From contig MGCQ01000001.1 of NCBI GenBank assembly GCA_001790445.1, forward strand, positions 187,157-251,156: DNA of 64,000 bases, given 5' to 3'. Positions within the stretch are counted from its first letter, which is position 1, and the number at the start of each line of letters is the position of its first letter. The position numbers were made by a program, and so were the translations under genes. A model generated the notes under the pieces. It was not told where the DNA came from and searched no databases. It saw only the letters and a list, made by a program, of their open reading frames with translations. This DNA is from Candidatus Saccharibacteria bacterium RIFCSPHIGHO2_12_FULL_41_12 (GTDB taxonomy: Bacteria > Patescibacteriota > Saccharimonadia > Saccharimonadales > 2-12-FULL-41-12). Positions 1 to 64,000 of this stretch are shown here, in pieces.

Positions 1-316
1 ATGTAAACACTGCCAGTGGCTTACGAAAACGAAATAGTAGTTCGATGGGAACCAGACTGATCAGTACAAATGCTAGCAGACCAAGCCCCACGCTTGCTAA
101 TTGTTTATTAATAAAATGCTCTGTTGAGACGCCCTGACTTGCGGCAAGCCCAGGACTGATTGAATAAACAACTATTAAACCTATCGACAATAACAATAAC
201 GACAAAAAAACTATAGCAAAATCAGGTCGATGACCGCGCGTAGTAGTAAACTGATTATTTATGTAGTTGCCAGTGGCAGGGTTATTACCTATTTTTTGTC
301 TACGTCGCCCACGCAT
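1..316 (-). CDS. ftsW: SEDS-family protein (FtsW/RodA-like), N-terminal part only; the gene runs off the window start
   Basis: Manual minus-strand translation from ATG at 316 gives MRGRRRQKIGNNPATGNYINNQFTTTRGHRPDFAIVFLSLLLLSIGLIVVYSIS... and stays open to position 1. It has a TM helix plus a VVYS-type motif and follows mraY in dcw order. It is absent from the ORF track because it is truncated. Confidence 0.55.
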   Translation of the reverse strand, partial: MRGRRRQKIGNNPATGNYINNQFTTTRGHRPDFAIVFLSLLLLSIGLIVVYSISPGLAASQGVSTEHFINKQLASVGLGLLAFVLISLVPIELLFRFRKPLAVFT

Positions 317-321
317 AGTTA

Positions 322-1368
322 TTACTGCCCGTAAACACCCAAAACATACACCACAAGCCCAGCTAACGCTGCAACTTGTCCAATTACCCAAAAACGCATA
401 GTAACCTTTGTCTCTGGCCATCCAAGCGCTTCAAAATGATGATGAACTGGTGCAATCTTGAATATTTTTTTGCCATTGCGCAGCTTTTTTGAAGCAACTT
501 GGATTATTGTTGACCCCGCTTCGGCGACAAAAACTATGCCAATAATTGGCAATATAAAGACTGTGTTGGTTATTATCGCAATCACGGCCAGCGCCATCCC
601 CAGAGAAAAGCTCCCAACGTCGCCCATAAAAAATCTTGCCGGAAATATATTAAACCACGTATAGCTAAGAAGTGCCCCCAAAATTGTCATGCAAAAGGCT
701 GCAACTCCATATCTCTGATCAACAAAAGCGATTATCGCATAAGCTCCAAAAGCAGAAGAAGCCAATCCGCCAGCCAATCCGTCTAGCCCATCACTAATGT
801 TAACTGCATTTGATGTAGCTACAATCACAAACACAAAAAGCGGAACGACTAACCAGCCCAAAAACAAATCCCCAAAAAACGGAACATTGATACTGTCAAC
901 ATCTAATTTTGTATAAAAATACATACTACACGCCAACGCTATCCCTGTGATTAATCCAAGTTTAAGTTTTGCTGGAAGACCCGCTGCCCCCTTGCCGTTA
1001 CCTCTTAAGTTTATTATGTCATCAATAAGTCCGACTAAACCTGCAGCAAAAAAAGCCACAATCAGTAACCATGTTTGCTCTCTCGACAAATTAGCCAGTA
1101 GAGTTATGAGTGTAACGCTGATAACAAAAACGATCCCGGCCATTGTTGGGATGTTACGTCTATGTTTTGCCGCATGTAATTTGTTAAACATGGTCGCTTT
1201 TTCGCCCGTTACCGATGATTCTCTGGGCTTTTTCCACCACATATATTTATACGCAAGAGTTGTATATATAGGCGTCATAATCATCGTCATTGCAAAACCG
1301 GCAAAGGCAAATGCAAAAATTTCTACAAATCTACTTATTTCGAAGGCGATTGAAAGTGTTTGTGTCAT
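322..1368 (-). CDS. mraY: Phospho-N-acetylmuramoyl-pentapeptide transferase
   Basis: 348 aa polytopic membrane protein with NAVNISDGLDGLA and PVHHHFE motifs; lies in the dcw cluster. Confidence 0.93.
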   Translation of the reverse strand: MTQTLSIAFEISRFVEIFAFAFAGFAMTMIMTPIYTTLAYKYMWWKKPRESSVTGEKATMFNKLHAAKHRRNIPTMAGIVFVISVTLITLLANLSREQTWLLIVAFFAAGLVGLIDDIINLRGNGKGAAGLPAKLKLGLITGIALACSMYFYTKLDVDSINVPFFGDLFLGWLVVPLFVFVIVATSNAVNISDGLDGLAGGLASSAFGAYAIIAFVDQRYGVAAFCMTILGALLSYTWFNIFPARFFMGDVGSFSLGMALAVIAIITNTVFILPIIGIVFVAEAGSTIIQVASKKLRNGKKIFKIAPVHHHFEALGWPETKVTMRFWVIGQVAALAGLVVYVLGVYGQ

Positions 1369-1394
1369 GTTATTCCTATCTTTTATTATATCAC

Positions 1395-3170
1395 TTAATG
1401 AGTTTGCGAAAGCAGACGATTATCCATTATTACATTTGATACTTTATTAAACAATGGTGCGGCGGCTTTTGCCCCAGCGTACCCGATGATAACTGGCTCA
1501 TTAACCCTTACCATAATCACATAATCTGGCTTGTCTATGCCCACATATCCAATAAATGTACCATTAATTTTGCTGTCATCATAATAGCCCCCGCCCGGTT
1601 TGGCAATCTGCGCGGTACCGGTTTTGCCACCAACGAGATAACCATCCCTCTTTAAAAATGTATAGCTCTTATTGACAGCCAGCTCCATAACACTTCTCAG
1701 CTGAGCTCCTGTTTCTGGCTTTATCACATCCTTTGCAAGAACTTTCACTCGATCATCTGTAGCTAATTGATTGTCTCCAACCTGGGCCACAATATGCGGT
1801 TGGTAGTAAGTCCCCCCATTCACAACTGCTGACAGTGCACTTGCCATCTGAAGTTGCGTAATGTTCATACCTTGACCAAAAGACATGTTGGCGTAGGCTA
1901 GATTTAAGCCAAAACCATCTTTCGGATCAGGCACATAACCATCTGCCTCATATCCTTGTTCGACACCTGTTTTATCCCCAAAACGATAATGATTGACTAA
2001 ATAATCATGAAATTTGACTCGCCCTTGCTCATTTAGCTCACCACCCCCCAGTTGTTGCAAAATATATACAGCTCCTGTATTAAGCGAAAAGGTGATTATG
2101 TCGGTTATCGGTCGATTTGCTGGTGTCTGATAACCACTAACATTCCTAACGTCTCTATCGCCAATTTGTATAACTCCGCGGTCATTATATGTCCCGCCCA
2201 AGTTAACAACACCCTCGTTAATACCGGCACTTATTGTTAGAGTCTTCATAATAGAGCCTACTTCAAATGGATCGGCAACGACAGCATTTTGAAACAATTT
2301 TTGGTCTTCCACCTTGTAGTATTCCGCAGGGTTATATGTTGGGAAGTTAGCCATAGCTTTAATGGCCCCAGTATTTGGGTCCATAACTATAACGCTGCCT
2401 GATTTTGAATTAACTGTTGGCAGATAATCTTTTAATATATCTTCGACGTGTTTTTGTAAACCAACATCTAGGGTAAGCAAGATTTTCTTGCCGTCTTTAG
2501 CGTCTTTTAAGACGTTTTCTTTGTTATTGATCAATGGCACGCCTTTTGCATCAGTTACAGCCTTAAGCACGCCAAGCTCGCCTTTTAGGTCACTGTTCAT
2601 GTATTGTTCAATGCCATACTTGCCATTACCCTCTTGATCAACATAACCAAGTGTTTGCGACGCTAGATTGCTGTTTGCATAAGACCGAACAGGCACTACC
2701 CTAAGCCCAACGCCAACGAGCTGAAGATCTTCTATTTGTTTTTTCTTTTTTTCGTTCAAACGTCTCTCTATAACGACGTACCTGGTCTGCGAATTATTTA
2801 TTTTTGTTTTTATATCTTTGGCACTGGCACCAAGAACTTTAGCTAATTTTTCTGCAGTTCTGTCTTTTTCCTTGATGTATTTTGGGTCGACGAACAACGT
2901 ATACGTGTCTTCGTTGAGTACAAAAGGTATGCGACTATTGCCATCGAATGCATCAATAGCCCCACGCCTGGGCAAAATTTGTTGCTCTTTATATTGACCG
3001 GCAAAAGCCCTATCTTTATATGGCTTATGCATAATGACCTGTAAATAAAAAAGCCTGACAATAATCACTAAAAATATGATCACTATCAGATAATAAACCG
3101 CCTCAAACCTACTCTTTTTAAAGATATCTGAATCTTTTAAAAACGGCTTTCGTCTCGGGCTTAAGTTCAT
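1395..3170 (-). CDS. ftsI: Class B penicillin-binding protein / peptidoglycan transpeptidase (FtsI-like)
   Basis: 591 aa with an N-terminal TM anchor. Transpeptidase motifs SxxK (GSIMK), SxN (SLN) and KTG (KTGT) are present. Lies between ftsL and mraY. Confidence 0.9.
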   Translation of the reverse strand: MNLSPRRKPFLKDSDIFKKSRFEAVYYLIVIIFLVIIVRLFYLQVIMHKPYKDRAFAGQYKEQQILPRRGAIDAFDGNSRIPFVLNEDTYTLFVDPKYIKEKDRTAEKLAKVLGASAKDIKTKINNSQTRYVVIERRLNEKKKKQIEDLQLVGVGLRVVPVRSYANSNLASQTLGYVDQEGNGKYGIEQYMNSDLKGELGVLKAVTDAKGVPLINNKENVLKDAKDGKKILLTLDVGLQKHVEDILKDYLPTVNSKSGSVIVMDPNTGAIKAMANFPTYNPAEYYKVEDQKLFQNAVVADPFEVGSIMKTLTISAGINEGVVNLGGTYNDRGVIQIGDRDVRNVSGYQTPANRPITDIITFSLNTGAVYILQQLGGGELNEQGRVKFHDYLVNHYRFGDKTGVEQGYEADGYVPDPKDGFGLNLAYANMSFGQGMNITQLQMASALSAVVNGGTYYQPHIVAQVGDNQLATDDRVKVLAKDVIKPETGAQLRSVMELAVNKSYTFLKRDGYLVGGKTGTAQIAKPGGGYYDDSKINGTFIGYVGIDKPDYVIMVRVNEPVIIGYAGAKAAAPLFNKVSNVIMDNRLLSQTH

Positions 3171-3182
3171 GAATTTATTGCC

Positions 3183-3527
3183 TTAACGAATAGTTTTTGT
3201 AGGAGTAATTGCCACAAGTTTGTTAGCTTCTTCGGAATTTGCCACTCTGTCAAAAGATTGCAATTTTGCTGCAGAAAGTTCGAGCCCGTCATGCTCTTTT
3301 TGAAGTGAAGAATACTCTTTCTTTAAAGAATCTATCTTGTACCCGTTTGCATTAACTTTTGTTACCTGTGATAGATAAAATAGCCCTAAGAGACAACCTA
3401 GCACAAGTAACAATACTGTGTTGGTAATTGGTCCAAGCACTCGAGCCTGTTCCCGAAAACTCACAGCATTTCGATGTCGGCTTTCAAACTGTCTTTTGTT
3501 TGTTGATATGGAACTTGAATATGTCAT
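3183..3527 (-). CDS. ftsL: Cell division protein FtsL-like (single TM plus coiled coil)
   Basis: 114 aa with one TM helix followed by a heptad-like region. Canonical position between rsmH and ftsI. Confidence 0.6.
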   Translation of the reverse strand: MTYSSSISTNKRQFESRHRNAVSFREQARVLGPITNTVLLLVLGCLLGLFYLSQVTKVNANGYKIDSLKKEYSSLQKEHDGLELSAAKLQSFDRVANSEEANKLVAITPTKTIR

Positions 3528-3647
3528 TGATCTCTCTTTTTGTTTTTATTATTTGTGCTTCTTTGCCCCGGCAAGCCGGGGCTGAAGCTTTGGCGTAATC
3601 CTTAGGACACGACTCGCACGTGAACCTTATACGCCCGGGAGGTGCTT

Positions 3648-4565
3648 TTAACCTGAATCGGCATTTATAGCTCCTTCCTTTTGTGTTTTTATTTTCGCTA
3701 CGACTCGCAGTTTTGCGCTACGTGATCGCGGGTTATAAACTAATTCATCTCTAGCTGGTCCAACCACTTTTTTTGTCAAGTTGATACCAGTAGCTTCATA
3801 TTTATTAGCTGAAACTTTCTGAACAAACTTTTTAACAATTCGGTCTTCCAAGCTGTGAAACGATATCACTGCTAGTTTGCCATCTTCTTTTAAAAGATCA
3901 AACCAAAGAGGAAGACTAGACTCAAGTTGATCCAGTTCATTATTGACTTCTATTCTAATAGCCTGAAAAACCAACGTGGCCGGATGGACCTTGCGCCATT
4001 TTTTTGTTCGATTTTTCTTAGCTATAAAGTCAGCTAATTCGAGCGTACTGTTAAATGGACGGTGCATGACTATTTGGTTGCTGAGATACATTGCGCTTGG
4101 CAGTTCACCATAATCCTTTAGGACTTTAGCTAGCTTGTTGGCGCTATACTCATTTACAACCTGGTATGCGGTTAACTTGGATCTTTGATCCATCCGCATG
4201 TCTAGTGGCCCGTCTCGTTTTAACGAAAAACCACGCTCTTTATTGTCAAGGTGCAACGACGACACTCCAAGATCTGCCAAAATCAAATCAAATTGCTCTG
4301 ATTGACTCAGCAAAGCTTCGCTCGCCGATTTAAAGTCCTGCTGCATTATTGTCACATTTTTATGACCTGAGAAGAGTTGTTCTAGCGTATTGATCGCCGC
4401 CATATCTTGGTCGACCAAAACAACATGTGCCTGCTTGCCCACCCGACTAAGCACAGCACCTGCGTGACCGCCGTAGCCGGCCGTCAGATCAAGATAGCTC
4501 TGACCATCTCTTGGATTAAGATAGTCCAACACTTCTCGCAGTAAAACTGGTTTGTGGTGATCCAT
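3648..4565 (-). CDS. rsmH: 16S rRNA (cytosine1402-N4)-methyltransferase
   Basis: 305 aa with HKPVLLREVL at the N-terminus, the DLGVSS motif and a SAM-binding fold. Lies in the dcw cluster. Confidence 0.92.
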   Translation of the reverse strand: MDHHKPVLLREVLDYLNPRDGQSYLDLTAGYGGHAGAVLSRVGKQAHVVLVDQDMAAINTLEQLFSGHKNVTIMQQDFKSASEALLSQSEQFDLILADLGVSSLHLDNKERGFSLKRDGPLDMRMDQRSKLTAYQVVNEYSANKLAKVLKDYGELPSAMYLSNQIVMHRPFNSTLELADFIAKKNRTKKWRKVHPATLVFQAIRIEVNNELDQLESSLPLWFDLLKEDGKLAVISFHSLEDRIVKKFVQKVSANKYEATGINLTKKVVGPARDELVYNPRSRSAKLRVVAKIKTQKEGAINADSG

Positions 4566-4989
4566 TGTTCTCGCTTTTGTTTTTGTTTTTGTTTGTTTCC
4601 TTGCATAGGATAAATCCTACTGAACAAGGTCACCTAATTAGCAGTCAGTTTTTTGTTTTTGTAATAGTTTTTGTTTTTGTTTGTTTTATTTGCCTTTTTA
4701 TCATCGAAAGTTGAACAGATATATCTATTCGGCTTAGAGCCGAAAACTATTCAAAGCTAATTTCTCGATGTACGAGCAAATAAGAGACTTATGTGAGGTG
4801 GAGTTTTGGGAGGTGTTTATATATAAAGAACTAGGGTTTTTAAGTGGTTATCCCTTTAAAGACGAATCTTCCACTTACTGACTGCCAAATAGCTAACCTT
4901 GTTGCCCTTATCTTCCTTGTCGATAAGAGTAATTTGCTATTGTTTGTTAAAGAACTTGCCTGCCCTGTGCCTGATAGATCAGAATATTT

Positions 4990-5364
4990 CTAATCCTTTG
5001 CACTCTCTGCAGCTATCAATCTCCAGTATTGACCAACACCGACGGCGACTACATCTTTGTCTATCCCAGCATAATCAATTTGATGCTGTTCTAGGATGAT
5101 CCGCCCCTGTTTTTCGTCAATGACCGTTTCTACCTTGCCAGTACGAAACTTAACATTGAGATCAGCAATGCGCTCATCTAAGATGTCTCCATCTAGTTTT
5201 GGCTCTACCATTGAGTCCCAGACTTCTTTGGGGTACAAATGAAGATATTTTCCAAACCCTCTTGTCACTACTACCCCATTTTTAAACACACCACGAATCT
5301 CAGAAGGTATAGTTAACCTTCTCTTGTCGTCGAGTTTGCGCTCAAAGTAGTCTAGTGTTGACAT
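4990..5364 (-). CDS. mraZ: Transcriptional regulator MraZ
   Basis: 124 aa with two SpoVT/AbrB-like halves (DDKRRLTIPS ... DEKQGRIILEQ). First gene of the dcw cluster. SD GAGAGG lies upstream. Confidence 0.9.
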   Translation of the reverse strand: MSTLDYFERKLDDKRRLTIPSEIRGVFKNGVVVTRGFGKYLHLYPKEVWDSMVEPKLDGDILDERIADLNVKFRTGKVETVIDEKQGRIILEQHQIDYAGIDKDVVAVGVGQYWRLIAAESAKD

Positions 5365-5435
5365 TTGTACCTCTCATATTTTTTAGTGGTTTTTTGTTTT
5401 TGTTATCGGCTAGACTGTTTTGGTCTTACCTACTG

Positions 5436-5474
5436 CTACCCACTTATTAGAGTTTACTACCCACCCATACCCAT
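5436..5474 (-). promoter_or_regulatory. Candidate MraZ operator: three direct (G/A)TGGGTA repeats upstream of mraZ
   Basis: The minus strand reads ATGGGTA (5474-5468), GTGGGTAG (5464-5457) and GTGGGTAG (5443-5436). Spacings are about 10-11 and 21 nt, and the boxes lie 72-110 nt upstream of the mraZ ATG. This resembles the known GTGGG-type MraZ boxes. Confidence 0.45.
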
Positions 5475-5626
5475 TTGCAAGTGTTTTATCCCTGTTTTCA
5501 TCAGAAAGGTCCAAGGTTATCCACAGTTTTGAAGAGCACGCTATATATGGGGTACGTATACATTTCTGAACACAAAATACATGATCTGCCAAATTATATA
5601 AAATATTTTACATTCATTTAGAAAAA

Positions 5627-6016
5627 CCATTTCGATTAAAGCCCCTCAGACTTTTATCACCATACTTTCTTGTGCAAACAAGAAAGTATGCAAAGAAATA
5701 GCAGGCTATTGAAGTAACATGATTGAAATATCTATTCAGGGGCCTGAAACAAAGCAGTCTAAAGTCATAATTAATAATATTTCCAAAGGAAATATACAAG
5801 GGAAGCTTGGGTCAGGCCTTGAGCAGACCTGAGAGATTTCGTCGAGATTACAACTAACAGCTGAGGACTGTTTGAACGACCAAAGGGAGAGAGTTCCGGA
5901 AGCTGTTGTAATCCTCGACAAGAAATCACTTCAAGTCTGTTCAACAGCCTGTCGGTTTTTGGGTTCCGTTTTGCCGATTCAAAATGGAACAAAAGTAGGC
6001 TTGCTTGCAAGCCTAC
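5627..6016 (-). repeat. Family-1 composite structured intergenic element, copy A (short form)
   Basis: Modules present: outer hairpin 5627-5660; HP1 perfect 13-bp hairpin 5661-5690; core long helix arms 5841-5854 / 5905-5919; GC hairpin 5995-6016. The strand given is the one reading GC-hairpin -> core -> HP1. Confidence 0.8.
5981..6016 (-). terminator. Intrinsic terminator-like hairpin downstream of pyrF (this is the GC-hairpin module of family-1 copy A)
   Basis: Minus strand reads GUAGGCUUGCAAGCAAGCCUAC followed by UUUUGUUCCAUUUUG, 23 nt after the pyrF stop. Confidence 0.55.
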
Positions 6017-6039
6017 TATTAAGTGATTGGTGGACTCTA

Positions 6040-6834
6040 CTAACGATATTGGTTGATTTCGTCGCGGAGTGCTTTCGCTGCCTTGGCTGGGTCTTCTGAA
6101 AAAATAATACCTCTTGCAGAGTTGATCATCAGACCTTTGCCTGACTTATCAAGCCCAGATCTGACGGCATCACCAACATCACCGCCTTGCGCACCAACAC
6201 CAGGCACTAAAAACGTCACCCCTGGAGTAATCTCTCTTATACGTTTCATTTCCTCAGGATAAGTTGCCCCAACAACTAGCATACAATTGCTATTCTTGTT
6301 CCATTCGTTTGCTACTTTTTCGGCCACAATCTCCCAGATTGTCTGACCATCTACCACGAGATCTTGGAACTCACCTGCGCCACTGTTAGAAGTTCGACAC
6401 AGTATTATCGAAACCTTGTCTTTTCTATCCAAAAACGGCTTTAACGCTTCACTGCCTAAATATGGATGGAGGGTAATCGAATCAAAGCCAAGCCAATCAA
6501 AAATGAACTTCGCATAGCCATTGTTGGTATTGCCGATATCAGCTCTTTTGGCATCACAAGAAGTAAATATATCCGGATATTGTTCAATCAGAAAATCCAT
6601 GGTCATTTTTAGCTCATGGATTCCTTGCTCCCCCCGAGCTTCATAAAAAGCAATGTTAGGTTTAAAGGCGGCCGCATACTCAGCGGTTTGCTCTATAATC
6701 CATCTGTTAAATTCAAATTGCGGAAACTTTTTTTGTTTGAATTTTGTGGGTAATTTGTCAAAATCAGGATCAAGCCCTACACAAAGAAGCGAATTTATGG
6801 CGTCGACTCTTTGGTTATACTTATCAATTAACAT
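6040..6834 (-). CDS. pyrF: Orotidine 5'-phosphate decarboxylase (type 2)
   Basis: 264 aa with VGLDP and DAKRADIGNT motifs. Overlaps pyrE by 11 nt. Confidence 0.9.
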   Translation of the reverse strand: MLIDKYNQRVDAINSLLCVGLDPDFDKLPTKFKQKKFPQFEFNRWIIEQTAEYAAAFKPNIAFYEARGEQGIHELKMTMDFLIEQYPDIFTSCDAKRADIGNTNNGYAKFIFDWLGFDSITLHPYLGSEALKPFLDRKDKVSIILCRTSNSGAGEFQDLVVDGQTIWEIVAEKVANEWNKNSNCMLVVGATYPEEMKRIREITPGVTFLVPGVGAQGGDVGDAVRSGLDKSGKGLMINSARGIIFSEDPAKAAKALRDEINQYR

Positions 6835-7462
6835 TTTTCGCTTCCATGTATTTACGGCCGTGTCCTATCTGTTGATTAACTGGTATACTCTCTTTGCACA
6901 TGGGACAATTTGACTCTTCGTATACTTCAACTATAAACTCCCCTAGTGCATAAAAAGGTACTCCAAAATATTCAGATGTCACCTCTGATGGGTTACGATT
7001 AACCAATACAACGACACCGACGACTTCACCGCCAGCTAGCCTAACTGCGTCTAAGACACTTTTTGCGCTTCCTCCTGTAGAGGTGACGTCCTCGACAATT
7101 AAGACTTTTTTTCCATTTACAAATTTGTCATAGCCACGAGTAAAAATTTGGTCTTCATCCTTATTTTTTTCAGTGTAAACACCGTAAATCTCTTTGCCCC
7201 CTTGTTTCGATGCGTGCCAAGCGGTCCACTGCGACAAGATTATTCCGCCAAGAGCCGGACCAACAACTACGTCGTAGTCCAAATCTTGTGTCTTATCGAC
7301 GAAAGCAATGCAAGCCTGGGACGTCAAGTCTGTATGTGGGTACAAGGCATCTTTATTGATATATTTACTGGCGTGCTTGCCCGATTTTAGGACAAAATGA
7401 TCATCTATAATTACTCCACCTACTGATTCGAGCACCTTGATAATATCAAAACTCATAGTCAC
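6824..7462 (-). CDS. pyrE: Orotate phosphoribosyltransferase
   Basis: 212 aa with the PRPP-binding loop VLIVEDVTSTGGS. Adjacent to pyrF. Confidence 0.85.
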   Translation of the reverse strand: MTMSFDIIKVLESVGGVIIDDHFVLKSGKHASKYINKDALYPHTDLTSQACIAFVDKTQDLDYDVVVGPALGGIILSQWTAWHASKQGGKEIYGVYTEKNKDEDQIFTRGYDKFVNGKKVLIVEDVTSTGGSAKSVLDAVRLAGGEVVGVVVLVNRNPSEVTSEYFGVPFYALGEFIVEVYEESNCPMCKESIPVNQQIGHGRKYMEAKNVN

Positions 7463-7509
7463 CTCTTCTATTTACACAATATTTTACTACTGAAAGTAGA
7501 TTTTAGCAA

Positions 7510-8052
7510 TCAAAATGTGTGCTTGATAATATGGTCAACCCTATCTTCTACACTCATAACAGGGATTTTTTTGACATTCATGCCGTATTTTTTATATGCC
7601 TGTTCTGTAAGCCTATGTAATTCTTCTGCTTCTGCCTTATCTTCTATTCTTGCATAATCTGTCTGGTAGTAATCGTCTAGCATATCGAGCAACAACACCT
7701 TATCATAAATATATTTTCGAAGTATACTATCAATTTCTGTGGTCATGTCTATTCTGTCAGCTTTGAAATAAGCCCAAGCATCGTGCATACCCCTGTCGAC
7801 AAAGACAATTTTACTACTATCTAAACTATCGAACCATTGCACCTCATTTTGAATCTTTTTTTCGATAATTGCCATCTGGAATTGCAAATTATCGCCTCTT
7901 ATTTCGTCAATTGTCATTCCCTTTGATAAACCTTCGTCTATCACCTGTCGTGCAGCCTCGTGGACTACAGTATGCCCACGTCTTTGGAGTTCATCAATAA
8001 CAGCAGTTTTACCTGTACCAGGACCTCCAATTATAGCAATAACTCTACTCAT
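7510..8052 (-). CDS. P-loop ATPase/kinase (AAA_28, NadR-like)
   Basis: 180 aa with Walker A GGPGTGKT and a size and pattern typical of AAA_28 small kinases. Confidence 0.55.
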   Translation of the reverse strand: MSRVIAIIGGPGTGKTAVIDELQRRGHTVVHEAARQVIDEGLSKGMTIDEIRGDNLQFQMAIIEKKIQNEVQWFDSLDSSKIVFVDRGMHDAWAYFKADRIDMTTEIDSILRKYIYDKVLLLDMLDDYYQTDYARIEDKAEAEELHRLTEQAYKKYGMNVKKIPVMSVEDRVDHIIKHTF

Positions 8053-8123
8053 AATATTATTTATACCATATAATGAAAATTTACAGAATACTTATTATGT
8101 GTTATTATACTTAAATAATTATT

Positions 8124-8810
8124 ATGAGCTCGGGAAATATATCACCAGAAAGAAAACCTATCCTAATATCTGATATTGATGCATTTCTGATTGACCCAAG
8201 AGAAATAAATGCACATTGGCTCCCTGGTGAGCCAAGATATCTTGACCTACCTGCTGACGAAAGCGCGATGGCAGAAGTCTATGGCATGAATTTACATGAA
8301 TTTTATAGAAAAAAAGATAAGTTTTTGAACTCCAGTGAAGCGATCCTCATACCACCGATTAAAGATTCTCCAGAGGTATTAGGTCTAGTAGCCATTCGAT
8401 TCGAAATAATTTTTGCAAGTGCAAGAGTACCTAATGTACACGAAAGCACTCTTGCCTGGCTAGAAGAACACTATGGTAACGCTGTCGGTAACCTGCAAGA
8501 AGAATTGAAACTTTTTACAATCGGTAGCGAAAAAACACATTATCTAGATTCTAAAGAAGCTATTTACAGAGCCTTTGGTGCGGAAGCGATGGCAGACGAC
8601 AAAAGACAACACCACATAGAAGCAAGAAATGCCGGTGTATCAACAAGGATATACTATCAGGACTCTAGGCTCGGTGGTGAGTCAAGAAGCGGGGCGACGC
8701 CTGAAGGCTCACATCTAGCTACAAATTTTCAGGAAGTTAAAACAATAATTTTGCCCCCTGATTACTCAAACGGAGACGATACGCCAAAAGTCACGTCTGC
8801 AGATCTTTAA
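8124..8810 (+). CDS. Hypothetical protein (possible HAD/nucleotidase-like fold)
   Basis: 228-aa ORF with good coding look. SDIDAFL near the N-terminus weakly resembles HAD motif I. No firm family recognised. Confidence 0.4.
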   Translation: MSSGNISPERKPILISDIDAFLIDPREINAHWLPGEPRYLDLPADESAMAEVYGMNLHEFYRKKDKFLNSSEAILIPPIKDSPEVLGLVAIRFEIIFASARVPNVHESTLAWLEEHYGNAVGNLQEELKLFTIGSEKTHYLDSKEAIYRAFGAEAMADDKRQHHIEARNAGVSTRIYYQDSRLGGESRSGATPEGSHLATNFQEVKTIILPPDYSNGDDTPKVTSADL

Positions 8811-8823
8811 TTAATCTTGGGTT

Positions 8824-10086
8824 TTATTTCCCGAGCCAGTCAGCAAACCACTTAGCACTGGGGCGAATTGTTCGTTTCATGCCATGTTTTCTATCTACAG
8901 CTACAAGCCCAAATTTTGGCCACCAACCAAAGCCCCATTCAAAATTATCTAGTAAACTCCAGTGTAAGTAACCTCTCAAATCAACACCTTCACTGATAGC
9001 TCGCTCCATGGCGACTATATTCTCTTCTATCCACCACCGCCTGTATTCATCTCGGGCATCAGCCAGACCGGTTTCCGTGATAAAAATGGGCTTTTTATAA
9101 TGAGCCCAAGCTCGGGTAATAATTGGGTATAGCCCTTCTGGCTCCATGTACCAACCAAGATCACTGACCGGTTGATGTGGGTTTTTGATTTTACCAAGCC
9201 CTGTGTAATAATCCGCAAAATAATAGTTAAGACCTACAAAATCCATAGTTCGGCGCACTCTGTTTAAAAACCACCAATTCCAGACGTAGCGCATCACCTC
9301 TGTTGTTAGAATATCAAATACATTGTGTGGCCTTTTTGGCTGAATATTAGACGTATTTGGTGCAGCGCCAATACTAATATCTTTTCTTTGTTTTTTTATA
9401 ATTTTGTAAGCTCTTCTATGAGCCAGAACAAGATTATAATAAGTAATTCCAGCAGAAAGCATTTTGCCCTTTTTACCCGGAGGCCACTCCCCAAGTATAT
9501 AGCCAAACGACACATAGTTATTGGGCTCATTCAGAATTATTACATACTGAACATCGTCCAGCAATTCATCGGTGATTTTTTGGATAAATCTTTCAAAATA
9601 TTGTAAATTACTTCTTTTTTCAAATCCCTTTTTTTCTGCCAACCAGACAGGTAATGTCCAATGCCAAATATTGAGAAATGGCTCAATCTTTTGTCTGCGT
9701 AGTTCCTTAATATAATTTTTGTAATGTGCTATTGCCTCCTCGTTCCATTTGCCCTCTTCTGGTTCAATCCTCGACCACTCTACCGTAAAACGAAAAGCAT
9801 TAAGATTTAGTTTTTTGACTAAAGCAAAATCTTCTTTGTATCTGTTGTAATGGTCCACACCCGTGCCTGATATATAGTTGTCAGGATCTTCTGCCTCATC
9901 TTTAATCCGGTCCCATGCAGGCAACCAGCTTAGTCGTTGGTGTGCCGTACGAGCCAGTTCTTTGGCGTATTCGGCTTCCCAAATAGTCCATTGATTGTAT
10001 TGACCACCTTCAACTTGGTGAGATGCTGTTGAAGCGCCCCAAAAGAATGTCTTTGGAAAATTATTTAATCTGTTATCTTCAGTCAT
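8824..10086 (-). CDS. Glycoside hydrolase family 1 (beta-glucosidase-like)
   Basis: 420 aa with the acid/base motif LNEPN and the nucleophile motif ITETG. Confidence 0.88.
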   Translation of the reverse strand: MTEDNRLNNFPKTFFWGASTASHQVEGGQYNQWTIWEAEYAKELARTAHQRLSWLPAWDRIKDEAEDPDNYISGTGVDHYNRYKEDFALVKKLNLNAFRFTVEWSRIEPEEGKWNEEAIAHYKNYIKELRRQKIEPFLNIWHWTLPVWLAEKKGFEKRSNLQYFERFIQKITDELLDDVQYVIILNEPNNYVSFGYILGEWPPGKKGKMLSAGITYYNLVLAHRRAYKIIKKQRKDISIGAAPNTSNIQPKRPHNVFDILTTEVMRYVWNWWFLNRVRRTMDFVGLNYYFADYYTGLGKIKNPHQPVSDLGWYMEPEGLYPIITRAWAHYKKPIFITETGLADARDEYRRWWIEENIVAMERAISEGVDLRGYLHWSLLDNFEWGFGWWPKFGLVAVDRKHGMKRTIRPSAKWFADWLGK

Positions 10087-10171
10087 TTTTAACCATTTTT
10101 GTTTTATATTTCCTGTGGATATAGTATATTCTTACTCATAAAATAGCAAGTTTTGCTGTCATATTGTGTGT

Positions 10172-10177
10172 TATAAT
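10172..10177 (+). promoter_or_regulatory. -10 box TATAAT 6 nt upstream of the pyrB ATG (leaderless-type)
   Basis: Sequence is gtgtgTTATAATtttcatATG. No SD lies between the box and the ATG at 10184. Confidence 0.4.
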
Positions 10178-10183
10178 TTTCAT

Positions 10184-11107
10184 ATGCATGTGGTGTCCAT
10201 AGACCAGTTTGATAAAGATGCGCTGTTTGAATTATTTACTAAGACCGATCAGATTAAGGAAGCACTTACTAGCCCTTCAGGGAGAAAAAAGCTTGCTGGT
10301 AAACATCGCGATAAACAAATCTGCACACTGTTTTATGAACCGTCAACTCGTACCCGTCTTAGTTTTGAAACTGCCGGCTACAAATTGGGTTTTGGTGTAG
10401 TCAGTACAGAAAGCGCCGGACAATTCTCTTCCGCCAGCAAGGGTGAGACCATGGAAGACACTATGGGAGTACTCGATGGATATGGCTATAGCGCAGTTAT
10501 AATTCGTCATCCAGAGACGGGCATGATTGGGCGAGCTGCAAAAGTAGCAAAAACGCCAATTATTAACGCTGGTGACGGCGCTGGCGAACACCCCACACAG
10601 TCGCTACTCGATACCTACACAATTTACAGCAACTTTGGTCGTTTGGATAATTTAACAGTTACCATGGGCGGAGACCTTAAATATGGCCGTTGTCCGAGGT
10701 CTCTGGCTAAAGTTTTGGCAAAATTTGACGACAATCATATCAAGTTTGTCTCCACCAAGTCCTTGGCTATTGGGCAAGATATAAAAGATTTTTTGAAGCA
10801 AAACAACACCACATATGAAGAAACCTCTGATATAGAAAAGGGCGTTGCTGGTTCTGATGTGATTTATTGGACTAGGCTTCAAAAAGAACGACTAGATGAA
10901 AAAGATAAGGGTCTCGCACATGGGTTTATAATAGACAAAAATACCCTAAAGTTAATGAAAAAAGACGCAATTATTATGCACCCTCTGCCCCGTGTTGACG
11001 AAATAACCACCGATGTTGACGATGACCCTAGAGCCAAATACTTTGAGCAAGCAGGCAACGGACTTCTTATCCGCATGGCCTTGCTCGACACAATTGCTAC
11101 TGAATAA
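10184..11107 (+). CDS. pyrB: Aspartate carbamoyltransferase catalytic subunit
   Basis: STRTR, HPTQ and HPLPR motifs are present. The track ORF starts at GTG 10166, but that would contain the TATAAT box, so ATG 10184 (MHVVSIDQF...) is preferred. Confidence 0.88.
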   Translation: MHVVSIDQFDKDALFELFTKTDQIKEALTSPSGRKKLAGKHRDKQICTLFYEPSTRTRLSFETAGYKLGFGVVSTESAGQFSSASKGETMEDTMGVLDGYGYSAVIIRHPETGMIGRAAKVAKTPIINAGDGAGEHPTQSLLDTYTIYSNFGRLDNLTVTMGGDLKYGRCPRSLAKVLAKFDDNHIKFVSTKSLAIGQDIKDFLKQNNTTYEETSDIEKGVAGSDVIYWTRLQKERLDEKDKGLAHGFIIDKNTLKLMKKDAIIMHPLPRVDEITTDVDDDPRAKYFEQAGNGLLIRMALLDTIATE

Positions 11108-11125
11108 AGAAGTGAACTTCAAAAA

Positions 11126-11669
11126 CAACCTTTCGCCGGCACTAAAGTGCCTGATGCAACATACTTTCTTGTGTTGACAAGAAAGTATGCAAAGAAGCAA
11201 CAGGCGGTTGAACAAACTTGAAGTGATTTCTTGTCGAGGATTACAACAGCTTGCGGAACTCATCCCGCCACGGCGGGGCTCAGACAGTCCTCAGCTGATA
11301 GTTGTAATCTCGACGAAATCTCTCAGGTTTGCTCAAGGCCTGACCAACAATCTGTATATTTTCAAAGAAAATATTATTAATACTTTAGACTGCTTTTGGT
11401 CCCCTTTTAAAAACACCTTTGGATTATTCAATACCAAAACAGATTAATCTGAGGACTAGGCTTTATGCCCGACTGGAAGGAGTCCCGCAAGAGTAGTTTG
11501 TTTTGGTATTGAATAATTAAGGGTAATTGTTTTTAAACCGGGGTGGCACTTTTTGCTTACTTTTTCTTGCTATTGAGAAAAAGTAAGGTGATAAAAGCCT
11601 CTTTGGAGGCTTTAGCGCAATGCAGCTAACCCTTAGTCAAGAATTTTTTGACACAAAAATGGAACAAAG
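11126..11669 (+). repeat. Family-1 composite structured intergenic element, copy B (long, rearranged form)
   Basis: Modules present: outer hairpin 11138-11151; HP1 11160-11189; core arms 11233-11247 / 11301-11314; apical GC hairpin 11264-11277; stem 11423-11442 / 11497-11517 carrying the X module 11451-11488; HP2 11556-11587; outer hairpin 11594-11613; end piece 11650-11669. Confidence 0.8.
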
Positions 11670-11690
11670 ATTTGGTTCTTTGGAAAAGAA

Positions 11691-12389
11691 CTACTTTAAT
11701 TTAAGGTAGTGTTGGCGGGTTTGTTCAGGCAATTTTTCTATTGAGTATCTCAGCATAGTTCTAGGCATTTCGTGCGCATGTTTATCCAAAAAATCTATTA
11801 ATATCGCCTCATCCACCCTACCCCCAACTTCTCTAAGCATCCAGCCCACCGCCTTATGGATCAAATCATGGTTATCTTTTAGTAATTTTTCGGCTAATTC
11901 TATTGATGTAACTGCGTGACCATTTTTTATGAAATGAAAAGTTGCCAATACTGCAACTCGTCTCTGCCACAAATTATCACTACTTGCCAGATCAAACAGT
12001 AAATCACGCGGTTTATCTATCAAATATCCACCAACTATCTGATGAGCAGAACTATCGACTATATCCCAGTTATTTACTCTATTTCTGTAGACATTATTCA
12101 GATACAAATCAAATATTTTTTGCTTATTTTTGTTAAATTGGTTAACCAGCAAAATAACTGCCGCCAAACGATGCTCATGGATCGGGCTATCAAGTAGCTT
12201 CTGTATTTCCCCCAGCGATAAGTCCTTAAACACTTTGCAAACTTTGCGGGTATCTGGCACGCGCGCGCCAATAAACACGTCTCCTTCCCCATATTCTCCT
12301 TCGCCAGTCTTGAAAAATCTCTGCAAAAAACTTGCGTCACTGTCACTAGCATATTTTTGGATAGCCAGTTCAAAATCCTCAGCCGTCAT
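11691..12389 (-). CDS. DNA alkylation repair protein (AlkD/AlkC-like HEAT-repeat glycosylase family)
   Basis: 232 aa. N-terminal FLQRFFKTGEGEYGEGDVFIGARVPDTRK is typical of this family. Confidence 0.75.
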   Translation of the reverse strand: MTAEDFELAIQKYASDSDASFLQRFFKTGEGEYGEGDVFIGARVPDTRKVCKVFKDLSLGEIQKLLDSPIHEHRLAAVILLVNQFNKNKQKIFDLYLNNVYRNRVNNWDIVDSSAHQIVGGYLIDKPRDLLFDLASSDNLWQRRVAVLATFHFIKNGHAVTSIELAEKLLKDNHDLIHKAVGWMLREVGGRVDEAILIDFLDKHAHEMPRTMLRYSIEKLPEQTRQHYLKLK

Positions 12390-12390
12390 A

Positions 12391-12837
12391 TCATCTCTCT
12401 AGTATTTGGCGGGGGTTGCCAGAGAAGTTGACTTCGTCAAAGAGTATGAAAGATTTTGGTGTAAATTTATATAGATCATGTTGGTTTGTACCAGCTACAA
12501 AATTATCGTAAAAATCCGCGCCCTGGCCGTATTTTTTTACATACTCACCCATCACCTTTTTGACAATTTCTGGGTCTTTGACCACTGTTGAGAGACCCTC
12601 AGACTGGATACCAATAATTGGCCAGTCAGACTTTACTGCTATGGCAATCGCTGTTTTATTATTATCGGCAATCTCCCTACTATGTCGTCGTGCAGGCGTA
12701 CTTAGCCAGTACAAATTCTGCTGATCATCAGCCACAAAAAATACCGTACAAATCCACGGCTGATCACCGCTAACCGATGCAATTTGCATCATCTTCATCC
12801 TGTTCAAGTGTGTTTTTATTAGGTCACTAACCTGCAC
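12391..12837 (-). CDS. Pyridoxamine 5'-phosphate oxidase-family (FMN-binding split-barrel) protein
   Basis: 148 aa with a split-barrel-like pattern. GTG start. Confidence 0.55.
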   Translation of the reverse strand: MQVSDLIKTHLNRMKMMQIASVSGDQPWICTVFFVADDQQNLYWLSTPARRHSREIADNNKTAIAIAVKSDWPIIGIQSEGLSTVVKDPEIVKKVMGEYVKKYGQGADFYDNFVAGTNQHDLYKFTPKSFILFDEVNFSGNPRQILER

Positions 12838-13073
12838 ATTAACCTTCAGTCTCTTGTGTTAAAACGCTAGTTTTAAACTCATTTAATATCTGCTCAAAAG
12901 ACTCAATGAGTATATCTAGTTTACAATTCATGATCTCTAAAATCTCGTTGATAGAGCTATCGTCCATATTCATATCTAGTAAATTATACCATTCCATCCC
13001 GAATATTTTTTGATATCATTTTTGATACACGTGCATGCAAAATGATATTGAGTGAACAATAGTTTTTGAAGTT

Positions 13074-13655
13074 TCATAGCAGTTTTTCGAGCAGTTCCGG
13101 GAACTCTACCGTGCCCATTTCTTCTATTCTAAAATGGCCGTGATTCGGTAGAGATATTAACTCTGCGCCTTTGATAGTATCAGCAAGCATCTTAGCGGAT
13201 TTTTGGGTGCTTTCCATGTCATTATCAGATGTAAATATATAAATACCATTTGTTCTACTTACCAGATTTGGATCAATTTCGAAGTCGAAAAAGCTTCGAT
13301 CTTCCCAGCTTATTCCTAGAGACGGAGCGACTAATGCGACTTTACCAACTCTAAGACCATTGTTCTCACTCAGATATCGCACCCAAAATCCACCGCCACA
13401 ACTATGCCCAACCAAAGTTGTATCCTGATCAATCTCAAACCGCTCAACCTCTTTCTTCCAAATATCATATTTAGGTTCATAGGCATGTGGAATCTCTGGA
13501 GCAACAGCCAATATATCTCTTGTGATCAGCTGTTTTGAAAGCCACGGGACCCAATGATTGTTCGATGGACTAGGATATTTAGGATCATAATGCTTATCCT
13601 TACTCGGCTTCCCATGCAAAATAATCGCCCGTTTCATACGACTATTATGACACAC
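13074..13655 (-). CDS. Alpha/beta serine hydrolase (YdeN/RBBP9-like)
   Basis: 193 aa with the nucleophile elbow GHSCGG and a C-terminal NHGHF motif. Confidence 0.65.
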   Translation of the reverse strand: MCHNSRMKRAIILHGKPSKDKHYDPKYPSPSNNHWVPWLSKQLITRDILAVAPEIPHAYEPKYDIWKKEVERFEIDQDTTLVGHSCGGGFWVRYLSENNGLRVGKVALVAPSLGISWEDRSFFDFEIDPNLVSRTNGIYIFTSDNDMESTQKSAKMLADTIKGAELISLPNHGHFRIEEMGTVEFPELLEKLL

Positions 13656-14935
13656 TACTCATCGTCTGAAGGAACCAGCGTAGCAAACAAATCGTCAACG
13701 GTTTCTTTTCGACGTATCAAACGCGGTGCCTCATCGCCAGCGTCATTAATCAATACTTCGCCAGCCCGAAGTTTGCCGTTGTAATTGAAACCCATTGCCC
13801 GTCCGTGCGCTCCAGTAGTATGAATTACCATGATATCACCTTCTTGAGTCTTTGGTAGCTCACGGTCTATAGCAAATTGATCGTTATTTTCACACAAACT
13901 ACCTGCAACATTTACTGTTTCTGTGTCTTCCGGGTCAAAATCTGGTCTATCACTTAAAACTGTAATGTGATGATAAGCTCCGTACATTCCTGGTCGCATA
14001 AAATCAGCCATCGTAGCGTCAACTCCAACAAATGTTTTATGAGTATCCTTGCGATTGATAACTTGCGCTAACAAAAACCCTGCATCCGCAGTAACCCAAC
14101 GACCATTTTCCGTAATAACTTGGGGTGAGCCTAATTTGTCCATACCCATGTCAGCATAAAGCTCGCTCAATTCTGCCCCGTATGATTCGATATCAAAATC
14201 TTCTTGCTCAGGCCTGTAAGCTACACCAAAGCCCCCTCCAAGATTGATCATTTCCATATCAATGCCAACGAATTTCTTAATTTTTCCAGCAAGCTCAAAC
14301 ATGTGCCGAGCTATGGCTAAATGATTTTTATGGTCAAGCTCGTTACTGAGAAGCATAGTGTGCAGCCCAAAACGCTCAACCCCACTACCCTTTAACAACC
14401 TATACGCCTCAACTATTTGTGGGTCTGGCATACCGAACTTAGCCTCACTCGGTTTGCCAATAATATCCTCATTTACTCCTTCAAACTCAATATCACCAGG
14501 GTTTGACCTACAAAAAGCTATCGGCAAAGTTGGCCTATTTTGACCTACAAACCTTTCGACTAGTGATAAATCGTCGAAGTTAATCATTGCATGCGCACCT
14601 ACAGCAGCGTCGAATTCCCCATCTGCCGTATTGTTTGACGTAAAGATCATTTGTTCACCCTCTGCACCCGCTCTCTGGGCCAATGTGATTTCTGGCGGGC
14701 TACTACAATCAAAACCCATGCCTTGTTCTCTAGCAATTTCTAATATTTCCGGATTTGGCAAAGCCTTAACTGCAAAATAATTTTTACATACCTGATCACC
14801 TACCCGCATAGCCCAGTCGTATTGTACACATCTACCTCGAATGGCCGCTGCATCATAAACATACACCGGTGAACCAGCATCCGGCACCTCCATTAGTGCC
14901 TGTGTTTGTTCGTATCCTAAATCCCAAGTACGCAT
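13655..14935 (-). CDS. lysA: PLP-dependent diaminopimelate decarboxylase (Orn/DAP/Arg decarboxylase fold)
   Basis: 426 aa with the GGGFGV motif and alanine-racemase-like barrel plus beta-domain patterns. Adjacent to dapL. Confidence 0.75.
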   Translation of the reverse strand: MRTWDLGYEQTQALMEVPDAGSPVYVYDAAAIRGRCVQYDWAMRVGDQVCKNYFAVKALPNPEILEIAREQGMGFDCSSPPEITLAQRAGAEGEQMIFTSNNTADGEFDAAVGAHAMINFDDLSLVERFVGQNRPTLPIAFCRSNPGDIEFEGVNEDIIGKPSEAKFGMPDPQIVEAYRLLKGSGVERFGLHTMLLSNELDHKNHLAIARHMFELAGKIKKFVGIDMEMINLGGGFGVAYRPEQEDFDIESYGAELSELYADMGMDKLGSPQVITENGRWVTADAGFLLAQVINRKDTHKTFVGVDATMADFMRPGMYGAYHHITVLSDRPDFDPEDTETVNVAGSLCENNDQFAIDRELPKTQEGDIMVIHTTGAHGRAMGFNYNGKLRAGEVLINDAGDEAPRLIRRKETVDDLFATLVPSDDE

Positions 14936-14943
14936 GATATATC

Positions 14944-16185
14944 CTAAAGCTTAAGTTGACCTATTCGCTCTACTGCTTCCTTAACATTTTTACGAGCACC
15001 AAATGCGCTTAATCTGACAAAGCCTTCACCCTGTCTGCCAAAACCTACCCCCGGAGTACCTACAACATGCGCTTCTTGCATTAGCTTGTCAAAGAAATCC
15101 CAAGAGCTTAGATCGTTCGGTGTTTTTACCCAAACAAAAGGTGCATTTTCTCCTCCATAAGCTTCCATACCTAGCTTGCCCAAGTTCTCTCTTATGATCC
15201 TAGCATTTCCCATATAGTAATCAATTAATTCTTGGGATTCTTTTTGACCTGCAGGAGTTAGTGCTGCAATTCCAGCTAATTGTGCGATATTAGACGCTCC
15301 ATTAAATGTAGTAGCCTGTTTTCTGCCCCAGATCTGTTTGACTTCCTCTTTTTCTGTGCCCTCTACCACAAGCTCATCAGGTATAATAGTCCAGCCTAAG
15401 CGCACCCCCGTAAATCCATCAGTTTTTGAAAAGCTACATATTTCGATCGCGCACTCATTTGCCCCATCAACTTGATAAATAGTTCTTGGTAAATCTTTGT
15501 CAGATATGTAACCAGAGTAGGCGGCGTCATGAATAATCACTGCTTTATGCTCTCGAGCATAATCTACAAAAGTTTTCAATTGGTCATGAGTGGCCACTGC
15601 ACCAGTTGGATTATTCGGATTACATAGATAAATTATGTCAACTTTTTTGCTTGGCACTTCCGGGAAAAATCCATTCTCTTTAGTGCAGGGCATATAGACA
15701 ATTCCCTCATACCTGTCGTCTATGGAACGTCCCGCTTTGCCACCCATTACGGCTGCCTCCACATATGGTGGATAAGTTGGGTCTTGAGCCGCAACAACTG
15801 AATCAGGTGAAAAAATTGTTTGGATACCAGCTGTATCTGACTTTGCGCCATCATTGACAAAGACTTCGTCAGGGTACGGGAATCTGGTTGCAAACGGGAA
15901 TCTGGTTGCAATTCGTTCGTAATGACTAGCAACGGCTTCTCTTAGTCCACGCATACCCCGCTCATCACCGTAACCCATATAAGTTTTTGGGTCTGACATT
16001 AGATCAACAGCTTTATGCATCCCATCAATCACAGTTTGAGTCAATGGCAGAGTTGTATCACCAATACCAAGCCTGATAAGCTCGACTTCAGGATTCTGCT
16101 CCGTGAATGCACTTGTCCTATCAGCTATTTCCGTAAATAAATACGAAGCCTTTATATTTCCAAAAGTTTCGTTAACATGCGCCAC
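14944..16185 (-). CDS. dapL: LL-diaminopimelate aminotransferase
   Basis: 413 aa with the N-terminal NETFGNIKASYLFTEI region and PLP-lysine motif SFSKTDGFTGVRLG, both typical of DapL. Confidence 0.8.
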   Translation of the reverse strand: MAHVNETFGNIKASYLFTEIADRTSAFTEQNPEVELIRLGIGDTTLPLTQTVIDGMHKAVDLMSDPKTYMGYGDERGMRGLREAVASHYERIATRFPFATRFPYPDEVFVNDGAKSDTAGIQTIFSPDSVVAAQDPTYPPYVEAAVMGGKAGRSIDDRYEGIVYMPCTKENGFFPEVPSKKVDIIYLCNPNNPTGAVATHDQLKTFVDYAREHKAVIIHDAAYSGYISDKDLPRTIYQVDGANECAIEICSFSKTDGFTGVRLGWTIIPDELVVEGTEKEEVKQIWGRKQATTFNGASNIAQLAGIAALTPAGQKESQELIDYYMGNARIIRENLGKLGMEAYGGENAPFVWVKTPNDLSSWDFFDKLMQEAHVVGTPGVGFGRQGEGFVRLSAFGARKNVKEAVERIGQLKL

Positions 16186-16279
16186 TGTATACTCCTTGTC
16201 ATTGCCACCCTGCGCTTGTCATAGCACTTAATCGATATTTTATATCAGATTGGCAGTAATCCAAAGCATAAGCAAGAAG

Positions 16280-16540
16280 TTATTTTTGAATTTTTAGACT
16301 ATATTGGTGAATAATATGCCAGATTTCTGTGATCATATCTGGATCCAGCTCATTTTGCGCAGATTTGTCAGTCAACCTCTTTAAAATCCCGTCAAACCTA
16401 GCTTGTTGCAGACTATCAATACCTTTTTGTTTTTTAAGCACCCCTATTTGCCTGACTAATTCAAACCTTTGGGATAGCAGATCCAGCAACTTACTATCTA
16501 TCTCATCTATATCGCTCCGCAAATCGTCTAACTCTGGCAT
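16280..16540 (-). CDS. Chorismate mutase (AroQ class)
   Basis: 86 aa with LRSDIDEIDSKLLDLLSQRFELVRQIG, typical of the AroQ helix 1. Confidence 0.8.
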   Translation of the reverse strand: MPELDDLRSDIDEIDSKLLDLLSQRFELVRQIGVLKKQKGIDSLQQARFDGILKRLTDKSAQNELDPDMITEIWHIIHQYSLKIQK

Positions 16541-16542
16541 AA

Positions 16543-17022
16543 TTATGCTACCGCAAGCTTGCCAGCCTCAAGGTAATTAGCGACATTAGCATGATAGCCC
16601 TCAATACACTCTTCTATCCTACCCCTTAATGACCCACAAATCCCACGCATAGCAAGTCTCACCGGAAAACTTCCAGGCTCCAACAGGAATTTATAAAGGG
16701 CATCTGTACCTTTACCGTTATCACTAAGATCGATAGATAAGGCCATATGCACAAAACTCGACCCTTCTCCTCCTTCTATCTTGATACACCTACCTTTTTT
16801 AAATTCTCTAACTTTGCTATCTACGTGACCTAAAATTGGTATATTATCCATAGACATACCGAGAGGAACCCCTAGTGCTAAGTTGCTTAAAGCTTCTTCT
16901 GTTTCAAAATGAATCCCGCCTACACCGTTTGGCAGTAGATCAACAAGGCTACCAGCGTAAAATACATCACGCCTTTTAAATCCCAGATATACTTCATTCG
17001 TTATTTCAATCATGATACTCAC
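16543..17022 (-). CDS. Hypothetical protein, 2 nt from the chorismate mutase start
   Basis: 159-aa ORF with no family recognised. Its stop lies 2 nt before the start of the chorismate mutase gene. Confidence 0.45.
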   Translation of the reverse strand: MSIMIEITNEVYLGFKRRDVFYAGSLVDLLPNGVGGIHFETEEALSNLALGVPLGMSMDNIPILGHVDSKVREFKKGRCIKIEGGEGSSFVHMALSIDLSDNGKGTDALYKFLLEPGSFPVRLAMRGICGSLRGRIEECIEGYHANVANYLEAGKLAVA

Positions 17023-17426
17023 TGACCTATGGGCTATTAAATCACATCGTTTAACGTTTTGCTACAAAATTATAGCAACAAAATTGAGCCAACGGTGATA
17101 ATTGAGACCATCTACTACTCCGTTTTCTGGCTTGCTATCCAGTGCATTACTACCGCTACACAAACCAAATATGGAAACCAATTTATCAGCGTATCACTTG
17201 CAGAATGGCTATGTCTATCTATTGCCGTAAAATTATAACAACAAAATAAATCATAGGAATATACGGCAAAGCACCCTGCCACGTTATCGGCAGATAACTA
17301 CCTCTGACCTTTTTGAACCATGGTTTTTGTTTGTTTTTTTTATTTTTGTTCATTGTTTTTGGCGAACTTTTTATAATGTTATTGTTCTAGAAATAGATTA
17401 TACCGCTTATGTTAAATTTCCTACAG

Positions 17427-17654
17427 CTAACTGTCGTCGATAGATATTACTTTGATGGAGCTGGTTAGACCTCTGATGATTTCTATTTGAGATTTTGTCA
17501 CGTCGTAGTGCTCCGCCAGCAGTTTGATCACTGCCCTGTTTGCCTTGCCGCCAATCGCAGGCTCTTTAACATGCACCAGCAACGACCCGTCAAAAGCCGG
17601 CTGGACAAACTCGCCTTTTTTACTACTTGGCTTAACCTTGATCGTAACTTTCAT
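17427..17654 (-). CDS. DUF167 (YggU-like) protein
   Basis: 75 aa with the pattern VKPSSKK...V...PA.GGKAN..vikllA, typical of YggU. Confidence 0.7.
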   Translation of the reverse strand: MKVTIKVKPSSKKGEFVQPAFDGSLLVHVKEPAIGGKANRAVIKLLAEHYDVTKSQIEIIRGLTSSIKVISIDDS

Positions 17655-17663
17655 CTTGGTTGG

Positions 17664-17669
17664 ATTATA
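17664..17669 (-). promoter_or_regulatory. -10 box TATAAT 9 nt upstream of the ATG of the DUF167 gene (leaderless-type)
   Basis: Minus strand reads TATAAT-CCAACCAAG-ATG with no SD. Confidence 0.45.
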
Positions 17670-17708
17670 ACAGAGTGCACGTTTTAAGAGGTAAATTTCA
17701 TCAATTCA

Positions 17709-18776
17709 TCAACGACTGCCTTGTGAGACATATTCAGTGATCTCGCGGTATCTTGTAGCGTTAAGTCCCAGGCTCTCCAACTTATCGACGTATTTCTGCG
17801 CTTCAGCAAGATGAAAGTCAAGTTTCTTTTGCACCTCATCTGGTCCTAAAACCGTGACATAATTTGGCTTCTTGTTTTTTGCATCTTGGTTTTCAGATTT
17901 TCCTGTCTTTTTAATCGGCGCCCGAACGTCATCAATATCATCTTTTACCTGCCAGGCTATACCTAGGTGATACGCGTAGTATAACAAAGGTTGTTTTGCC
18001 TCTTCTGGACATTTTGTTCCGGCGATAATAACTACCCCCATTATCGCCGACTCAATGGCCAAACCTGTTTTTAAATACGAAATCCTATCTAAATCATCTA
18101 CTTTTATATCCTTTGGTGATTTATTACGTAACCTCAAATCTTCACCTTGCCCCTTACATAGTCCATTTTCACCACACACCGTGCTCATATAATCAGCAAG
18201 CTCATAATTAGAGCCATTGTCCCTGTCTGCAATTACAATAAGTTTATAAGCATTATTGATCATAGCAATGGCTGTCAACTGGGCTTCCCATTCGCTGAAC
18301 GCCACATGAAGTGCATCCACACCTCTTCTCTTAGAACTGTTATCTTGCGCGGGGAGATCATCAACAATCAAAGACGCTGTATGAAGAAGCTCCAATGCGA
18401 CACAGAATTCGGCAAGATCATCACGAGGAATACCTAACATATCCCCAGTCATAAATGCCACAACCGGTCTAAGTCTTTTTGCAGTGCCTGCAAGTAGACT
18501 GTGATCATACGTTTTAGCAAAATAATTTGCCACGTTTAGAGATCGTTCCTGGTTGTTTATAGCAGTAGGACTTGGCACACCGTCAGATCGTCGTAGGTTA
18601 TTGATAGCAATGTCCGAGGTAAATCCAACAATACTGCCATCAGCAAACTGTACGGCGCCTCTTAAATACCCATCCCAATCCTGTCCTTGGAGAGCACCGC
18701 CCATCACTTCTGGCGAACCCGGTAGAAACTTGCCTCTTGATCCTTCCATTTGATTATTATATCCTTTTGTAGTCAA
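17709..18776 (-). CDS. Polyprenyl diphosphate synthase (trans-IPPS family)
   Basis: 355 aa with a first Asp-rich motif DDLPAQD and a second motif KDDIDD. Confidence 0.8.
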   Translation of the reverse strand: MTTKGYNNQMEGSRGKFLPGSPEVMGGALQGQDWDGYLRGAVQFADGSIVGFTSDIAINNLRRSDGVPSPTAINNQERSLNVANYFAKTYDHSLLAGTAKRLRPVVAFMTGDMLGIPRDDLAEFCVALELLHTASLIVDDLPAQDNSSKRRGVDALHVAFSEWEAQLTAIAMINNAYKLIVIADRDNGSNYELADYMSTVCGENGLCKGQGEDLRLRNKSPKDIKVDDLDRISYLKTGLAIESAIMGVVIIAGTKCPEEAKQPLLYYAYHLGIAWQVKDDIDDVRAPIKKTGKSENQDAKNKKPNYVTVLGPDEVQKKLDFHLAEAQKYVDKLESLGLNATRYREITEYVSQGSR

Positions 18777-18869
18777 ATATCTAATTTATTCCTTTTCAAA
18801 TGGATCACTAGCTTTCTGATCAACAGTGATACTGGCGCTTAGATTTTGACCACCACTTTTTTGACCTAG

Positions 18870-19589
18870 TTATTTTGAACAACCTACCTCCGGTATATTC
18901 TTCTCTTTCTCGCGTCTAATAGTCTCTATAATTGGAGCGTAGTTACTAAAATTTATACTATAAATCACTGGTCTTACAACTAAACTACTGTCTTTTTTGC
19001 ATGATTCACGTGAAGTGCTACTAGTCCAAAGATATTGCCCGCCATATTCAACATCATTTGGTACATAATCAACCTCTCCGATAATAGTGTTGCTTTCCTC
19101 GAATTTTGTCATTTTATCTGTTTTATATTTAGTGGTAAATAGAAAGTGCTTTGTAGTATCTTTACATGACCTGTTCAAATTCACACTCAGTTGAACTGTA
19201 TTGTCATCTTTTCTTGAGAACTCTATACCGTTACCTTCTACCAAGGGATATGTTAATTTACCGACAGTACATGATCGATAATAGTCTTCTTTCATCTCAT
19301 CGTTAAAATCTGGTTTCAAAGGAGGTGTTATTCTATTCGGATCATCATCGCACCCAAACGGTGAGCAAATATTGTCAATGGCATCTTGAATAGAATTATA
19401 TTCTCGTAGTGGATGCATAAGTCTGTAGCCATCAGGACTGAGTCTAGGCTCTGCTTGGCCTTGCTCTGGTGATCCAGATATAGCCAATAAAGTGCTCAAA
19501 AGAAAAGCTGCACCAATCCTTCGGAAATTATGACTCAACCAGTTGCGTTGTTCATGATTGCCCATTAGAGATCTATTTCCAATCTCCAC
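18870..19589 (-). CDS. Hypothetical secreted protein
   Basis: 239-aa ORF with a signal-peptide-like RRIGAAFLLSTLLAISG. The real start may be ATG 19565. Confidence 0.5.
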   Translation of the reverse strand: MEIGNRSLMGNHEQRNWLSHNFRRIGAAFLLSTLLAISGSPEQGQAEPRLSPDGYRLMHPLREYNSIQDAIDNICSPFGCDDDPNRITPPLKPDFNDEMKEDYYRSCTVGKLTYPLVEGNGIEFSRKDDNTVQLSVNLNRSCKDTTKHFLFTTKYKTDKMTKFEESNTIIGEVDYVPNDVEYGGQYLWTSSTSRESCKKDSSLVVRPVIYSINFSNYAPIIETIRREKEKNIPEVGCSK

Positions 19590-19638
19590 CCGTTTACATG
19601 CAGAATGTTAAAATAATCCTGTTAAAAATGCAAGCTAA

Positions 19639-20598
19639 TTATAGCAGTTCTTTCAGAGATTCTCTGCCAAGTTTAATCCAATAGTTTGACTCCTCAGAAT
19701 CGTCTTTATCTACATATTTGAGTTTATGTCCGCCCATAAATTCCTGCCCTGCACAGCCTGTAGCAAAGTTGAACAGCACCTCTTGTTCATATTCGGTTAG
19801 CGTACCGCCTGCGTCAAGATACGCATTCATTGCTCGATTAACTCTTTCGCTCAACAACGTCGGTGCTTCTAGATCAGTCAGCAAGCTAGTTGAAACAACC
19901 GCAATCTCTTGAATCTTGGGGTAGAGGTTTGATACCGCAAAATCAAGTACCCAAATTTTACCGTCTTCTCCTTTTAGTACATTCGTAGCGATTAAATCGC
20001 CATGGACAAAGCAAGTTGATAGTTTTGAGAAATCAATAGAACTATATCTCTCTATCGCTGTTTGCGCCAATTTCCTGCCTTCTTCGCCAAGAAACTCTTT
20101 GGTTTTTTCATACATTGCCACTATGTGCTGGGTTGACCATTCATCAAATACTTTTGGTGGAGCAAGGTCTAATGCATTGATTTTGACTGCTTCTGTCATT
20201 ATCTGCCCTATCTCTTGGTCGTTTGGCGTTGTTTTACTATCAAAATATGTCTTTCCGGCGATAAAATCCATGACCACCAGCTTGACCCCTTTTGGATGCT
20301 GATAAATATATTCATCGGTTCGCGTTTTGTAGAGAAAGGGGTGATTTACGCCACCTTCTAACGCTTTGACCATGACATTAACGTATCTTTTGATCTGTGG
20401 GGCGTCCCGAAAAGTAGCAAAAGCCTTGATGACAAAAGCCCCCTTGTCTGTCTCAACTTTGATATTGCAATCTTCAAACCCAACAGCAAGTACAGAGCTG
20501 CCTTGAACTACCCCAAGGTTAAACTCTTGTGCCACGTCAGCAATTAACTGATCACTGTCGCCCTCAAAACCTATCCGTGCAAAAAACTTCTGACTCAT
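19639..20598 (-). CDS. Phosphotransferase (APH / homoserine kinase type II family)
   Basis: 319 aa with catalytic loop HGDLIATN and the DFAVS (DFG-like) motif. Confidence 0.75.
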   Translation of the reverse strand: MSQKFFARIGFEGDSDQLIADVAQEFNLGVVQGSSVLAVGFEDCNIKVETDKGAFVIKAFATFRDAPQIKRYVNVMVKALEGGVNHPFLYKTRTDEYIYQHPKGVKLVVMDFIAGKTYFDSKTTPNDQEIGQIMTEAVKINALDLAPPKVFDEWSTQHIVAMYEKTKEFLGEEGRKLAQTAIERYSSIDFSKLSTCFVHGDLIATNVLKGEDGKIWVLDFAVSNLYPKIQEIAVVSTSLLTDLEAPTLLSERVNRAMNAYLDAGGTLTEYEQEVLFNFATGCAGQEFMGGHKLKYVDKDDSEESNYWIKLGRESLKELL

Positions 20599-20608
20599 TT
20601 ACGTTATA

Positions 20609-20614
20609 ATTGTA
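20609..20614 (-). promoter_or_regulatory. Extended -10 (TGC-TACAAT) 10 nt upstream of the ATG of the phosphotransferase gene
   Basis: Minus strand reads AACTGCTACAAT-TATAACGTAA-ATG. Confidence 0.4.
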
Positions 20615-20641
20615 GCAGTTTTTTATGATTAACCTTTATCG

Positions 20642-21025
20642 TCACAATTTCTGAGAATTTTTTTCTAACCATTCAGCAATTTCCGGTATTTCCAAGTGTT
20701 CCACTGCCACACGCACTGCAAAATCCTCCAGATCTTTGGGCATAGCGGTCAATCTATAACCGTTTCTCATCAAGAATATGCCGGACACAGTTATTGCGGT
20801 TCGTTTATTGCCATCAGAAAAAGGATGATCACCTATAATGTTGCGCATGTAAACCGCTGCTTTTTCACAGGTAGTCGCATACTGATCTTGTCCAAAAACA
20901 GATTGTTTTGGAGCGTTAACTACAGATTTCAATCTGTTTTCATCACGCACGCCATGACTGCCCCCAAAATCAGCAATTATCTGAAAATGGAGACGCAATA
21001 TCTCCTCTAGGTCGATGTATCTCAT
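20642..21025 (-). CDS. doc: Doc (death-on-curing) Fic-family toxin
   Basis: 127 aa with the Fic/Doc motif HPFSDGNKRTA. Overlaps the upstream antitoxin gene by 4 nt. Confidence 0.88.
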   Translation of the reverse strand: MRYIDLEEILRLHFQIIADFGGSHGVRDENRLKSVVNAPKQSVFGQDQYATTCEKAAVYMRNIIGDHPFSDGNKRTAITVSGIFLMRNGYRLTAMPKDLEDFAVRVAVEHLEIPEIAEWLEKNSQKL

Positions 21026-21249
21026 CGATCTTTGAGATTTTTTAGAGTTTGGCCGTATTGATCAACAAACTGGTCATATTCTTTCATCAATTTGCTGTGT
21101 TTTTGCGGTACTTCTTTCTTTGCAGGCTCGGCAGTAATTTTAACCATAGAACCAGTATCCAAACCTAGAGCTTTCAGATCTTTTGCGGGAATAGTTACGC
21201 CCTTGCTAGAGCCGATATTTATAACTTTTTGAGTTGTTGTAATAGCCAT
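21022..21249 (-). CDS. AbrB/MazE/SpoVT-family antitoxin
   Basis: 75 aa with the swapped-hairpin motif INIGSSKGVTIPAKDLKALGL. Lies upstream of and overlaps doc. Confidence 0.8.
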   Translation of the reverse strand: MAITTTQKVINIGSSKGVTIPAKDLKALGLDTGSMVKITAEPAKKEVPQKHSKLMKEYDQFVDQYGQTLKNLKDR

Positions 21250-21323
21250 ATTTAAAGATTAGCATAATCGTCAAAACATTACAATATTATTATAATATTT
21301 TCTCTTGGTTTAAGTATAACAAG

Positions 21324-21824
21324 TTAAGATTTTGATCGATATGTAACATTTGCCCAAGATGGATTAGATAGCTTTATCGGGTTCTTTTTGTATGTAAAGT
21401 CAAAAGCAGAATACGCTTGTTCAAAATAGATGAAATCTCCCAAATCTGGGTCAAATTCTACACTAACCTCTCCCTCAAGCAGTCTCTGATCAATCCGTGC
21501 TCCACGAAAAACCAGACGCCTCAACCAATAAACAACATTACCGCCGTTCACACTTCTGACAAGTTCTTCTTCATTTTCTCTAAGGTGATACGCTAGTGGC
21601 GAGCTAGGATTCTTAATACCAGCATGTAACACAAGACTTACTAAATCCTCGCGTTCTTCTTCGCTTAGATAATCTTCAATCATATTTAATTGCTTAGCCG
21701 CGTATTCCACGCGTTGCCCAAAATCTACTTCGTTAAATATAAATAGAAATTCACCATGCTCAAGTGTATAATTGTTTCCTAAATTTCCTGAATTGTAATT
21801 ATACCTATGGTTCGTATTGCTCAT
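21324..21824 (-). CDS. Hypothetical protein
   Basis: 166-aa ORF with no recognised family. Two TGCTA(C/A)AAT -10-like boxes lie upstream (21959-21969 and 21885-21895). Confidence 0.45.
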   Translation of the reverse strand: MSNTNHRYNYNSGNLGNNYTLEHGEFLFIFNEVDFGQRVEYAAKQLNMIEDYLSEEEREDLVSLVLHAGIKNPSSPLAYHLRENEEELVRSVNGGNVVYWLRRLVFRGARIDQRLLEGEVSVEFDPDLGDFIYFEQAYSAFDFTYKKNPIKLSNPSWANVTYRSKS

Positions 21825-21970
21825 ATGAATATATTATAAAACTTTTATTAATTTATAACAAACTCATCTTGATGATTTTAGCAGTTCACGTGCAGGTCTT
21901 AATACTGATCACATTTTTAGGCACGTGCTTAATTTTGTGACAGTTTAATATTCAATTGTAGCAGTTAAAT

Positions 21971-22246
21971 TTATGCGTCTCGGATTAATTTGATATCTGT
22001 TATTGCAATGACTTTGTGATAGACATTGGCGGGTATATGGAACATCTTTGGTGATTGTACCTTGGTCGATTCTTCGCCAATTGTTAGCTCAATCTCTCCT
22101 TCAACGAGATACAGCGTTTCAGCCTCTTCGTGGGTATGATCTGCAGAAATTGTACCTTTCTTGCGAACTATGTAGTTAACGGGTTCACAACGGTATATTT
22201 TGCCCCTGTCGTCGTCCTTAATAATTGGGATATCTTGAATTTTCAT
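21971..22246 (-). CDS. Small cupin-domain protein
   Basis: 91 aa with the HTHEEAETLYLVEGE ... H pattern of a cupin metal site. Confidence 0.6.
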   Translation of the reverse strand: MKIQDIPIIKDDDRGKIYRCEPVNYIVRKKGTISADHTHEEAETLYLVEGEIELTIGEESTKVQSPKMFHIPANVYHKVIAITDIKLIRDA

Positions 22247-22848
22247 ATTGGTTTAATTATATCATTTACTTGTTCTACGTTTTTATATAAGTGGGCGTCT
22301 AGACCTAGTCGCTTGCCGGCATCGACGTGTTTTTGTGTATCATCAAAGTAGATTATATCTTCTGGCTTAAGACTTGGGTTCTTGCCACAGATTGCTTCAA
22401 TAACTTTTTTAAAAAAGTCTGTACTTGGTTTTTTTGCTCCAATTTCAGCAGAAATAAAAAATCCGTCAAATTTGCCTTTGAACATTACGTCTTGCATATA
22501 CTTACCACGATATTTCTCTTGGTTAGTCACAACGTAGCATAGAATACCTTGGTTTCGTAACTTGGCAATGTAGTTTAGCAAGGCCTCATTTTGGACGTTC
22601 TCTGTCTCAAACCATAGCTTGAGTAAGTCTTCTACCTCGCCATCCCACCGCCAAATATCGTTATTCTCTGCTATAAGTTGCTTGAGATCTGCCCTGCCCA
22701 CCAACGCATCAGGAAACTTATCTTCAAAAAACTGCTCAAACGATTTTGGATTAAAATCATGCTCTGCGGCATAAATCTGGGCGAACAAACTTTCTGGGAC
22801 GGTGAGCACCCCATCTGCATCAAACAAAACTGCCTTAACTCTTTTCAT
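22243..22848 (-). CDS. HAD-superfamily hydrolase
   Basis: 201 aa with motif I FDADGV and motif IV-like FDD. Confidence 0.75.
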   Translation of the reverse strand: MKRVKAVLFDADGVLTVPESLFAQIYAAEHDFNPKSFEQFFEDKFPDALVGRADLKQLIAENNDIWRWDGEVEDLLKLWFETENVQNEALLNYIAKLRNQGILCYVVTNQEKYRGKYMQDVMFKGKFDGFFISAEIGAKKPSTDFFKKVIEAICGKNPSLKPEDIIYFDDTQKHVDAGKRLGLDAHLYKNVEQVNDIIKPI

Positions 22849-22857
22849 CTTGGTTAG

Positions 22858-22863
22858 ATTATA
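22858..22863 (-). promoter_or_regulatory. Extended -10 (TGC-TATAAT) 9 nt upstream of the ATG of the HAD hydrolase gene (leaderless-type)
   Basis: Minus strand reads AACTGCTATAAT-CTAACCAAG-ATG. Confidence 0.45.
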
Positions 22864-22915
22864 GCAGTTATCCGTACCTACAGTGGGGTTTGGTGGCTGT
22901 GTTTATCCAATATAT

Positions 22916-23422
22916 TTATGAATCTATTTCTAGCTGAATGTAGTCAGCAAAATACCCTTTGTACTTTTCCCGAAGTTTGGGGTTTTTGTAGTCAACCGAG
23001 GGTTTAATGAACTTGCGACATTCTGGTGAACCACACTGACAAGCAAATGACTGGGTATCGCTGGTCCATGCAGTTGCATAATCAACGGTTATTTCTTCAC
23101 CAGCACCGATATCTTTCATTGACCTTACTTCAATTTGACCTGAAATATATGCGTTGGGCGAGCAAGAATGGTTGTAGCCAATCAATGTTCGATCGACTTC
23201 GTCAAAAGTTAACCCTGTCATAAACAGATCTGGCTCAATTTGATGATGTGAACCGTTAATCACATCGGCATGCTTAATTACCGTAGCCTCATCCACAATT
23301 TTACCGGCTTTTACAGCTAGTAGTTCGTGTGCGGAGATATCCTTAATCGCAAAAAGCCCAACGCCTTGAAGACCCCCTTCTCTCCTTTGAACAAAATCAG
23401 ATCGCCAGCATTTCAGTTTCAT
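22916..23422 (-). CDS. SET-domain protein (putative lysine methyltransferase)
   Basis: 168 aa with NHSCSPNA and GEEITVDY motifs plus a post-SET-like CQCGSPEC cluster. Confidence 0.8.
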   Translation of the reverse strand: MKLKCWRSDFVQRREGGLQGVGLFAIKDISAHELLAVKAGKIVDEATVIKHADVINGSHHQIEPDLFMTGLTFDEVDRTLIGYNHSCSPNAYISGQIEVRSMKDIGAGEEITVDYATAWTSDTQSFACQCGSPECRKFIKPSVDYKNPKLREKYKGYFADYIQLEIDS

Positions 23423-23431
23423 CTTGGTTAG

Positions 23432-23437
23432 ATTATA
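23432..23437 (-). promoter_or_regulatory. -10 box TATAAT 9 nt upstream of the ATG of the SET-domain gene (leaderless-type)
   Basis: Minus strand reads ACTGGTATAAT-CTAACCAAG-ATG. The 9-nt spacer is identical to the one at 22849-22857. The box lies in the 10-nt gap and the 3' end of the upstream gene. Confidence 0.45.
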
Positions 23438-24044
23438 CCAGTTTTGCGATTACACGGGATGGGGAGGCTTCTATGTCTAACTTGAGGGGTAATGCCTGGA
23501 CTGTGAATTGTTTGTTTTCTAGCTGGGCGAGGTTGGTTAGATTTTCTATTATTAGCACATCTCCGCTGAGAAGGATTTTGTGGGTGCTAAAAGGTGGCTG
23601 GTCAGGACTGCACATGTCCATACCGACCATACTGATCTTTTTCTCTAATAAATACTGTGCTATTTCTTCTGGAATTTCTGGTGAGTTATCAAAATATTCA
23701 CTCTGCCCATACAGATCACTCATACCCGTATGGAATAACACAATATCGCCTTCTCTAATATCTGTGTTTTTGAGCTTTTCCAGATCAAATATCTTGTTTT
23801 CTACTTTGATATATACTCCCCTGCCAACAAATTTATCTAGTGGGTACTTATCAATGGTCTTGCCGTCTGCAATCATGTGAAGTGGTGCATCAATATGAGT
23901 CCCCACATGCGTACCAACAGATACATAATGGTCATTATAACCATCTTTATCAAAAACCCCAGCTACCTCAATTTTGGTAGCAGGATCTCCCGGATAAACC
24001 GGCGTCCCCTCGTTCAAAACCACAGATAAATCAACTATTTTCAT
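23433..24044 (-). CDS. Cyclase-family protein (kynurenine formamidase-like)
   Basis: 203 aa with the motif HVGTHIDAPLH. Confidence 0.75.
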   Translation of the reverse strand: MKIVDLSVVLNEGTPVYPGDPATKIEVAGVFDKDGYNDHYVSVGTHVGTHIDAPLHMIADGKTIDKYPLDKFVGRGVYIKVENKIFDLEKLKNTDIREGDIVLFHTGMSDLYGQSEYFDNSPEIPEEIAQYLLEKKISMVGMDMCSPDQPPFSTHKILLSGDVLIIENLTNLAQLENKQFTVQALPLKLDIEASPSRVIAKLV

Positions 24045-24054
24045 TAATCTAAGG

Positions 24055-24528
24055 CTAATTCTCTAAATCTTCCAAAAGGTTTTCTGCATACTTTTCAGGG
24101 TCATTTTCAAATCTTCTGCTCTCCAAAATAGTTATCCCTTCATTAATTCTAAGTCTCGGAAATAGTCTTAACAAATATTTTTTCCAAACCGTGACAACTA
24201 TATTATTTAGTGTAACGAGTGTAACAATTACTCCAAGAATAAAATAACACCCTTTTATAAAAGCTGGGTCTTGGCCCAAAATACTTTTAAAGTCAGAAGT
24301 GAAAAACGGGACCCAATAAGCAACAGTTGCAACTAACAATGGCATAATCTGGGTTTTCACGACATTGCTTTTAAATTGTATTAGTCTAAGCTTTAAATCT
24401 GAAAGCATAATGATCACAATTTGTTGATCTTTATTATGTAGACTATAAGAATTGTGAAAGCCAAAATCTTTCAAGTTACCAATCTCAAAACTAGTTTTTT
24501 GCTTTTTTTTCGCTGTCATCTTCTTCAA
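24055..24528 (-). CDS. Hypothetical membrane protein
   Basis: 157-aa ORF with two predicted TM helices in the middle. Overlaps the upstream small gene. Confidence 0.4.
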   Translation of the reverse strand: MKKMTAKKKQKTSFEIGNLKDFGFHNSYSLHNKDQQIVIIMLSDLKLRLIQFKSNVVKTQIMPLLVATVAYWVPFFTSDFKSILGQDPAFIKGCYFILGVIVTLVTLNNIVVTVWKKYLLRLFPRLRINEGITILESRRFENDPEKYAENLLEDLEN

Positions 24529-24808
24529 TAATAAATTTACTTATACCCTCTGAGTCTTCTATACCTATAACTTTTAAAGAGAAATCATAGATACTTCCAC
24601 AGTTGTCGCAAACCAAGGACACAGATGGCACTGATATGCCCGGAAATTCTAGCGATTTCAAAGTTTTTTGAAATTCGTGCCTATGAAATGCTCCCACTAC
24701 AGTAAAATTGTCTTTTTTGCATACACTACACTGAAAATCCGGAGCTTTTTCTTTAATAAAACTAATTATTTTTGGTGCAATTTTCTCAAACTCGTTAGAA
24801 TTTTTCAT
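24491..24808 (-). CDS. Hypothetical zinc-ribbon protein
   Basis: 105 aa with CSVC...CDNC (two CxxC pairs). Overlaps the glyQS stop by 4 nt. Confidence 0.45.
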   Translation of the reverse strand: MKNSNEFEKIAPKIISFIKEKAPDFQCSVCKKDNFTVVGAFHRHEFQKTLKSLEFPGISVPSVSLVCDNCGSIYDFSLKVIGIEDSEGISKFIIEEDDSEKKAKN

Positions 24809-26238
24809 TTTGATAAATCCTTGTTAACGTCGTTAATTTTAACTCGCTTTTGTTCGGCTGTGTCTCTGTCGCGGATTGTTACTGTGTTGTCCTCCAAGGT
24901 GTCGAAGTCTATTGTTATGCAGTATGGGGTGCCGATTTCGTCTTGGCGTCGGTATCTTTTGCCGATGTTGCCGTTGTCATCCCACATTACGTTTCCGTAC
25001 TCTTTCTTCAGCATTTTATAGACTTCTTGGGCTTTTTTGACCAGTTCTGGCTTGTTTTTTAGTAGAGGTGAAACAGCGACTTTCACTGGCGCTAAATGTG
25101 CTGGCAACTTCAAATAGGTTCTTTTCTCTCCGTTAATCTCGTCCTCAGTGTATGCACTAACTAGCACTGCCATAAGCAAGCGCTCTACACCAAAACTTGG
25201 CTCTATCACGTGTGGCACAAATGATTCTTTGCCGTCTTTAGTGCGGTATTCCATGTTTTTGCCTGAGGCTTTTTGGATATTCATAAGATCAAAGTCTGTG
25301 CGATATGCCAGACCAAGTAGTTCATCTCTTTTGTGTGGGAAATCAAACTCAAAATCAATTGTTCGCTTACTGTAATGCGCTCTATCTGCCTCTTCTACCT
25401 CTAGATTGTGAACTGATTCTTTTGGCAGACCAAGTTGGCCTAAGAAAACCTCGATATCTTTGACCCACTTCTCAAATTCCTGTTTCCATTCGTCTTTGTG
25501 AACAAAATATTCAATCTCCATCTGCTCAAACTCACGGCTACGAAAGACAAAATCACGCGGACTGATCTCGTTGCGAAAAGCCTTGCCAATCTGGGCGATA
25601 CCAAACGGCACATCTGGATAAAAACTATCCACCACATTCTTATAATTGGTAAATATCCCCTGCGCAGTCTCCGGCCGCAGGTATGTAGTATTTGGTCCCA
25701 CCACCTCACGATGCAACAAATCATCAACTGTAATTTTTACTTCTTCTAATTTATCTTTATTCATTGCGTCTATGTATTTTTGCGCAACTTTCTTTTCAAG
25801 AATCAGTCCTCTTTCTCCGGCGAATGGTCCAATTCTTGTCTCAAACATCATATTGAACTGCATCGGTTCATCAAAAGTTCCCTCTTTGCCACAAGTTGGA
25901 CATTTATCACCCTCTAAATGATCTGCTCGAAAGCGTGATTTGCAGTTTTTACATTCAACCAACGGATCTGTAAAAGTATCTACGTGACCACTAGCTTGCC
26001 AGACTTTCTGGTTCATCAAAATAGCTGCGTCAACACCGTACATGTCATCTCTATCTTCTACAAATGTCTTCCACCAGAGGTTCTGAATGTTCCTCTTTAA
26101 AGTCACACCAAGAGGCCCATAGTCCCATGTACCGCTCAGACCGCCATAAACCTCAGAACCCTGATAAATAAACCCACGGCGTTTACACAAACTTACGATA
26201 CTATCCATGCTGACTTTTTCTTTATTCTCTTTACTCAT
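24805..26238 (-). CDS. glyQS: Glycine--tRNA ligase (alpha2 type)
   Basis: 477 aa. The N-terminal VSLCKRRGFIYQGSEVYGGLSGTWDYGPLG region and class II motifs are typical of GlyQS. Confidence 0.93.
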   Translation of the reverse strand: MSKENKEKVSMDSIVSLCKRRGFIYQGSEVYGGLSGTWDYGPLGVTLKRNIQNLWWKTFVEDRDDMYGVDAAILMNQKVWQASGHVDTFTDPLVECKNCKSRFRADHLEGDKCPTCGKEGTFDEPMQFNMMFETRIGPFAGERGLILEKKVAQKYIDAMNKDKLEEVKITVDDLLHREVVGPNTTYLRPETAQGIFTNYKNVVDSFYPDVPFGIAQIGKAFRNEISPRDFVFRSREFEQMEIEYFVHKDEWKQEFEKWVKDIEVFLGQLGLPKESVHNLEVEEADRAHYSKRTIDFEFDFPHKRDELLGLAYRTDFDLMNIQKASGKNMEYRTKDGKESFVPHVIEPSFGVERLLMAVLVSAYTEDEINGEKRTYLKLPAHLAPVKVAVSPLLKNKPELVKKAQEVYKMLKKEYGNVMWDDNGNIGKRYRRQDEIGTPYCITIDFDTLEDNTVTIRDRDTAEQKRVKINDVNKDLSK

Positions 26239-26247
26239 ATTGCAATT

Positions 26248-26253
26248 ATTATA
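26248..26253 (-). promoter_or_regulatory. -10 box TATAAT 9 nt upstream of the glyQS ATG (leaderless-type)
   Basis: Minus strand reads TGTTATAAT-AATTGCAAT-ATG. Confidence 0.4.
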
Positions 26254-26785
26254 ACAGATGGCAGGTAAAGTTATAATCAGGGTTTGACTCCACTATAGTC
26301 ACCGGATATTTCTTTTTTAATTTAGGAATAACTTCTTCGACCATTTTTTGCTCATTTTCGACAAATATCAAAGGGTCATCATGGAAATAGCCTTGTTGCC
26401 ACCAACTCTTTTGTGAAAGTCTAGTGGCGCTAACCTCGCTATTTGCCGTTATTAGAATGATTCTAACTGCGCATTCGGGATTCATATCATGAACTTTATT
26501 GAATACGCCCTTATCCATATCGAGATACTGCCATTTGATGAAAACAACATCATTGGTTTTCAATAATTGGCTCACTTCGGCAGATATTGCCAGCCTTTTT
26601 TGTTCTGTTTGATCACCATAAAACTGCGCTGTGATTTCGATACTAATCTTGCTTACAACCAATTTCTTGTTTTCTAAATGTAGGTCAGCCAGCAATTTAT
26701 CTGTCGGTTTATTAGTAATATAGTCGCAGAAAGTCTTCTTCCCAACTGCACTGCTTGTGCCAAAAACCCAAATAATTTCTTTCAT
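26249..26785 (-). CDS. Hypothetical P-loop protein
   Basis: 178 aa with the Walker A-like motif GTSSAVGKKT. Overlaps recO by 4 nt. Confidence 0.45.
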   Translation of the reverse strand: MKEIIWVFGTSSAVGKKTFCDYITNKPTDKLLADLHLENKKLVVSKISIEITAQFYGDQTEQKRLAISAEVSQLLKTNDVVFIKWQYLDMDKGVFNKVHDMNPECAVRIILITANSEVSATRLSQKSWWQQGYFHDDPLIFVENEQKMVEEVIPKLKKKYPVTIVESNPDYNFTCHLL

Positions 26786-27450
26786 GCAATTCTTTTTATT
26801 ATTTCTGAAAGGAGTTTGGACGAGGCTGTTTGAAGGGCTTCGTCGCAGACCACTTGCTTGGGATTTTCTGCATCTGAGTAGTACTTAATTAGCTTGACCA
26901 TAGCTTGGTCGTATTGCCCAACACTGGATGGCACAAATTGATGGCTAGCAAAATCAAAATCAAGCGCCCCATCTGTTAAATCAGTCAAATTGGTAAAATT
27001 CAGTGTATATCCACTGATGCTAATTAGATGAATATACAGCCAAATATTGACATTTTTTGGACTAATTTTTTGTTCATTCAGGGCACTTAGACTGGTGCGA
27101 AGCAACTCAAAATAATCTTGCCCTTCGCCGTCTAGACTCAGCTTGTCTACGGTCTTAAGCCACTCATAAACCATCATAGTTGTGTCTATATCCTCTAAAA
27201 TCTTCGGATAATGTTCTATCGTCTTTGCACCTGTTAGCCTGACCATGCCACCCTCTCTGGATTGGACCAAATTAAGCTTGGAATAAGACAAAAGCTCTAC
27301 GTTGCCAGCCAATTTGCTGGTTGATCTGCGAATTCCCTTTGCCATGACCTTTTGCTTGCCTAACTTTGGGCCAATTACTGTCAGGATACGGTCGTTTTCC
27401 CCGTAATTAATGCGGGACAAGATTAAAACACTATCCTCTAAATACTTCAT
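26782..27450 (-). CDS. recO: DNA repair protein RecO
   Basis: 222 aa with an N-terminal OB-fold pattern (ILSRINYGENDRILTVIGPKLGK...KG) typical of RecO. Confidence 0.75.
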   Translation of the reverse strand: MKYLEDSVLILSRINYGENDRILTVIGPKLGKQKVMAKGIRRSTSKLAGNVELLSYSKLNLVQSREGGMVRLTGAKTIEHYPKILEDIDTTMMVYEWLKTVDKLSLDGEGQDYFELLRTSLSALNEQKISPKNVNIWLYIHLISISGYTLNFTNLTDLTDGALDFDFASHQFVPSSVGQYDQAMVKLIKYYSDAENPKQVVCDEALQTASSKLLSEIIKRIA

Positions 27451-27818
27451 TTTTGGAAGCCTTTTACCTCTGAGCTGAGATCTTTTAGTGAATCTTTGGA
27501 CTTATGCAGGACTTTGCTGATATTCAGATCGGCCATAACAGTCTTTGGCAGTCCCAATTCCCCCAAATTGGCCCTAGTGTAGACAATACACGGCAGATTC
27601 TGCCATTCTGGGTACGACCGAACTTCTTGCAGGAACTCAATACCGTTAGAACTGGGGATGACTAGCTCTAAAATGATCAAATCATAGTTGGTTTTGTCCA
27701 GATGATCTAAGCCATCTTGGCTTGTATGGGCGCTGTTAGCTTGCCAACCTTCCGATTCTAACCACTGCACCGTGGTCTTTGCTAGTTCTCTGTCTGGCTC
27801 AACTACTAAAATGATCAT
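27447..27818 (-). CDS. Stand-alone receiver-domain protein with Glu at the phospho-acceptor position
   Basis: 123 aa with a CheY-like fold pattern. The DLIILELVIP segment aligns to the canonical DLxxxDxxMP, so the acceptor Asp is replaced by Glu. Confidence 0.65.
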   Translation of the reverse strand: MIILVVEPDRELAKTTVQWLESEGWQANSAHTSQDGLDHLDKTNYDLIILELVIPSSNGIEFLQEVRSYPEWQNLPCIVYTRANLGELGLPKTVMADLNISKVLHKSKDSLKDLSSEVKGFQK

Positions 27819-28504
27819 ATTAGTGTGAGTTGTTGGCTAGCTTCTAGGCTCAATGAGAAGCCATAGAGCTTGTTTCTTTTAGTTAGAGCCAGTTGACTGC
27901 CCAAAAGCTGGCTAAAAAGCTCTGCAAGGTAATATTCTGGCAAGGCAGAGCTTGATTGTACGGCAAGGGGCATTTTGGCTTTAGATTTGATCAGTTTTTC
28001 TACATTAAAGTTCTCTGCAGATAGCGAAACGTCTGAAAACACACCAACTTTGGCTTTGCCTTTGCTCTGATATGCCTCCATGGTGATCTTTTTGTTGGTG
28101 GATTGGTTGCCTTCAAATGCAGCAATAAATAGCGCTAAACTCTTAACGATTTCTTTGACAACCCTGAAATCTGACGCAACTAGTGGTTGTTTTTTGTCTA
28201 TTAACACTTTAATCTGGGGACTAATAGCAAATTGGCTAATTTCGTAGTCCACTAGAGCTAGCACAGCGCCAAGATTCATCGGTTCGCTAATTAAAGCTAA
28301 CTGCCCTTGCTGATATGATTTGTGCAACATGTAGGTATCGATCAAGGCCAAGCCTCTTTTTGTAAAATCCTCTATCCGAGGGTCAATGTTGCCGGTTTTT
28401 TGGGATAATTCATGGGCACGCAAGGTATTGAGGAGATACTGCTCCAGGTCCAGAGCAATTGATCTGATTAGCAAAGATTCTTCTGACTCCCTCGGTAATG
28501 TCAT
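27815..28504 (-). CDS. Hypothetical protein (possibly a degenerate histidine-kinase-like partner)
   Basis: 229-aa ORF that overlaps the receiver gene by 4 nt. It bears weak resemblance to DHp (RAHELS) and HATPase regions. No firm motifs. Confidence 0.35.
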   Translation of the reverse strand: MTLPRESEESLLIRSIALDLEQYLLNTLRAHELSQKTGNIDPRIEDFTKRGLALIDTYMLHKSYQQGQLALISEPMNLGAVLALVDYEISQFAISPQIKVLIDKKQPLVASDFRVVKEIVKSLALFIAAFEGNQSTNKKITMEAYQSKGKAKVGVFSDVSLSAENFNVEKLIKSKAKMPLAVQSSSALPEYYLAELFSQLLGSQLALTKRNKLYGFSLSLEASQQLTLI

Positions 28505-28544
28505 TACCCCCTAATTATACACTCATTTATATAGAATTTGACCA

Positions 28545-29022
28545 ACAACCTTCCGCCGACACCAAGGTGTCTGATGCGTCATACTTTCTTGTGTTGACAA
28601 GAAAGTATGCAAAGAAACAACAGGCTATTGAATAACATTATTGAAATATCTAAACAATTAACCCAGTTTCTGCGGGACTCCTTCCAGTCGGGCTAAAGCC
28701 TAGTCCTCAAAACATGGCGTTAATCGCTCAGATATTTCATCAGTTATTAAATGGCCTGAAATTTAGTTGCTAGATTATTAATAATATTTTCATAGAAAAT
28801 ATACACTCTGCTTCTGGTCAGGCCTTGAGCAGACCTGAGAGATTTCGTCGAGATTACAACTATTAGACGAGGACTGTCTGAATGACCAAAGGGAGAGAGT
28901 TCCGCAGTCTGTTGTAATCCTCGACTAGAAATCCCACCCGGGTCTGTTCAATCGCCTGTCGGTTTTGGGTTCCGTTTTGCCGAAACAAAATGGAACAAGA
29001 AATGGCTTGCTTGCAAGCCTGC
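28545..29022 (-). repeat. Family-1 composite structured intergenic element, copy C (long form with X module)
   Basis: Modules present: outer hairpin 28558-28571; HP1 28580-28609; X module 28672-28708; core arms 28847-28860 / 28911-28925; GC hairpin 29004-29019. Confidence 0.8.
28985..29022 (-). terminator. Intrinsic terminator-like hairpin downstream of the 29041-29697 gene (GC-hairpin module of copy C)
   Basis: Minus strand reads GGCUUGCAAGCAAGCC followed by AUUUCUUGUUCCAUUUUG, about 20 nt after the stop. Confidence 0.45.
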
Positions 29023-29040
29023 TAATTAGAAATTTCTTAT

Positions 29041-29697
29041 TTATGGAATAAATGTAAACGTTGCTAGGACTGCATTATTATAATCACCAAAATAATCTGT
29101 TGATTGACTACTAATCTTGATGGTTTTATCACGAAGCGGAAGTACAACTACTACCCCAGACTTCTTCCCCCCAGGTATCTGCCCCTCAAACCTCAGCCCC
29201 TTGACGCTTGGCACTTTTGGCAAGGAATATGGCGTAGCCTTCATCTCACCAGCTTTGACCTGAGATTCATATTTTTTGACCTCTGTGTCATATTGAATAT
29301 TTGTCACTTCTACTACTGTTGCGAGAGAAACATCCACCCCAGATGACACGACTGCCGGCTGAAATTTAACAGTTGAAGCACTCCCGGAATTGTCTTCGTA
29401 AACACTCCAGGTTTTTGGATAACTCAGGTTAAAACTTCCAAATGATTCTGGCCCATTATATACCCTGTACGGCTCTTTTTCTTTTTGGACAAACTCGTTA
29501 TCTTTCTCTGTTTTGGCCCGCTCTACTGCGATTTTCACCGCTGAGGATATCAACGGATCAACTTGTGTTTTATATTTGGTGCGTTCCGTAAAAGCCCAAC
29601 CGCCAAAGCCAAGTGCTGCGACCAACAACACAATAGTCAAGATAAATGGGATCAACAAAACATTTATCTGCCCAGATTGTTCGTTCTTAACATTCAT
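29041..29697 (-). CDS. Hypothetical membrane-anchored protein
   Basis: The track ORF extends to 29790 but would overlap the upstream gene by 71 nt. ATG 29697 (MNVKNEQSGQINVLLIPFILTIVLLV...) gives an N-terminal TM anchor and no overlap. Confidence 0.5.
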   Translation of the reverse strand: MNVKNEQSGQINVLLIPFILTIVLLVAALGFGGWAFTERTKYKTQVDPLISSAVKIAVERAKTEKDNEFVQKEKEPYRVYNGPESFGSFNLSYPKTWSVYEDNSGSASTVKFQPAVVSSGVDVSLATVVEVTNIQYDTEVKKYESQVKAGEMKATPYSLPKVPSVKGLRFEGQIPGGKKSGVVVVLPLRDKTIKISSQSTDYFGDYNNAVLATFTFIP

Positions 29698-29719
29698 ACC
29701 GCTAATGTTAGCATATTTT

Positions 29720-30196
29720 TTAATATTTGTAGAGATGTACGGCAGATTCTGTCTTAACCGGTTTTCTCCCCGGTATAGCAAACCCCACACTGACTAATTT
29801 GACCGGTTTTTTTAGGCTTAACATCTTTTTATCCAGCTTTTTCATATATGCCCCTGCCAAAAAAACAAATATTCCGTCTGCACCCGACAAATCTGCCAGC
29901 CAATAATTTTTTAATTTGATCTTGATGGTCTTTCGGTATTTGAAACAAACCACAAGAGAGACCAGATACAAAATGGGGTTCAGCTCGTAGCCGATACAGT
30001 TAATCCCTCGCCTTGCAGCTTCTCTGAGAACTCGCCCATCACCAGAGCCAAGCTCAATCATAGTCTGACCTTTTTGCAAATTCAACAGATCAAGCCCTGC
30101 GTTAATATGTAATTTTTTGCTAGGGACATATGGCGCCCCCACCAAGACTATCCCCGTAAAGCAGATCAGAAGGAACCCAAATATTAGATAAATCAC
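29720..30196 (-). CDS. Class I SAM-dependent methyltransferase (small, N-terminal TM)
   Basis: 158 aa with SAM motif I ELGSGDGR. GTG start overlaps the xseB stop (GTGA). Confidence 0.6.
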   Translation of the reverse strand: MIYLIFGFLLICFTGIVLVGAPYVPSKKLHINAGLDLLNLQKGQTMIELGSGDGRVLREAARRGINCIGYELNPILYLVSLVVCFKYRKTIKIKLKNYWLADLSGADGIFVFLAGAYMKKLDKKMLSLKKPVKLVSVGFAIPGRKPVKTESAVHLYKY

Positions 30197-30360
30197 TTTT
30201 TCTTCGTATCCAACTGAGTTAAATATGCTTTGATCTGCTCAATAAGTTTTTGGCCTTTTTTTTGCAAAGCAATCGCATCATCTATATCGATATCGCCAGA
30301 ACTTAGTTGAGACAATACCTCATCTAGTTCTTGTTTTAGGTCTTTGTAAGTCTTTTTCAT
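30193..30360 (-). CDS. xseB: Exodeoxyribonuclease VII small subunit
   Basis: Not in the ORF track (55 aa). Manual translation gives MKKTYKDLKQELDEVLSQLSSGDIDIDDAIALQKKGQKLIEQIKAYLTQLDTKKK, a typical XseB helical hairpin. It lies immediately downstream of xseA. Confidence 0.75.
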   Translation of the reverse strand: MKKTYKDLKQELDEVLSQLSSGDIDIDDAIALQKKGQKLIEQIKAYLTQLDTKKK

Positions 30361-30369
30361 TTCGATTAA

Positions 30370-31485
30370 TTATACCCTCTCTACTGTAGAATAAATAGTT
30401 CCGTCAGCCAAAATTACCTCTAAGCCATCACCAATTTTTAAGCCTTTTTTGCTGATTAATCGCTTCCCGGACTTTCTAACAACCGCATAGCCACGATGCA
30501 ATATTGTCCGTGGATCCAATGACTCAAGCAATTGCTGTTTTATTTTTACATCATGCATTTCTCTAGTAATTACCTCTGTAAATAGCCGATTAATTGCTTC
30601 TTTGTACTGATCTATCTCGTCTCTTTTGGCTTGAATAATGCGTGTGCGAATGTCTTGCATTGTATACATTATTTGTTCTAAAAGCTTCAGCTCATGCTTC
30701 AAGTCAGGTACAAGAATTTCCGCTGCGTTGCTGGGCGTGCTTGCCCGCACGTCACAGGCAAGTTCTGCTAGAGACTCATCCCGCTCATGCCCAATTGCCA
30801 CAAGCGTAGGAACCCTGCTACTGGCGATTGCCCTAACTACCCGCTCATGGTCAAAAGCAACCAAATCGTCCTTTGAACCACCACCACGAACAATAACAAT
30901 CACCTCTGCGTCTGTTTGATTGGCCTGGGACGTTGCTGAAATGATCTGATCAGGCGCGTCTGCCCCCTGAACCTGGACATCATAGGTTTTTATATCGAGG
31001 CTAGACCAACGACTGTTGATAATCTTTATAAAATCGCCATATCCAGCAGATTCTTTTGACGATATTAGGGCGATCTTCTCTGGTGGATACGGCAATAGCC
31101 TCTTGCGAGCTGGGTCGAACAACCCCTCTTTTTCTAGTTTTTTATAGAGTAGGGCATTGGCTTTTTTGATCGAACCCTCTCCAACAGGTTTTATAGAACT
31201 GACTAATATACTAAAGCCAAAGTTATTGTGGAGCCTTGGCCGACCAATGATTTGGACCTGCATGCCATCCTCAAGAGGTCCAGGCAAAACATAAACCGTT
31301 CCAAACATCTTAATAGAGGATTCTTCATCTTTTAAATCAAAATATACCCACTTATTCTTGCTGATCCGCAGATTAGACACTTCACCAAATATACTAACTG
31401 CCGGGTATAACATCTCTATTGACTGGTTAAATACCGCGACAAACTGGCTAACGCTGAACTCTGGTAACTCTAGTTTACTATGCAT
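30370..31485 (-). CDS. xseA: Exodeoxyribonuclease VII large subunit
   Basis: N-terminal OB-fold (FSVSQFVAVFNQSIE...VSIFGEVSNL) and a catalytic region. Start ATG 31485 is preferred over track start 31530, giving an 8-nt overlap with the upstream gene. Confidence 0.85.
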   Translation of the reverse strand: MHSKLELPEFSVSQFVAVFNQSIEMLYPAVSIFGEVSNLRISKNKWVYFDLKDEESSIKMFGTVYVLPGPLEDGMQVQIIGRPRLHNNFGFSILVSSIKPVGEGSIKKANALLYKKLEKEGLFDPARKRLLPYPPEKIALISSKESAGYGDFIKIINSRWSSLDIKTYDVQVQGADAPDQIISATSQANQTDAEVIVIVRGGGSKDDLVAFDHERVVRAIASSRVPTLVAIGHERDESLAELACDVRASTPSNAAEILVPDLKHELKLLEQIMYTMQDIRTRIIQAKRDEIDQYKEAINRLFTEVITREMHDVKIKQQLLESLDPRTILHRGYAVVRKSGKRLISKKGLKIGDGLEVILADGTIYSTVERV

Positions 31486-32524
31486 TTTTTGGTCTTCTAT
31501 TAATGTTTTTGCTGTAGAAATAATAGCCAATGGGTAGCTGGATCAACATGCTGAGGATTCGATACATAATCACCACCGGAATACTGATAGACGCCGGCAC
31601 ACCGGCGGCAAGTAAAACTGCAGTGGTCAAACCCTCGTAAATACCCACCCCACCTGGCAAAACCGATATTAACCCAGCAAAATTAGCAATTGCGTAGGCG
31701 ATAATAACTGCCCCTATGTTCACCGGAGCGCCAAAAGCGATATAAACAGTATAGATGGTTGCTACCTCACTGAGATTGGCCATCAAAGCGTGAGCCATGG
31801 GCGCTTTCAACCCTGATAATTTGCCCCTCATCAACAAATAGTTATCATGCAGTTCGCCAAATAACTCTTCTACCTTCAGCAATTTGATAGATTCCTTGCC
31901 ACCAAATCGAGATTTATGTAAAACCCAATTGATAATTTTTGCTAAAAACACCATAAAACTGTTGATGCGTTTTTTGTCACTGACAATGTACATAGTCAAT
32001 ATTGTCCCAACCGCCAAAAGAGTGATCAAAGAGCTAGCAATTAATATAACCAAGTCACTGGCTTTCCCTTCTATGGCCAGAGCAAGTAGCCCAATAAAAA
32101 GCAAAACCTGAAAAGACAAAAACACACTGACGAACCGCATCATTTGGACTGTAGTCGCTGTGCCCGCAGAGACCTTAAATTGTTTCATTCTTAGACCAAA
32201 ATACGAAAACCCACTAACTCCAGCTGTTGGAAATATATTATTTACAAAGTTAATCTCAAAAGCTACTTTGAGCATCTCCTTATACGGAATATGTTTGTTA
32301 AACAAAGCAAAATAATGACGATACATCCGAGTATAGGCATTATAATTAAAACCTTGCCAAATTATCATTATCAGCAAAAGACTAGAGTTAATCTGTCCAA
32401 AATTAGAGACAGTATCACCAATTTGCTCTCTCGATACGTAAATCAGACCAGCCAATGCCGCAAATGTAATAAACGTCAAAAACATTCGCCACCTATAGAA
32501 AATAAAGTGTTTTATTTCACCCAT
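31478..32524 (-). CDS. Polytopic membrane protein (UPF0104 / lysylphosphatidylglycerol-synthase TM-region-like)
   Basis: 348 aa with about 8 TM helices. The pattern resembles the flippase-like LPG_synthase_TM family. Confidence 0.5.
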   Translation of the reverse strand: MGEIKHFIFYRWRMFLTFITFAALAGLIYVSREQIGDTVSNFGQINSSLLLIMIIWQGFNYNAYTRMYRHYFALFNKHIPYKEMLKVAFEINFVNNIFPTAGVSGFSYFGLRMKQFKVSAGTATTVQMMRFVSVFLSFQVLLFIGLLALAIEGKASDLVILIASSLITLLAVGTILTMYIVSDKKRINSFMVFLAKIINWVLHKSRFGGKESIKLLKVEELFGELHDNYLLMRGKLSGLKAPMAHALMANLSEVATIYTVYIAFGAPVNIGAVIIAYAIANFAGLISVLPGGVGIYEGLTTAVLLAAGVPASISIPVVIMYRILSMLIQLPIGYYFYSKNINRRPKNA

Positions 32525-32555
32525 AACTACAATGGATTATAACAGATAATAGAGG

Positions 32556-33923
32556 TTATTGATCAAGCAGTGCACGACAAAAAATAACATTTGCTGCCGC
32601 CGTTGGTCCCCAATATGACGCCCCTATTGGCGTGCCTGTGACTGAATTGTAGCCTTCAGAAAATTTACCGTGGCCATTTTTACCCTTCTTTGAGGCCAGA
32701 TATGCCTGCACCACAGACTCTCCGATAGCTTGTTTGAGATTTCTTTCACGCTCAATATCTGATTCCAGAGCATTAAACATCAAAAAGTTGACCATCGGAT
32801 GCATCGCACCCCTGTGTATCAACCCATCTTCGTGCCCAGTCGAAACCGGAAAATTCCTAGCCACTGTGTCTCTTTCTAGAGCAGACAGTGTCAAATTAAA
32901 CTGTTCAGTACTCATGGCAGCTCTACCCAAAAGAGCAATATACGGCTCCGCCCCCATATGACCTGCTAGCAGTTCATTAGATTGAGGCAAACGCGAAACA
33001 AAAGCGCCTGATTCTTCATCCCAAAGCTTATTTAGACTACTACGGGTTTTCATAAAATTAATTTTTAAGTGATCTGGAATGGTTTTGCCGGCAATAGCAT
33101 ACAACTCTTCTATTGCTTGATTATCAGCAATCATTACTCCGTTGACAGCGACGTCTTGTAGTCTAAAGTCATCTTTTGCCCCATATAACTTGGCTGCCGT
33201 TCGGAGTGACATGTATTGACCAGCGTCATAGGTTGAATCTCCCCTCCTCAGTACCTTACCCCCACCCTTTAACTGCAAATAAAGCCTGGCAACATTTTGG
33301 ACGAATTGGTTATTCCTGGTTTTTTCTTCTAAACGTGAGAGTTTACTTTCTTTAAGCCTTTCTAGAGCCTCCTTGTTACCTGTCCCATGTCTAAAAAAAG
33401 TCTCATCTGGATGTGTCTGGACTATCAAACCATCACGGTACATATCTCTTTCTTGGTATTGCCATAATTTAATCTTTTCTAAGCCAGGTAAGACCTTTTG
33501 TACCCACGATTCTCTCGTTGATCCTTCCGGTAAAGCCTCTGCAATGGCCAGTGCGGTCATACTCATCATCGGTATTCCGGAATGCGGTGTAGCCATAGCC
33601 CCGTTTTCCAGCTTTTTCGCTTTTTCTACAATTGGACCGTCGATGAATCTTCGGCGCAGGCTTGTGGTATCAACAATCAAATGAGGCACACGTCCTTCTG
33701 GCGTGATTCTCTCCAACCAGAAATCAAACATTTCCTGGGCTTGCTCAACATTACCTCTGGCAATATCAGCCAGCGTGTAGACATAAAGTTCATGAGCCCA
33801 GTGGTCGCTATGACTCTTAGCGGTTAGCGGATCAACTCTGCCTTCTCTTGATTTTTCCAAGGCAACATAAGCCTCTGTATTGACTATTAATAAATCCTCT
33901 CTTGACAGCTCAGGTCTAATCAC
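32556..33923 (-). CDS. Putative (alpha/alpha)6-barrel glycoside hydrolase-like protein
   Basis: 455 aa. The C-terminal EGYNSVTGTPIGASYWGPTAAAN resembles GH63/GH15/trehalase-type catalytic regions. Assignment is tentative. Confidence 0.35.
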   Translation of the reverse strand: MIRPELSREDLLIVNTEAYVALEKSREGRVDPLTAKSHSDHWAHELYVYTLADIARGNVEQAQEMFDFWLERITPEGRVPHLIVDTTSLRRRFIDGPIVEKAKKLENGAMATPHSGIPMMSMTALAIAEALPEGSTRESWVQKVLPGLEKIKLWQYQERDMYRDGLIVQTHPDETFFRHGTGNKEALERLKESKLSRLEEKTRNNQFVQNVARLYLQLKGGGKVLRRGDSTYDAGQYMSLRTAAKLYGAKDDFRLQDVAVNGVMIADNQAIEELYAIAGKTIPDHLKINFMKTRSSLNKLWDEESGAFVSRLPQSNELLAGHMGAEPYIALLGRAAMSTEQFNLTLSALERDTVARNFPVSTGHEDGLIHRGAMHPMVNFLMFNALESDIERERNLKQAIGESVVQAYLASKKGKNGHGKFSEGYNSVTGTPIGASYWGPTAAANVIFCRALLDQ

Positions 33924-33972
33924 ATCTATATTATATCATTTTTTGTCAATATATTCAAAGTATTTAAGATGT

Positions 33973-33978
33973 TATACT
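33973..33978 (+). promoter_or_regulatory. Extended -10 (TGT-TATACT) 6 nt upstream of ATG 33985 (leaderless-type)
   Basis: Plus strand reads gaTGTTATACT-gtgaac-ATG. Confidence 0.35.
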
Positions 33979-33984
33979 GTGAAC

Positions 33985-35145
33985 ATGTACATAAATATCC
34001 TAGGCAGACAGCCAGAAATTGGCATCGCCGAGCTTGAAAGTCTTTACGGCGCGGAAGCTTTAACGCCTCTGCCTCCCTACGCATGCTTAATTAATTCTGA
34101 GCAGATTGATTTTGATCGACTTGGCGGTTCGCAGAAATTAGCCAAAGTTCTGACGACTCTACCTACAAATGACTGGCACAGTATTACCAGATACATCTCT
34201 GGCGCTCTGCCAGGATACATACAGAACATGCCAGAAGGCAAAGTAAAATTCGGCCTGAGTGTCTACGGTGTCAACATCTCACCGAGTAAGATCAATGCCA
34301 GTGCTCTGCAACTAAAAAAGGTCATAAAATCATCAAAAAGAGGCGTCCGAGTTGTACCTAACAAGGAAACTCACCTTTCTACCGCCCAAGTTTTGCATAA
34401 TGGTTTGACTTCCTCCGTTGGAATTGAGCTTTTAATCATCAAATCTGGCAAAAGGACAATAATTGCCAGAACAACCCATGTCCAAGACATCAATGCCTAC
34501 GCCCACCGCGACCAAAACCGTCCCATGCGCGACACCAAAGTTGGCATGTTACCACCTAAGTTGGCCCAGATCATCATTAATCTAGCCAATCCAGAGCCAA
34601 ATAGCATTGTTTTGGACCCTTTTTGCGGAACAGGTGTAATGCTCCAAGAATCGTTGTTAATGGGCTTCAGCGCAGCAGGATCAGACCTAGACGAGAGAAT
34701 GGTTGAATACTCTGCCAAGAACATCCAATGGTTAAATCAAAAGGTTAATTTTACGGGCACTTTAAGCATAATTGAGCAAGCAGACGCCACAAACCATATC
34801 TGGCAGAGTACCCCAGATCGTGCTGCTTCAGAAACATATTTAGGTCGTCCGCTTTCTTCAGAGCCAGACAGCCAGACTCTAAGCAAAATCATGAATGATT
34901 GCGACACAATTCACACTAAATTTCTAAAAAATATTGCCAAGCAGACTTCTCTCGGCTTCAGAATGTGTCTTGCTGTGCCTGCGTGGAAAACTCGCCAAGG
35001 GTTCAAGCACCTCAAAACTCTTGATTCTCTCGAGAAATTGGGCTATAATAGGCTTAAGTTTGTTCACGCTGAGGATAAAGATCTTATTTACCACAGAAAA
35101 GGTCAGTTCGTAGGTCGAGAACTTGTAATTTTAGAAAGAAAATAA
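33985..35145 (+). CDS. SAM-dependent RNA/DNA methyltransferase (UPF0020 / Trm11-like)
   Basis: Contains LPPKLAQIIINLA and the SAM motif VLDPFCGTGV. Start ATG 33985 (MYINILGRQPE...) is preferred over track start 33880, which would overlap the divergent gene. Confidence 0.6.
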   Translation: MYINILGRQPEIGIAELESLYGAEALTPLPPYACLINSEQIDFDRLGGSQKLAKVLTTLPTNDWHSITRYISGALPGYIQNMPEGKVKFGLSVYGVNISPSKINASALQLKKVIKSSKRGVRVVPNKETHLSTAQVLHNGLTSSVGIELLIIKSGKRTIIARTTHVQDINAYAHRDQNRPMRDTKVGMLPPKLAQIIINLANPEPNSIVLDPFCGTGVMLQESLLMGFSAAGSDLDERMVEYSAKNIQWLNQKVNFTGTLSIIEQADATNHIWQSTPDRAASETYLGRPLSSEPDSQTLSKIMNDCDTIHTKFLKNIAKQTSLGFRMCLAVPAWKTRQGFKHLKTLDSLEKLGYNRLKFVHAEDKDLIYHRKGQFVGRELVILERK

Positions 35146-35168
35146 TTCCCGCTCCTGAAGATTCTTTG

Positions 35169-35269
35169 TGTCAGATAAATTACAAGGAAGAACTTGAGCA
35201 TCGCAAATGAGCCGTAGTAAAGCTACGGTGAATGCGAAGCGGAAATTCTGACGCAGTAATTTACTGACA
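35169..35269 (+). other. Structured 5' leader upstream of rpmA
   Basis: A 14-bp long-range stem joins 35169-35183 (tgtcagataaattac) to 35256-35269 (gtaatttactgaca). It encloses the hairpin 35212-35228 (ccgtag-taaag-ctacgg). The structure ends 12 nt before the rpmA SD. Confidence 0.4.
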
Positions 35270-35281
35270 GAAAGGATCGAA

Positions 35282-35554
35282 ATGTCAAAAGTTAAAGCAG
35301 GTGGATCAAGTAAGAATAATCATGACAGCCCCGGTCAACGACTTGGTGTTAAGCTTTTTGGTGGTCAGAGCGTCAAAACCGGTCAAGTTATTGTCCGCCA
35401 AACAGGAATGACCAAACGTGCTGGCAAAGGCACATTCCTTAGCCGCAACTTTACTATTCATGCATCAAAAGACGGAAAAGTAGTCTACAAAAAGCGACGC
35501 TTCAAGCTCTTTAGCGGACAAAGTGCACCCCGCACCGAAGTCACAGTAGAATAA
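35282..35554 (+). CDS. rpmA: 50S ribosomal protein bL27
   Basis: 90 aa with KAGGSSKNNHDSPGQRLGVK, typical of bL27. SD AAAGGA lies upstream. Confidence 0.93.
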   Translation: MSKVKAGGSSKNNHDSPGQRLGVKLFGGQSVKTGQVIVRQTGMTKRAGKGTFLSRNFTIHASKDGKVVYKKRRFKLFSGQSAPRTEVTVE

Positions 35555-35559
35555 AACTC

Positions 35560-36381
35560 CTAGACTTTAATACCTAGTTTTTGGGCAAATCTTATTGCTT
35601 CGTAACCACGAGTTGTCAGAAATGGATGTGATGCTGTTGACTGTGCCATCAGTTTCATCAACCCATGACTCATTTTTTGCTGGAAGGCGATGCCTTCTTC
35701 TCCCATATATTCTGCAAATTTCGAACCAACATAAACTTTGGTCAAAGCAGAAACAACAGTATGCGGGTTTCTTGTGTACGCAACTGCCACTCTATCTGCA
35801 GCTAATTCTGCGCGCCTACCCCAAAATCCAAATATCCAACCAATTACCGGACCCAAAAACGGTACGAGCACAGCCAGTGGATTAACGTAAGCACTGACCC
35901 AAGTATGTTTCAATTTAATGTGCCCCATCTCATGAGCAATTATGCTAGTAACTTCTTGCTGAGTCAGTTCTTCTACTATTGCCGAGTGCAAAACAATAGT
36001 ATATGGCTTGATATACCCAATAGCAAATGCATTAAGAAATGGGTTTTGACTGATAAAAACATCTACCTGGGGCATGTCCAAATCGCGACTAATTTTGTTC
36101 GCAATATCTCTTAAAAATGAATGCCTCCCATTTTGTACTCTCAGTGCATTACCAAGATAATTGATTTGGTACAAACGGACAGCAAAAAGAGAAAAACCCA
36201 GCACGCCGAAGATTACACATGCATTAAATATCAGATCAGCAGGGCCTTTGCCGAGAAACATTACAAAAATCAGAGAAATCACGACCAAAGCGATTGTTAG
36301 CCAGAGCACTACTCCATCGCCCACCCTTCTAACCTGTTTGACTATGCTTTTCGCGTACTCTTTGTTATTCAAGTTTTGCAC
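35560..36381 (-). CDS. M48-family zinc metallopeptidase (HtpX-like)
   Basis: 273 aa with TM helices and the HEMGH zinc motif. Confidence 0.8.
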   Translation of the reverse strand: MQNLNNKEYAKSIVKQVRRVGDGVVLWLTIALVVISLIFVMFLGKGPADLIFNACVIFGVLGFSLFAVRLYQINYLGNALRVQNGRHSFLRDIANKISRDLDMPQVDVFISQNPFLNAFAIGYIKPYTIVLHSAIVEELTQQEVTSIIAHEMGHIKLKHTWVSAYVNPLAVLVPFLGPVIGWIFGFWGRRAELAADRVAVAYTRNPHTVVSALTKVYVGSKFAEYMGEEGIAFQQKMSHGLMKLMAQSTASHPFLTTRGYEAIRFAQKLGIKV

Positions 36382-37585
36382 CGTTTAATAGTTTGTCAAT
36401 TTCTGGAGAATATTTGTTAAATGTGTCTGTCTTTTCAATCACACCGACTATATACATTGAGCCATTTCCGCTCATAATCAACTTCATTTTCATAGTACCA
36501 CGTACATCTCCGTCCTTGAACTCACAGCTAAACTTTACAGTAATTTCTATTCTTTTATTTTCTGGAGCAATAACTTCAGAGCTTACGTCTGGCTTATCCT
36601 TACACTCCGAATTAAGATCTTTTGTGAAAGATTGTGTCAGACTATCTTTTATGGTATTGAGAAACCCAGGTTGGGCAGATTCTGCTTGTTTTAAATCTTC
36701 CGGTGAAAACTTAAATGAAGAAGCAGCCGTAGCAACTGGTATAGCTACCATGACCCCTCCAGAATCAGCAATCCTGATACTATCAAGTCCACTTGTTTTG
36801 CTTTTAGAGGTATCCTTGTCGAACTTAATATTGGAGTAGACTGTGCCTTTCATTTCAGTATCACTTATGTCACTCTCCACTGTGTACTTTTTGGGGACAT
36901 CTATTGTTATTTTTTTGCCACTACTTTCAAATGTCTTTTGCGACACCTGGGTATAATCCGCGGGTGTTTTACCACTTATGCCCGCCATTACGCCGATAAA
37001 AAATATGATGCTCATGAAGGACGTAATAAGTCCTATTAACACGCTAATAATGCCCATAATTAACAGTGGTGGATTTTTGCCTTTTGCTTTAATGATAGAA
37101 ATTATACCCAGGACAAAACCAATAGGAGCAAAGATTACGGTTATAACCAAAACTAAACTAATAATACCCAAAACTGGGCTTTTACTTGTATCAGCTTGAT
37201 AATAATCAGGACCCTGCTGTCCAGACGCAAGGGGGCTACTTGGTGGAGTGGTGGGCTGACTCACTGTCGGTGGCGGTGGTGGCGGAGCTTGTTGTGTTGG
37301 CTGCTGTGGTGGGATCTGCTCTGGGGCGATGGCTTGAGGTTGGACAGAAGCATTTATCCCAGTGTTCAATGGATCCGGCTGAGAAGCCTCTGGTGATGGT
37401 GTATTTGTAGGTGTGACCACTGTCGGCGGTGTGTCAACTTGAACGCTGGGGATCGGCTGATTTTGTTCTATATTGGGTTGTGCGTCAATTTGGGGATTTG
37501 GAGATTGCTGATTTTGGCTGACCCCTGGCTGTACTGTTTCTCCTGGCTGATTAGCTCCGTTAACATTTTCATCTTGTGGGTTCAT
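36365..37585 (-). CDS. Hypothetical membrane protein with a Pro/Gln-rich N-terminal region
   Basis: 406 aa. About 130 aa of P/Q/T-rich low complexity is followed by two TM helices and a C-terminal globular domain. Confidence 0.5.
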   Translation of the reverse strand: MNPQDENVNGANQPGETVQPGVSQNQQSPNPQIDAQPNIEQNQPIPSVQVDTPPTVVTPTNTPSPEASQPDPLNTGINASVQPQAIAPEQIPPQQPTQQAPPPPPPTVSQPTTPPSSPLASGQQGPDYYQADTSKSPVLGIISLVLVITVIFAPIGFVLGIISIIKAKGKNPPLLIMGIISVLIGLITSFMSIIFFIGVMAGISGKTPADYTQVSQKTFESSGKKITIDVPKKYTVESDISDTEMKGTVYSNIKFDKDTSKSKTSGLDSIRIADSGGVMVAIPVATAASSFKFSPEDLKQAESAQPGFLNTIKDSLTQSFTKDLNSECKDKPDVSSEVIAPENKRIEITVKFSCEFKDGDVRGTMKMKLIMSGNGSMYIVGVIEKTDTFNKYSPEIDKLLNGAKLE

Positions 37586-37605
37586 TGTTGTACTCCTAAT
37601 TACTT

Positions 37606-38022
37606 TTACATATTGCGTATATTAGTAATTACACCCTCTGTGTTCATTATTACTAAGATAAAACTAACCACATTCATAATTATAACACCAGCTCTAGCGG
37701 ATGACTTGCCCCCACGTTTTACTATCAAATAGCTAATGACAATTGCACATAAACCACAAATTACTGCAATTAGAGAAAACAACATAACTATTATATGGGT
37801 TATTGTTTGTTGAGTGGCGTCATATCCAATAAAAGAGACAAAAATATACGACAGGGCAAAACCAATAAGTGGCAAGGCTATGCCTGCCACTACGCCCAAT
37901 GAAGCTACCGTTAGCGCGGAGTATTTCTTTTTTGGTTGAGTCGCCTCAGAATATAAGCCTGCGCCAACAGCGCCTACTGATGGCTGGGATGCAACGCTTT
38001 GTTGTTTATTGATATCTGGCAT
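37606..38022 (-). CDS. Hypothetical membrane protein
   Basis: 138 aa with about 4 TM helices. Confidence 0.45.
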   Translation of the reverse strand: MPDINKQQSVASQPSVGAVGAGLYSEATQPKKKYSALTVASLGVVAGIALPLIGFALSYIFVSFIGYDATQQTITHIIVMLFSLIAVICGLCAIVISYLIVKRGGKSSARAGVIIMNVVSFILVIMNTEGVITNIRNM

Positions 38023-38101
38023 TTGACATACTTTGTTTTCATTTTTATATTATTTACTTATTTCTCAGTTTATTTAAGATCAAACTGCTTGTCAATCTGT
38101 C

Positions 38102-38482
38102 CTAAGCAACGCCTAGGTGTTGTTTTATGGTATCAACAACGTCAGCGACTACAACTTGCGATTTGACCAAGTAATCATTTGCCCCCATTTGCATTGCCTT
38201 TGCTTTATCACTATCCTGACCGAGTGCAGTCAGCATAATAATTTTTACATCTGATGTTTCTGGTGTATTACGCAAAATGTCCAACACATCAAAACCACTA
38301 ACTTTGGGCATCATAATATCTACCAATATCAGGTCTGGTTTGTATTCGATAGCTTTAGCAAGAGCTTCTTCTCCGTTGGCGACACGTGCGATTTTAAAAC
38401 CTTCCGCTTCCAAACGCACCACATAAACATTCGCTAGATTGTCATCATCCTCGACTAAAAGTACCTTTTTATTTGAATTCAT
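38102..38482 (-). CDS. Single-domain response regulator (CheY-like)
   Basis: 126 aa with the canonical VEDDD acidic pocket, phospho-acceptor DLILVDIMMP, and conserved T and K. Confidence 0.85.
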   Translation of the reverse strand: MNSNKKVLLVEDDDNLANVYVVRLEAEGFKIARVANGEEALAKAIEYKPDLILVDIMMPKVSGFDVLDILRNTPETSDVKIIMLTALGQDSDKAKAMQMGANDYLVKSQVVVADVVDTIKQHLGVA

Positions 38483-38509
38483 GCCTCTTATGTTAATCTA
38501 TATCGCGGA

Positions 38510-40093
38510 TTATTTCAAGGCTTTAATAAAACCGACAAACAATGGGTGTGGTCTGACTGGGCGAGATTTAAATTCTGGGTGAAACTGTGATGCCACATAA
38601 AAGGGGTGGTCTTTACCTTCTATAACCTCGACTAGATTACGCTGCAAATTGCGCCCAACTACGTTGATACCAGATTGTTCTAACACATCCATATAATCAT
38701 TGTTGCACTCATATCTGTGCCGATGTCTCTCGACAATATTTTCGACTTTGTATAGTTCGTAAACCTTCGATGATTTATCAAGTTTGCAGTCATAATTACC
38801 GAGACGCATAGTCCCGCCAGTATTTTCTTTACCGAGCTGATCAGGCATCGTATAAATAACTGGATTTTTAGTATCCGGATCAAATTCTACAGAATTAACG
38901 TCTTTTGTGACAAGTTGACGCCGTACCGCTGCAATAATAGCCACCTGAAGACCTAAGCATAACCCCAAATATGGTATATTTGCCCGAAAAGCATAATCTG
39001 CAGCAAAAATCTTGCCTTCTGCTCCTCTTTGCCCAAAACCACCTGGCACCAAAATACCATCATAATTTTTTAATTGATCTTCAGAATTTAACTTTTCGGA
39101 ATCAATCCAATCAACCTCCAGATCAATGTTATGCCACAACGCTGCAGCGCGAAGCGCCTCAAATACAGATATATATGTATCCTGATTATCTAAATATTTT
39201 GCAACGAAGGCAATGCTCCGTTTTGTACGGTTTTTGGTCAAAGCAAGATCTACCATCTTATGCCATTCTTTGTTTTCCGGTTTTTTGACTTTTAGACCAA
39301 GTCTATTGACAATGTAATCGCCAATTTTTGAGTCTTCCAAAGTTAGCGGGACTTGATAAATGCTCTTTGCGGTTGGCAGTACGACAATGGCTTCTTCTGG
39401 AACACCGCTAAACATACTCGTTTTAGTAACAATATCACGCCCTGGTTGACTCTCACATCTAATTGCCAAAATATCAGGCATAATACCAACTGCACGAAGG
39501 TCTCTAACGGCGTTTTGCGCTGGTTTAGTCTTGAATTCCCCAGAAGCTCCCAAATACGGCGCATAAACAACATGGACAAACAACGCACTGTCATGTCCTT
39601 GCTTGAACCCCAGTTCCCTTATCGCTTCGATAAACGCCGGACTTTCAAAATCTCCGACAGTTCCACCAATTTCTACAATATGCACATCCGAATTTTTACC
39701 AGCCTCTACAATTTTTTTCTGAATCAAATCTGTTAAGTGTGGAATTACTTGAACAGTTTTGCCCAAATAATCCCCGCCTCTTTCTTGTTCTATGAGCTCT
39801 TTAAGAACGCGACCACTCATTAAACTACTTTTTTGAGACATTTCCTCATCTAGAAATCTCTCATAATGCCCGAGGTCAAGATCTGTTTCTGCACCATCTG
39901 CTGTGACAAAACACTCGCCATGTTCTGCCGGATTGAGTGTACCTGCATCAAAATTGAGGTACGGGTCACATTTTTGAATACTAACTTTGAGCCCACGACT
40001 TTTTAGGATGTTTCCGATAGATGCGGCAGTGATGCCTTTGCCAAGCCCAGATAGTACGCCTCCTGAAACAAAAATAAACTTAGTCATAGCCAT
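38510..40093 (-). CDS. pyrG: CTP synthase
   Basis: 527 aa with GGVLSGLGKG and the GATase nucleophile GLCLGLQ. The real start may be the second ATG at 40087 (MTKFIFVSGG). Confidence 0.95.
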   Translation of the reverse strand: MAMTKFIFVSGGVLSGLGKGITAASIGNILKSRGLKVSIQKCDPYLNFDAGTLNPAEHGECFVTADGAETDLDLGHYERFLDEEMSQKSSLMSGRVLKELIEQERGGDYLGKTVQVIPHLTDLIQKKIVEAGKNSDVHIVEIGGTVGDFESPAFIEAIRELGFKQGHDSALFVHVVYAPYLGASGEFKTKPAQNAVRDLRAVGIMPDILAIRCESQPGRDIVTKTSMFSGVPEEAIVVLPTAKSIYQVPLTLEDSKIGDYIVNRLGLKVKKPENKEWHKMVDLALTKNRTKRSIAFVAKYLDNQDTYISVFEALRAAALWHNIDLEVDWIDSEKLNSEDQLKNYDGILVPGGFGQRGAEGKIFAADYAFRANIPYLGLCLGLQVAIIAAVRRQLVTKDVNSVEFDPDTKNPVIYTMPDQLGKENTGGTMRLGNYDCKLDKSSKVYELYKVENIVERHRHRYECNNDYMDVLEQSGINVVGRNLQRNLVEVIEGKDHPFYVASQFHPEFKSRPVRPHPLFVGFIKALK

Positions 40094-40096
40094 GAC

Positions 40097-40261
40097 CTAC
40101 ACACCACACCTTTCTGCCGACCAGCGAAGCTGCCCACTCCAAAGGTGTTCTTGGCGTAGAATCAATTTTTTATTTGTGATACTCACTCCGCCGTACCAAA
40201 TGTACGACTTGTTCCGTTTCTCAATAATAAAATTGATTCTACGTCCAAGTGTGTTGGTCAT
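40097..40261 (-). CDS. Small ORF (54 aa) inside family-2 structured element, stop 3 nt before the pyrG ATG
   Basis: Manual translation gives MTNTLGRRINFIIEKRNKSYIWYGGVSITNKKLILRQEHLWSGQLRWSAERCGV. It is a paralogue of the ORF at 50000-50173, sharing EK.NK.Y..YGGV...QE.LW...AERC. It is below the track's 60-aa cutoff, and its coding status is uncertain. Confidence 0.4.
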   Translation of the reverse strand: MTNTLGRRINFIIEKRNKSYIWYGGVSITNKKLILRQEHLWSGQLRWSAERCGV

Positions 40262-40358
40262 GCTTATAAATATCCCATTTTATCTATATATTCTACATCA
40301 ATTAACTATAAATATCCAATAATAACTTCCACGAACTACTGAAAGTAACTGACAGTGT

Positions 40359-41567
40359 TTATTGTCTCAACTTGGTGATCGCGGCGTCTTTTTGGGGGTC
40401 TTTGTTGTTCTTATAGTCATCGTCGGTGATTTTTATTTCTTGATCTGGCTTAATGCCTTGTTTATCTATGTTCTTGCCATTTGGGGTAAACCACCTGGCA
40501 ATTGTGACTTTAAGAGATGCACCTCCCGCCAAATTGACTACCTGCTGGACACTTCCTTTGCCGTATGACTTTTCGCCGATGAGCGTTGCGAATTTATGGT
40601 CGCTCAAAGCCCCTGCAATTATTTCGCTGGCACTAGCACTACCACTGTTAATTAATACGACAGTGGGAACGCCTTTGAGAATATTATCGCCAGATGCATT
40701 AAGCTTTCTGATTGATTTGCCACCACGTTTTTCCTCTACCACGAGCTGATTTTGGTCCAACCACAAGCTGGTAAGATCAACAGAAGCATCGAGTAGCCCA
40801 CCGGGGTCATTGCGCAAATCAAGAACAATACCTTTGACATTTTTAGTTTTGAAATCAACTGCAGCTGCTCGGGTCAAACGTGCTGTATCATCGCCAAACC
40901 TTGACACCTTAATTACCCCCACTCCGTCAATAATTTCGCTTGTTACGCTTGGCAAGGTTATTTGTTCTCTGGTTACTTCAAAATCAAGTGGCTTGCCATC
41001 TCTAACTATTTTTAGTTTGACCTTTGTGCCCTTTGGTCCACGTATCTTTTTGACTGCTTGCGAAACAGATATATCGTAGGCCGTCTCACCATTTATTTCT
41101 GCAACTACATCTTTTGCCCGAATGCCGGCTTTGTCGGCGGGATATCCTGAAATTGGAGACACGACTTCTACGTATTTGTCGTTTTTGCTGAGTTCTGCAC
41201 CAATCCCTTCAAAACTTCCAGAAAGCTCATCGCTAAACTCTTTGCTTTCGTCAGCTGTAAAATACTCTGTATATGGATCGCCTGCGGATCGTACCAATCC
41301 CTCTTTGAGACCATCATTCAACTTCTGCTGGTCTAGCTGCCCATCAAAGTTATTCTTTAACTGATCATATACTTGATCTACGTCTGAATAATTAAGTTTT
41401 GCATTTTGGGTTTGCAGACTTTTTTGGTACACCCTATCAGGAGTAAATTTGTAGCTATATTTGCCAAAATATGCCCCGAGCAGAAATATAAAAGAAATGA
41501 TCGCGATATTACGAACAAAGCTTGGCCACTTTCGCTTTTTTGGAATTTTTATATTGTCTTCTTCCAC
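40359..41567 (-). CDS. ctpA: S41 carboxyl-terminal processing protease
   Basis: 402 aa with an N-terminal TM, a PDZ region and the catalytic Ser motif GSASASEI. GTG start has the SD AAGGGGGA. Confidence 0.85.
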   Translation of the reverse strand: MEEDNIKIPKKRKWPSFVRNIAIISFIFLLGAYFGKYSYKFTPDRVYQKSLQTQNAKLNYSDVDQVYDQLKNNFDGQLDQQKLNDGLKEGLVRSAGDPYTEYFTADESKEFSDELSGSFEGIGAELSKNDKYVEVVSPISGYPADKAGIRAKDVVAEINGETAYDISVSQAVKKIRGPKGTKVKLKIVRDGKPLDFEVTREQITLPSVTSEIIDGVGVIKVSRFGDDTARLTRAAAVDFKTKNVKGIVLDLRNDPGGLLDASVDLTSLWLDQNQLVVEEKRGGKSIRKLNASGDNILKGVPTVVLINSGSASASEIIAGALSDHKFATLIGEKSYGKGSVQQVVNLAGGASLKVTIARWFTPNGKNIDKQGIKPDQEIKITDDDYKNNKDPQKDAAITKLRQ

Positions 41568-41594
41568 CTGTTTCCCCCTTTGATCTATTCATAC

Positions 41595-41623
41595 ATTCTA
41601 GCTTTTTATGTAGTTAATGTCGA
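41595..41623 (-). promoter_or_regulatory. Sigma70-type promoter for the S41 protease gene
   Basis: Minus strand reads TCGACA, then a 17-nt spacer, then TAGAAT, about 28 nt upstream of the GTG start. Confidence 0.45.
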
Positions 41624-41650
41624 TAGACAGATGCGTATTTTAAGCAAAAT

Positions 41651-41823
41651 CTAAGGAGGAAGAGACCTTCCCAAGGTTTTCCCTCCGCCAATTCCCTAAT
41701 TGATAATACACACATCAATCATTACTTGCTCATTATTGATGTGTGCCCATGGAAAGGGAGGATCCCGAAGCTTTAGCTGAGGCTAAGGAGGCGAAAAACC
41801 TCTCTGGGTTTTCCCTCCTTAAG
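41651..41823 (-). repeat. Family-3 3'-flank structured element, copy F (downstream of the CHAP hydrolase gene)
   Basis: Three parts are present. The SD/anti-SD-like hairpin spans 41783-41823. The conserved ccatggaaagggaggatc occupies 41747-41764 on the plus strand. The hairpin 41709-41719 / 41735-41745 and a third hairpin at 41651-41687 complete the element. Confidence 0.65.
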
Positions 41824-41825
41824 GC

Positions 41826-42935
41826 TTAGAAGTGGATGAAGGCAAGCCCAGCAGGGCTAATATTATAACCTTCGGAATATGTTCCGTTATATGAGTAGTT
41901 ATAATCACTAACATTAATCGTGCCGTTAGGGTTAACACTTTCGACGTACATAGAGTGACCATAATAGCCAACATTCATAATTGCAATATCACCTGCACGT
42001 GGGGAACCATCTACGGGGATTCCTTCAGCGCGAGCGTTATCATCCCATTGGTTAGCATTGCCCCGTCCACCCCAATACGGCATATAGCCTCGAGTTTCAT
42101 AGACTTTCCAGGCGGTGTAACTAACACATTCACGGTTATACATACCCCAACTGTCCAACATAGAGTCTTGAGGAGAATTCCGCCAAATATTCGGATAGGT
42201 ATCACGACCATTTGATCCGGCAACAACTCTTGAGCCATTACCTTGAAAGAATTTGGCGTTTTCTGCAGCTTGCTGTGAGCGAAGCTGAGAGGCCTTTGCG
42301 CTATTGTCTTTGATCTGGGCATTTAGCGCGTCTTGCTGACCTTGGTTTAGCCCTAACAAACGATCATTTTCTGCGCGTTGAGCGACTATCTGATTTTGTA
42401 GAATTTGCTGTTCTGCAATAATTTTCTCTGTAGTTGCTTTTTGCGTGCTAAGATCTAGTTTAAGCTGTTGCACGCGATCAAGTGTGGCTTTTACTTTGTT
42501 CTGAACGCTTTCTTTATATTGCTGCTTGTCAAAGAATTCGCTTAAGTCTTTTGATGATGCCAACATCTCTAGCGTACTAACGTCCCCATCCAAATACATA
42601 CTTTTAATTATTCCGCCAAGTATAGTGCGCTGTTTGGCTAATTCTACCTCTGCTTTTGCTATCTCAATCTTTAGCTCTTCGATCTTTTTGCGATTGGCAT
42701 CAATTTTATTTTGCATAGCGTTAATATCGGCTTGGAGTTTCGATATAGTGTCTGCTAAAGAAGTGGCTTCCGCACCAAGTTGAGAATTCTGAGTTTGTTT
42801 GACAGAGGTGTCTTGGTTCAAAGCTCTAATCTGATCATCAAATCTATCCGCCCGCACCATTGGCACTATCAAAACAGCCACTACAAAACCCGTTACGGTA
42901 GTGGTATAAAGTGCTGTTTTGAGTTGTCTTCTCAT
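41826..42935 (-). CDS. Secreted coiled-coil plus CHAP-domain peptidoglycan hydrolase (PcsB-like)
   Basis: 369 aa with a signal/TM, about 200 aa of coiled coil, and a C-terminal CHAP domain with Cys (NRECVSYTAW) and His (YGHSMYVESV). Lies downstream of ftsEX. Confidence 0.8.
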   Translation of the reverse strand: MRRQLKTALYTTTVTGFVVAVLIVPMVRADRFDDQIRALNQDTSVKQTQNSQLGAEATSLADTISKLQADINAMQNKIDANRKKIEELKIEIAKAEVELAKQRTILGGIIKSMYLDGDVSTLEMLASSKDLSEFFDKQQYKESVQNKVKATLDRVQQLKLDLSTQKATTEKIIAEQQILQNQIVAQRAENDRLLGLNQGQQDALNAQIKDNSAKASQLRSQQAAENAKFFQGNGSRVVAGSNGRDTYPNIWRNSPQDSMLDSWGMYNRECVSYTAWKVYETRGYMPYWGGRGNANQWDDNARAEGIPVDGSPRAGDIAIMNVGYYGHSMYVESVNPNGTINVSDYNYSYNGTYSEGYNISPAGLAFIHF

Positions 42936-42989
42936 TAATTAACCTTGTCTATTGATGATATTGTTTTATTTTTGTTATCCAGTTGTTTT

Positions 42990-43018
42990 ATTCTAACAAA
43001 AAACGTAAGCTTTTTCAA
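42990..43018 (-). promoter_or_regulatory. Sigma70-type promoter for the CHAP hydrolase gene
   Basis: Minus strand reads TTGAAA (43018-43013), then a 17-nt spacer, then TAGAAT (42995-42990), about 55 nt upstream of the ATG. Confidence 0.45.
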
Positions 43019-43125
43019 GTGATAAATCCTCAAATTGCAAGATATTTGACAAAGTCTATGTTGTGCGGCTAAAACACTTCACATTTAATGCGATACGGCT
43101 CAGGTGGGTATAGTACGATCTAACA

Positions 43126-43600
43126 GCATTGCGATAAAACCTTACACGCTTTTTATCACCTTACTTTTTCTCAGTAGCAAGAAAAAGTAAGCAAAAAGTG
43201 CCACCCTTAGCTAAAAACAATCCATGAACTATTCAAACAACCTCTTAGCAGGCTTGCAGGCAAGCCATCTCTTGTTCCATTTTTGTGTCGACAAAAACGG
43301 AACCCAAAAAACGACAGGCTATGAACAGACTTGATGAGACTACCAGTCGATAGTTACAACAGCCTGCGGAACTCAGCCAGTAAACTGGCTTCAAACAGTC
43401 CTCGCCTTAGTAGTTGTAACATCGACGTAGTCTCTCGGGTCTGGTTCATGGCCTGAGAAGGCTTCCCTAGTATATTTCCTTAGGAAATATTATTAATCAT
43501 GACTTTAGACTGCTATTGGTCAGGCTGTTGTTTGTTTGTATACTTTCTTGTCAACACAAGAAAGTATGGTGATTAAATCCTTGAGCTTTAAGTGCAATGG
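43126..43600 (+). repeat. Family-1 composite structured intergenic element, copy D (both hairpin ends present, most divergent core)
   Basis: Modules present: left end with HP2 43160-43191; GC hairpin 43251-43266; core arms 43346-43360 / 43413-43426; apical hairpin 43375-43390; HP1 43540-43567; right end to 43600. Confidence 0.8.
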
Positions 43601-43624
43601 AAATTAAAAGCTGTATTTTATTTC

Positions 43625-44620
43625 TTATAATGTTTGTTGGCGACGTCGCCAGAGAACGTGGGATTTCTTCTGAGAAAATCGCAAAAATCGCTTTGTAGCG
43701 ATCAATGCAGAAACTGCCCCGATAAAAATACCCAGTAGGAATTGCATGCCCAAAAATATATAGAAATGATCTATAAAGTATTGATTGGCATAAGTTAGAT
43801 CAAGAAGACCTAAGCTGCTGGAGTTAAAAGCTTGATCTTGGATTAAAAACAAAGAATTACAGATAATTATAGACAGTATGGCTGATACAATTCCGTAAAA
43901 CATTGTTTCTACAATAAACGGTCCACGTATGAACCAAGTGCTGGCACCAAGAAGTCTCATGATCCGAAGTTCATCCCGCCGGTTAAAAATAGCCATCTGG
44001 ATAGTGTTAAAAATAATCAACATCGATATGACAGTAAAGACAATTACTGACACCAACACGGCTTTTTTGAAGAAGCTGGTGGCATTTGATATTTTGTCTA
44101 TGGCCTCTTTACGATCACCAGAGTAAGACGTTTCATCTGATTGAAGTGCCTTTATATCTGGGGTTTCGAGTATCGCTTTAATCTCTTCGTTGCGGGTCGG
44201 ATCTTTTGGCTTAACCTGGATAGTTGCCGGCAGAGGATTATCTGTCTGGGACACAGCCTGCAGTAGCTCAAGATTATCTTTGTTATCTGCGCGATACTGA
44301 ATTAAAGCATCTGATTTGGAAACATATTTGACACTTTTTACGTTATCAAGTCCCTGTAACTTATTAATCAATGCGTCTTTTTTATCTGGTGAGACATTGT
44401 CCTTTAGATATACAGAGACGACAATCTTATTGTTGATTTCCTCAATTGAATGGTTAAATGTCGCATTGGCTATAACAAAAAACAGAACAATGGTCAGTGT
44501 GACAACCATCACCGCAGTAGCTGCAACACTTAGAGAAATATTCCTAAAAAAGTTAACAAATCCGGTCTTAAAAATTCTTCCTAGAGTTGTTGATCTTCTG
44601 CCTCGTGTCTGCTTACCCAT
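43625..44620 (-). CDS. ftsX: Cell division permease FtsX
   Basis: 331 aa with TM1, a large extracytoplasmic loop and three C-terminal TM helices. Lies immediately downstream of ftsE. Confidence 0.85.
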   Translation of the reverse strand: MGKQTRGRRSTTLGRIFKTGFVNFFRNISLSVAATAVMVVTLTIVLFFVIANATFNHSIEEINNKIVVSVYLKDNVSPDKKDALINKLQGLDNVKSVKYVSKSDALIQYRADNKDNLELLQAVSQTDNPLPATIQVKPKDPTRNEEIKAILETPDIKALQSDETSYSGDRKEAIDKISNATSFFKKAVLVSVIVFTVISMLIIFNTIQMAIFNRRDELRIMRLLGASTWFIRGPFIVETMFYGIVSAILSIIICNSLFLIQDQAFNSSSLGLLDLTYANQYFIDHFYIFLGMQFLLGIFIGAVSALIATKRFLRFSQKKSHVLWRRRQQTL

Positions 44621-44625
44621 AAAAC

Positions 44626-45312
44626 CTAAACCTCGTATGATGCGTTAGCCTTGTCACTAACGATTTTACCGTCGCTTATTGTTATAACTCTTCTTCTAAG
44701 CTTGTTAACTATGTCTTGGTTGTGTGTGGTGAGTAGCACTGTTGTGCCAAATTTGTTGATTCTCTCAAGCACCCGAATAACGTCCCATGCATGCTTGGGA
44801 TCAAGGTTACCGGTCGGCTCATCAGCAATTAAAATTTTTGGCTGCCTCACGATAGCACGAGCAATGGCTACTCTCTGCCTCTCACCCCCGGAAAGCTCAC
44901 GCGGGTATCTGGATTCTTTTGATTTGAGCCCAACAATCGATAGAACTTTAGGTACAGTGTGTTTAATTTCGCGGTTGCTAACTCCTACTATTTCAAGGGC
45001 AAAAGCCACATTCTCAAAAACCGTCTTGTTGGGTAAAAGTTTGAAATCCTGAAAAACCACCCCGATCTTACGGCGAAGATTTGGTATGTCTTTGTCTTTG
45101 AGGTTTTCATAATCAATTCCGCCAACAATAATTTTGCCGCTGGTTGGCTTTTCTTCGCGTGTTAAAAGTTTAAACAATGTTGATTTGCCTGCACCGCTCT
45201 GCCCTACAACTATCACGAATTCTTTGGGCTCAACATGCAAACTAACCCGAGAAATCGCTGCGTCTTCAGAGTCTTTGCCATATACCTTTGAAACCCTATC
45301 GAGCAATATCAT
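44626..45312 (-). CDS. ftsE: Cell division ATP-binding protein FtsE
   Basis: Walker A GQSGAGKST, signature LSGGERQRV and Walker B ILIADEPTG. ATG 45312 (MILLDRVSKVYG) is preferred over track start 45378. Confidence 0.9.
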   Translation of the reverse strand: MILLDRVSKVYGKDSEDAAISRVSLHVEPKEFVIVVGQSGAGKSTLFKLLTREEKPTSGKIIVGGIDYENLKDKDIPNLRRKIGVVFQDFKLLPNKTVFENVAFALEIVGVSNREIKHTVPKVLSIVGLKSKESRYPRELSGGERQRVAIARAIVRQPKILIADEPTGNLDPKHAWDVIRVLERINKFGTTVLLTTHNQDIVNKLRRRVITISDGKIVSDKANASYEV

Positions 45313-45318
45313 TGTATT

Positions 45319-45324
45319 ATTATA
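45319..45324 (-). promoter_or_regulatory. Extended -10 (TGC-TATAAT) 6 nt upstream of the ftsE ATG (leaderless-type)
   Basis: Minus strand reads TTTGCTATAAT-AATACA-ATG. Confidence 0.4.
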
Positions 45325-45511
45325 GCAAACTTTGGATACTCGTCTGGTTTTTGCTAATATGAGTAAGAAAGGGACCACTAAGCTTGCTGTTATATGTGCT
45401 TGCTAGCCATGACATGATGATTTTTGAGGTAAAAATTTATAATAAATTCAGAAGCATATCTAAAGATACTTTGAGGAATTTTTATATATTTTTAACCAAA
45501 AAGGACGTGGC

Positions 45512-46264
45512 TTGGCTGTGAGGATATATGACAACAAGCTTAACACCGTGGAAGAACGTGTATTGAATGAGTCTGCCCTTAGGGATAATTCTTACCCTGG
45601 CAGAGGAATAATTATGGGGATTAATAGTAGTGGCACACATTTTGTGCAGGTCTATTGGTTGATGGGAAGAAGTGAAAATTCACGAAATCGTATTTTTGTG
45701 GTTGAAAATAATACATTGAGAACTAGAGCTTATGACCCAAGCAAAGTTGAAGACCCCAGCTTGATCATCTATGACGCTATGGTCGAGATCGACAATATGC
45801 ATATCGTCAGTAACGGCGACCAGACATCTACCATTGCAAATTTGTTGGATCAAGGAAAAACATTCGAGGAAGCCCTGACGGCTAGAACTTATGAACCCGA
45901 TGCGCCGCACTTTACGCCAAGAATTTCTGGAGTTTATGCTACATGTGGAACTGCCAAACTATCTATAATTCGGAAAAATAATGAGAAAACTGACCACAAA
46001 ACCTTTAATATTGATCTACAAAACACCGTACCCGGAGAAGGATTTTGTCTCCATACATACAAATCAGATGGCAATCCCTTGCCATCCTTTGACGGAGACC
46101 CCCTAGTTGTTGGTCTGCTTGAATCCGCAGAGGAGACAGCAAATAAATTCTGGGGTTTGCTTAATGAAGATAATCGGATAAGCATCGGGGTAAAGTTTAT
46201 TCCTCTCGATGGCGGAGACCCAGAATTTAACATTATTAACAAGAACGGAGACAGACAGAAGTGA
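45512..46264 (+). CDS. purO: IMP cyclohydrolase, archaeal PurO-like
   Basis: 250 aa. YPGRGIIMG...GRSENSRNR and YEPDAPHFTPRISGV match my recollection of the PurO signatures (Y.GR...G, SRSFPNR, YE.D..TPRIAGV). TTG start has the SD AAGGA. The stop overlaps the next gene (GTGA). Confidence 0.6.
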   Translation: MAVRIYDNKLNTVEERVLNESALRDNSYPGRGIIMGINSSGTHFVQVYWLMGRSENSRNRIFVVENNTLRTRAYDPSKVEDPSLIIYDAMVEIDNMHIVSNGDQTSTIANLLDQGKTFEEALTARTYEPDAPHFTPRISGVYATCGTAKLSIIRKNNEKTDHKTFNIDLQNTVPGEGFCLHTYKSDGNPLPSFDGDPLVVGLLESAEETANKFWGLLNEDNRISIGVKFIPLDGGDPEFNIINKNGDRQK

Positions 46265-47304
46265 GCCAAAAATTATCAGAAATAGACATAACATATGGCG
46301 AAAACCCCCAGCAAAAATGCTACGGCATTGATATGGCGACTGGAGTCGCAAATGACCCACTCGCCATCGGTAATTTTGAGCTAACTCAGGGTGCAAATCC
46401 AAGTTTTTGTAATATAACAGATTTGGACAGAATGCTCCAAACAATCACTCACATCGCTGCTGTGTATTTTCTAAACACAGGCAAAACTCCACTGATTGCT
46501 ATCGGTGCAAAACACGGTAATGCCTGTGGTGTTAGTGTTAGCGAGAACTGGGAGCAAGCCGTTCATAACATGCTAAATGGTGATCTGCGGGCTATTTTTG
46601 GCGGATCGATAATGGTCAGCTTCCCCGTTGATGGCGAAATAGCTAACGAGCTAGTCACTTATAATTCAAAGTTTGGCAAAAGACTGCTGGATATGGTGGT
46701 GGCTCCGTTTTTTACTCCAGAAGCTCTAGAAGTTCTGCAAAGGAAAAATGGAAAACTCCGTCTTTTTGCTAACCCGGCGCTAGCTACATTGGATAAAAAT
46801 TCTCTTGACTGCCAAAAAAGAGACCGATACCTGCGTGGTGGACATATCACTCAGGATAATTACACAAATATTTTTGATTTTAAATCTCCCGCAGTAACCA
46901 AAAATGCTATCGAGATGTCTGAGGGGCAAAAGAGCTCACTCATGCTTGCTTGGGCAATCGCTGTGACCAGTAACAGCAACACAATTACATTGGTCAAAGA
47001 CAATATGCTTATCGGCAACGGCGTAGGACAGCAAGACCGAGTTTCTGCCGCAGAACTTGGCGTCAAAAGAGCTAGCGCCGCCGGACATGACACCAATGGA
47101 TCAGTGGCTTTTGGTGATAGTTTCTTCCCGTTCACGGACGGCCCAGAGGTCTTGGCAAAAGCTGGCGTTAGTGCAATACTCACCACTAATGGCTCCGTCA
47201 AAGACGCCGAAGTTGCGAAGTCTCTAACAGATAGAAATGTTGTCTTCTGGACTGTACCTGACAATGCTGGCTCCGACTCCGGGCGTGGCTTCTACGCCCA
47301 CTAA
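46261..47304 (+). CDS. purH: AICAR transformylase domain only (PurH C-terminal half, no MGS-like IMPCH domain)
   Basis: 347 aa with YGENPQQK, AKHGNACGV and GDSFFPFTDG motifs of the AICARFT domain. The length matches the transformylase half alone. Confidence 0.8.
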   Translation: MSQKLSEIDITYGENPQQKCYGIDMATGVANDPLAIGNFELTQGANPSFCNITDLDRMLQTITHIAAVYFLNTGKTPLIAIGAKHGNACGVSVSENWEQAVHNMLNGDLRAIFGGSIMVSFPVDGEIANELVTYNSKFGKRLLDMVVAPFFTPEALEVLQRKNGKLRLFANPALATLDKNSLDCQKRDRYLRGGHITQDNYTNIFDFKSPAVTKNAIEMSEGQKSSLMLAWAIAVTSNSNTITLVKDNMLIGNGVGQQDRVSAAELGVKRASAAGHDTNGSVAFGDSFFPFTDGPEVLAKAGVSAILTTNGSVKDAEVAKSLTDRNVVFWTVPDNAGSDSGRGFYAH

Positions 47305-47309
47305 GAAAC

Positions 47310-47421
47310 CTTAAGGAGGGGAAACCCAAAAAGGTTTTTCGCCTCCTTAGACTACGCTATCGCTCCGTGATCCTCCCTTTCCATAGTTAATAATTCTGAT
47401 GAGTAAATAATCAGAATTATT
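47310..47421 (+). repeat. Family-3 3'-flank structured element, copy G (downstream of purH)
   Basis: The SD/anti-SD-like hairpin spans 47310-47350 (cttaaggaggggaaaccc-aaaaa-ggtttttcgcctccttag). The conserved gatcctccctttccat occupies 47369-47384. The hairpin 47389-47400 / 47410-47421 follows. Confidence 0.65.
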
Positions 47422-47610
47422 GTGTTTAATTACTACTATAGGGTGTGGTTGATGTAGGCGATACAATTTTGAACAAGAATAATCAAATCGTCGTGACCAA
47501 ACATAAACTATACTCTAATAATTTACACGATCGTTTAAATTATTAGAATTGCTATTTTGATTAGATTACTGTGTTTTGTCTGGCAAGACTATTGAGTAAA
47601 GTCTGACTTA

Positions 47611-48690
47611 TTAACTTAAGTTTTGATTTATGTAGGCGGTGATGAAGTCGTCTATGTCACCGTCTAGGACTTTATCGGGGTCTGACGTCTCGTATTTTGT
47701 GCGTAAGTCTTTAACTTGTTTGTATGGATGTAAAACGTAACTTCTGATTTGGTTCCCCCACTCTGCTGAGACATTTGGGCCTTTAAGATCTTGAATCTTC
47801 TCTTTGTGTTGTTGGAGTTGCAAAGCGACAAGTTTAGAACGCAAAATAGACATGGCCGTTTCTTTGTTCTGGATCTGACTCCGCTCATTTTGAATGCTTA
47901 CAGTCAGTCCTGTCGGCAAGTGCGTGACCCGCACAGCCGAGTCGGTTGTATTGACGCTTTGTCCGCCATGCCCGCCTGCTCGAAACACATCAATTTTGAG
48001 ATCCTTTTCGTCAATTTGCAGTGCTTCAGGTTTATCAATCTTGGGCAAAATATCCACTTTGGCAAAACTGGTTTGACGTAAATTGTCTGCATTGAAAGGA
48101 CTGAGTCTAACGAGACGATGCACCCCTGCCTCGCCCTTTAGCTTTCCGTATAAATAATTACCACCTATGAGCTCTACCTGGACGCTTTTCAAACCTGCTT
48201 CTTCACCAGAGGATTCTTCTATAACAGATGACTTGATTCCGTTCTTCTCTGCCCAGCGCAGGTACATTCTGAGTAACATTTGTGTCCAATCTTGTGCATC
48301 AGTGCCTCCTGCTCCAGCGAAAATTTCTAGATATACATCCGCATCGTCATACGGCCCACTAAATGCCAGCTCAATCTTTTTAGATTCAAACCGCTCAGTA
48401 ATTTGTTCGAACTGAGATTCAATATCACCAGCTAGTGACGGATCATCCATCCCCGCCAATTCAACCAAATCTTTGCTGTCATTTTTAAGACTTTGCCACT
48501 CAGAAATCTTATTCTCAAGCTTTGAAATTTCCTGCATGACTCCACTTGCCCGACTAGAATCTTGCCAAAAGTCAGACTGCCCAGATTCTGTCTTTTTTTG
48601 TTCCAAAATATTGATATCTTTATCCACGCCTAGCTTCTGATAAGCCTGCTCAATGTCTTTTTGAAGTAGTTCTACTTGCTTTTTATCCAT
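47611..48690 (-). CDS. prfB: Peptide chain release factor 2 (uninterrupted, no programmed frameshift)
   Basis: 359 aa with the SPF tripeptide (RLSPFNA) and GGQ (GGHGGQSVN). A single continuous ORF runs from the N-terminus. Confidence 0.92.
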   Translation of the reverse strand: MDKKQVELLQKDIEQAYQKLGVDKDINILEQKKTESGQSDFWQDSSRASGVMQEISKLENKISEWQSLKNDSKDLVELAGMDDPSLAGDIESQFEQITERFESKKIELAFSGPYDDADVYLEIFAGAGGTDAQDWTQMLLRMYLRWAEKNGIKSSVIEESSGEEAGLKSVQVELIGGNYLYGKLKGEAGVHRLVRLSPFNADNLRQTSFAKVDILPKIDKPEALQIDEKDLKIDVFRAGGHGGQSVNTTDSAVRVTHLPTGLTVSIQNERSQIQNKETAMSILRSKLVALQLQQHKEKIQDLKGPNVSAEWGNQIRSYVLHPYKQVKDLRTKYETSDPDKVLDGDIDDFITAYINQNLS

Positions 48691-48709
48691 TATACTTACT
48701 TATATAGTA

Positions 48710-49996
48710 TCAGAATATCTGTTGGATTTTGGATTCGAGGTTTTTGACTAGTTCTTTGTCTGCAGTGCCCAAGAAACCTATGGACCAGGTTTTGTCTTTT
48801 AGAATCTTTCTAGCTACGCTCACGCACTGTTCTTTTGTCACGCCCTTGATAAGTTCAGGGATTTTGTCATATTTAATCACACTGTTTTCGTAGCAATATT
48901 TCCACGAATAGCTGTTGGCGATCGAACCAACTGTCTGTGCCCCACGCTGAAAACTACCAAGTGCGTACTCTTTTGCTTGCTCAATTTCCTCATCAGAGAT
49001 GTTGCCAGCTTCTATATCCTTGATCTCTTTGACAATAAGGTCAAATATTCCGCCGATGTTTTTACGGCTAATCTGCCCACCAAACCACCAAATAGAGAAG
49101 TCCTTGTTGTAAGCAACGTCAGAACTTAGGCTATAAGCCCAACCTCTCTCCCGGGCCTCCCCCAAAATCCTAGAATATAGTGTGCCAGTCAAAAGATGGT
49201 TAGTTGCGCCTAGAGCCCGTCTTTCTGATGGTTTTTTGATTGGTTTGTTGGCAATTATATCAATATAAAAATGAAGATTTTCAACAGTTTTATTTTCAAT
49301 CACAAGTGGGGTTTTTAGCATTTTTGGCATTTCATCAGGCAACTCAATTCTACCAATCTCTGACGCAAACTGTGCTTGATCTATCATATTTTTAATTTTC
49401 TTTTCTTTTCCGGGAGGAATGTTCCCTGCGACAATAAAACGCATATTGGAGGCACTGTGGGTCTTTTTGTAGTGATTGACAATGTCTTTCAACTCAATAT
49501 TTTTCATAAGCTCAATACGGTGTTTATCGGTCTCTGCACACAAACCATATTTTTTGCGCATGGCTAGGCTGAGCTGACGGAAATAATTATTATTGCGAGA
49601 GATCAACTCTTCTTCTACGTTGCCGTATTCGCCCTTATATTCTTGCTCCAAAAACTTTGGTTTGGTGATAGCAAGCAGTAGTAAATCAGTGATCCTCTCC
49701 CACTCAAAATCAGCACATTCTGCAACATAACTTATCCCGTATGCCCCTGTACTAGCATTACAGTAAGCACCGTTTTTCTCAAATTCCTGTTGAAAAAGCC
49801 TTGCTTTGGGATATTTATCATTGGCACCAAGAAGCATGTGCTCCATTAGGTGAGGAACTTCCCACTTTTTCTTTGATACTAAAAACTCACCAGCAATAAA
49901 TTGGAACTCCAATGTCATCACCTGGGCACCTGGTACATTGATTATTAGGCCTTTGGCCCCACCCCCCAGGCTAACTTTTTTTACTCTATGTTTCAC
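48710..49996 (-). CDS. M16-family zinc peptidase (pitrilysin/insulinase-like)
   Basis: 428 aa with the inverted zinc motif HLMEH. GTG start lies 3 nt after the stop of the small upstream ORF. Confidence 0.8.
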   Translation of the reverse strand: MKHRVKKVSLGGGAKGLIINVPGAQVMTLEFQFIAGEFLVSKKKWEVPHLMEHMLLGANDKYPKARLFQQEFEKNGAYCNASTGAYGISYVAECADFEWERITDLLLLAITKPKFLEQEYKGEYGNVEEELISRNNNYFRQLSLAMRKKYGLCAETDKHRIELMKNIELKDIVNHYKKTHSASNMRFIVAGNIPPGKEKKIKNMIDQAQFASEIGRIELPDEMPKMLKTPLVIENKTVENLHFYIDIIANKPIKKPSERRALGATNHLLTGTLYSRILGEARERGWAYSLSSDVAYNKDFSIWWFGGQISRKNIGGIFDLIVKEIKDIEAGNISDEEIEQAKEYALGSFQRGAQTVGSIANSYSWKYCYENSVIKYDKIPELIKGVTKEQCVSVARKILKDKTWSIGFLGTADKELVKNLESKIQQIF

Positions 49997-49999
49997 AAC

Positions 50000-50173
50000 C
50001 TATGCAACACACCTTTCTGCTAACTGGCAAAGCCAGCAATTCCAAAGGTATTCTTGACCAAAAACAGCTTTTTCTTTTGCGAGATTCACTCCACCGTACT
50101 TCAGGTACGGCTTGTTCCATTTCTCAAAGAGAAAAGCTGTTTTTAACTCAAGTGCAAAGGTTATGATTTTCAT
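50000..50173 (-). CDS. Small ORF (57 aa) inside family-2 structured element, overlapping the secA stop (TAATG) and ending 3 nt before the M16 start
   Basis: Manual translation gives MKIITFALELKTAFLFEKWNKPYLKYGGVNLAKEKAVFGQEYLWNCWLCQLAERCVA. It is a paralogue of 40097-40261 and below the track cutoff. Its coding status is uncertain. Confidence 0.45.
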   Translation of the reverse strand: MKIITFALELKTAFLFEKWNKPYLKYGGVNLAKEKAVFGQEYLWNCWLCQLAERCVA

Positions 50174-52773
50174 TATTTTCTTTTTCTAGCTTTACTTTTT
50201 CTGGTTCGTTCAGCTTTACGCGCCTTTTTCTTGTTCTTGACCTGCTTTTTGGTCGCAGATCTGTCAGATTTTTGTTTTATAGAAAAATCTTCTTCTGCAT
50301 AACTATCAGCATGGAGAATTCGATCGGCGTTATCAACAGAATGTTTAGCGGCTAGAGTTAGCTCTGTTTCTACTGGCTCAGTTTCTACATCTACTGCCTC
50401 AATCCTTAGAATTGTCTTTGCAAAGATACTCCTTAGGCTCAACTGCATATTTTCAAAAATCTTTTGTGATTGTTTACGGTATTCGACTAACGGATCCCTC
50501 TGAGCCACTCCAACCCAGTGAATTCCTTGCTTTAAATAATCCATGTTCTCAAGGTGCTCCATCCAATGCTCATCAAGTAACTGGAAATAAATATCTCTTT
50601 CGACTTTTCTAAAGGTTTCTTCGCCAAATTCCTTTTCTTTGGCTATATATAGCTTGTCTACCTCACGGATAAGTTCTTTTTCAAACTCCTTTGGAGTTAA
50701 GTCAAATAGCCTGTCAAGCACATTGTCATCAAGCGGGAAAATACTTCTCAAAAATTCTTCATAATCCTTTGTTGTGGCCATCGGTGAATTAGCCAAATCT
50801 TCCGCCTCTGTCTTCAAAAATTGCTTTACCCTAGGCGATATATCTGGATTGTGGAGAATTTCACGACGCATAGAATACGTTGCACGACGGTGGCGGTTCA
50901 TAACATCATCGTATTTAACGACGTTTTTACGCATGTCGAAGTTAAAGCCCTCGACCTTTTCCTGCGCGCCTTCAAGACTTTTAGAAATGGTTCTATTCTG
51001 CACCGGTGTAGTGTCGTCAACTTTGAGTCGATTCATCAGCCCTAGGATCTTGTCACCACCGAAGATTCGCATCAAATCATCTTCGCATGATACAAAGAAC
51101 TGAGTCTTTCCTGCGTCGCCCTGACGTCCAGAACGCCCTCGTAATTGATTATCTATTCGACGCGATTCGTGTCTTTCAGATCCCAGTACGAACAGCCCAC
51201 CAGCCTTTTTCGCGTCTTCGTCCAGAACTATGTCCGTCCCACGTCCAGCGATGTTAGTTGCCAGCGTTACCGCGCCCTTTTGCCCGGCTTTGGCGATAAT
51301 TGTTGCTTCCCGCTCGTTATTCTTGGCATTTAGAATTTGATGAGGAATTTTGGCCTCCGTCAAGAATTTGCTCAATGCCTCGTTTTTTTCGATTGATGCA
51401 GAACCAATCAGTACTGGTTGCCCCTTTTTATGCAATTCTTTGACTAGTTCGATTATAGATTTGAACTTGCCGATTTCGTTTTTGTAAATCTTGTCTGGCA
51501 TGTCTTCTCTAATCAGTTTTTTGTTGGACGGTATTTCTAGAACATCAAGCTTGTAAATCATGTGAAACTCTTCTGCTTCTGTTGCTGCAGTTCCTGTCAT
51601 ACCTGATAATTTCTCATAAAGACGGAAATAATTCTGGAACGTAATTGTTGCCAATGTCATGGACTCTTCCTGGATCTCTACGCCTTCTTTGGCCTCAATA
51701 GCTTGGTGCAGTCCCTCGTTATATCGACGACCTTTTAACAACCGGCCAGTGTGTTCATCGACAATAACAATTTCGCCGTCACCAGTAACAACATATTCTT
51801 TGTCGCGGTGAAACAATGCTTCTGCCTTGAGAGCTTGCTCCATGTGGTAGATACTACGGATATTTTCACTAGTATAAAAATGTTTTACCCCGAGGATTTT
51901 TTCTATCAGATCAACACCGTCATCATTAAGCGCTGTTTCTCGACGTTTTTCATCGACTTCATAGTGTTTGTCGCGCTCAAGTTGCCGAGCAATCCGAGCA
52001 AATTGCTCATATGCGGAGGAACTAGACTGAGATGATGACGAGATAATCAGAGGTGTTCGAGCCTCATCGATCAAAATTGAGTCAACCTCATCGACAATAG
52101 CGAAATTTAGCTCTCTTTGGCGAAGTTGTGACTCGTCACGCACCATATTATCGCGCAAGTAATCAAAACCATACTCGTTGTTCGTCCCATATGTTATGTC
52201 TGCACGGTAAGCCTCTTGACGAGTACACGATTTGAGCTTGCGCATTCGTGGATCATCGTGATCTTTGTTGTCATATGTGGAGTCATACATAAATGACTCC
52301 TCGGCGATAATAACACCGATGCTGAGCCCCAAGAAGTCATAAATTTGCCCCATCCAGCCGGCGTCACGTTGGGCTAGATATTCGTTGACGGTGACCACGT
52401 GCACACCTTTGCCAGTGAGTGCATTCAGATATACTGGCAATGTTGCTACTAAAGTTTTTCCCTCACCAGTTTTCATTTCTGCGACCGTGCCCTGGTGCAA
52501 AGCCATTCCGCCAACTAGCTGAACATCGAAATGTCGCATTTTCAACGTTCGCACAGAAGCCTCTCGCACCAGTGCAAAAGCATCCGGCAATATTTTGTCC
52601 AAAGATTCTTTTTCTAGGCGTTTTTTCAGGATTTCTGTTTGTTTTTTGAGCTCTTTGTCAGACATTGCCAGATATTTTGGTGCGAGCACGTTGATGTTTT
52701 TGACGCGTTTAGTCAGTTGTTTGACGCGCTTTACGCCCGGATCACCTAAAACTTTTTTCAATACCTTCTTCAC
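50173..52773 (-). CDS. secA: Preprotein translocase ATPase SecA
   Basis: 866 aa with Walker A MKTGEGKTL, DEAD-like motor motifs and a basic C-terminal tail. GTG start. Confidence 0.95.
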   Translation of the reverse strand: MKKVLKKVLGDPGVKRVKQLTKRVKNINVLAPKYLAMSDKELKKQTEILKKRLEKESLDKILPDAFALVREASVRTLKMRHFDVQLVGGMALHQGTVAEMKTGEGKTLVATLPVYLNALTGKGVHVVTVNEYLAQRDAGWMGQIYDFLGLSIGVIIAEESFMYDSTYDNKDHDDPRMRKLKSCTRQEAYRADITYGTNNEYGFDYLRDNMVRDESQLRQRELNFAIVDEVDSILIDEARTPLIISSSSQSSSSAYEQFARIARQLERDKHYEVDEKRRETALNDDGVDLIEKILGVKHFYTSENIRSIYHMEQALKAEALFHRDKEYVVTGDGEIVIVDEHTGRLLKGRRYNEGLHQAIEAKEGVEIQEESMTLATITFQNYFRLYEKLSGMTGTAATEAEEFHMIYKLDVLEIPSNKKLIREDMPDKIYKNEIGKFKSIIELVKELHKKGQPVLIGSASIEKNEALSKFLTEAKIPHQILNAKNNEREATIIAKAGQKGAVTLATNIAGRGTDIVLDEDAKKAGGLFVLGSERHESRRIDNQLRGRSGRQGDAGKTQFFVSCEDDLMRIFGGDKILGLMNRLKVDDTTPVQNRTISKSLEGAQEKVEGFNFDMRKNVVKYDDVMNRHRRATYSMRREILHNPDISPRVKQFLKTEAEDLANSPMATTKDYEEFLRSIFPLDDNVLDRLFDLTPKEFEKELIREVDKLYIAKEKEFGEETFRKVERDIYFQLLDEHWMEHLENMDYLKQGIHWVGVAQRDPLVEYRKQSQKIFENMQLSLRSIFAKTILRIEAVDVETEPVETELTLAAKHSVDNADRILHADSYAEEDFSIKQKSDRSATKKQVKNKKKARKAERTRKSKARKRK

Positions 52774-52914
52774 AGCAAAAACAATATCCCTATCTTAATC
52801 ATTTAGAGAACATTATACCCCTTTTGGCAGAGAATTAACACCCCAAATCGGTGTTTTTGCTTGCTTCATTTATTATTAAAATTCTCTGAGATTAGCAGAG
52901 AGCAAGGGTGAAAA

Positions 52915-53315
52915 TTATTCCGTGGTTATGCCTTCGAACTCCTCGTCTTTGGCTTCTGCCTCAGCTTTGGTGGCACGAACAATGCCGTCTTTGTGATGAG
53001 GCGGCGAGTAAATGGTATATAGTTTGAGGCTACTGGTATCCGACGTGTTGATCACATTGTGATTGGCGCCAGCGGGCACAACAACTGCGCTCCCATCGCT
53101 CACTTCGTAGGTAGTCCCGTCAATAATTACTTTGCCCTGACCCGAATCAATACGAAAAAACTGATCATTTTCTGTGTGAACTTCCCCATACCGATCTCCT
53201 CTGCAGGCGCGAGACTCATCAAAACAAGCTGACTGTGCTTGCCTGTGTAGAGCACCTTTCAAAAATTCTCATTCGCTATGGTGTCTTCTTCTATATTTGC
53301 TACAAAACCCTTCAT
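52915..53315 (-). pseudogene. Cupin-domain gene disrupted by an in-frame TGA and a 1-nt frameshift
   Basis: ATG 53315 has the SD AGGAG and reads MKGFVANIEEDTIANENF, then TGA (53259-53261), then KVLYTGKHSQLVLMSLAPAEEIGMG in the same frame. The reading frame then shifts at the C4 run 53184-53187. The track ORF 52915-53262 continues as ...EVHTENDQFFRIDSGQGKVIIDG..HN.... Confidence 0.6.
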
Positions 53316-53480
53316 GGTAACTCCTATATTTACTCGTGAGACTTCATTTGTCTCTATATATATTATACTCCCCGCTGACAAGAACTACAGCCGCGTATCC
53401 CACCTTCACCTCTGTTAAATATATTATTATTTACTAAAGCTGCTAAGTTACGAATATGGCGACACGTCTCGGGTAGTTCC

Positions 53481-54557
53481 CTAAGCGCGCACCAATAGAA
53501 GTTCTTGCTTGGGTAACGGATAATATCTTTCTGTCGGTTTGAAACTACCTCCTTGTTTGAAATAGCCATCAACATCAGTCATTATTTGGTTTGCAATCGC
53601 TTCTGCAAATTTTACAGGAACTGCGTTACCTATCATTTTGTAACCATCTGAAATATTTGTGTATACGAATTGAAAATCATCTGGAAATGTCTGGATTCTA
53701 GCGCATTCACGAACACTCAATCGCCTATAAAGTGATTCTTTCCCTTTCACAAAAATCTGTTTATTTTCACCAACCTTCATCATCTTTGGCGCATCTGGGT
53801 GTATTGGTGCATGTCTACCACCTGCTTGTATAGTGAAGGATGGTTCATCCCAGGATCTAACTCTATTGCGCGACATGTATATTGTAGAGAAACCACCATT
53901 CATATACTCATGGTTAGGAGTTTCCAATTTATTTCCATGGGTCTTATTTTTATCTTTTGCAGGTTCTGCTGTTTTTCTCAAATCCCAGATGGAATCTTTT
54001 AAATTCTTTTTGTTCTCATCAACAATCGATTCGGGAAAACTAAACTTCTTGCCAAGTTTTTTATCATAGCCAATAAAAAATACTCTCTTCCTATCTTCAG
54101 GGACACCGTAATCATACGCATTTAAGAGCTTATATGTGAAGTGATACCCAAGTTTTTCAAATTCTTCAATAATGAAATCTAAAGAATCTTTGTGCCTGAC
54201 AGAAAGCATACCAGAAACATTTTCGGCGAGAAAAAAAAGTGGTTTCTTGTCTCTTATTACTCGTATATATTCGAGGAATATTTGTCCTCTTCTGTCTCCA
54301 AGACCTCTGCCCGCCCCAGCTTCACTCCAACTTTGACAAGGTGGACCGCCAATTATTCCAATAGCGTTAGGTATTTGAGCAGATGGGATGATTCCTAAAT
54401 TTCTGTCATCTACCTCTGTTTCTGGGAAGTTTAAACGAAGTGTAGGTGTAATTGTTTCATCAAACTCGTTAGCCCATTTTAGGTGAAAGCCCGCATTATG
54501 AAAGCCAAGGTCAAGACCTCCTGCACCACTAAATAGAGATACGAGGTCAAACTTCAT
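53481..54557 (-). CDS. DNA (cytosine-5)-methyltransferase, M.HaeIII-like (probable GGCC specificity)
   Basis: 358 aa with motifs FSGAGG, PPCQSWS, ENV and GNAVP. The variable region (DKNKTHGNK..PNHEY..STIYMSRNRVRSWDEPSFTIQAGGR) closely resembles my recollection of the M.HaeIII target-recognition domain. Confidence 0.85.
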   Translation of the reverse strand: MKFDLVSLFSGAGGLDLGFHNAGFHLKWANEFDETITPTLRLNFPETEVDDRNLGIIPSAQIPNAIGIIGGPPCQSWSEAGAGRGLGDRRGQIFLEYIRVIRDKKPLFFLAENVSGMLSVRHKDSLDFIIEEFEKLGYHFTYKLLNAYDYGVPEDRKRVFFIGYDKKLGKKFSFPESIVDENKKNLKDSIWDLRKTAEPAKDKNKTHGNKLETPNHEYMNGGFSTIYMSRNRVRSWDEPSFTIQAGGRHAPIHPDAPKMMKVGENKQIFVKGKESLYRRLSVRECARIQTFPDDFQFVYTNISDGYKMIGNAVPVKFAEAIANQIMTDVDGYFKQGGSFKPTERYYPLPKQELLLVRA

Positions 54558-55428
54558 AGCTGATAATCCTTGCTTCTATTAATTTTACCGGGTTATTTGG
54601 ATCTGATATCTGAACTTTGTTCATGATCATTTTATCATCAAGCTGTGCTTCAAATTTTAATCTTGACTCTTCTGGGAAAGAAAGATATTTACTGTCAAGA
54701 AGAAGGCAATACGCGCGAAACATAGCATCTTTTCTAGACTTAGGAATAATATCTTCGAATACTACAGCCGGATTTTTGACAATCCACATACCTCTTACTC
54801 GTAGACGAGTAATACCTAATGGATCTATCTTTGGCACCACGGCTAATTCATTAGTGTCAGAAAGTTCGGTTTTATCAAAACTTTGAGATATAGCACCGGT
54901 AATTCTTTGCGCCGCTTTTTCGTAAACACCATGTTCAGCGGCAAAACAATCACCATAGATAAACCAGAGTCTTGTGAGCAACTTATCCTTTCCGACAGAA
55001 CCTACGGCATAAAATATATCCTTTTGAGTCCAGTTTTCCTTAAGAGCAAGTTCTCTGCACGTTTTATTGATTCTCGTGTCTGAAGCCAGAAGGCACGCTT
55101 TTGGTGGGGAGCTATTCAACTGAATACTCGCTGTTAATGAATCAACTTTTTTTACTTCAATTGCATCTCCATTTTTCAAGATCATATCTGGAGGGTTATT
55201 TGAATTTCCTGCATATGCGAAAACCTTAAAATGTGCCTTCTTTTTCACAGCTTTACTCTTTATTTTCAAAGTGTCTGAGAACAAATCTTTGATATAATCT
55301 TCTAGGCCTGATCCTATTTTTTGTATGCTATTGCCACTGACTCCGTCAGATACAGATAATTCTACATTTTCTTTGAGAAAAATAAGAGCATTCAGGATAT
55401 TATTTTTTGATATGTTTCTTTTACCCAT
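54547..55428 (-). CDS. Type II restriction endonuclease (partner of the m5C methyltransferase)
   Basis: 293-aa ORF directly upstream of the methyltransferase, overlapping it by 11 nt. SD GAGAGGG. No general family motif recognised, so the call rests on context. Confidence 0.6.
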   Translation of the reverse strand: MGKRNISKNNILNALIFLKENVELSVSDGVSGNSIQKIGSGLEDYIKDLFSDTLKIKSKAVKKKAHFKVFAYAGNSNNPPDMILKNGDAIEVKKVDSLTASIQLNSSPPKACLLASDTRINKTCRELALKENWTQKDIFYAVGSVGKDKLLTRLWFIYGDCFAAEHGVYEKAAQRITGAISQSFDKTELSDTNELAVVPKIDPLGITRLRVRGMWIVKNPAVVFEDIIPKSRKDAMFRAYCLLLDSKYLSFPEESRLKFEAQLDDKMIMNKVQISDPNNPVKLIEARIISYEV

Positions 55429-55553
55429 TAGCTAGCCCTCTCAAACTTAATAATAACATTTAGGAGTTATTATTTGAATCTTTTCGCCTGCTCCTGTTAA
55501 ATTTATATTTTTATATAATCATAATCTTATTGCAATATTGAACAGATAAGATT

Positions 55554-55913
55554 TTAGAATTGGCGGTTGATACGACGAAGGATTCTCCGATGAAGCCGTG
55601 GACCGGAATGTTTGTCTTTGTATTTTTTGAGCTGGTTTTTAAGATTTTCTTCTGCAATATCTATAGCCGACAATGCCGATGAGGATCTTTCATGAACCGT
55701 CAGTGTGCTTTTGGGCAACTTCATAATAACTTCACACTCAAACGTTTGCATGTCTTTGGCTTTTTTTTCTTTAATTTTTATATCTACCTGAACGCTTTTC
55801 CTAGCATCTTTTGGTATGTACGTATCAAGTCCACCGATTTTTTTCTGAACATATGCACGGACTTCGTCTGTGAGTTTGCTATGCACACCGCTTAGCTGGA
55901 TTGACTTGATCAT
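55554..55913 (-). CDS. hpf: Ribosome hibernation promoting factor / RaiA family (short form)
   Basis: 119 aa. The beta-alpha-beta-beta-beta-alpha pattern and sequence (VRAYVQKKIGGLDTY...) are typical of HPF/YfiA. Confidence 0.8.
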   Translation of the reverse strand: MIKSIQLSGVHSKLTDEVRAYVQKKIGGLDTYIPKDARKSVQVDIKIKEKKAKDMQTFECEVIMKLPKSTLTVHERSSSALSAIDIAEENLKNQLKKYKDKHSGPRLHRRILRRINRQF

Positions 55914-55944
55914 ATTTATTCTCCTAACTATTAATTTTGAACAA

Positions 55945-57174
55945 CTATTCGGTTTGTTTTAATACATCAGGCAGATTGAGATTGCCGTTTTTGTCCTGCG
56001 AATTCTCGATAATTGCTATCGGCATGCGACTAGTAACCATGGCTGTACCGTTGAGGGTATGCAGGAATTTAATCTGTCCATCTTTGTCTCTGTACCTTAT
56101 ATTCATCCGTCTGGCTTGATAATCAGTCACGTTTGAACAGCTGGTAAGTTCACGGTAGCGGCCATCCAATGGGCTAAAATATTCTATGTCATATTTTTTG
56201 TATGCAGGACCGCCAAGATCACCGCTTGCAATATTGACTACGCGATATGGGATGCCTAGTTTTGCAATAATTGACTCTTCTATTTCCAAGATTTTGGCGT
56301 GCATTTGCTCAGATTGCTCCGGCGCACAAAACACGTACATCTCGACTTTATAAAATTGATGAACCCGAAAAATTCCTTTATTGTGCTTGCCGTAAGCACC
56401 ACCCTCTACGCGGTAGCATGGGCTGTAGCCAACGTAGCAAATCGGCAGTCTGTCTATGTCTATAATCTCATCAGCAAAGTATGCGGTCAGCGGTATTTCT
56501 GCCGTTGCGATCAAATTAAGATCTTCTCCCTCAACTTTATAAATCTGTTTTTCTTCTCCTTTTGGCGCAAAGCCAGTGCCTTTGATTGCTCTGGAATTAA
56601 CTAAATTTGGCACTATCATCGGCGTAAAACCATGCTTTTCGACCTCTGCCACAGCAAACTGAGTTAGTGCCAATTCCATTTTGGCCAAATCACCTATACT
56701 GTAAAAAAATTTGGATCCTGCAACTTTGGCTCCACGTTCAAAATCAACAAAACCTCTCTGTTCAAGCCAAGTCAGATGATCAACAACCCCTTCTTTTTTT
56801 TCTGCGGAGCCTACCACTTTGATAACTTGGTTGTTTTCTTCCCCACCAATTGGCGTGTCATCTGCATGCATGTTCGGGATATCGTCCAGCAAATCATCAA
56901 ATTCTTGTTTGGCTTTTTTAAGCAAATCTTCTTCGCTTGCAAGTTCCAACTTGATCTGTTTGCCCTCATTTACCAGCGATGGGTCAGGCTTACCGCCTTT
57001 CATCTTCTCGGCGACTTGATTGCGTTTTTCTCTGAGTGCATCAACACGCTGGATCAAATCCAGACGAATCTTATCTACCTCTAGCAATTTCTTAACATCT
57101 ACCTTGATATCTTTTTCAGCAGACTTCTTGGCTACCAGCTCTGGATTCTCTCGAATAAACTTTATATCTAACAT
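55945..57174 (-). CDS. serS: Serine--tRNA ligase
   Basis: 409 aa with the MLDIKFIRENPE N-terminus, a coiled-coil arm and class II motifs. Confidence 0.93.
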   Translation of the reverse strand: MLDIKFIRENPELVAKKSAEKDIKVDVKKLLEVDKIRLDLIQRVDALREKRNQVAEKMKGGKPDPSLVNEGKQIKLELASEEDLLKKAKQEFDDLLDDIPNMHADDTPIGGEENNQVIKVVGSAEKKEGVVDHLTWLEQRGFVDFERGAKVAGSKFFYSIGDLAKMELALTQFAVAEVEKHGFTPMIVPNLVNSRAIKGTGFAPKGEEKQIYKVEGEDLNLIATAEIPLTAYFADEIIDIDRLPICYVGYSPCYRVEGGAYGKHNKGIFRVHQFYKVEMYVFCAPEQSEQMHAKILEIEESIIAKLGIPYRVVNIASGDLGGPAYKKYDIEYFSPLDGRYRELTSCSNVTDYQARRMNIRYRDKDGQIKFLHTLNGTAMVTSRMPIAIIENSQDKNGNLNLPDVLKQTE

Positions 57175-57183
57175 ATCAATATT

Positions 57184-57189
57184 ATTATA
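57184..57189 (-). promoter_or_regulatory. -10 box TATAAT 9 nt upstream of the serS ATG (leaderless-type)
   Basis: Minus strand reads AGTTATAAT-AATATTGAT-ATG. Confidence 0.4.
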
Positions 57190-57191
57190 AC

Positions 57192-57986
57192 TTACTTCTT
57201 CCCCGATTTCCCGTTGATATGACCGAGGGTAAGTTCTGTTCTAGCGCGGGCGTAGGCGCAATGTTCACATGGACCACCCATGACGCTGACCCCCACCCCT
57301 GGCATTTCTCCCTCCAAACATTCCTTCATTTTCAATAGTGTAGGTTCTATCCATGAATCGTCCCCTTTGTGGGGAAAAACATTAGTCCGAAATTCAATAA
57401 TATTTTTAAAATGTTCCTTGCTGGCATCAGCATTGGCATAAACAAAATAACCTGTATCACTAACCTCAAAACCATTTTGCCGGAGTAACCATTGATAGAC
57501 TTCCATTTGTCGACGATAAGTGTCCTGCCAGCCACCAACTGGACCAAGATCGGTAATTTCTGACGTTTTTGCTGTAGCTTTGTAGTCTACCACAATCAGC
57601 TCACCCGCGGGATTAACCCAAATATCATCGACTGCGCCAAATATTAGCAAATTTGTTGGTTCGTGCAGTGCCTGTACTCCTGTAAAATTATGCCGCCAGG
57701 TATCTAAATCTTTATGGGCATAAGGCTTAGCATCAATCTTAAATTCAGTCTGGAGTGGATGTTTTTTGCCCTCGGCGCGGTAACTATCAAATTCTTTTTT
57801 AAACAATTCATCTATGGCTTTGTTGATATTAAAAGGCGGGCTACTCGGACGTCTGATTTTCATCCTACGATCAAGCCAAAAACACCGCTGACAATTATGA
57901 AAATCCTCAATTTTTGTACGACTAATCTTGAAAGATTCTTTTTGCCCCGGTAAATATGATTTTGTGTTGCGAGTGCTCACTGCCAT
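57192..57986 (-). CDS. PD-(D/E)XK nuclease superfamily protein with a Cas4/AddB-like Cys cluster
   Basis: 264 aa with an N-terminal CQRC, the VVDYK core motif and a C-terminal CEHC. The four Cys match the Fe-S arrangement of Cas4/AddB-type nucleases. Confidence 0.6.
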   Translation of the reverse strand: MAVSTRNTKSYLPGQKESFKISRTKIEDFHNCQRCFWLDRRMKIRRPSSPPFNINKAIDELFKKEFDSYRAEGKKHPLQTEFKIDAKPYAHKDLDTWRHNFTGVQALHEPTNLLIFGAVDDIWVNPAGELIVVDYKATAKTSEITDLGPVGGWQDTYRRQMEVYQWLLRQNGFEVSDTGYFVYANADASKEHFKNIIEFRTNVFPHKGDDSWIEPTLLKMKECLEGEMPGVGVSVMGGPCEHCAYARARTELTLGHINGKSGKK

Positions 57987-57993
57987 TATATTT

Positions 57994-57999
57994 ATTATA
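57994..57999 (-). promoter_or_regulatory. -10 box TATAAT 7 nt upstream of the ATG of the PD-(D/E)XK nuclease gene (leaderless-type)
   Basis: Minus strand reads TGTTATAAT-AAATATA-ATG. Confidence 0.4.
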
Positions 58000-58075
58000 A
58001 CAGGTCAAAAGCCTCAACAGTTAGATTTACTTACCTCCTCCTAACGGGCTTACACACATATGGAAATCTTGTGTC

Positions 58076-58547
58076 GGCTTGCAAGCAAGCCTGATTTTGT
58101 TCCATTTTGAATCGACAAAACGGAACCCAAAAACCGACAGGCGGTTGAGCAGACTTGATGGGATTTCTTGTCGAGGATTACAACAGACTGTGGAACTCTC
58201 TCCCTTTGGTCGTTCAAACAGTCCTCGTCTGATAGTTGTAATCTCGACGAAATCTCTCAGGTCTGCTCAAGGCCTGACTAACAATCTGTATATTTTCTTA
58301 GAAAATATTATTAATAATCTAGCCGCTTAAGCTCCAGGCCCTTGGATAACTGATGAAATATTTCTTCAAGCAACACCATGTTTTGAGGACCAGGCTTTAG
58401 CCCGACCATAGGGAGTCCCGCAAAAACTGGGTTGATTGAAGAGATATTTCAATAATGTTACTTCAATAGCCTGCTATTTCTTTGCATACTTTCTTGTTAG
58501 TACAAGAAAGTATGGTGATTAAAGCCTGGGAGGGTTTAAGCGCAATG
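58076..58547 (+). repeat. Family-1 composite structured intergenic element, copy E (long form with X module)
   Basis: Modules present: GC hairpin 58076-58091; core helix 58146-58270 with arms 58170-58184 / 58235-58248; AT hairpin 58291-58310; X module 58385-58421; HP1 58485-58514; outer hairpin 58521-58537. Confidence 0.8.
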
Positions 58548-58564
58548 AAGCTGTTGCGGATAAA

Positions 58565-59254
58565 TTAAAGAAATTTGCTGGCTGCTACAATTGCGGCTGT
58601 TTCTGCATGTAAAGTTAACTCACCCAACTCTAGCACTTTGGCGCCTCCAGATATAAGCGTTGTGACTTCCCCGTCCATAAATCCATCCTCAGGACCAACG
58701 ATGATACCTAACTTTGAGTCCTTTTTTACCTCGGTTAGCTCTGAATGACTTTGATGACAAACCAAGAGGTTAACCTGGTCACCATATTCACTTAACACTT
58801 CTTGAATATCTATTGGACGACGAATATGCGGGATAGTTGATCGTCCACATCGCTCGCTAGTTTCAAGAGCTATCTTTTCGGCTTTAGCTATATTGAACTT
58901 TGTTTTTGCAGATCTAGCAGAAAAAATTGGCACAAAATTAGTTACACCAAGTTCTGTGCATTTTTGAATCACCAAGTCATTTTTGTCACCACTAAGTAAA
59001 GACCAAAAGAGATAAACATGCGCCTTAGGGATCTTCGGTTCTAGCTCTGTTACTAGAAGAAGATGCGCTTCCTTGGGGCTAATTTCGCCAATTTTATATA
59101 GCCTGTCATTGCCCTTGCCATCAAACAGAACTATTTCTTGACCTGCTACAAACCTAAACACTCTACCCCATTGCCACAGCAGAGCTCGGTCATGAACCCA
59201 AAAATCATGTTTTAAATCTATTTTCCCACCAATATAAAATCTATGAATTTTCAT
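58565..59254 (-). CDS. rsmE: 16S rRNA (uracil1498-N3)-methyltransferase
   Basis: MKIHRFYIGG start is typical of RsmE, with a C-terminal SPOUT knot region. ATG 59254 is preferred over track start 59290, which would overlap the upstream gene. Confidence 0.75.
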   Translation of the reverse strand: MKIHRFYIGGKIDLKHDFWVHDRALLWQWGRVFRFVAGQEIVLFDGKGNDRLYKIGEISPKEAHLLLVTELEPKIPKAHVYLFWSLLSGDKNDLVIQKCTELGVTNFVPIFSARSAKTKFNIAKAEKIALETSERCGRSTIPHIRRPIDIQEVLSEYGDQVNLLVCHQSHSELTEVKKDSKLGIIVGPEDGFMDGEVTTLISGGAKVLELGELTLHAETAAIVAASKFL

Positions 59255-59262
59255 AATGTAAT

Positions 59263-60525
59263 CTATTTTAATTCTAACACGGCTAGACACTCGATGTGGG
59301 GCGTCCGCGGGAAAAAATTATAGACTACAAAATCTACTACTGAGTACGCCCCGAGCAAGCCAATGTCTCTCATCATGGTCACAGGGTTGCATGAAAGATA
59401 CACCACAGCCTTGGGTTTCACTTCTGATATAGCGAGGGTTACGTTTTTATGAAGTCCCGCCCGTGGGGGATCAACAATTAATATTTTGTCTTTTGTGACG
59501 CATTCCAATGCCTTTTCGCCCTGGGCTTGGATAATTTTTGCTTGCATTTTACTAGTATTCACCTTGGCATATTTAATATTTACAGGTTCGCTCTCTACAA
59601 TTACCGTATCTTTTGCGCCAATTCCCACGCTGATCGTCCCTACCCCGCCGTACATGTCTATAATTGGTTGATCACCAACGTAGTGAGCAATTCTGGCTAT
59701 TGCCAGCTCAAAAACTGGCAGATTAACCTGGAAAAACCCAAGAACTCCATAAGATATATTTTTGTCATTGATAGTTTCGGTTAAAACTTCTTTTCCAAAA
59801 CTCTGTAACTTCTCTGTTGGCAAAGAAGCTGGACTCTGAGGATTAGAATAATATACAAAAAACCCTGTAAACATGTCTGGGACTACAAGTTCAGGAAAAT
59901 CTTTTATCTTAGCGAACAGACAGCCTACTACGTCGCCACTGCTGCTGGTTCTGATGATCAAGGACTTAAGATCACTAGCACGTACATTTTGCGCCTTTAG
60001 TAGCTCTACGGTGGCCGTTGCGACGATATCTATTCTGTCGTCCGCCAAAGCAGAGCCAGAAACGATATTTTTATAATGAGTTCCTCTTTTGAATAATGCC
60101 AGATGAAGTCCCTGCTCATCACCGTAAAAGCTGTATTCCATTTTGTTGCGGTAGCCATAGCTCGATGATTCATCTATATGATTGGCTACCTCAAATTCCG
60201 GCAAAGTTATATTGTGTTGAACCGCCGCGTCAATAACTAACGCCTTTTTTGAGAAAGTCTCATAATTATAATCCATAATTTGCCACGGGCTGGTAGAAAG
60301 ATAGCTTTCGGGCTCTTTGGCTTCAATTCTGTGGCTTGAGGGCTCCAAAACGTTCTGGACTATACCTTCTGCATAGGAATTTTTGCTACGCGTCAGCCTA
60401 ACCTCTACCAACTCTGTCGGCAATCCACCCCAAACAAAGATTTTTTTGCCTGATTGAAGCACTCCAAGAGCTTGCCCGCCCTGAATTAGTTTGTTTATTC
60501 TAACTTTTTCTAGTTTTTTTAGCAT
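59263..60525 (-). CDS. TRAM-domain RNA (uracil-5-)-methyltransferase (RlmD/TrmA family)
   Basis: 420 aa with an N-terminal TRAM-like OB, a SAM fold and the catalytic Cys motif YLSCNP. Confidence 0.75.
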   Translation of the reverse strand: MLKKLEKVRINKLIQGGQALGVLQSGKKIFVWGGLPTELVEVRLTRSKNSYAEGIVQNVLEPSSHRIEAKEPESYLSTSPWQIMDYNYETFSKKALVIDAAVQHNITLPEFEVANHIDESSSYGYRNKMEYSFYGDEQGLHLALFKRGTHYKNIVSGSALADDRIDIVATATVELLKAQNVRASDLKSLIIRTSSSGDVVGCLFAKIKDFPELVVPDMFTGFFVYYSNPQSPASLPTEKLQSFGKEVLTETINDKNISYGVLGFFQVNLPVFELAIARIAHYVGDQPIIDMYGGVGTISVGIGAKDTVIVESEPVNIKYAKVNTSKMQAKIIQAQGEKALECVTKDKILIVDPPRAGLHKNVTLAISEVKPKAVVYLSCNPVTMMRDIGLLGAYSVVDFVVYNFFPRTPHIECLAVLELK

Positions 60526-61511
60526 TATTTGTGCAGAGCTATGGCCAGCACGACATAAACCAAGATTTTCGTTACAAGGTCAATCCTGACAAAGTTCCTC
60601 TCGTAATATATAAAATCTTTGTTCTTACCTGATACGTAACGATATTGATTGACAGCAAATCCAACAAACCCAAGCACGACAACCGCAGACACCACATAGA
60701 CATACCAAGCCAGATTATCTGTAGCCAAGATATATGTGCCCACCGTTGCCCCACAAATTGCTACCCAAGCAACAACTCCTGTAAATAGCGATGCAATGGA
60801 AGCCAGCCAATCAGACTTTTTGCTGTTTGCGTTGTTTCTATCACTGATGAAACCTAGAACAACTGTGGCTACAATTAGTCCTGCAGACATCTTTAGAACT
60901 GCTAAATCATTTAGCCCGACCAACAGCCCGACAAAAGTTAGCGTAATAACTGATGAAATACCAAGATAAATCCACCGCGGCGCTGAAGCTTTGTTTTTCA
61001 AAGATTTTTCGTACATACCACGCTTTTTGGTCGCTGTGATTGCATAACAGACTGCAGAAATAATTAGCAAACCAACCAATACCCACCGTAGGTCAACGGT
61101 GAAAAGATCTTTGACCCCAAGAAGTTGTTGCTGTGGATTCTGAGCCAAGTAGTCTTTTGTCTGATAATAGACCGACACTGTGCCATAAAATGGTTTTATA
61201 ACTAATGCTGTTAGCACTCCAAGCAACACATAGATCAGTGCTGATGATGATACCAAACTATTTAGTTTAACTAGCTTTTCATTATCTTTGTTGCCAAATC
61301 TTGAGGCTAGTGCTGACGCCTTTTGTTTAATTACGCTAAAAATCGCAGGTGATTTCGCTCCTTCGTTGCTCACTGCGGGTGTTGGCGCTTTAGTATTTTT
61401 AGTTACTTTAGTAGTTGCCTTTTTTGCTGGGGCTTTAGTGACTTTTTTTGCTGGCTTTTTTACGGCCTTTTTTGTCGTTTTTTTGGTTGATTTATTACTC
61501 TTCTCACTCAT
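60525..61511 (-). CDS. Hypothetical polytopic membrane protein with a Lys-rich N-terminal tail
   Basis: 328 aa. About 50 aa of K/T/A-rich sequence is followed by about 7 TM helices. Confidence 0.5.
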   Translation of the reverse strand: MSEKSNKSTKKTTKKAVKKPAKKVTKAPAKKATTKVTKNTKAPTPAVSNEGAKSPAIFSVIKQKASALASRFGNKDNEKLVKLNSLVSSSALIYVLLGVLTALVIKPFYGTVSVYYQTKDYLAQNPQQQLLGVKDLFTVDLRWVLVGLLIISAVCYAITATKKRGMYEKSLKNKASAPRWIYLGISSVITLTFVGLLVGLNDLAVLKMSAGLIVATVVLGFISDRNNANSKKSDWLASIASLFTGVVAWVAICGATVGTYILATDNLAWYVYVVSAVVVLGFVGFAVNQYRYVSGKNKDFIYYERNFVRIDLVTKILVYVVLAIALHK

Positions 61512-61518
61512 GAAGACA

Positions 61519-61524
61519 ATTATA
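61519..61524 (-). promoter_or_regulatory. -10 box TATAAT 7 nt upstream of ATG 61511 (leaderless-type)
   Basis: Minus strand reads TGTTATAAT-TGTCTTC-ATG. Confidence 0.4.
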
Positions 61525-61584
61525 ACATAACCCTGTGATTCATCTTAGAACTGATCATTTTAACAACATCCTAAGGAGATAATA

Positions 61585-62061
61585 TTAGTAGTTAGAGTGC
61601 GCTCTAAATTCACCTTCTACCAGTGGGGTAGCGATTTCATCAACAATCCAGGGCAGTAGCTCATCTTGTGTTAATGGTCCGTCTACCTCTGGATCTATTT
61701 CGTGATTCACCATTAATCCTGCGAAGAACTTAACATCTTTTCCATTTCGATCAATTGCAGGATGTATTGGACCCAACAGTATTGTGTCTGTAGCATCAAT
61801 AATTTCCACAATTACACCTGTGACAATTTCACGTCTTTCAGCTTCGTCGGCCTTCATATACTGCTCACATAAAAAACCACCGGATAGCTCGGACAAGAAT
61901 CTAAGGTCGCGGTCTGCCCTATCATACGCATCTGGTGAAGCACCATCTCCAACGTTTTCAAAATCTCTGCGCATATCAGATGTCGTTATACGATTAACAT
62001 GGCCGGGGCCATCTATCCTCTTAATAATTGGGTTTTCTGGTGTTTTTGTTTTTGTTGTCAT
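61585..62061 (-). CDS. Hypothetical protein
   Basis: 158-aa acidic ORF with no recognised family. Confidence 0.45.
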   Translation of the reverse strand: MTTKTKTPENPIIKRIDGPGHVNRITTSDMRRDFENVGDGASPDAYDRADRDLRFLSELSGGFLCEQYMKADEAERREIVTGVIVEIIDATDTILLGPIHPAIDRNGKDVKFFAGLMVNHEIDPEVDGPLTQDELLPWIVDEIATPLVEGEFRAHSNY

Positions 62062-62124
62062 AATTTAACTACTACTATTATAACATTTACTGTCAACAGC
62101 TAGAAGATTAATATAAAATATTTT

Positions 62125-63660
62125 TTATAATTTGACGTAGGGATAGATCTTTTTGGTGACTTCGCTGACTTCACGTCTAAGCTGGGGGAAAGGCACGCCC
62201 TCTCTAGCAGTGACGCCTTCAAGTAGCCAAAATAACCTCTCGCTATGGCCATAACCGCAAGCAGGAGGCATACCGTATTCCAACATTTCAACAAAATCTA
62301 TATCGAGCATCATCGCCTCGCTGTCACCAGCTTCACGCATCTTTTGTTGCTCCACAAACCTATCAAGCTGGACAACTGGATCATTCAACTCAGAATAAGC
62401 CTTGCACACCTCTGTACCGCCGATGATTAGGTTAAACTGCTCACTTAACTGGGGGTTGTCTTTTTGCACCTTTGCCAGAGGCTGCAGATACGTCGGGATA
62501 TCAACTAAAAATATCGGGCCAGAAATTCCCACTCTAAGTTTTTTCCAGAGCTTATCGATGACTCTCGATTTGTTGTCAATTTTCTCAACTTCTCCGCCTA
62601 TTTTCTTGAGTTGCTCCACTGCTTGCTCAAGACTACAGCTCAAAACATCAAGCTTGTAGTTTTTATTCATCAGCTCAACGAAACTCACTCTTTCGAAGTC
62701 CCCACCGTCTTTACCAAGATCTATTTCCTGACCATTGGACAGTTTGAATTTGCGTGTGCCCCATGTTCTATCAGCAATGTTTCTGATCATTGACTGAGTT
62801 AATTTCATGCCATCTTGCCAATTTGTGTATGCCGCGTACCATTCCATTGATACATGCTCTGGCAAATGCTCATCACTATAATTTTCATTTCTAAATCGTG
62901 GACCGATGTCAAAAACCTTTGTGTAACCGCCTGCAAGTAGCCTCTTTAGTGGCAGTTCGTGGCTTATGCGCAAGTAAAAATCTTGGTCAAGTGCGTCCAT
63001 ATTTGTCACAAAAGGAGTAGCATCTGCCCCACCAGTGGTATTTTCTAGCACAGGAATGTTAATTTCTACAAACCCTTCTTTGAGTAGGAAATCTCTAGTT
63101 GCTTGCCAAAATTCGCTTCTTCTAATAAACCTTTGGTAGACATCTTCGTTGATGTTTGTATCGATGTATCTTCGGCGCATGCGTTCTTCTTTATTAGTAA
63201 ATCCGTCATACGATGGCATTGGTCTCAAGGTTTTAGTCAACAATTGTAAACGTTCAACCTCTATTGAGATTTCGTCCGTCTGTGTTTTGATCAACTTGCC
63301 TGTGGCTTTTATAAAATCGCCACTATCAAGTAATCCTAACTCTTTCAGTCCGAGTGTATTGTCTTTGGCACTAAGTTTGCCCATTGCAGGTTCCCTGAGA
63401 AACAACTGTAGTGTGCCTGTCGAATCTTTAACAACCAAAAAAGCAATTTTGCCAAACTTCCTAATATTAAGTATGCGCCCGACGATGCAGAAATTTTTTT
63501 CTTTAAATTTATCGAAATTATTTGTTGCGGCTACACAAGTTATTGTGTCAGCATCAAAAATTTCCGCACTAGAAAATGACGGATACGGGTCAACACCAAG
63601 AGATTTCAACTCTGATAATTTCCTTAGCCGTTCGTCTCTGTACTCTTTTAAACTAGCCAT
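62125..63660 (-). CDS. lysS: Lysine--tRNA ligase (class II)
   Basis: 511 aa with an N-terminal OB anticodon-binding domain and class II motifs (FRNE, GGxGxGxxR-like). Confidence 0.93.
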   Translation of the reverse strand: MASLKEYRDERLRKLSELKSLGVDPYPSFSSAEIFDADTITCVAATNNFDKFKEKNFCIVGRILNIRKFGKIAFLVVKDSTGTLQLFLREPAMGKLSAKDNTLGLKELGLLDSGDFIKATGKLIKTQTDEISIEVERLQLLTKTLRPMPSYDGFTNKEERMRRRYIDTNINEDVYQRFIRRSEFWQATRDFLLKEGFVEINIPVLENTTGGADATPFVTNMDALDQDFYLRISHELPLKRLLAGGYTKVFDIGPRFRNENYSDEHLPEHVSMEWYAAYTNWQDGMKLTQSMIRNIADRTWGTRKFKLSNGQEIDLGKDGGDFERVSFVELMNKNYKLDVLSCSLEQAVEQLKKIGGEVEKIDNKSRVIDKLWKKLRVGISGPIFLVDIPTYLQPLAKVQKDNPQLSEQFNLIIGGTEVCKAYSELNDPVVQLDRFVEQQKMREAGDSEAMMLDIDFVEMLEYGMPPACGYGHSERLFWLLEGVTAREGVPFPQLRREVSEVTKKIYPYVKL

Positions 63661-63667
63661 TACAAAT

Positions 63668-63673
63668 ATTATA
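63668..63673 (-). promoter_or_regulatory. -10 box TATAAT 7 nt upstream of the lysS ATG (leaderless-type)
   Basis: Minus strand reads TGTTATAAT-ATTTGTA-ATG. Confidence 0.4.
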
Positions 63674-63692
63674 ACAGGTTAGTTCAGATCTT

Positions 63693-64000
63693 TTAGGCTA
63701 TTTGTTCAACTACGAATTTGCGTTTTTGATTGGCCAAGTTTATTTCTACTTCATCGCCTACATTTTTGCCAATTAATGCCCTACCAATAGGTGATTCGTC
63801 GGATATCTTGCCTTCAAGCGGATCAGCTTCTATCGTACCTACAACCACAAACTCTGCCAATTTGCCCTCACTTGTTTTAAGTTTGACCGTAGATCCGAGT
63901 GTCACTTTGCCTCTACCGCTACGTTTGGTTATTATCTCTACATTTTGCAAAATATACTCTATTTCTGCAATTCGGCTTTCTGTCTTGCCAGATTCGTCTT
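63693..64000 (-). CDS. greA: Transcription elongation factor GreA, C-terminal part; the gene continues beyond the window end
   Basis: The track ORF 63693-63950 encodes the GreA C-terminal domain (GSTVKLK...ISDESPIGRALIGKNVGDEV). The frame stays open upstream to position 64000 (…DESGKTESRIAEIEYILQNVEII), matching the coiled-coil end. Confidence 0.8.
   Translation of the reverse strand, partial: DESGKTESRIAEIEYILQNVEIITKRSGRGKVTLGSTVKLKTSEGKLAEFVVVGTIEADPLEGKISDESPIGRALIGKNVGDEVEINLANQKRKFVVEQIA

Follow-up and report, generated by a model that had tools for sequence, protein, structure and literature searches.

Copy B of a structured, MITE-like repeat family in a groundwater Saccharibacteria genome: a probable mosaic of family copies

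Does a repeat copy whose interior appears turned around record an inversion of DNA in place, or does it owe its plan to exchange between copies? The question is raised by copy B, a hairpin-rich, non-coding insertion of 519 nt (11105-11623) in the genome of a groundwater member of the Saccharibacteria. The window, that is, the whole stretch of 64 kb that was analysed, holds five copies of the family to which it belongs, each of 400-520 nt, all of them intergenic and non-coding; five cores and seven HP hairpins were counted, against none expected by chance. The only open reading frame (ORF) of at least 90 amino acids that overlaps any copy (10952-11263, - strand) is mostly antisense to pyrB. Judged from its sequence, the family is a non-coding, highly structured, MITE-like repeat. 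A search with the core pattern in public collections returned no match among genome representatives, two among metagenomes and none among viral contigs.

Seven core-bearing copies were compared, the five of the window and two others, L004, from the Hainich aquifer, and L005. Every copy, B included, is formed by two inward-pointing end modules that flank an asymmetric core. On one side of the core stands a rod hairpin of about 48 bp, based on a pair of 11/12-mers, and on the other side an AT-rich palindrome with an optional long hairpin. By sequence, at least four types of end module can be told apart: HP1 with the terminus CATTGCG, HP1 'beta', HP2 and the GTTCC hairpin. Copy A (5628-6020, + strand) consists of an HP1 end, the core, the GTTCC hairpin and a GC hairpin. 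Copy C (28534-29025, + strand) has a beta-type HP1 end followed by the long hairpin, the core and the GTTCC and GC hairpins, and copy E (58073-58552, - strand) shares this plan, but its HP1 end is of the CATTGCG type. Copy D (43127-43600, - strand) combines an HP1 end, the core and the GTTCC and GC hairpins with an extra inverted HP2 module at 43127-43236; its site is empty in the relative L135, where the spacer measures 111 nt as against 689 nt here. In A, C and E the GTTCC-type module lies on the rod side and HP1 on the far side. Copy B carries an HP1-beta module on the rod side and HP2 on the far side, and its core therefore seems flipped relative to HP1. The GTTCC and HP1 modules align position for position, in the order hairpin, A-rich linker, loop complement and CAGGCnnTTGA, the last of these motifs being present in both types and absent from HP2. 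L004 shares the HP2 end, long hairpin and core of B, but its other end is of the normal GTTCC kind. With a covariance model derived solely from the modules of other phyla, inward-pointing modules are recognized at both ends of B and D, those of B at 11159-11206 (+, 51.1 bits) and 11539-11588 (-, 22.2 bits).

Read from its left end, copy B opens with an outer leader of the beta type (11105-11159, + strand), which includes a small GC hairpin, GGCACTAAAGTGCC, at 11138-11151 that covaries with its counterpart GACACCAAGGTGTC in C; over 11124-11215, identity with C at its left end (28544-28635) is 88%. The HP1 hairpin, CATACTTTCTTGT-GTTG-ACAAGAAAGTATG (11160-11189, + strand), is followed at 11190-11201 (+ strand) by the purine linker CAAAGAAG, which repeats the 3' arm in mirror order, and by CAAC, the complement of the loop GTTG. 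The 12-mer CAGGCGGTTGAA (11201-11212, + strand) joins the HP1 module to the core and at the same time supplies one strand at the foot of the rod hairpin, where it pairs with CTCAAGGCCTG at 11332-11342. The rod itself (11201-11342, - strand), an imperfect hairpin of about 48 bp in the orientation of D and E, bears a copy-specific apical hairpin, CCCGCCACGGCGGG, at 11264-11277; compensatory changes were seen in 7 of its 48 predicted pairs when six copies were compared, and its arms are 97% and 95% identical to those of A. Next come the AT-rich palindrome GTATATTTTCAAAGAAAATATTATTAATAC (11354-11383, - strand), conserved in all copies, and the optional long hairpin (11421-11518, - strand), with the stem GGATTATTCAATACCAAAAC / GTTTTGGTATTGAATAATT and a conserved centre, GGGACTCC…GTCCTC; this hairpin recurs in C, E, L004 and L005, where its stem differs in sequence. 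The HP2 module (11540-11587, - strand) is made up of a linker and loop complement (reverse complement CAAAAAGTGCCACCCC) at 11540-11555 and the hairpin CTTACTTTTTCT-8 nt-AGAAAAAGTAAG at 11556-11587, and the extra HP2 module next to D agrees with this region at 92% identity. The outer part of this end (11588-11622, - strand) comprises ATCACC, a small hairpin and the terminus CATTGCGC (GCGCAATG on the + strand at 11615-11622), which is common to ends of A, D, E and L004. This terminus also resembles the terminal inverted repeat of a Bacteroidales MITE, CAyTGTTGTCCGATAAAAA. The block with five further nucleotides (11105-11628) has a predicted folding energy of -196.6 kcal/mol (z = -11.5).

The extent of copy B, to which no strand is assigned as a whole, is fixed by its insertion site. 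Upstream lies the last sense codon of pyrB (…ACTGAA, ending at 11104), the first three bases of the copy supply a new TAA stop codon, and downstream lies the displaced ancestral end of pyrB, AGCTAA (11624-11629). The latter belongs to a relic of the ancestral 3' end, AGC TAA CCCTTAG (11624-11636, + strand), in which AGCTAACCCTTAG matches AGCTAA|CCTTAG of the relative L130. The comparison with related strains that the preliminary description had suggested met only empty sites: in five related Saccharibacteria lineages pyrB either shares 4 nt with the DNA-alkylation-repair gene or is 105 nt away from it, and this spacing makes B a single insertion of 519 nt. None of these lineages holds an intermediate state of the locus. 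Two further assemblies, a MEGAHIT k141 contig and the original scaffold, agree with the sequence over 6.9 kb with 0 and 1 difference, and both have copy B in the same single orientation. A fragment of the GTTCC type, previously noticed beyond the HP2 end, does exist at 11644-11671 (+ strand) and is 90% identical over 29 nt to D at 43295-43267. About 20 nt separate it from the end of B, at least 13 of them (11624-11636) ancestral, and the pyrB relic in this gap therefore places the fragment in the spacer, outside the insertion.

The argument for inversion turned on short 12-mers, and the sequence observations on which it was built were all confirmed. Copy A has the 12-mers CAGGCTATTGAA at 5702-5713 and TTCAACAGCCTG at 5940-5951, and the inverted pair described for A and C is found in E too; B has one 12-mer. 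The exact pattern CAGGCNNTTGA occurs seven times in the window, always within family copies. Every core also contains a third copy that is one base shorter, CAGGCCTTGAG, which pairs with the right-hand 12-mer and so closes the hairpin of about 48 bp. In B, HP1 and GCAAAGAAGCAA are indeed joined through CAGGCGGTTGAA to that side of the core which bears the GTTCC and GC hairpins in A, C and E, and both hairpins are missing beside its core. The joint lies at the 12-mer, as proposed, with the HP1 loop complement CAAC intact up to 11201. The variable bases of the B 12-mer are GG, the core-side type of E; the TA type follows HP1 in A, C, E and L005. The statement that the core is flipped relative to HP1 is correct in that the core is oriented as in D and E and the HP1 end as in A and C, but it gives half the picture, B being collinear with E: positions 11192-11627 (+) of B run parallel to 58129-58552 (+) of E over 444 nt, HP2 (11556-11587) included.

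A sliding-window scan, together with tables of module identity, indicates where the parts of B may have come from. The segment 11124-11215 is closest to the left end of C, inverted; 11204-11383 is closest to A and E, with 36-39 of 40 positions identical; and 11404-11623 is closest to L004, with 39 of 40 at 11544-11583. The closest relative thus switches from L004 to A/E near 11384-11400. Modules within one copy having different closest relatives, the family is recombinant, as had been suggested, and copy A is likewise a mosaic by the module identity tables. The joint between HP1 and rod in B falls within a few bases, …AC|AGGC…, that are common to all rod-side modules. We consider it probable, from these sequence comparisons, that B is a fixed mosaic that arose by exchange between family copies, and that it is not the product of an in-place or phase-variable inversion. 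The patchwork would have formed by homologous or microhomology-mediated recombination, gene conversion or template switching between copies, probably aided by the stalling-prone hairpin and triplex modules, and the end product would be a fixed historical state rather than a reversible switch. Since the beta outer leader resembles sequence beside the GC hairpin of D, the rod-side module of B could have been a GTTCC module that was converted, instead of an end of the C type that was imported.

Of the readings that compete with a mosaic by exchange, the one that fares best, though still unlikely, holds that B is two pieces, either a solo HP1-beta module side by side with a truncated HP2-core element, or one element within another followed by deletion between direct-repeat 12-mers. 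A solo HP2 module with an interior of about 40 nt adjoins copy D, so isolated modules do exist, and the GTTCC-like fragment lies 21 nt beyond B. Yet this fragment is cut off from B by the pyrB relic, B is one contiguous block when set against the empty sites, the relatives compared provide no intermediate, and the HP1/rod joint is, base for base, a normal module-to-rod junction. Nested insertion, which the preliminary description had offered as its other explanation, is weakened by the same contiguity and by the position of the fragment. An interim model of our own, with an outer shell of the C type, an inverted L004-type element nested within it and a later deletion, was dropped because the empty sites put the GTTCC-like fragment beyond ancestral sequence.

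Slightly less probable still is an old, independently transposing sub-lineage with the plan HP2 end, core and HP1-beta end, in which no rearrangement took place at or near this locus. Such a history would agree with the insertion of B as one unit, with the HP1 modules of other phyla that are directly followed by hairpin-rich sequence, with a Comamonas element that has HP-type modules at both ends, and with copy D, which has HP-type modules at both extremes. However, a second copy of the B type is absent among the seven available, and the three segments of B differ in their closest relatives, so exchange must have occurred at some point even then.

An inversion in place, by which a C-like copy at this locus flipped its interior between inverted 12-mers, possibly as a reversible, phase-variable switch, is very improbable. 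It would account for the 88% identity of the HP1-beta end to the left end of C and for a joint placed exactly at the 12-mer, and an inverted pair of 12-mers is indeed present in A, C and E. On its far side, however, the interior of B runs into an intact HP2 module and not into a 12-mer and GTTCC hairpin, and this junction of HP2 end and interior is collinear with the independent copy L004, at an identical spacing of 53 nt. The rod of B resembles those of A and E and not that of C, and the HP2 side of B resembles L004. With only one 12-mer, B has no partner for re-inversion, the sole partner of this 12-mer being the rod-base 11-mer, 120 nt away in the same hairpin. The search for a recombinase that had been recommended found no recombinase, integrase, invertase or transposase domain in the 65 window ORFs scanned, and both further assemblies hold B in a single orientation. 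Invertons are phase-variable DNA inversions such as fimS or the promoter flips of Bacteroides. The family is like them in that a segment between short inverted repeats is found in two orientations among copies; it differs in that the orientations belong to different loci and are not alleles of one locus, in that no pair of inverted repeats bounds the segment at B, where the repeat is single, and in that no recombinase lies nearby and no consistent promoter lies in the segment. The weakest reading, an assembly chimera in which two copies were joined through their shared HP1 hairpin, draws on a k=31 Logan contig that ends at 11157, just 5' of HP1, and on about 37 identical bases common to B and C there, but hardly deserves credence when the k141 contig and the scaffold agree on the locus, the shared exact stretches are far below 141 nt and the joint is a regular module-rod junction.

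If B is a mosaic of this kind, the interchangeable end modules are its central parts. Each is arranged as an AT-rich hairpin, a purine linker that mirrors the 3' arm and a loop complement, a layout which is, by predicted folding, that of a triplex-like pseudoknot. Loop and downstream sequence covary strongly (52 modules; 63/78 modules), and in variant modules the linker changes in mirror register with the stem, a pattern that is hard to explain from sequence except by a three-stranded fold. In nearly identical sequence the HP1 module is also found in MITE-like repeats of Bacteroidota, Oscillospiraceae and Rhodocyclales/Comamonadaceae, and in some viral contigs. Plasmid searches returned one Comamonas locus only, and no neighbouring protein recurs at 120 HP1 loci. 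No Rfam 15 family reaches its gathering score in the window or, across 18 related loci, at the HP1 motif; with permissive settings, B, E and the Comamonas element yielded hairpin-like noise only. Sequence and keyword searches of the literature retrieved no description of the module, a general paper on intrastrand triplexes being the only relevant item. A promoter scan of the copies revealed no consistent promoter, and the GC hairpin with its T-run is terminator-like only when read against the A orientation, which makes a small-RNA gene standing by itself unlikely. As to the strand, cues from G·U pairs conflict, the GTTCC hairpin having a conserved G·T on the strand of the A orientation and the rod base one on the other, and both strands of the repeat are predicted to fold about equally well. 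It is a tentative proposal, and one that may well fail, that the end module is a conserved, functional, single-strand A/T-rich triple-helix pseudoknot marking the ends of widespread, undescribed non-autonomous elements. As such it could be recognized as single-stranded DNA by a mobilizing enzyme or, alternatively, could act in transcripts as a triple helix that protects 3' ends; its tendency to stall replication would explain the module swapping in B.

Several known systems resemble the family in part. Bacterial MITEs are non-autonomous miniature inverted-repeat elements, for example Correia/NEMIS, ERIC, RUP and Nezha. Like them, the family is short, non-coding, multi-copy and intergenic in either orientation, strongly self-complementary, located at gene ends and present or absent between relatives, as the empty sites of B and D illustrate. 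Inverted repeats exist at the level of architecture, in the end modules; the termini CATTGC… / …GCAATG stand at both extremes of D, at one end only in B, at one in A and in E, and at neither in C. A clean terminal inverted repeat could not be demonstrated for B or D. No target-site duplication was found at the B junctions (…ACTGAA|TAAAG…, …CAATGC|AGCTAA) or at D, whereas in Bacteroidales elements with the same HP1 module the terminal inverted repeats are clear and the target is duplicated over 9 bp. The window yielded no autonomous partner, and its ORFs include neither a transposase nor a reverse transcriptase. The end modules, moreover, are folded units of 60-110 nt with covariation of loop and flank, which duplex binding by a transposase does not need. 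Subterminal hairpins and the lack of target duplication in B fit palindrome-associated elements of the IS200/IS605 type (PATEs); the flanks of six CATTGCG termini end in CTT, TTC, CTG, CAG, CCT and ACC and so have no common target, and no TnpA of this type is encoded in the window.

BIMEs are mosaic REP elements of enterobacteria, in which a few hairpin modules of alternating orientation are combined with other short motifs. The family similarly has different module combinations at different loci; it is unrelated in sequence, and has a large conserved core and triplex-like pseudoknots in place of simple REP palindromes. H-type pseudoknots with a major-groove U·A-U triple helix occur in telomerase RNA and in the SAM-II riboswitch. 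The pyrimidine strand of the module would correspond to stem 1 (the loop complement), a U-rich loop 1 and stem 2, whose purine arm (AAGAAAG) stands in Hoogsteen register with UUCUUUG of loop 1; there is, however, no homology, the module lies in both orientations with respect to neighbouring genes, and an RNA role is only putative.

There is a likeness in layout to the class II purine motif of the PIT/BoxC/TMECO repeats, multi-copy and intergenic, in which a pyrimidine arm, a loop of 3-6 nt, a purine arm, a 3-nt loop and a mirror purine arm follow each other; Holder et al. (2015, PMC4666352) report that loci carrying these motifs show more rearrangement between strains. The HP1 module, multi-copy and intergenic as well, has the identical linear layout, ACTTTCTTGT-loop-ACAAGAAAGT-3 nt-CAAAGAAG, under the definition given there (PMC4666352), its triplex being predicted. 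It is not a member of TMECO, which is proteobacterial and G/C-rich with the consensus CCCTCNCCC-N3-6-GGGNGAGGG-N3-GGGNGAGGG, whereas the module is A/T-rich, has an extra helix of 4-6 bp in which the hairpin loop pairs with bases behind the mirror arm, and lies within larger elements of Saccharibacteria, Bacteroidota, Oscillospiraceae and Rhodocyclales.

Taken alone, copy B is of modest importance: it illustrates that what looks like an inversion within a repeat can be a swap of interchangeable end modules. The family has moved and recombined recently in a streamlined Saccharibacteria genome, and with about 4% of the 64-kb stretch occupied and one insertion clipping the last codon of pyrB, it helps to shape the ends of genes here. 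Bacterial intrastrand triplex repeats are poorly understood; if the fold is real and functional, the module would connect them with mobile elements and would offer a concrete object for testing how such structures drive rearrangement.

The family is represented in the 64-kb window by five intergenic repeat copies of 400-520 nt each, A (5628-6020, + strand), B (11105-11623), C (28534-29025, + strand), D (43127-43600, - strand) and E (58073-58552, - strand), and these are found in either orientation with respect to the neighbouring genes. The core pattern has exactly five matches in the window and the HP-hairpin pattern has seven, against a chance expectation of zero in each case. Alignment of the copies shows that all follow one plan, built on an asymmetric core with a rod on one side and, on the other, a conserved AT-rich palindrome and an optional long hairpin with a copy-specific stem, the latter found in B, C, E and two core-bearing copies outside the window, L004 (from the Hainich aquifer) and L005. 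The rod is an imperfect hairpin of ~48 bp running from an internal CAGGCCTTGAG to a right-hand TTCAAnnGCCTG; seven of its 48 predicted pairs have compensatory changes among the six copies compared, and its apical hairpin is variable. Both element ends carry an inward-pointing module, composed in order of an outer part, an AT-rich hairpin (11-13 bp), a purine linker, a hairpin-loop complement and CAGGCnnTTGA. Since the GTTCC segment (GTTCCATTTTG-loop-CAAAACGGAAC-CCAAAAAC-CGA-CAGGC…) and the HP1 segment (CATACTTTCTTGT-loop-ACAAGAAAGTATG-CAAAGAAG-CAAC-AGGC…) align position for position, the former is a paralogue of the HP1 module and no different kind of end. Seven exact matches to CAGGCNNTTGA lie in the window, always within family copies; A, C and E each carry it as an inverted pair, and B has it once. 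The preliminary description had located this 12-mer correctly at 5702-5713 (CAGGCTATTGAA), 5940-5951 (TTCAACAGCCTG) and 11201-11212 (CAGGCGGTTGAA). The right-hand 12-mer pairs with the internal CAGGCCTTGAG and is therefore one strand of the rod base, and the left-hand 12-mer beside HP1 is a third copy.

Copy B lies between pyrB and a convergent DNA-alkylation-repair gene, which are 583 nt apart in the window. The window pyrB protein shows 100% identity to its counterpart in Candidatus Saccharibacteria bacterium RIFCSPHIGHO2_12_FULL_41. Among five related lineages, whose pyrB is 77-80% identical, the two genes overlap by 4 nt or, in the Hainich relative, are separated by 105 nt with a plain hairpin. 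Positions 11624-11636 (AGCTAACCCTTAG) match the Hainich pyrB end AGCTAA|CCTTAG, and removal of the insertion restores an in-frame …IATES* end, so that the inserted block is delimited to 11105-11623; by this comparison, B is a single insertion of 519 nt. It cost pyrB its last codon (ancestral …IATES*, now …IATE*), the new TAA stop coming from the insert (11099-11107, 11624-11629), and no target duplication is visible there. The GTTCC-like fragment reported past HP2 does exist (11644-11671) but lies beyond the ancestral pyrB relic, and thus falls outside B. The D spacer is likewise short in a relative with an 86% identical FtsX (111 nt vs 689 nt in the window), which indicates that the family has moved in this lineage.

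A covariance model for end modules, trained solely on modules of other phyla, places an HP1 module of B at 11159-11206 on the + strand (51 bits) and an HP2 module at 11539-11588 on the - strand (22 bits); the HP2 hairpin itself (11556-11587) stands in canonical relation to the core. B has two inward-pointing ends, like all other copies, and its sole peculiarity is which module type faces which core side: the rod-adjacent module is HP1-beta, as against GTTCC in A, C and E, and the far side is HP2. L004 shares with B the HP2 end, long hairpin and core, but its GTTCC end is normal. Conversion of the hairpin of a GTTCC-type end to HP1 may have given rise to the beta end.

The observation that the B core is oriented as in D and E and its HP1 end as in A and C was confirmed. 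The preliminary description ascribed it to inversion of the core relative to HP1 at a 12-nt inverted repeat; recombination and a junction at the 12-mer stand, whereas inversion is wrong or at best unproven. Inversion of a C-like copy between its two 12-mers, whether in place or phase-variable, would put a 12-mer and the GTTCC hairpin on the far side, where B has an intact, L004-collinear HP2 end. B has one 12-mer only. No recombinase domain was found among the 65 window ORFs scanned, nor any transposase or reverse-transcriptase domain; these ORFs comprise housekeeping genes and an NgoPII-type restriction-modification pair. At the assembly level, the B sequence is the same in the MEGAHIT contig and the original scaffold; the k=31 contig breaks immediately 5' of HP1, owing to a stretch of ~37 bases there that is identical in B and C.

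Module-by-module identities and a 40-nt sliding comparison point instead to a mosaic. Segment 11124-11215 of B is closest to the left end of C, inverted (28544-28635, 88% identity), 11204-11383 to A and E (36-39/40) and 11404-11623 to L004 (39/40 at 11544-11583), and B(+) 11192-11627 is collinear with E(+) 58129-58552 over 444 nt, HP2 included. The rod of L004 is D-like (95-98%), and copy A combines a D/L004-like AT-palindrome region with an E-like rod. As segments of one copy have different closest relatives, family members have clearly exchanged segments. At the B joint, the loop complement CAAC is HP1's own (HP1 loop GTTG), and the variable dinucleotide of the 12-mer is GG, the rod-side type as in E, and not the TA found after HP1 in copies A, C, E and L005. 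This puts the crossover within about AGGC (11202-11205). It is fairly probable that B represents a mosaic, now fixed, within a MITE-like family.

The HP1 module, found in the window at 5660-5707, 11159-11206, 28579-28626, 43522-43569 and 58468-58515, extends well beyond this genome. The palindrome ACTTTCTTGT-N6-ACAAGAAAGT matches at least 120 loci, frequently at the ends of contigs, among Bacteroidota, Oscillospiraceae, Rhodocyclales and other groups, as well as six viral contigs. Wherever the palindrome could be oriented, 2-3 nt come next, then CAAAGAA, a single base and the hairpin-loop complement. Taken as a whole, with its hairpin, mirror purine linker and loop complement, the module has a near-identical sequence in Saccharibacteria, Bacteroidota, Oscillospiraceae, Rhodocyclales/Comamonas and certain viral contigs (loci L006-L125, L126 and L136-L141). 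The loop complement reaches at least 4 contiguous nt in 63 of 78 unique modules, 56 of the 63 at one fixed offset, against 14.7 in shuffles. In a set of 52 distinct modules, 87-100% of the sequences form the four best loop/flank pairs, several pair types being represented, and the covariation score is 0.385 vs 0.10 in shuffles (0/500 reach 0.385), falling to 0.04-0.06 when partner columns are slid. Where modules depart from the usual 3' arm, their linker departs with it in mirror register, e.g. AAGAAAAG with GAAAAGAAG (six loci), an A7 arm with CAAAAAAAG, and AGAAAAAG of HP2 with CAAAAAG. The module shows strong covariation for what would be a triplex-like pseudoknot. Class II purine-motif intrastrand triplex elements (PIT/BoxC/TMECO) also consist of a hairpin and an adjoining mirror repeat, and an association of such elements with rearranged E. 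coli loci has been reported (PMC4666352); the HP1 module differs in being A/T-rich and in its additional loop/flank helix. No Rfam family matches the end module or the repeat, and a literature search by sequence and keywords found no description of the HP1 module. Elements of 430-520 nt with terminal inverted repeats enclose the module in Faecousia and in a Bacteroidales MAG, those of Bacteroidales being flanked by 9-bp target duplications, and on a Comamonas plasmid it occupies both ends of a ~600-nt palindromic element. Single HP-type modules may be able to insert or duplicate independently. Modules nested in, or in tandem with, other copies were seen in other phyla (L009 at ~6966 and 373 on the - strand, L110, L096, L044), and one Faecousia element has an additional inserted CTCCCTTTCTTG…CAAGAAAGGGAG module.

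Other features of the window were recorded. Beyond the extra HP2 module of D, 42936-43126 includes ~100 nt without counterpart in the empty D locus of a relative (L135) or match to other copies, and the beta-type outer leader (TTCAAAAACAACCTTTCGCC + GC hairpin; 11105-11159, 28520-28579) resembles sequence beside the GC hairpin of D (TTCAAACAACCTCTTAGCAGGC…, 43215-43262). A second, unrelated intergenic repeat of ~138 nt occurs at 40095-40232 and 49998-50135 (73% identity); one copy lies in the SecA/M16-peptidase spacer, which is 0 nt long in L135, so this too looks like an insertion. A third small repeat, with TAAGGAGG…CCCTCCTTAAGG hairpins, lies at 41640-41835 and 47298-47384 in inverted orientation, and the release-factor/PurH spacer is 306 nt vs 2 nt in L135. 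A 32-nt motif at four minus-strand gene starts (17649-17680, 22241-22272, 22843-22874, 23417-23448), whose best copy (22843-22874) reads TATAAT, 9 nt, ATG on the coding strand, is probably a promoter common to these genes, with a leader of very short length. At 53481-55428, where syntenic L135 has a short-chain dehydrogenase gene, lies a strain-specific restriction-modification island made up of an NgoPII-type restriction endonuclease and a C5 DNA methylase, and 60525-61511 encodes a heliorhodopsin-family protein (Pfam PF18761, E = 1e-28).

Fold potential (z = -11.5 for B, -9.1 for E), covariation, mobility and mosaic structure are established for the family. A dedicated small-RNA gene is unlikely, since no consistent promoter was found in the copies and these occur in both orientations relative to flanking genes. 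The modules would act as single strands, either as DNA in replication or transposition or as RNA in read-through transcripts. Being stably folded, they may favour template switching or recombination among copies, and this would reshuffle modules in the way seen in B. The end module is a more interesting object than copy B itself.

Follow-up and report, generated by a model that had tools for sequence, protein, structure and literature searches.

The intergenic segment at 43322-43445 of the window (the whole 64,000-nt stretch of DNA analysed here) had been described in a first-pass annotation as the core of a rod-like helix, whose pairing was said to be preserved by compensatory substitutions between a divergent copy, D, and four further copies, A, B, C and E. 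The locus therefore raises the questions whether the paired changes are real, and to what kind of element such a helix belongs.

Paired base changes in the rods of the window

The segment in question lies inside rod D, an imperfect hairpin of about 150 nt on the forward strand (43310..43459), which scored 141 bits with covariance model R1 and 127.5 bits with model R2. Its predicted minimum free energy amounted to -70.5 kcal/mol (z = -9.6 when compared to shuffled sequences), and each of the other family-1 rods of the window likewise folds much more stably than shuffled sequence. The apex of rod D is formed by CAACAG-CC-UGCGGAACUC ... UCAAACAGUCCUCG, the invariant motif of the family described below, and carries the tip hairpin AGCCAG-UAAA-CUGGCU. 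Four further rods belong together with D to family 1, namely rod A on the reverse strand (5809..5956; R1 166.7 bits), rod B on the forward strand (11196..11346; R1 158 bits and sequence), rod C on the reverse strand (28815..28963; R1 164 bits) and rod E on the forward strand (58133..58280; R1 172 bits). All five match a 21-nt core pattern for which 0.03 matches would be expected by chance. Three inverted partner rods constitute family 2: a variant next to B on the reverse strand (11397..11548; R2 34.1 bits and sequence), one next to C on the forward strand (28616..28762; R2 46.5 bits) and one next to E on the reverse strand (58331..58478; R2 42.4 bits and fold). A partner of A (5650-5760) was recognised from its sequence and carries an internal deletion. 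The window thus contains five family-1 and three family-2 rods in 64 kb, every one of them intergenic, and about 3-4% of its DNA consists of members of one folded repeat family. In stem columns, rods A, B, C and E are mutually 91-99% identical, and D represents a second subfamily, which is also found in two groundwater contigs from Hainich (L139 and L145), where the element alone matches the window and the flanks are unrelated.

Every paired substitution that had been listed in the first-pass annotation was found in the sequence. The segment pair GGGATTTC/GAAATCTC of copy E becomes GAGACTAC/GTAGTCTC in D by way of a U-A to C-G, a U-A to A-U and a G.U to A-U change; the changes are as described, but the E segments had been placed 1-2 nt off and are located at 58160-58167 / 58249-58256, with the matching D segments at 43336-43343 / 43427-43434. 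Similarly, ATTACAAC/GTTGTAAT is replaced by GTTACAAC/GTTGTAAC (A-U to G-C), and directly adjoining it we detected a double change that had been overlooked, G-C to U-A in alignment columns 45/117. CAGAC/GTCTG of E corresponds to CAAAC/GTTTG in B, the T-run/A-run of the hairpin upstream of the rod is longer by one base on both arms in D, and the tip hairpins of B and D both fold in spite of their unlike sequences; the corresponding tip of A, C and E, UCUCCCUUUGGUCGU, forms no hairpin. RNAalifold analysis of the five rods gave 50 pairs, 7 of which show changes on both sides. When D was compared to the A/B/C/E consensus, 14 paired positions differed, of which 10 make up five fully compensated double changes; in addition, two single changes keep or improve pairing and one disrupts it. 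When 14 substitutions were placed at random 100,000 times, at least five compensated doubles never arose (permutation P<1e-5). The paired base changes in rod D are real.

A modular unit present across Candidatus Saccharimonadales

The rod is one module of a larger unit. In unit D, an outer hairpin, hpA (43251..43266, forward strand), consists of the terminator-like GC hairpin GGCUUGCAGGCAAGCC with a subsequent U-rich tract, and is followed on the same strand by a second hairpin, hpB (43274..43303), of the form GUUCCAUUUUUG-UGUCGA-CAAAAACGGAAC and by the linker CCAAAAAACGA. Upstream of D, an extra truncated unit (43127..43229, forward strand) comprises the hairpin CUUACUUUUUCU..AGAAAAAGUAAG and the linker CAAAAAG, a module that also precedes the partner rod of B. 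On the other side, a central AT hairpin without strand assignment (43472..43490; ATATTTCC-TTA-GGAAATAT) lies between rod D and the remnant of an inverted partner (43500..43606, reverse strand), recognised by alignment and sequence. Its rod is deleted, and it keeps HP1 (a hairpin of the hpB type, ATACTTTCTTGT..ACAAGAAAGTAT, 43540-43567) as well as an outer hairpin ending in ..GCAATG. As had been claimed, the central hairpin of A and D has the arms ATATTTCC/GGAAATAT, and that of B, C and E the arms ATATTTTC/GAAAATAT; in the former two, T-A has been exchanged for C-G in a compensated way.

The same organisation recurs in other members of the family. Directly 5' of 55 of 57 rods there is an hpB of 7-13 bp with the form ..UUG-loop-CAA.., the stems of which vary and covary (CAUACUUUCUUGU.., GUUCCAUUUUG.., CACUUUUGG.., GCUACCUUG..), and which is followed by a C/A-rich linker (CAAAGAA, GCAAAAC, CCAAAAACC or GCACCCACC). 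The hairpin hpA, located 5' of hpB, occurs in several types, and type GUUCUUUUCCAAAGAAC is recurrent in many genomes; the GC type found in the window is terminator-like, and the equivalent hairpin in copy E also scores so. Rod B has HP1 in front instead of the GUUCC hairpin. Rods are 139-169 nt long, units including hpA and hpB about 230-250 nt, and 3' of the rod conservation ends after ..ACC(C). The overall build is a mosaic in which hpA, hpB and rod types are freely combined and truncated units are nested.

What the first-pass annotation had named the X module forms, together with HP1, a second and divergent rod unit in the opposite orientation, of which there are three in the window. The apex of these family-2 partner rods reads GCGGGACUCC ... 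CUGGUCCUC (..GGUCCUC), and the partner of B has its own hpB and a GUUCUUUUCCAAAGAAC hairpin, placed 4 nt past the stop codon of the gene at 11691-12389. In A and D the partner rod is partly or wholly deleted. Across the family, a tail-to-tail arrangement is the rule: adjacent rods were found as 15 convergent pairs, one tandem pair and no divergent pair, with a modal gap of about 50 nt that holds a small hairpin, and 30 of 71 rods belong to such tail-to-tail pairs. Partners in a pair share only 43-50% identity over their stem columns and are therefore unable to pair with each other as the arms of a REPIN do.

The element is not specific to this genome. A scan of metagenome contigs with the motif CAACAG-N5-GGAACTC-N10-40-ACAGTCCTC picked up 51 loci in samples of groundwater and soil, Rifle and Hainich among them. 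Nearly all of these loci hold a true homologue, and the homologues number about 50. A scan of genome contigs with TTACAACAGNNTNNGGAACTC gave 117 loci, all of them chance matches, mostly in coding DNA of Flavobacterium. Outside the apex, the stems of homologues are often unrecognisably divergent (25-70% identity over about 50 sequences). The apex itself is invariant and reads ACAACAG-NN-UGCGGAACUC-[variable tip hairpin]-UCARACAGUCCUCG-NN-..AGUUGU; the NN pairs within it covary (CC/GG, CU/AG, AC/GU, UC/GA), the tip hairpin beside it varies freely, and family-wide asymmetries (a bulged A, a C.U mismatch, the 6-nt UCARAC bulge and a U.G pair in 34 of 50 sequences) are found at fixed positions.

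When 50 distinct sequences were aligned to a covariance model derived from the five copies of the window, 91.5% of the cells in paired columns were paired, compared to 35-45% in controls with slid partners. Changes on both sides occurred at 38 of the 50 pairs, and the claim that compensatory substitutions preserve the rod helix holds more firmly than the first-pass annotation was able to show. The covariation score was 0.507, as opposed to 0.146 for shuffles (none of 500 reached the observed value) and 0.05-0.08 for slid controls. A structure-blind MAFFT alignment of 47 sequences still contained 14 pairs with compensatory changes, and every sequence folds individually into the rod. On one 575-kb contig, three rods with stems 68-70% identical are each 90-94% paired, and compensated double changes are more frequent between them than single-sided ones. 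Among diverged paralogues that share a contig (61-70% identical), each 84-94% paired, double changes exceed single ones by far. That old paralogues are still paired suggests that all copies are maintained, not active masters alone. For practical purposes, structural selection on the rod is established.

All homologue loci that could be placed belong to Candidatus Saccharimonadales. The SecA protein of the window is OGL31344.1, from a Candidatus Saccharibacteria metagenome-assembled genome (Rifle), and a locus with a very different rod subtype (L130) was assigned to Candidatus Saccharimonadales by the names of the closest relatives of its ValRS. The 3' ends of 23S rRNA genes beside three elements are mutually 83-87% identical, and the family therefore spans a broad part of the order. 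Rod D belongs to a family of folded intergenic repeats whose members occur across Candidatus Saccharimonadales.

This family is uncatalogued, being absent from Rfam 15: at gathering thresholds no match was obtained in the window, and at E<=1 the seven element-bearing loci searched gave only rRNA, weak rimP and weak group I intron matches, none of them on the element. Matches were absent from a scan of viral contigs and from a BLASTN search of composite D against plasmids. Searches of the literature on structured RNA, MITE, REP, REPIN, RAYT and small RNA in Saccharibacteria and Patescibacteria turned up no account of the element, and a 2024 perspective on the biology of these bacteria mentions neither non-coding RNA nor intergenic elements. 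Several known identities were considered and rejected. Mimicry of rRNA does not apply, as the apical motif is absent from the 23S/5S rRNA of L141. Judged by eye, hammerhead, K-turn, Y RNA and 6S RNA do not fit in sequence and architecture, and neither do retron msd, domain 5 of group II introns, T-box or attC. A riboswitch or 5' leader was discarded, as units come after stop codons and units D and E are antisense to both neighbours.

Strand, genomic context, gain and loss

The first-pass annotation had taken pairs that form only as G.T to favour an RNA made from the strand that reads GC hairpin, core and HP1. Across the family this was not supported. The alignment contains 98 G.U and U.G against 61 A.C and C.A combinations, but two columns account for 44 of the G.U, leaving 54 against 61 in the others. 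Watson-Crick pairs make up almost the whole of the arms, with about 6% G.U on either strand, and unpaired internal positions show no excess of A (A 31%, U 37%). The reverse complement was the more stable strand in 35 of 50 sequences, by 2.8 kcal/mol on average (P about 0.001). The opposite strand hint attributed to the X module is readily explained, X and HP1 being a divergent rod in reverse orientation; family-2 rods likewise show no consistent strand preference. Two other features point the other way, since the high-frequency U.G columns alternate with Watson-Crick pairs (one column is U.G in 34 of 50 sequences), and mismatches between two pyrimidines are more numerous than those between two purines (116 vs 29). 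Both may hint at the strand co-oriented with the gene, and together with the orientation bias described next they leave room for a role at the level of the transcript. The nearly pure Watson-Crick symmetry would fit a palindrome at the DNA level better.

Most rods start 57-99 nt past the stop codon of a same-strand gene, which places the unit itself directly at that codon. Among the 52 rods with a callable upstream open reading frame, 36 are co-oriented with that gene and 16 opposed, the opposed ones being mostly partners in pairs. At three loci (L124, L128, L141) the unit follows a 5S rRNA gene on the same strand. Both the co-orientation bias and these units behind 5S rRNA would fit a role in transcripts and are, as observations, at odds with a REP-like nature of the family, as is the alternation of U.G with Watson-Crick pairs in the column mentioned above. 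Behind single rods come promoter-like TGnTATAAT sequences that belong to the next gene. Where a composite lies between co-directional genes, one of its units is always antisense, and units D and E are antisense to both of their neighbours.

Features of intrinsic terminators were limited to certain parts of the unit. The GC type of hpA has both a stem and a U tract, and the flanks of the rod on the gene-sense strand are A-rich. A U tract does follow the rod on the reverse strand, where the linker complement supplies it, except in the clade with the GCACCCACC linker, in which it is missing, and a reverse-strand terminator was rejected as a general identity for that reason. No position-specific promoter motif was detected beside the rod in either sense (at most 0.43 bit/position in the 40 nt beyond the rod), and a promoter scan returned 0 sites.

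Among 519 open reading frames near the elements no recurrent neighbour protein was found, only housekeeping genes shared by synteny (ABC/FtsE, RF-1, RHH antitoxin, sortase). Likewise, Pfam annotation of the fetched loci (about 190 kb) revealed no transposase, integrase or Y1/RAYT-type gene, and no insertion sequence was seen. Transposase reading frames between widely spaced convergent rods were considered at three loci (L129, L120, L156), and ordinary small genes were found there instead.

Gain or loss of the element can be followed at the FtsX-CHAP spacer, which measures 689 nt in the window and 111, 54, 208, 371 and 186 nt in five relatives (L179, L180, L182, L183 and L185, respectively), the FtsX proteins of which are 65-86% identical to that of the window (86% for L179). 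Composite D is flanked by conserved sequence, the context of the FtsX stop codon on one side and the CHAP promoter on the other; it is about 590 nt long, bounded by inverted CATTGC-hairpin-ATCACC modules, and absent from this site in all five relatives. In these relatives, a search with filters off covered about 93 kb of syntenic DNA and detected no rod, as compared to eight per 64 kb in the window. When the filled site was compared to the empty site of L179, neither a target-site duplication nor a clean terminal inverted repeat was definable.

Possible nature of the family

That the pairing reflects chance or an artefact of alignment is exceedingly improbable. The first-pass annotation had only five copies at hand and covariance-model alignments lean to the structure of their model, but the permutation result for D alone, the compensatory changes retained in the structure-blind alignment and the low pairing of slid controls refute this explanation, and the sequences fold singly into the rod. 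Alternatively, the arms might be kept complementary without any structural selection, by self-templating (template switching between arms) or by gene conversion between copies. The almost purely Watson-Crick arms and the excess of double over single-sided changes between paralogues would be expected from self-templating, and the homogeneity of A, B, C and E within the genome is compatible with gene conversion. Self-templating should, however, erase asymmetries, and the bulged A, the C.U mismatch, the UCARAC bulge, the U.G pair and internal loops stay fixed in about 50 sequences, just as the apex stays invariant though the adjacent tip varies freely. Because fixed asymmetric bulges and mismatches survive the divergence of stems to 25-70% identity, self-templating alone is insufficient, and we regard an origin without structural selection as very improbable.

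Independent small-RNA genes are also improbable, if somewhat less so. Such genes would have a promoter of their own, for example divergent from the AT-rich centre, and would terminate in the U-rich sequence complementary to the linker. Within the window, the central spacer is indeed AT-rich with -10-like hexamers, the slightly more stable reverse strand has UUUUG or UUCUUUG after the rod (complementary to CAAAA or CAAAGAA), and in copy E a terminator-like site was called at this position. Against this speak the lack of a positional promoter motif beside the rod and of predicted promoter sites, the clade whose linker provides no U tract on that strand, and single rods that adjoin the promoter of the next gene. 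A cis-acting structured RNA of the host deserves more serious consideration, and we view it as a real possibility, though on balance a doubtful one. The unit would then be a 3' extension of the upstream gene with an apex that binds a conserved host factor, and would serve in protection or definition of 3' ends or in insulation of operons, convergent pairs acting in both directions. The distance and co-orientation of rods relative to the preceding stop codon, the units behind 5S rRNA genes, the terminator-like character that hpA can have and the promoter of the next gene after single rods all agree with this, as do the alternating U.G column, the pairing retained by old paralogues, and deep covariation combined with an invariant apex, as in bona fide RNA classes. 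However, there is no excess of G.U outside two columns, the reverse strand folds as well or better, loops are not A-rich and no U tract follows the rod on the forward strand. Moreover, the element is dispensable at orthologous sites, with no rod in the syntenic DNA of five relatives, and in composites between co-directional genes one unit is always antisense.

Our preferred reading, which we put forward tentatively, is that the family behaves like the REP, BIME and REPIN elements, i.e. as a mosaic, hairpin-built structured intergenic repeat. It is suggested by the mosaic modules, the inverted doublets, the patchy copy number, the presence or absence at orthologous sites and the strand symmetry. 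A unit is made up of the outer hpA, hpB, the C/A-rich linker and the rod of about 150 nt and lies between a stop codon and the next promoter; often it is linked tail to tail, via a small central hairpin, with a divergent second unit. The arms of the rod are kept complementary and its asymmetric apex invariant by selection, which leaves the tip hairpin free. The whole would be a non-autonomous repeat that comes and goes among related genomes and is reshuffled between them. The folded single strand with its invariant apex may be the recognition site of a putative trans-acting protein encoded elsewhere, and this strand could be single-stranded DNA, a read-through transcript or both. The mechanism of mobility, the existence of such a protein and any effect on neighbouring transcripts are inferred. 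A REP-like repeat and a 3'-UTR or insulator RNA are not mutually exclusive, because REPs also act in transcripts.

REP units are 20-40 nt long, a REPIN consists of two near-identical REPs that pair with each other, and the cognate RAYT protein is a Y1 HUH transposase. Like these proteobacterial elements, the rod units occur in many intergenic copies near the 3' ends of genes and in both orientations, form hairpins with compensatory changes, and differ widely in copy number between related genomes; they resemble BIMEs in the mosaic of different unit types with fixed linker motifs, and REPINs in their preference for inverted doublets. In contrast, the rod, at about 150 nt, has 5-6 times the length of a REP, the two members of a rod pair diverge too far for mutual pairing, no RAYT or other mobilising gene was seen among the fetched loci, and the hosts are Patescibacteria with genomes of about 1 Mb. 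The apical motif of about 35 nt, invariant across distantly related genomes, is far more conserved than REPs are, which suggests a conserved trans-acting partner. The pairing retained by diverged paralogues, the absence of a recurrent neighbour protein and the lack of a definable target-site duplication or clean terminal inverted repeat also tell against a REP-like reading. The pneumococcal BOX, neisserial Correia, enterobacterial ERIC and Bacillus cereus bcr1 elements are likewise modular or palindromic intergenic repeats (100-400 nt) with stable folds, some of them with compensatory changes and co-transcribed with neighbouring genes; unlike the present family, they are confined to a genus or species, and none joins a deeply conserved apical motif to freely covarying stems. 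MITEs differ in having terminal inverted repeats and target-site duplications, which were not definable for the rod composites. Integron attC sites and other single-strand DNA recombination hairpins share with the rod an imperfect palindrome in which structure is kept more than sequence, conserved extrahelical or unpaired bases and a variable structure at the tip, but the sequences read contained no cassette arrays, no intI and no consensus of R''/L'' and L'/R' boxes, and rod copies are scattered among housekeeping genes. The TRIT hairpins of Mycobacterium and the inverted DUS pairs of Neisseria, too, are repeated, sequence-conserved and often bidirectional hairpins at the 3' ends of genes; the rod differs from these terminators in its far greater length, in the lack of a downstream U tract on the gene-co-oriented strand and in its asymmetric conserved internal motif.

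A further parallel is HEARO RNA (RF02033), also multi-copy, strongly covarying, seemingly mobile and often found without an adjacent gene. HEARO was subsequently identified as the omega RNA (guide-RNA scaffold) of IscB and thus provides a precedent for a repeat that is the RNA partner of a protein. In contrast to HEARO, the present element has no Rfam match, no IscB- or TnpB-like gene nearby, and consists of a rod and two hairpins without a pseudoknot. By analogy with it, the unit might represent a class of structured nucleic-acid element that is new and peculiar to Saccharibacteria, in which the apex of about 35 nt docks a conserved putative protein, the element being a working partner of this protein and not junk. 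It might then be an RNA scaffold, a decoy, a guide or a single-strand DNA recombination site. We consider this rather unlikely at present, though well worth keeping in mind.

Saccharibacteria and other Patescibacteria have streamlined genomes of roughly 1 Mb, and to our knowledge almost nothing is known about their non-coding elements. The finding in the first-pass annotation is real and was put too modestly; it shows a small part of a structured repeat family in Saccharimonadales that is uncatalogued. Stems that covary like those of established RNA classes, combined with an apex that is invariant across distant lineages, point to a trans-acting partner, and covariance model R2 can be used for a census of genomes and for phylogenetic profiling in search of it. 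In the few Saccharibacteria that are culturable and genetically tractable, effects of the element on transcription boundaries could be tested.

A second structured repeat distinct from the rod family

Apart from the rod family, whose main module is an imperfect hairpin of about 150 nt, the window carries two copies of a different structured repeat, both on the minus strand (40094-40262 and 49997-50172), and a further copy is present at positions 5860-6035 of L180, a syntenic locus of a relative. This repeat consists of a rod of about 100 nt with the apex GAGAAAYGGAACAAGYCGUAC..GUACGGYGGAGUGA and of an additional hairpin (CACCUUUGGA..GCAGAAAGGUG) beside it, and an outer stem encloses both elements. 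Minimum free energies of -68 and -63 kcal/mol were obtained, and the two window copies have unlike stem sequences with pairing kept in both. When compared to R2, the covariance model of the rod family, the repeat gave weak matches of 15-21 bits. One of the window copies lies upstream of pyrG, and the other occupies the spacer that separates secA from an M16 peptidase gene. In L179, another syntenic locus, secA and the M16 gene abut and the repeat is missing from this site; in L180 it is present there in reversed orientation.

Other features of the window and a ribosomal RNA locus

A restriction-modification pair (RE_NgoPII and a C5 DNA methylase) is located at 53481-55428 on the minus strand. 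L179 lacks this pair in the equivalent interval, which is flanked by the S30AE gene and secA, and has a short-chain dehydrogenase gene unrelated to it there; the interval looks like a small variable island. A 32-nt motif (TTTCATCTTGGTTAGATTATA...) is repeated at 17649-17680, 22241-22272, 22843-22874 and 23417-23448. Its reverse complement, TATAATCTAACCAAGATGAAA, places a -10-like box about 11 nt upstream of the ATG of minus-strand genes, and these genes may share the motif as a promoter that leaves only a short leader. This Saccharibacteria genome also encodes a heliorhodopsin (PF18761; 60525-61511, minus strand), whose gene is neighbored by tRNA-modification and aminoacyl-tRNA synthetase genes.

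In the rod-carrying metagenome locus L141, the rod unit is found downstream of a 5S gene, and the adjoining 23S rRNA gene (5809-10937, minus strand) is about 5.1 kb long. This 23S gene contains several large insertions, with a weak match to a group I intron (RF00028, 25.6 bits). 23S rRNA genes with such insertions or introns have been reported for CPR bacteria.

Tip types and possible rearrangement at rod sites

Window rods A, C and E share one non-hairpin tip, UCUCCCUUUGGUCGU(U), and the rod of L124 (701-851) has exactly this tip as well, on stems very unlike those of the window rods. It includes a UCCC motif, the complement of the Shine-Dalgarno-like GGGAG. Family-2 rods, the divergent inverted partners, possess the related tip CUCCCUAUGGUCG, and further tip types, for example ACCGCCAGCUGGCGGU and GGCUAUCGCC, recur on divergent stems.

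L122 and L164 stem from two divergent genomes and have in common both genes flanking the element-bearing spacer. In the L122 spacer a strong rod points the same way as the upstream gene and is accompanied by a weak partner rod; in that of L164 the strong rod is oppositely oriented. Such a difference in content between common flanking genes suggests that the site persists and that the elements in it are turned over or inverted. In L163 and L142/L169 the complete rod is followed, 20-30 nt downstream, by a partial duplicate of its own 3' end (UCAGAUGCCCGGA..), which may be the footprint of recombination or of a nested insertion.

Follow-up and report, generated by a model that had tools for sequence, protein, structure and literature searches.

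The regions upstream of the pyrG and M16 peptidase genes in this Saccharibacteria genome hold two copies of a mobile repeat family that shows insertion polymorphism between relatives. Family membership, fold conservation, strand specificity and in-frame intragenic copies are all observed. Taken together, the two loci are probably selfish repeats resembling the Rickettsia palindromic elements (RPEs), carrying a pass-through ORF that would hand ribosomes to a host start codon located in the element's closing helix. The element folds as a three-way junction composed of a closing helix (P1), a long arm (P2) and a short arm (P3). Its copies within the window (the whole 64,000-nt stretch of DNA that was analysed) are:

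49997-50173, minus strand: copy 2, the whole 177-nt insertion at the secA/M16 peptidase gene junction, equal to the stretch missing in a relative (L077/L080/L081)
50000-50173, minus strand: copy 2, putative pass-through ORF of 57 codons
50171-50173, minus strand: copy 2, ORF start ATG, overlapping the secA stop as TAATG
50000-50002, minus strand: copy 2, ORF stop TAG
50153-50166, minus strand: copy 2, P1 5' strand UCAUAACCUUUGCA, from minimum-free-energy helices and P1 covariation across the family
49993-50006, minus strand: copy 2, P1 3' strand UGCAUAGGUUGUGA
50053-50152, minus strand: copy 2, P2; its lower stem is variable, its purine-rich internal loop is conserved, and it carries a tip
50009-50051, minus strand: copy 2, P3, AUACCUUU...AAAGGUGU around GCUGGC-uuu-GCCAGU
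40091-40262, minus strand: copy 1, the whole element 5' of pyrG, from folded helices and the covariance model
40248-40262 with 40091-40105 (P1), 40152-40247 (P2) and 40106-40148 (P3), minus strand: copy 1 helices
40097-40261, minus strand: copy 1, putative pass-through ORF of 54 codons, whose TAG (40097-40099) is separated from the pyrG ATG by 3 nt
about 35160-35278, plus strand: copy 3, divergent, without P3, a long hairpin with the conserved distal module of P2

The first-pass annotation had proposed that the regions upstream of pyrG and M16 are homologous, and their identity is 73% over 138 nt and 69% over the 162 modelled positions; the covariance model scores copy 1 at 158.9 bits over 40095-40256 and copy 2 at 158 bits over 49998-50159. 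Its inverted repeats, CGTAGAATCAATTTT / AAAATTGATTCTACG (40155-40169 / 40229-40243) and AAAAACAGCTTTT / AAAAGCTGTTTTT (50060-50072 / 50132-50144), are exact, as are the coordinates and sequences of the tip hairpins at 40192-40206 and 50094-50110. The same applies to the minus-strand ORFs of 54 and 57 aa, the TAG-GTC-ATG before pyrG, the TAG-GTT-GTG before M16 and the TAATG overlap with secA, all of which are present. In copy 2, the P2 internal loop consists of UUGAGAAAUGGAACAAG / UGGAGUGAAUCUC, the tip at 50093-50111 reads GCCGUAC-n5-GUACGGU, and the 3' strand of P1 includes both the TAG stop of the ORF and the GTG start of M16 (49994-49996); similarly, the pyrG ATG (40091-40093) falls within P1 of copy 1. 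The two peptides are 42% identical (E = 5e-14), and the predicted protein of copy 2 (P0001) occurs identically on 6-10 contigs of the same organism. The NCBI gene model for this M16 peptidase begins 26 codons too late. Copy 3 is recovered by the covariance model at 32.3 bits (E = 4e-7) with a fold z-score of -6.4, and has no spanning ORF.

Both loci fold far more stably than expected by chance. The minus-strand folds have free energies of -76.5 and -70.5 kcal/mol (z = -8.8 and -7.3), matched by none of 200 shuffles, and the plus-strand folds are about 13 kcal/mol weaker at both loci, consistent with the U.G pair previously noted on the minus strand only. Of the 53 consensus pairs, copy 1 and copy 2 share 32 unaltered; a further 14 differ at both partners yet still pair, 4 differ at a single partner, and 3 do not pair in one of the copies. 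In an alignment of 48 distinct copies, the proportion of paired helix cells is 94.4%, as against 40-45% with the partners slid; both partners vary in 49 of the 53 pairs, and none of 500 shuffles comes up to these values. Compensatory changes are pervasive and maintain the fold. Moreover, G.U combinations outnumber A.C combinations by 108 to 17, a bias that is also found in copies antisense to neighbouring genes; therefore, one strand is the folded one. Copies without the ORF retain 92-98% pairing by way of compensatory changes and, therefore, are not decaying. The nucleotides of the P2 internal loop and the GUAC tip are strongly conserved in all subfamilies, including short copies that contain this module alone. 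The termini follow the consensus CAYRACCU...AGGUYRUG in the ORF-type subfamily and are copy-specific in the ORF-less subfamily, with P1 pairing in both; in one closely related subfamily, the outer P1 is different in every copy and always complementary. A comparison with Rfam 15, covering the window and 13 related loci, found no relevant known family: the window has no match at the gathering score, permissive thresholds at both loci give chance-level matches only (E >= 0.7), and none of the matches at the 13 other loci falls on the element.

Saccharibacteria/Patescibacteria assemblies yield no fewer than 48 distinct family members, 155-177 nt long, with up to 3-4 copies per 7-8 kb locus. A DNA pattern that is blind to the ORF located the element in some 21 genome assemblies (Saccharibacteria/Patescibacteria) and some 28 metagenome contigs, with the covariance model as confirmation. 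A single IMG/VR pattern match and about 10 genome or metagenome matches, which the covariance model did not confirm, are treated as chance matches; accordingly, the IMG/VR match provides no link to phages. Some of the pattern matches that fail the covariance model carry the labels Desulfocapsaceae, Ruminococcaceae or Bacteroides. At the protein level, a word-indexed search returned the query alone and then 12 family members, and the family is visible only by exhaustive profile search, which finds 65 divergent cluster representatives, mostly 56-61 aa long within a range of 46-120 aa, with common start and stop positions and a gap-free alignment. Literature searches on Saccharibacteria repeats, MITEs or structured RNAs in the candidate phyla radiation turned up no account of the family. 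The housekeeping genes that serve as hosts (gltX, tsaD, rmlD, rpiB, uppP, pyrG, M16 and an aminoacyl-tRNA synthetase) are unrelated to one another, and about half of the copies are antisense to, or distant from, any gene start. At one orthologous site, the element is 85% conserved and the adjacent gene 65%.

Comparisons between relatives reveal precise empty sites. In particular, in a relative whose M16 is 87% identical (L077/L080/L081), secA and M16 overlap as TAGTG and exactly 177 nt are missing; relatives at 72% and 52% identity (L078, L079) also have no element at the junction. Because the close relative's contigs end before pyrG, the filled/empty comparison in the window concerns the copy 2 site. 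Elsewhere, an 88%-identical orthologue is empty in L041 and filled in L054, where the insert starts exactly at the leaderless ATG, and another gene is filled in L019, L060 and L066 and empty in L075 and L018. The element-free junctions of close relatives have no compensating change. Further, several copies lie in frame with coding genes: one inside dnaG (L030), one as the N-terminal extension of a Y-family polymerase (L048) and one inside a methylpurine (MPG) glycosylase (L033), where an interruption of about 54 residues spreads 180 Pfam profile positions over 234 residues. The dnaG and glycosylase copies are read in another frame than the canonical ORF. These empty sites and the many unrelated insertion contexts directly support the proposal that the element is a small mobile cassette. 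No transposase or other mobilising gene adjoins any copy in the flanks examined. Possible target-site duplications are RTGAAA at copy 2 (5 of 6 positions) and ATGA at L054, both of which include the start codon and could be internal to the element. Integron attC sites, DGR repeats and IS110 bridge RNAs were set aside, as no integrase, reverse transcriptase or recombinase is nearby. The copy-specific yet complementary outer P1 is not predicted by simple terminal-repeat transposition.

Whether the ORF is open depends on context. Of the 21 copies abutting a same-strand start, 17 have the canonical frame open, compared with 7 of the remaining 27 (Fisher p = 3.6e-4), with context classes that derive from crude ORF calls and misclassify at least one copy (L060); column- and pair-resampled sequences are open with a probability of about 0.20 (binomial p = 1e-9). 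The first-pass annotation had reasoned that broken ORFs in homologues would mark the element as RNA only. This objection applies in part: about half of the homologous elements found with the ORF-blind pattern carry stops or frameshifts with the fold kept. Since the fold persists in copies with a broken ORF, the structure is the conserved entity and the ORF is conditional. Variability by codon position is 0.399 (first), 0.347 (second) and 0.271 (third), with the same ranking in ORF-less copies. With the third position least variable, it is the open frame that is kept and not a peptide sequence that is selected: amino-acid-level selection on the peptide is absent, and the peptides are not a selected protein family. 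The conserved peptide residues are at the positions of conserved RNA loop nucleotides. The pairing register sets third codon positions opposite one another, and the notion that this is an adaptation for synonymous covariation is unsupported, as the third-position pairs vary less, not more. AlphaFold predicts a single low-confidence helix (pLDDT 65, pTM 0.26). Profile searches agree with the earlier remark that the peptide family is unrecognised, with nothing below E = 0.06 in Pfam and nothing at E <= 1 in the PDB. A type I toxin was rejected, as the peptide is charged rather than hydrophobic and without amino-acid selection.

The arrangement of the ORF relative to the host gene points to translational coupling. 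P1 takes up the host start codon, together with the preceding 14 nt, as paired bases in 14 of 14 ORF-type copies, and therefore translation of the host gene by ribosomes that have read the small ORF is most likely. The spacing of exactly 3 nt between stop and start, as first proposed, is true at both loci and common, but the family range is 2-7 nt or overlapping. Only 20 of the 61 window genes have a Shine-Dalgarno-like motif, and in many genes a TGnTATAAT box precedes the ATG by 6-10 nt; the ORFs themselves start 6-14 nt past a -10 box or 0-17 nt past an upstream stop. Broken-frame copies near a gene start are followed by a gene with its own Shine-Dalgarno (L019, L022, L021, L025b). From these positions, we infer that the ORF is translated and that termination-reinitiation couples it to the host gene. 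The proposed translated coupling device stands in part: open ORFs at abutting starts and the buried start in all 14 copies speak for it indirectly, but a ligand- or pathway-specific regulatory role is unsupported because the host genes are unrelated housekeeping genes. A riboswitch or pathway-specific leader was rejected because of the same functional diversity of the downstream genes. No consistent promoters are found 5' of copies antisense to their neighbours. These antisense copies keep the sense-strand-specific fold with no evident promoter; a fold that acted in mRNA alone would not account for this.

The explanation that we favour is that of a non-autonomous mobile repeat of about 165-177 nt, specific to Saccharibacteria (Patescibacteria), that would land at gene boundaries and occasionally within genes. 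Its fold may serve as the recognition feature for a mobilising or binding factor, or may be the reason that the insert is tolerated. When the element falls between an initiation signal and a start codon, only a translation-transparent form would persist: a stop-free frame that starts at a captured initiation site, either a leaderless 5' AUG just past a -10 box or a start coupled to an upstream stop (the secA TAATG), runs through the whole element and terminates either 2-7 nt ahead of the host start or in overlap with it. Ribosomes would read the small ORF, melt P1 and reinitiate at the host gene (M16 peptidase, pyrG), and the 54-57-residue peptide would be a by-product with a sequence dictated by the RNA. 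The element may be tolerated before and inside essential genes because an open reading frame is kept through it. That RNA, or else single-stranded DNA, is the folded molecule, and how transposition proceeds, we infer rather than observe.

Several other explanations account for parts of these data. The element could be a host-beneficial cis-acting RNA module that spreads by duplication and is not selfish DNA. It might act as a gate or thermosensor for translation, as a site of RNase III processing or stabilisation, or as the binding site of a particular protein; P1 would hold the host start closed and the P2 loop would bind a factor that tunes many housekeeping genes. The strong conservation of the loop nucleotides and the GUAC tip in all subfamilies (short copies included), the sequestered host start in 14 of 14 copies and a G.U bias suggestive of a transcript-like single strand all fit such a module, and the higher conservation of the element than of the flanking gene at the orthologous site (85% versus 65%) could mean a host-level function. 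However, close relatives have the same junction without the element and without compensating change, the host genes share no common pathway, about half of the copies are antisense to or far from gene starts, some are within coding sequences and no Rfam family matches; we consider this explanation unlikely. Similarly unlikely is a reading in which the element is more than tolerated selfish DNA: a structure-guided mobile RNA or DNA module that targets gene boundaries, has a conserved protein-binding core (the P2 internal loop and the GUAC tip) and, once inserted, makes housekeeping translation depend on the passage of a ribosome through it. Here, the element's 5' end would pair either with the start codon of the host gene or with the complement of its stop codon. 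If this unlikely reading were true, both the targeting mechanism and the resulting control of translation across the lineage would be new to science, affecting dozens of housekeeping genes in the leaderless, Shine-Dalgarno-poor Saccharibacteria.

The fold may instead act as single-stranded DNA, with the mRNA structure and the ORF as consequences, for example as the substrate of a strand-specific HUH transposase or recombinase (IS200/IS605- or REP/RAYT-like) on the lagging-strand template. The G.U (G.T) strand bias is indeed kept in antisense copies with no nearby promoter, no target-site duplication is clear, and both canonical window copies are on the coding strand, in a window where 59 of 61 genes have one orientation; the coding strand is the lagging-strand template if genes are co-oriented with replication. 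IS200/IS605 and REP elements have simple subterminal hairpins, unlike a three-way junction with a conserved internal loop, and the flanks contain no HUH or other transposase gene, which leaves this reading improbable. Independent genes for a trans-acting small RNA, several per genome, are highly improbable: a length of about 165 nt, strong covariation and conserved loops are typical of structured small RNAs and some copies occupy promoter-containing spacers, but the surroundings of most copies away from a gene start lack a -10 box, copies are found inside coding genes and missing from close relatives, and copy number and location vary widely. Least probable of all is a gene family for a small protein of about 56 residues, in which the mRNA structure is of secondary importance and the ORF-less copies are pseudogenes, since the 65 divergent representatives with common start and stop positions and a gap-free alignment and a frame open far above expectation next to gene starts are set against third codon positions that are least variable with or without an ORF, conserved residues that coincide with conserved RNA loop nucleotides, ORF-less copies that hold 92-98% pairing through compensatory changes with no decay, another frame used in dnaG and the glycosylase, a single low-confidence AlphaFold helix and no Pfam or PDB relative.

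On the reading as a selfish repeat with a pass-through ORF, known systems offer partial parallels. Translational coupling is familiar from the phage MS2 coat-replicase genes and the erm leader peptides, where an upstream ORF melts the structure that hides the next start. As in those systems, the small ORF here leaves a gap of 2-7 nt to the next start or overlaps with it, and that start is base-paired in a stable helix; unlike them, the putative coupling device would be carried on a mobile repeat, before many unrelated genes and with no evident regulatory input. By analogy, the element is closest in kind to the protein-coding palindromic elements of Rickettsia, the RPEs (Ogata et al. 2000 Science, 2002 Genome Res, summarised in PMC10969869). 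Both are short palindromic repeats, about 150 nt in length, of a reduced-genome, host-dependent bacterium, with many copies in unrelated housekeeping genes and intergenic DNA, in-frame insertions that add a peptide segment (here in dnaG, the glycosylase and the polymerase), no associated transposase and peptides of no known function. The phylum is different, and the likeness is one of kind, not an established homology. Unlike in RPEs, the translated copies of the element are mostly separate small ORFs exactly before a host start rather than internal fusions, and a three-way junction that includes a conserved internal-loop module takes the place of a simple palindrome; moreover, the frame is retained only where the translation context demands it, and insertion polymorphism is seen between relatives at 87-88% protein identity. 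ERIC, BOX and RUP of enterobacteria and pneumococci are ORF-bearing MITEs or intergenic repeats (Delihas 2007, in PMC10969869). They resemble the element as non-autonomous repeats of 100-200 nt with strong RNA hairpins, located within operons and sometimes with ORFs or inside genes, but have conserved terminal repeats and recognisable duplications (TA or other), in contrast to an outer P1 that is copy-specific in one subfamily and to a duplication that is ambiguous. For repeats of the ERIC/BOX/RUP type, we know of no description of a stop-free frame selected by context.

Overall, protein-coding palindromic repeats, earlier described as a peculiarity of Rickettsia, also occur in Saccharibacteria, which are ultra-small, host-dependent bacteria, and apparently with an independent origin. 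The covariance model could be used for masking, for strain typing by insertion polymorphism and in the search for the mobilising factor. Gene callers label the small ORFs as hypothetical proteins, with 65 clusters already in the protein library, and may misplace the starts of genes behind the element, by 26 codons in the M16 example. The family constitutes a natural experiment on dual constraint, in which the fold is kept everywhere and the sequence is stop-free only where ribosomes must pass. The occurrence of protein-coding palindromic repeats in both Rickettsia and Saccharibacteria suggests that they are a recurrent outcome of extreme genome compaction.

Two canonical copies of the element, accompanied by a divergent third, lie in the window:

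40091..40262, minus strand, copy 1, upstream of pyrG
49997..50173, minus strand, copy 2, a 177-nt element between secA and the M16 peptidase gene
~35160-35278, plus strand, divergent third copy without the short arm (P3)

The sequences and coordinates in the first-pass annotation are all exact on re-check. The homology it proposed for copies 1 and 2 amounts to 73% identity over 138 nt, or 69% over 162 modelled positions, and the inverted repeats that it placed at the same position with unrelated sequence are the lower stem of the long arm (P2), which is wholly different between the copies and perfectly paired in both. The minus strands are predicted to share a Y-shaped structure, composed of a closing helix (P1), P2 and P3, where P2 carries a conserved internal loop and a G(C/U)CGUAC-n5-GUACGG(U/C) tip. 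The free energies are -76.5 kcal/mol for copy 1 and -70.5 kcal/mol for copy 2 (z = -8.8 and -7.3 against dinucleotide shuffles), and both plus strands fold about 13 kcal/mol more weakly. Comparison of the copies shows 14 of 53 consensus pairs altered on both sides with pairing retained.

The element has no Rfam match, and the peptides encoded by the two copies have no recognised relative in Pfam or PDB. An exhaustive profile search with both peptides yielded 65 cluster representatives, mostly of 56-61 residues, which align without gaps and share their start and stop positions. Such a search detects open-frame copies only; therefore, an ORF-blind DNA pattern was derived from the conserved P2 loop and tip. 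In 185,579 species-representative genomes it matched 25 loci, some 21 of which lie in assemblies labelled Saccharibacteria, Saccharimonadales or Patescibacteria, and it also matched 37 metagenome contigs. A covariance model made from 22 copies verified the genuine members among these hits and added copies that had escaped the pattern.

The conserved entity is the fold. In an alignment of 48 distinct copies, standard pairs fill 94.4% of helix cells, compared with 40-45% after the 3′ partners are displaced by 1-3 columns, and 49 of 53 pairs have been altered on both sides; in 500 shuffles, the observed pairing and covariation values were never reached. Moreover, G.U combinations outnumber A.C combinations by 108 to 17, an excess that is, if anything, greater in copies antisense to neighbouring genes, and thus one specific strand is the folded one. 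The invariant nucleotides cluster in distal P2 (UUGAG-N-AA-NN-GA-NNN-AG, GUAC-n5-GUAC, GA-N-UA-NC), a module that is also present in short variants lacking P3. At two loci (L028 6342-6387 and L018 2891-2947), this module occurs alone or within another outer hairpin, which suggests a separable functional unit.

The element is mobile. One relative, with 87% identity in its M16 peptidase, shares the gene order of the window, and there secA and M16 directly overlap (TAGTG); compared to it, the window carries an insertion of exactly 177 nt, ATGAAAATCATAACC...GCATAGGTT. The element is likewise absent from relatives with 72% and 52% identity. Further, locus L054 is filled where L041, with an 88% identical orthologue, is empty, and the site upstream of one and the same regulator gene is filled in L019, L060 and L066 and empty in L075 and L018. 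The L019 element belongs to a different subfamily, just 53% identical to those of L060 and L066, implying repeated insertion or replacement at this site. The host genes downstream of copies are unrelated housekeeping genes, and copies within one genome range in identity from 96% (L028a and L028b) to 71% (the two window copies). The flanks examined showed no transposase, integrase or reverse transcriptase. The NCBI M16 protein (P0069, 402 aa; gene at 48710-49996) begins 26 codons downstream of the GTG adjoining the element, whereas alignment to the relatives' 428-aa proteins begins at that GTG; the element seems to have disturbed the start-site annotation.

Other repeats and variable loci accompany the element. 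Family 1 is a repeat of ~400-580 nt with five copies in both orientations:

5644-6028, Family 1 repeat
11114-11685, Family 1 repeat
28534-29034, Family 1 repeat
43027-43621, Family 1 repeat
58012-58563, Family 1 repeat

Its copies have long near-invariant stretches and several hairpins (for example, CATACTTTCTTGT-n4-ACAAGAAAGTATG), with no Rfam match and no convincing ORF; the last two are missing in the syntenic relative L080, and the family also looks mobile from these sequence comparisons. The convergent purH/prfA spacer (47303-47623) is ~304 nt long versus just 17 nt in L080, and its insert, which contains a CTTAAGGAGG...CCTCCTTAG hairpin similar to repeats at 41640-41818 (41640-41686, 41772-41818), may represent a third repeat family. 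Where L080 has a single short-chain dehydrogenase gene, the window (52844-55553) carries genes for an NgoPII-type restriction enzyme, a DNA methylase and a cupin, which look like a strain-specific restriction-modification island. A gene in L080 (1063-2040) is annotated with the heliorhodopsin Pfam family, and its syntenic window gene (60525-61511) encodes 328 aa. In a Patescibacteria genome, L025 1534-1611 (minus strand) matches the AdoCbl-II riboswitch with 43 bits, which exceeds the gathering score.

The 54- and 57-codon ORFs reported on the minus strand are present, as is the TAATG overlap with secA at copy 2. Their TAG stops lie 3 nt ahead of the pyrG and M16 starts; this spacing holds for these two copies, and across the family the small ORF ends 2-7 nt ahead of the host start or overlaps it. 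The peptide itself is not selected. Among 17 ORF-intact copies, variability is lowest at codon position 3 (0.271), compared to 0.399 at position 1 and 0.347 at position 2, and ORF-less copies have the identical ranking; therefore, the nucleic-acid fold sets the pattern of change. The conserved residues F, E, Y, Y and L coincide with conserved loop nucleotides, and AlphaFold, given a 42-sequence alignment, predicts one low-confidence helix (pLDDT 65, pTM 0.26). The helix register places third codon positions opposite third positions; an adaptive reading is not supported, as those pairs are no more variable than others.

ORF openness is context-dependent. When copies were sorted by whether their 3′ end adjoins a same-strand gene start, the canonical frame was open in 17 of 21 such copies and in 7 of the 27 others (Fisher p = 3.6e-4), in many of which the 3′ end meets a convergent gene's stop codon. 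Family sequences resampled by column and pair are open with a probability of ~0.20, giving p = 1e-9 for 17/21. Several gene-start copies have a broken canonical frame: in L019, L025b and L066 an ORF in another frame spans the element, and in L019, L021, L022 and L025b a well-placed Shine-Dalgarno sequence belongs to the downstream gene itself.

Pairing in P1 or P3 covers the host start codon and the preceding 14 nt in each of the 14 ORF-type copies examined. Shine-Dalgarno sites are scarce in this genome: of the 61 genes called in the window, 59 of which run on the minus strand, only 20 have a Shine-Dalgarno-like motif, and in many an extended -10 box (TGnTATAAT) lies just 6-10 nt upstream of the ATG. 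Both features suggest that translation is widely leaderless or nearly so. Examples of the box are:

22849-22870, -10 box
23423-23444, -10 box
26239-26260, -10 box
32525-32546, -10 box
57175-57195, -10 box
57987-58007, -10 box

The reverse complement of a direct-repeat family, TTTCATCTTGGTTAGATTATA.CAG, reads as a promoter followed by the start codon (CTG.TATAATCTAACCAAGATGAAA); the family precedes tandem paralogous genes of ~170-200 aa:

17649-17682, direct repeat
22241-22272, direct repeat
22843-22876, direct repeat
23417-23450, direct repeat
26235-26266, direct repeat

At empty sites, the host ATG follows the -10 box by 9 nt (L041) and 6 nt (L075), and in filled L054 the small-ORF ATG occupies the position held by the host ATG in the empty site; in other copies the distance from a -10 box to the ORF start is 6-14 nt, or the ORF opens 0-17 nt past the upstream stop. 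In the simplest mechanism that we infer, the small ORF would take over the host's initiation signal, ribosomes passing through it would melt the structure, and they would then reinitiate at the host start.

The element is also found inside genes, resembling in this respect the Rickettsia palindromic elements, whose in-gene insertion is described in PMC10969869. It lies in frame within dnaG (L030, residues 438-491 of 570) and within a methylpurine-DNA glycosylase (L033), where the 180-position Pfam profile is drawn out to 234 residues; in L048 it extends a Y-family DNA polymerase at the N-terminus. The dnaG and glycosylase insertions use a reading frame different from that of the free-standing small ORFs.

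A host-level RNA function and a single-stranded-DNA mechanism both retain a lower probability because of P1 variation, its outermost pairs, one orthologous site and the antisense copies. In particular, the outer 8-14 bp of P1 have the consensus CAYRACCU...AGGUYRUG in the ORF-type subfamily, and differ in every copy, while complementary in all, in a closely related ORF-less subfamily; the outermost pairs take in either the start codon of the host gene or, next to a convergent gene, the complement of that gene's stop codon. Identity at the orthologous L015/L034 site is 85% for the element versus 65% for the adjacent gene, and the strand-specific fold is maintained in copies lying antisense to neighbouring genes, for which no promoter is visible.

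Overall, the finding is real and well described, and no prior description of the family was found in Rfam or the searchable literature. The family fits best among the protein-coding palindromic mobile repeats, as a new variant specific to Saccharibacteria; it stands out through its conserved three-way-junction fold and a reading frame that is open only where ribosomes must pass.
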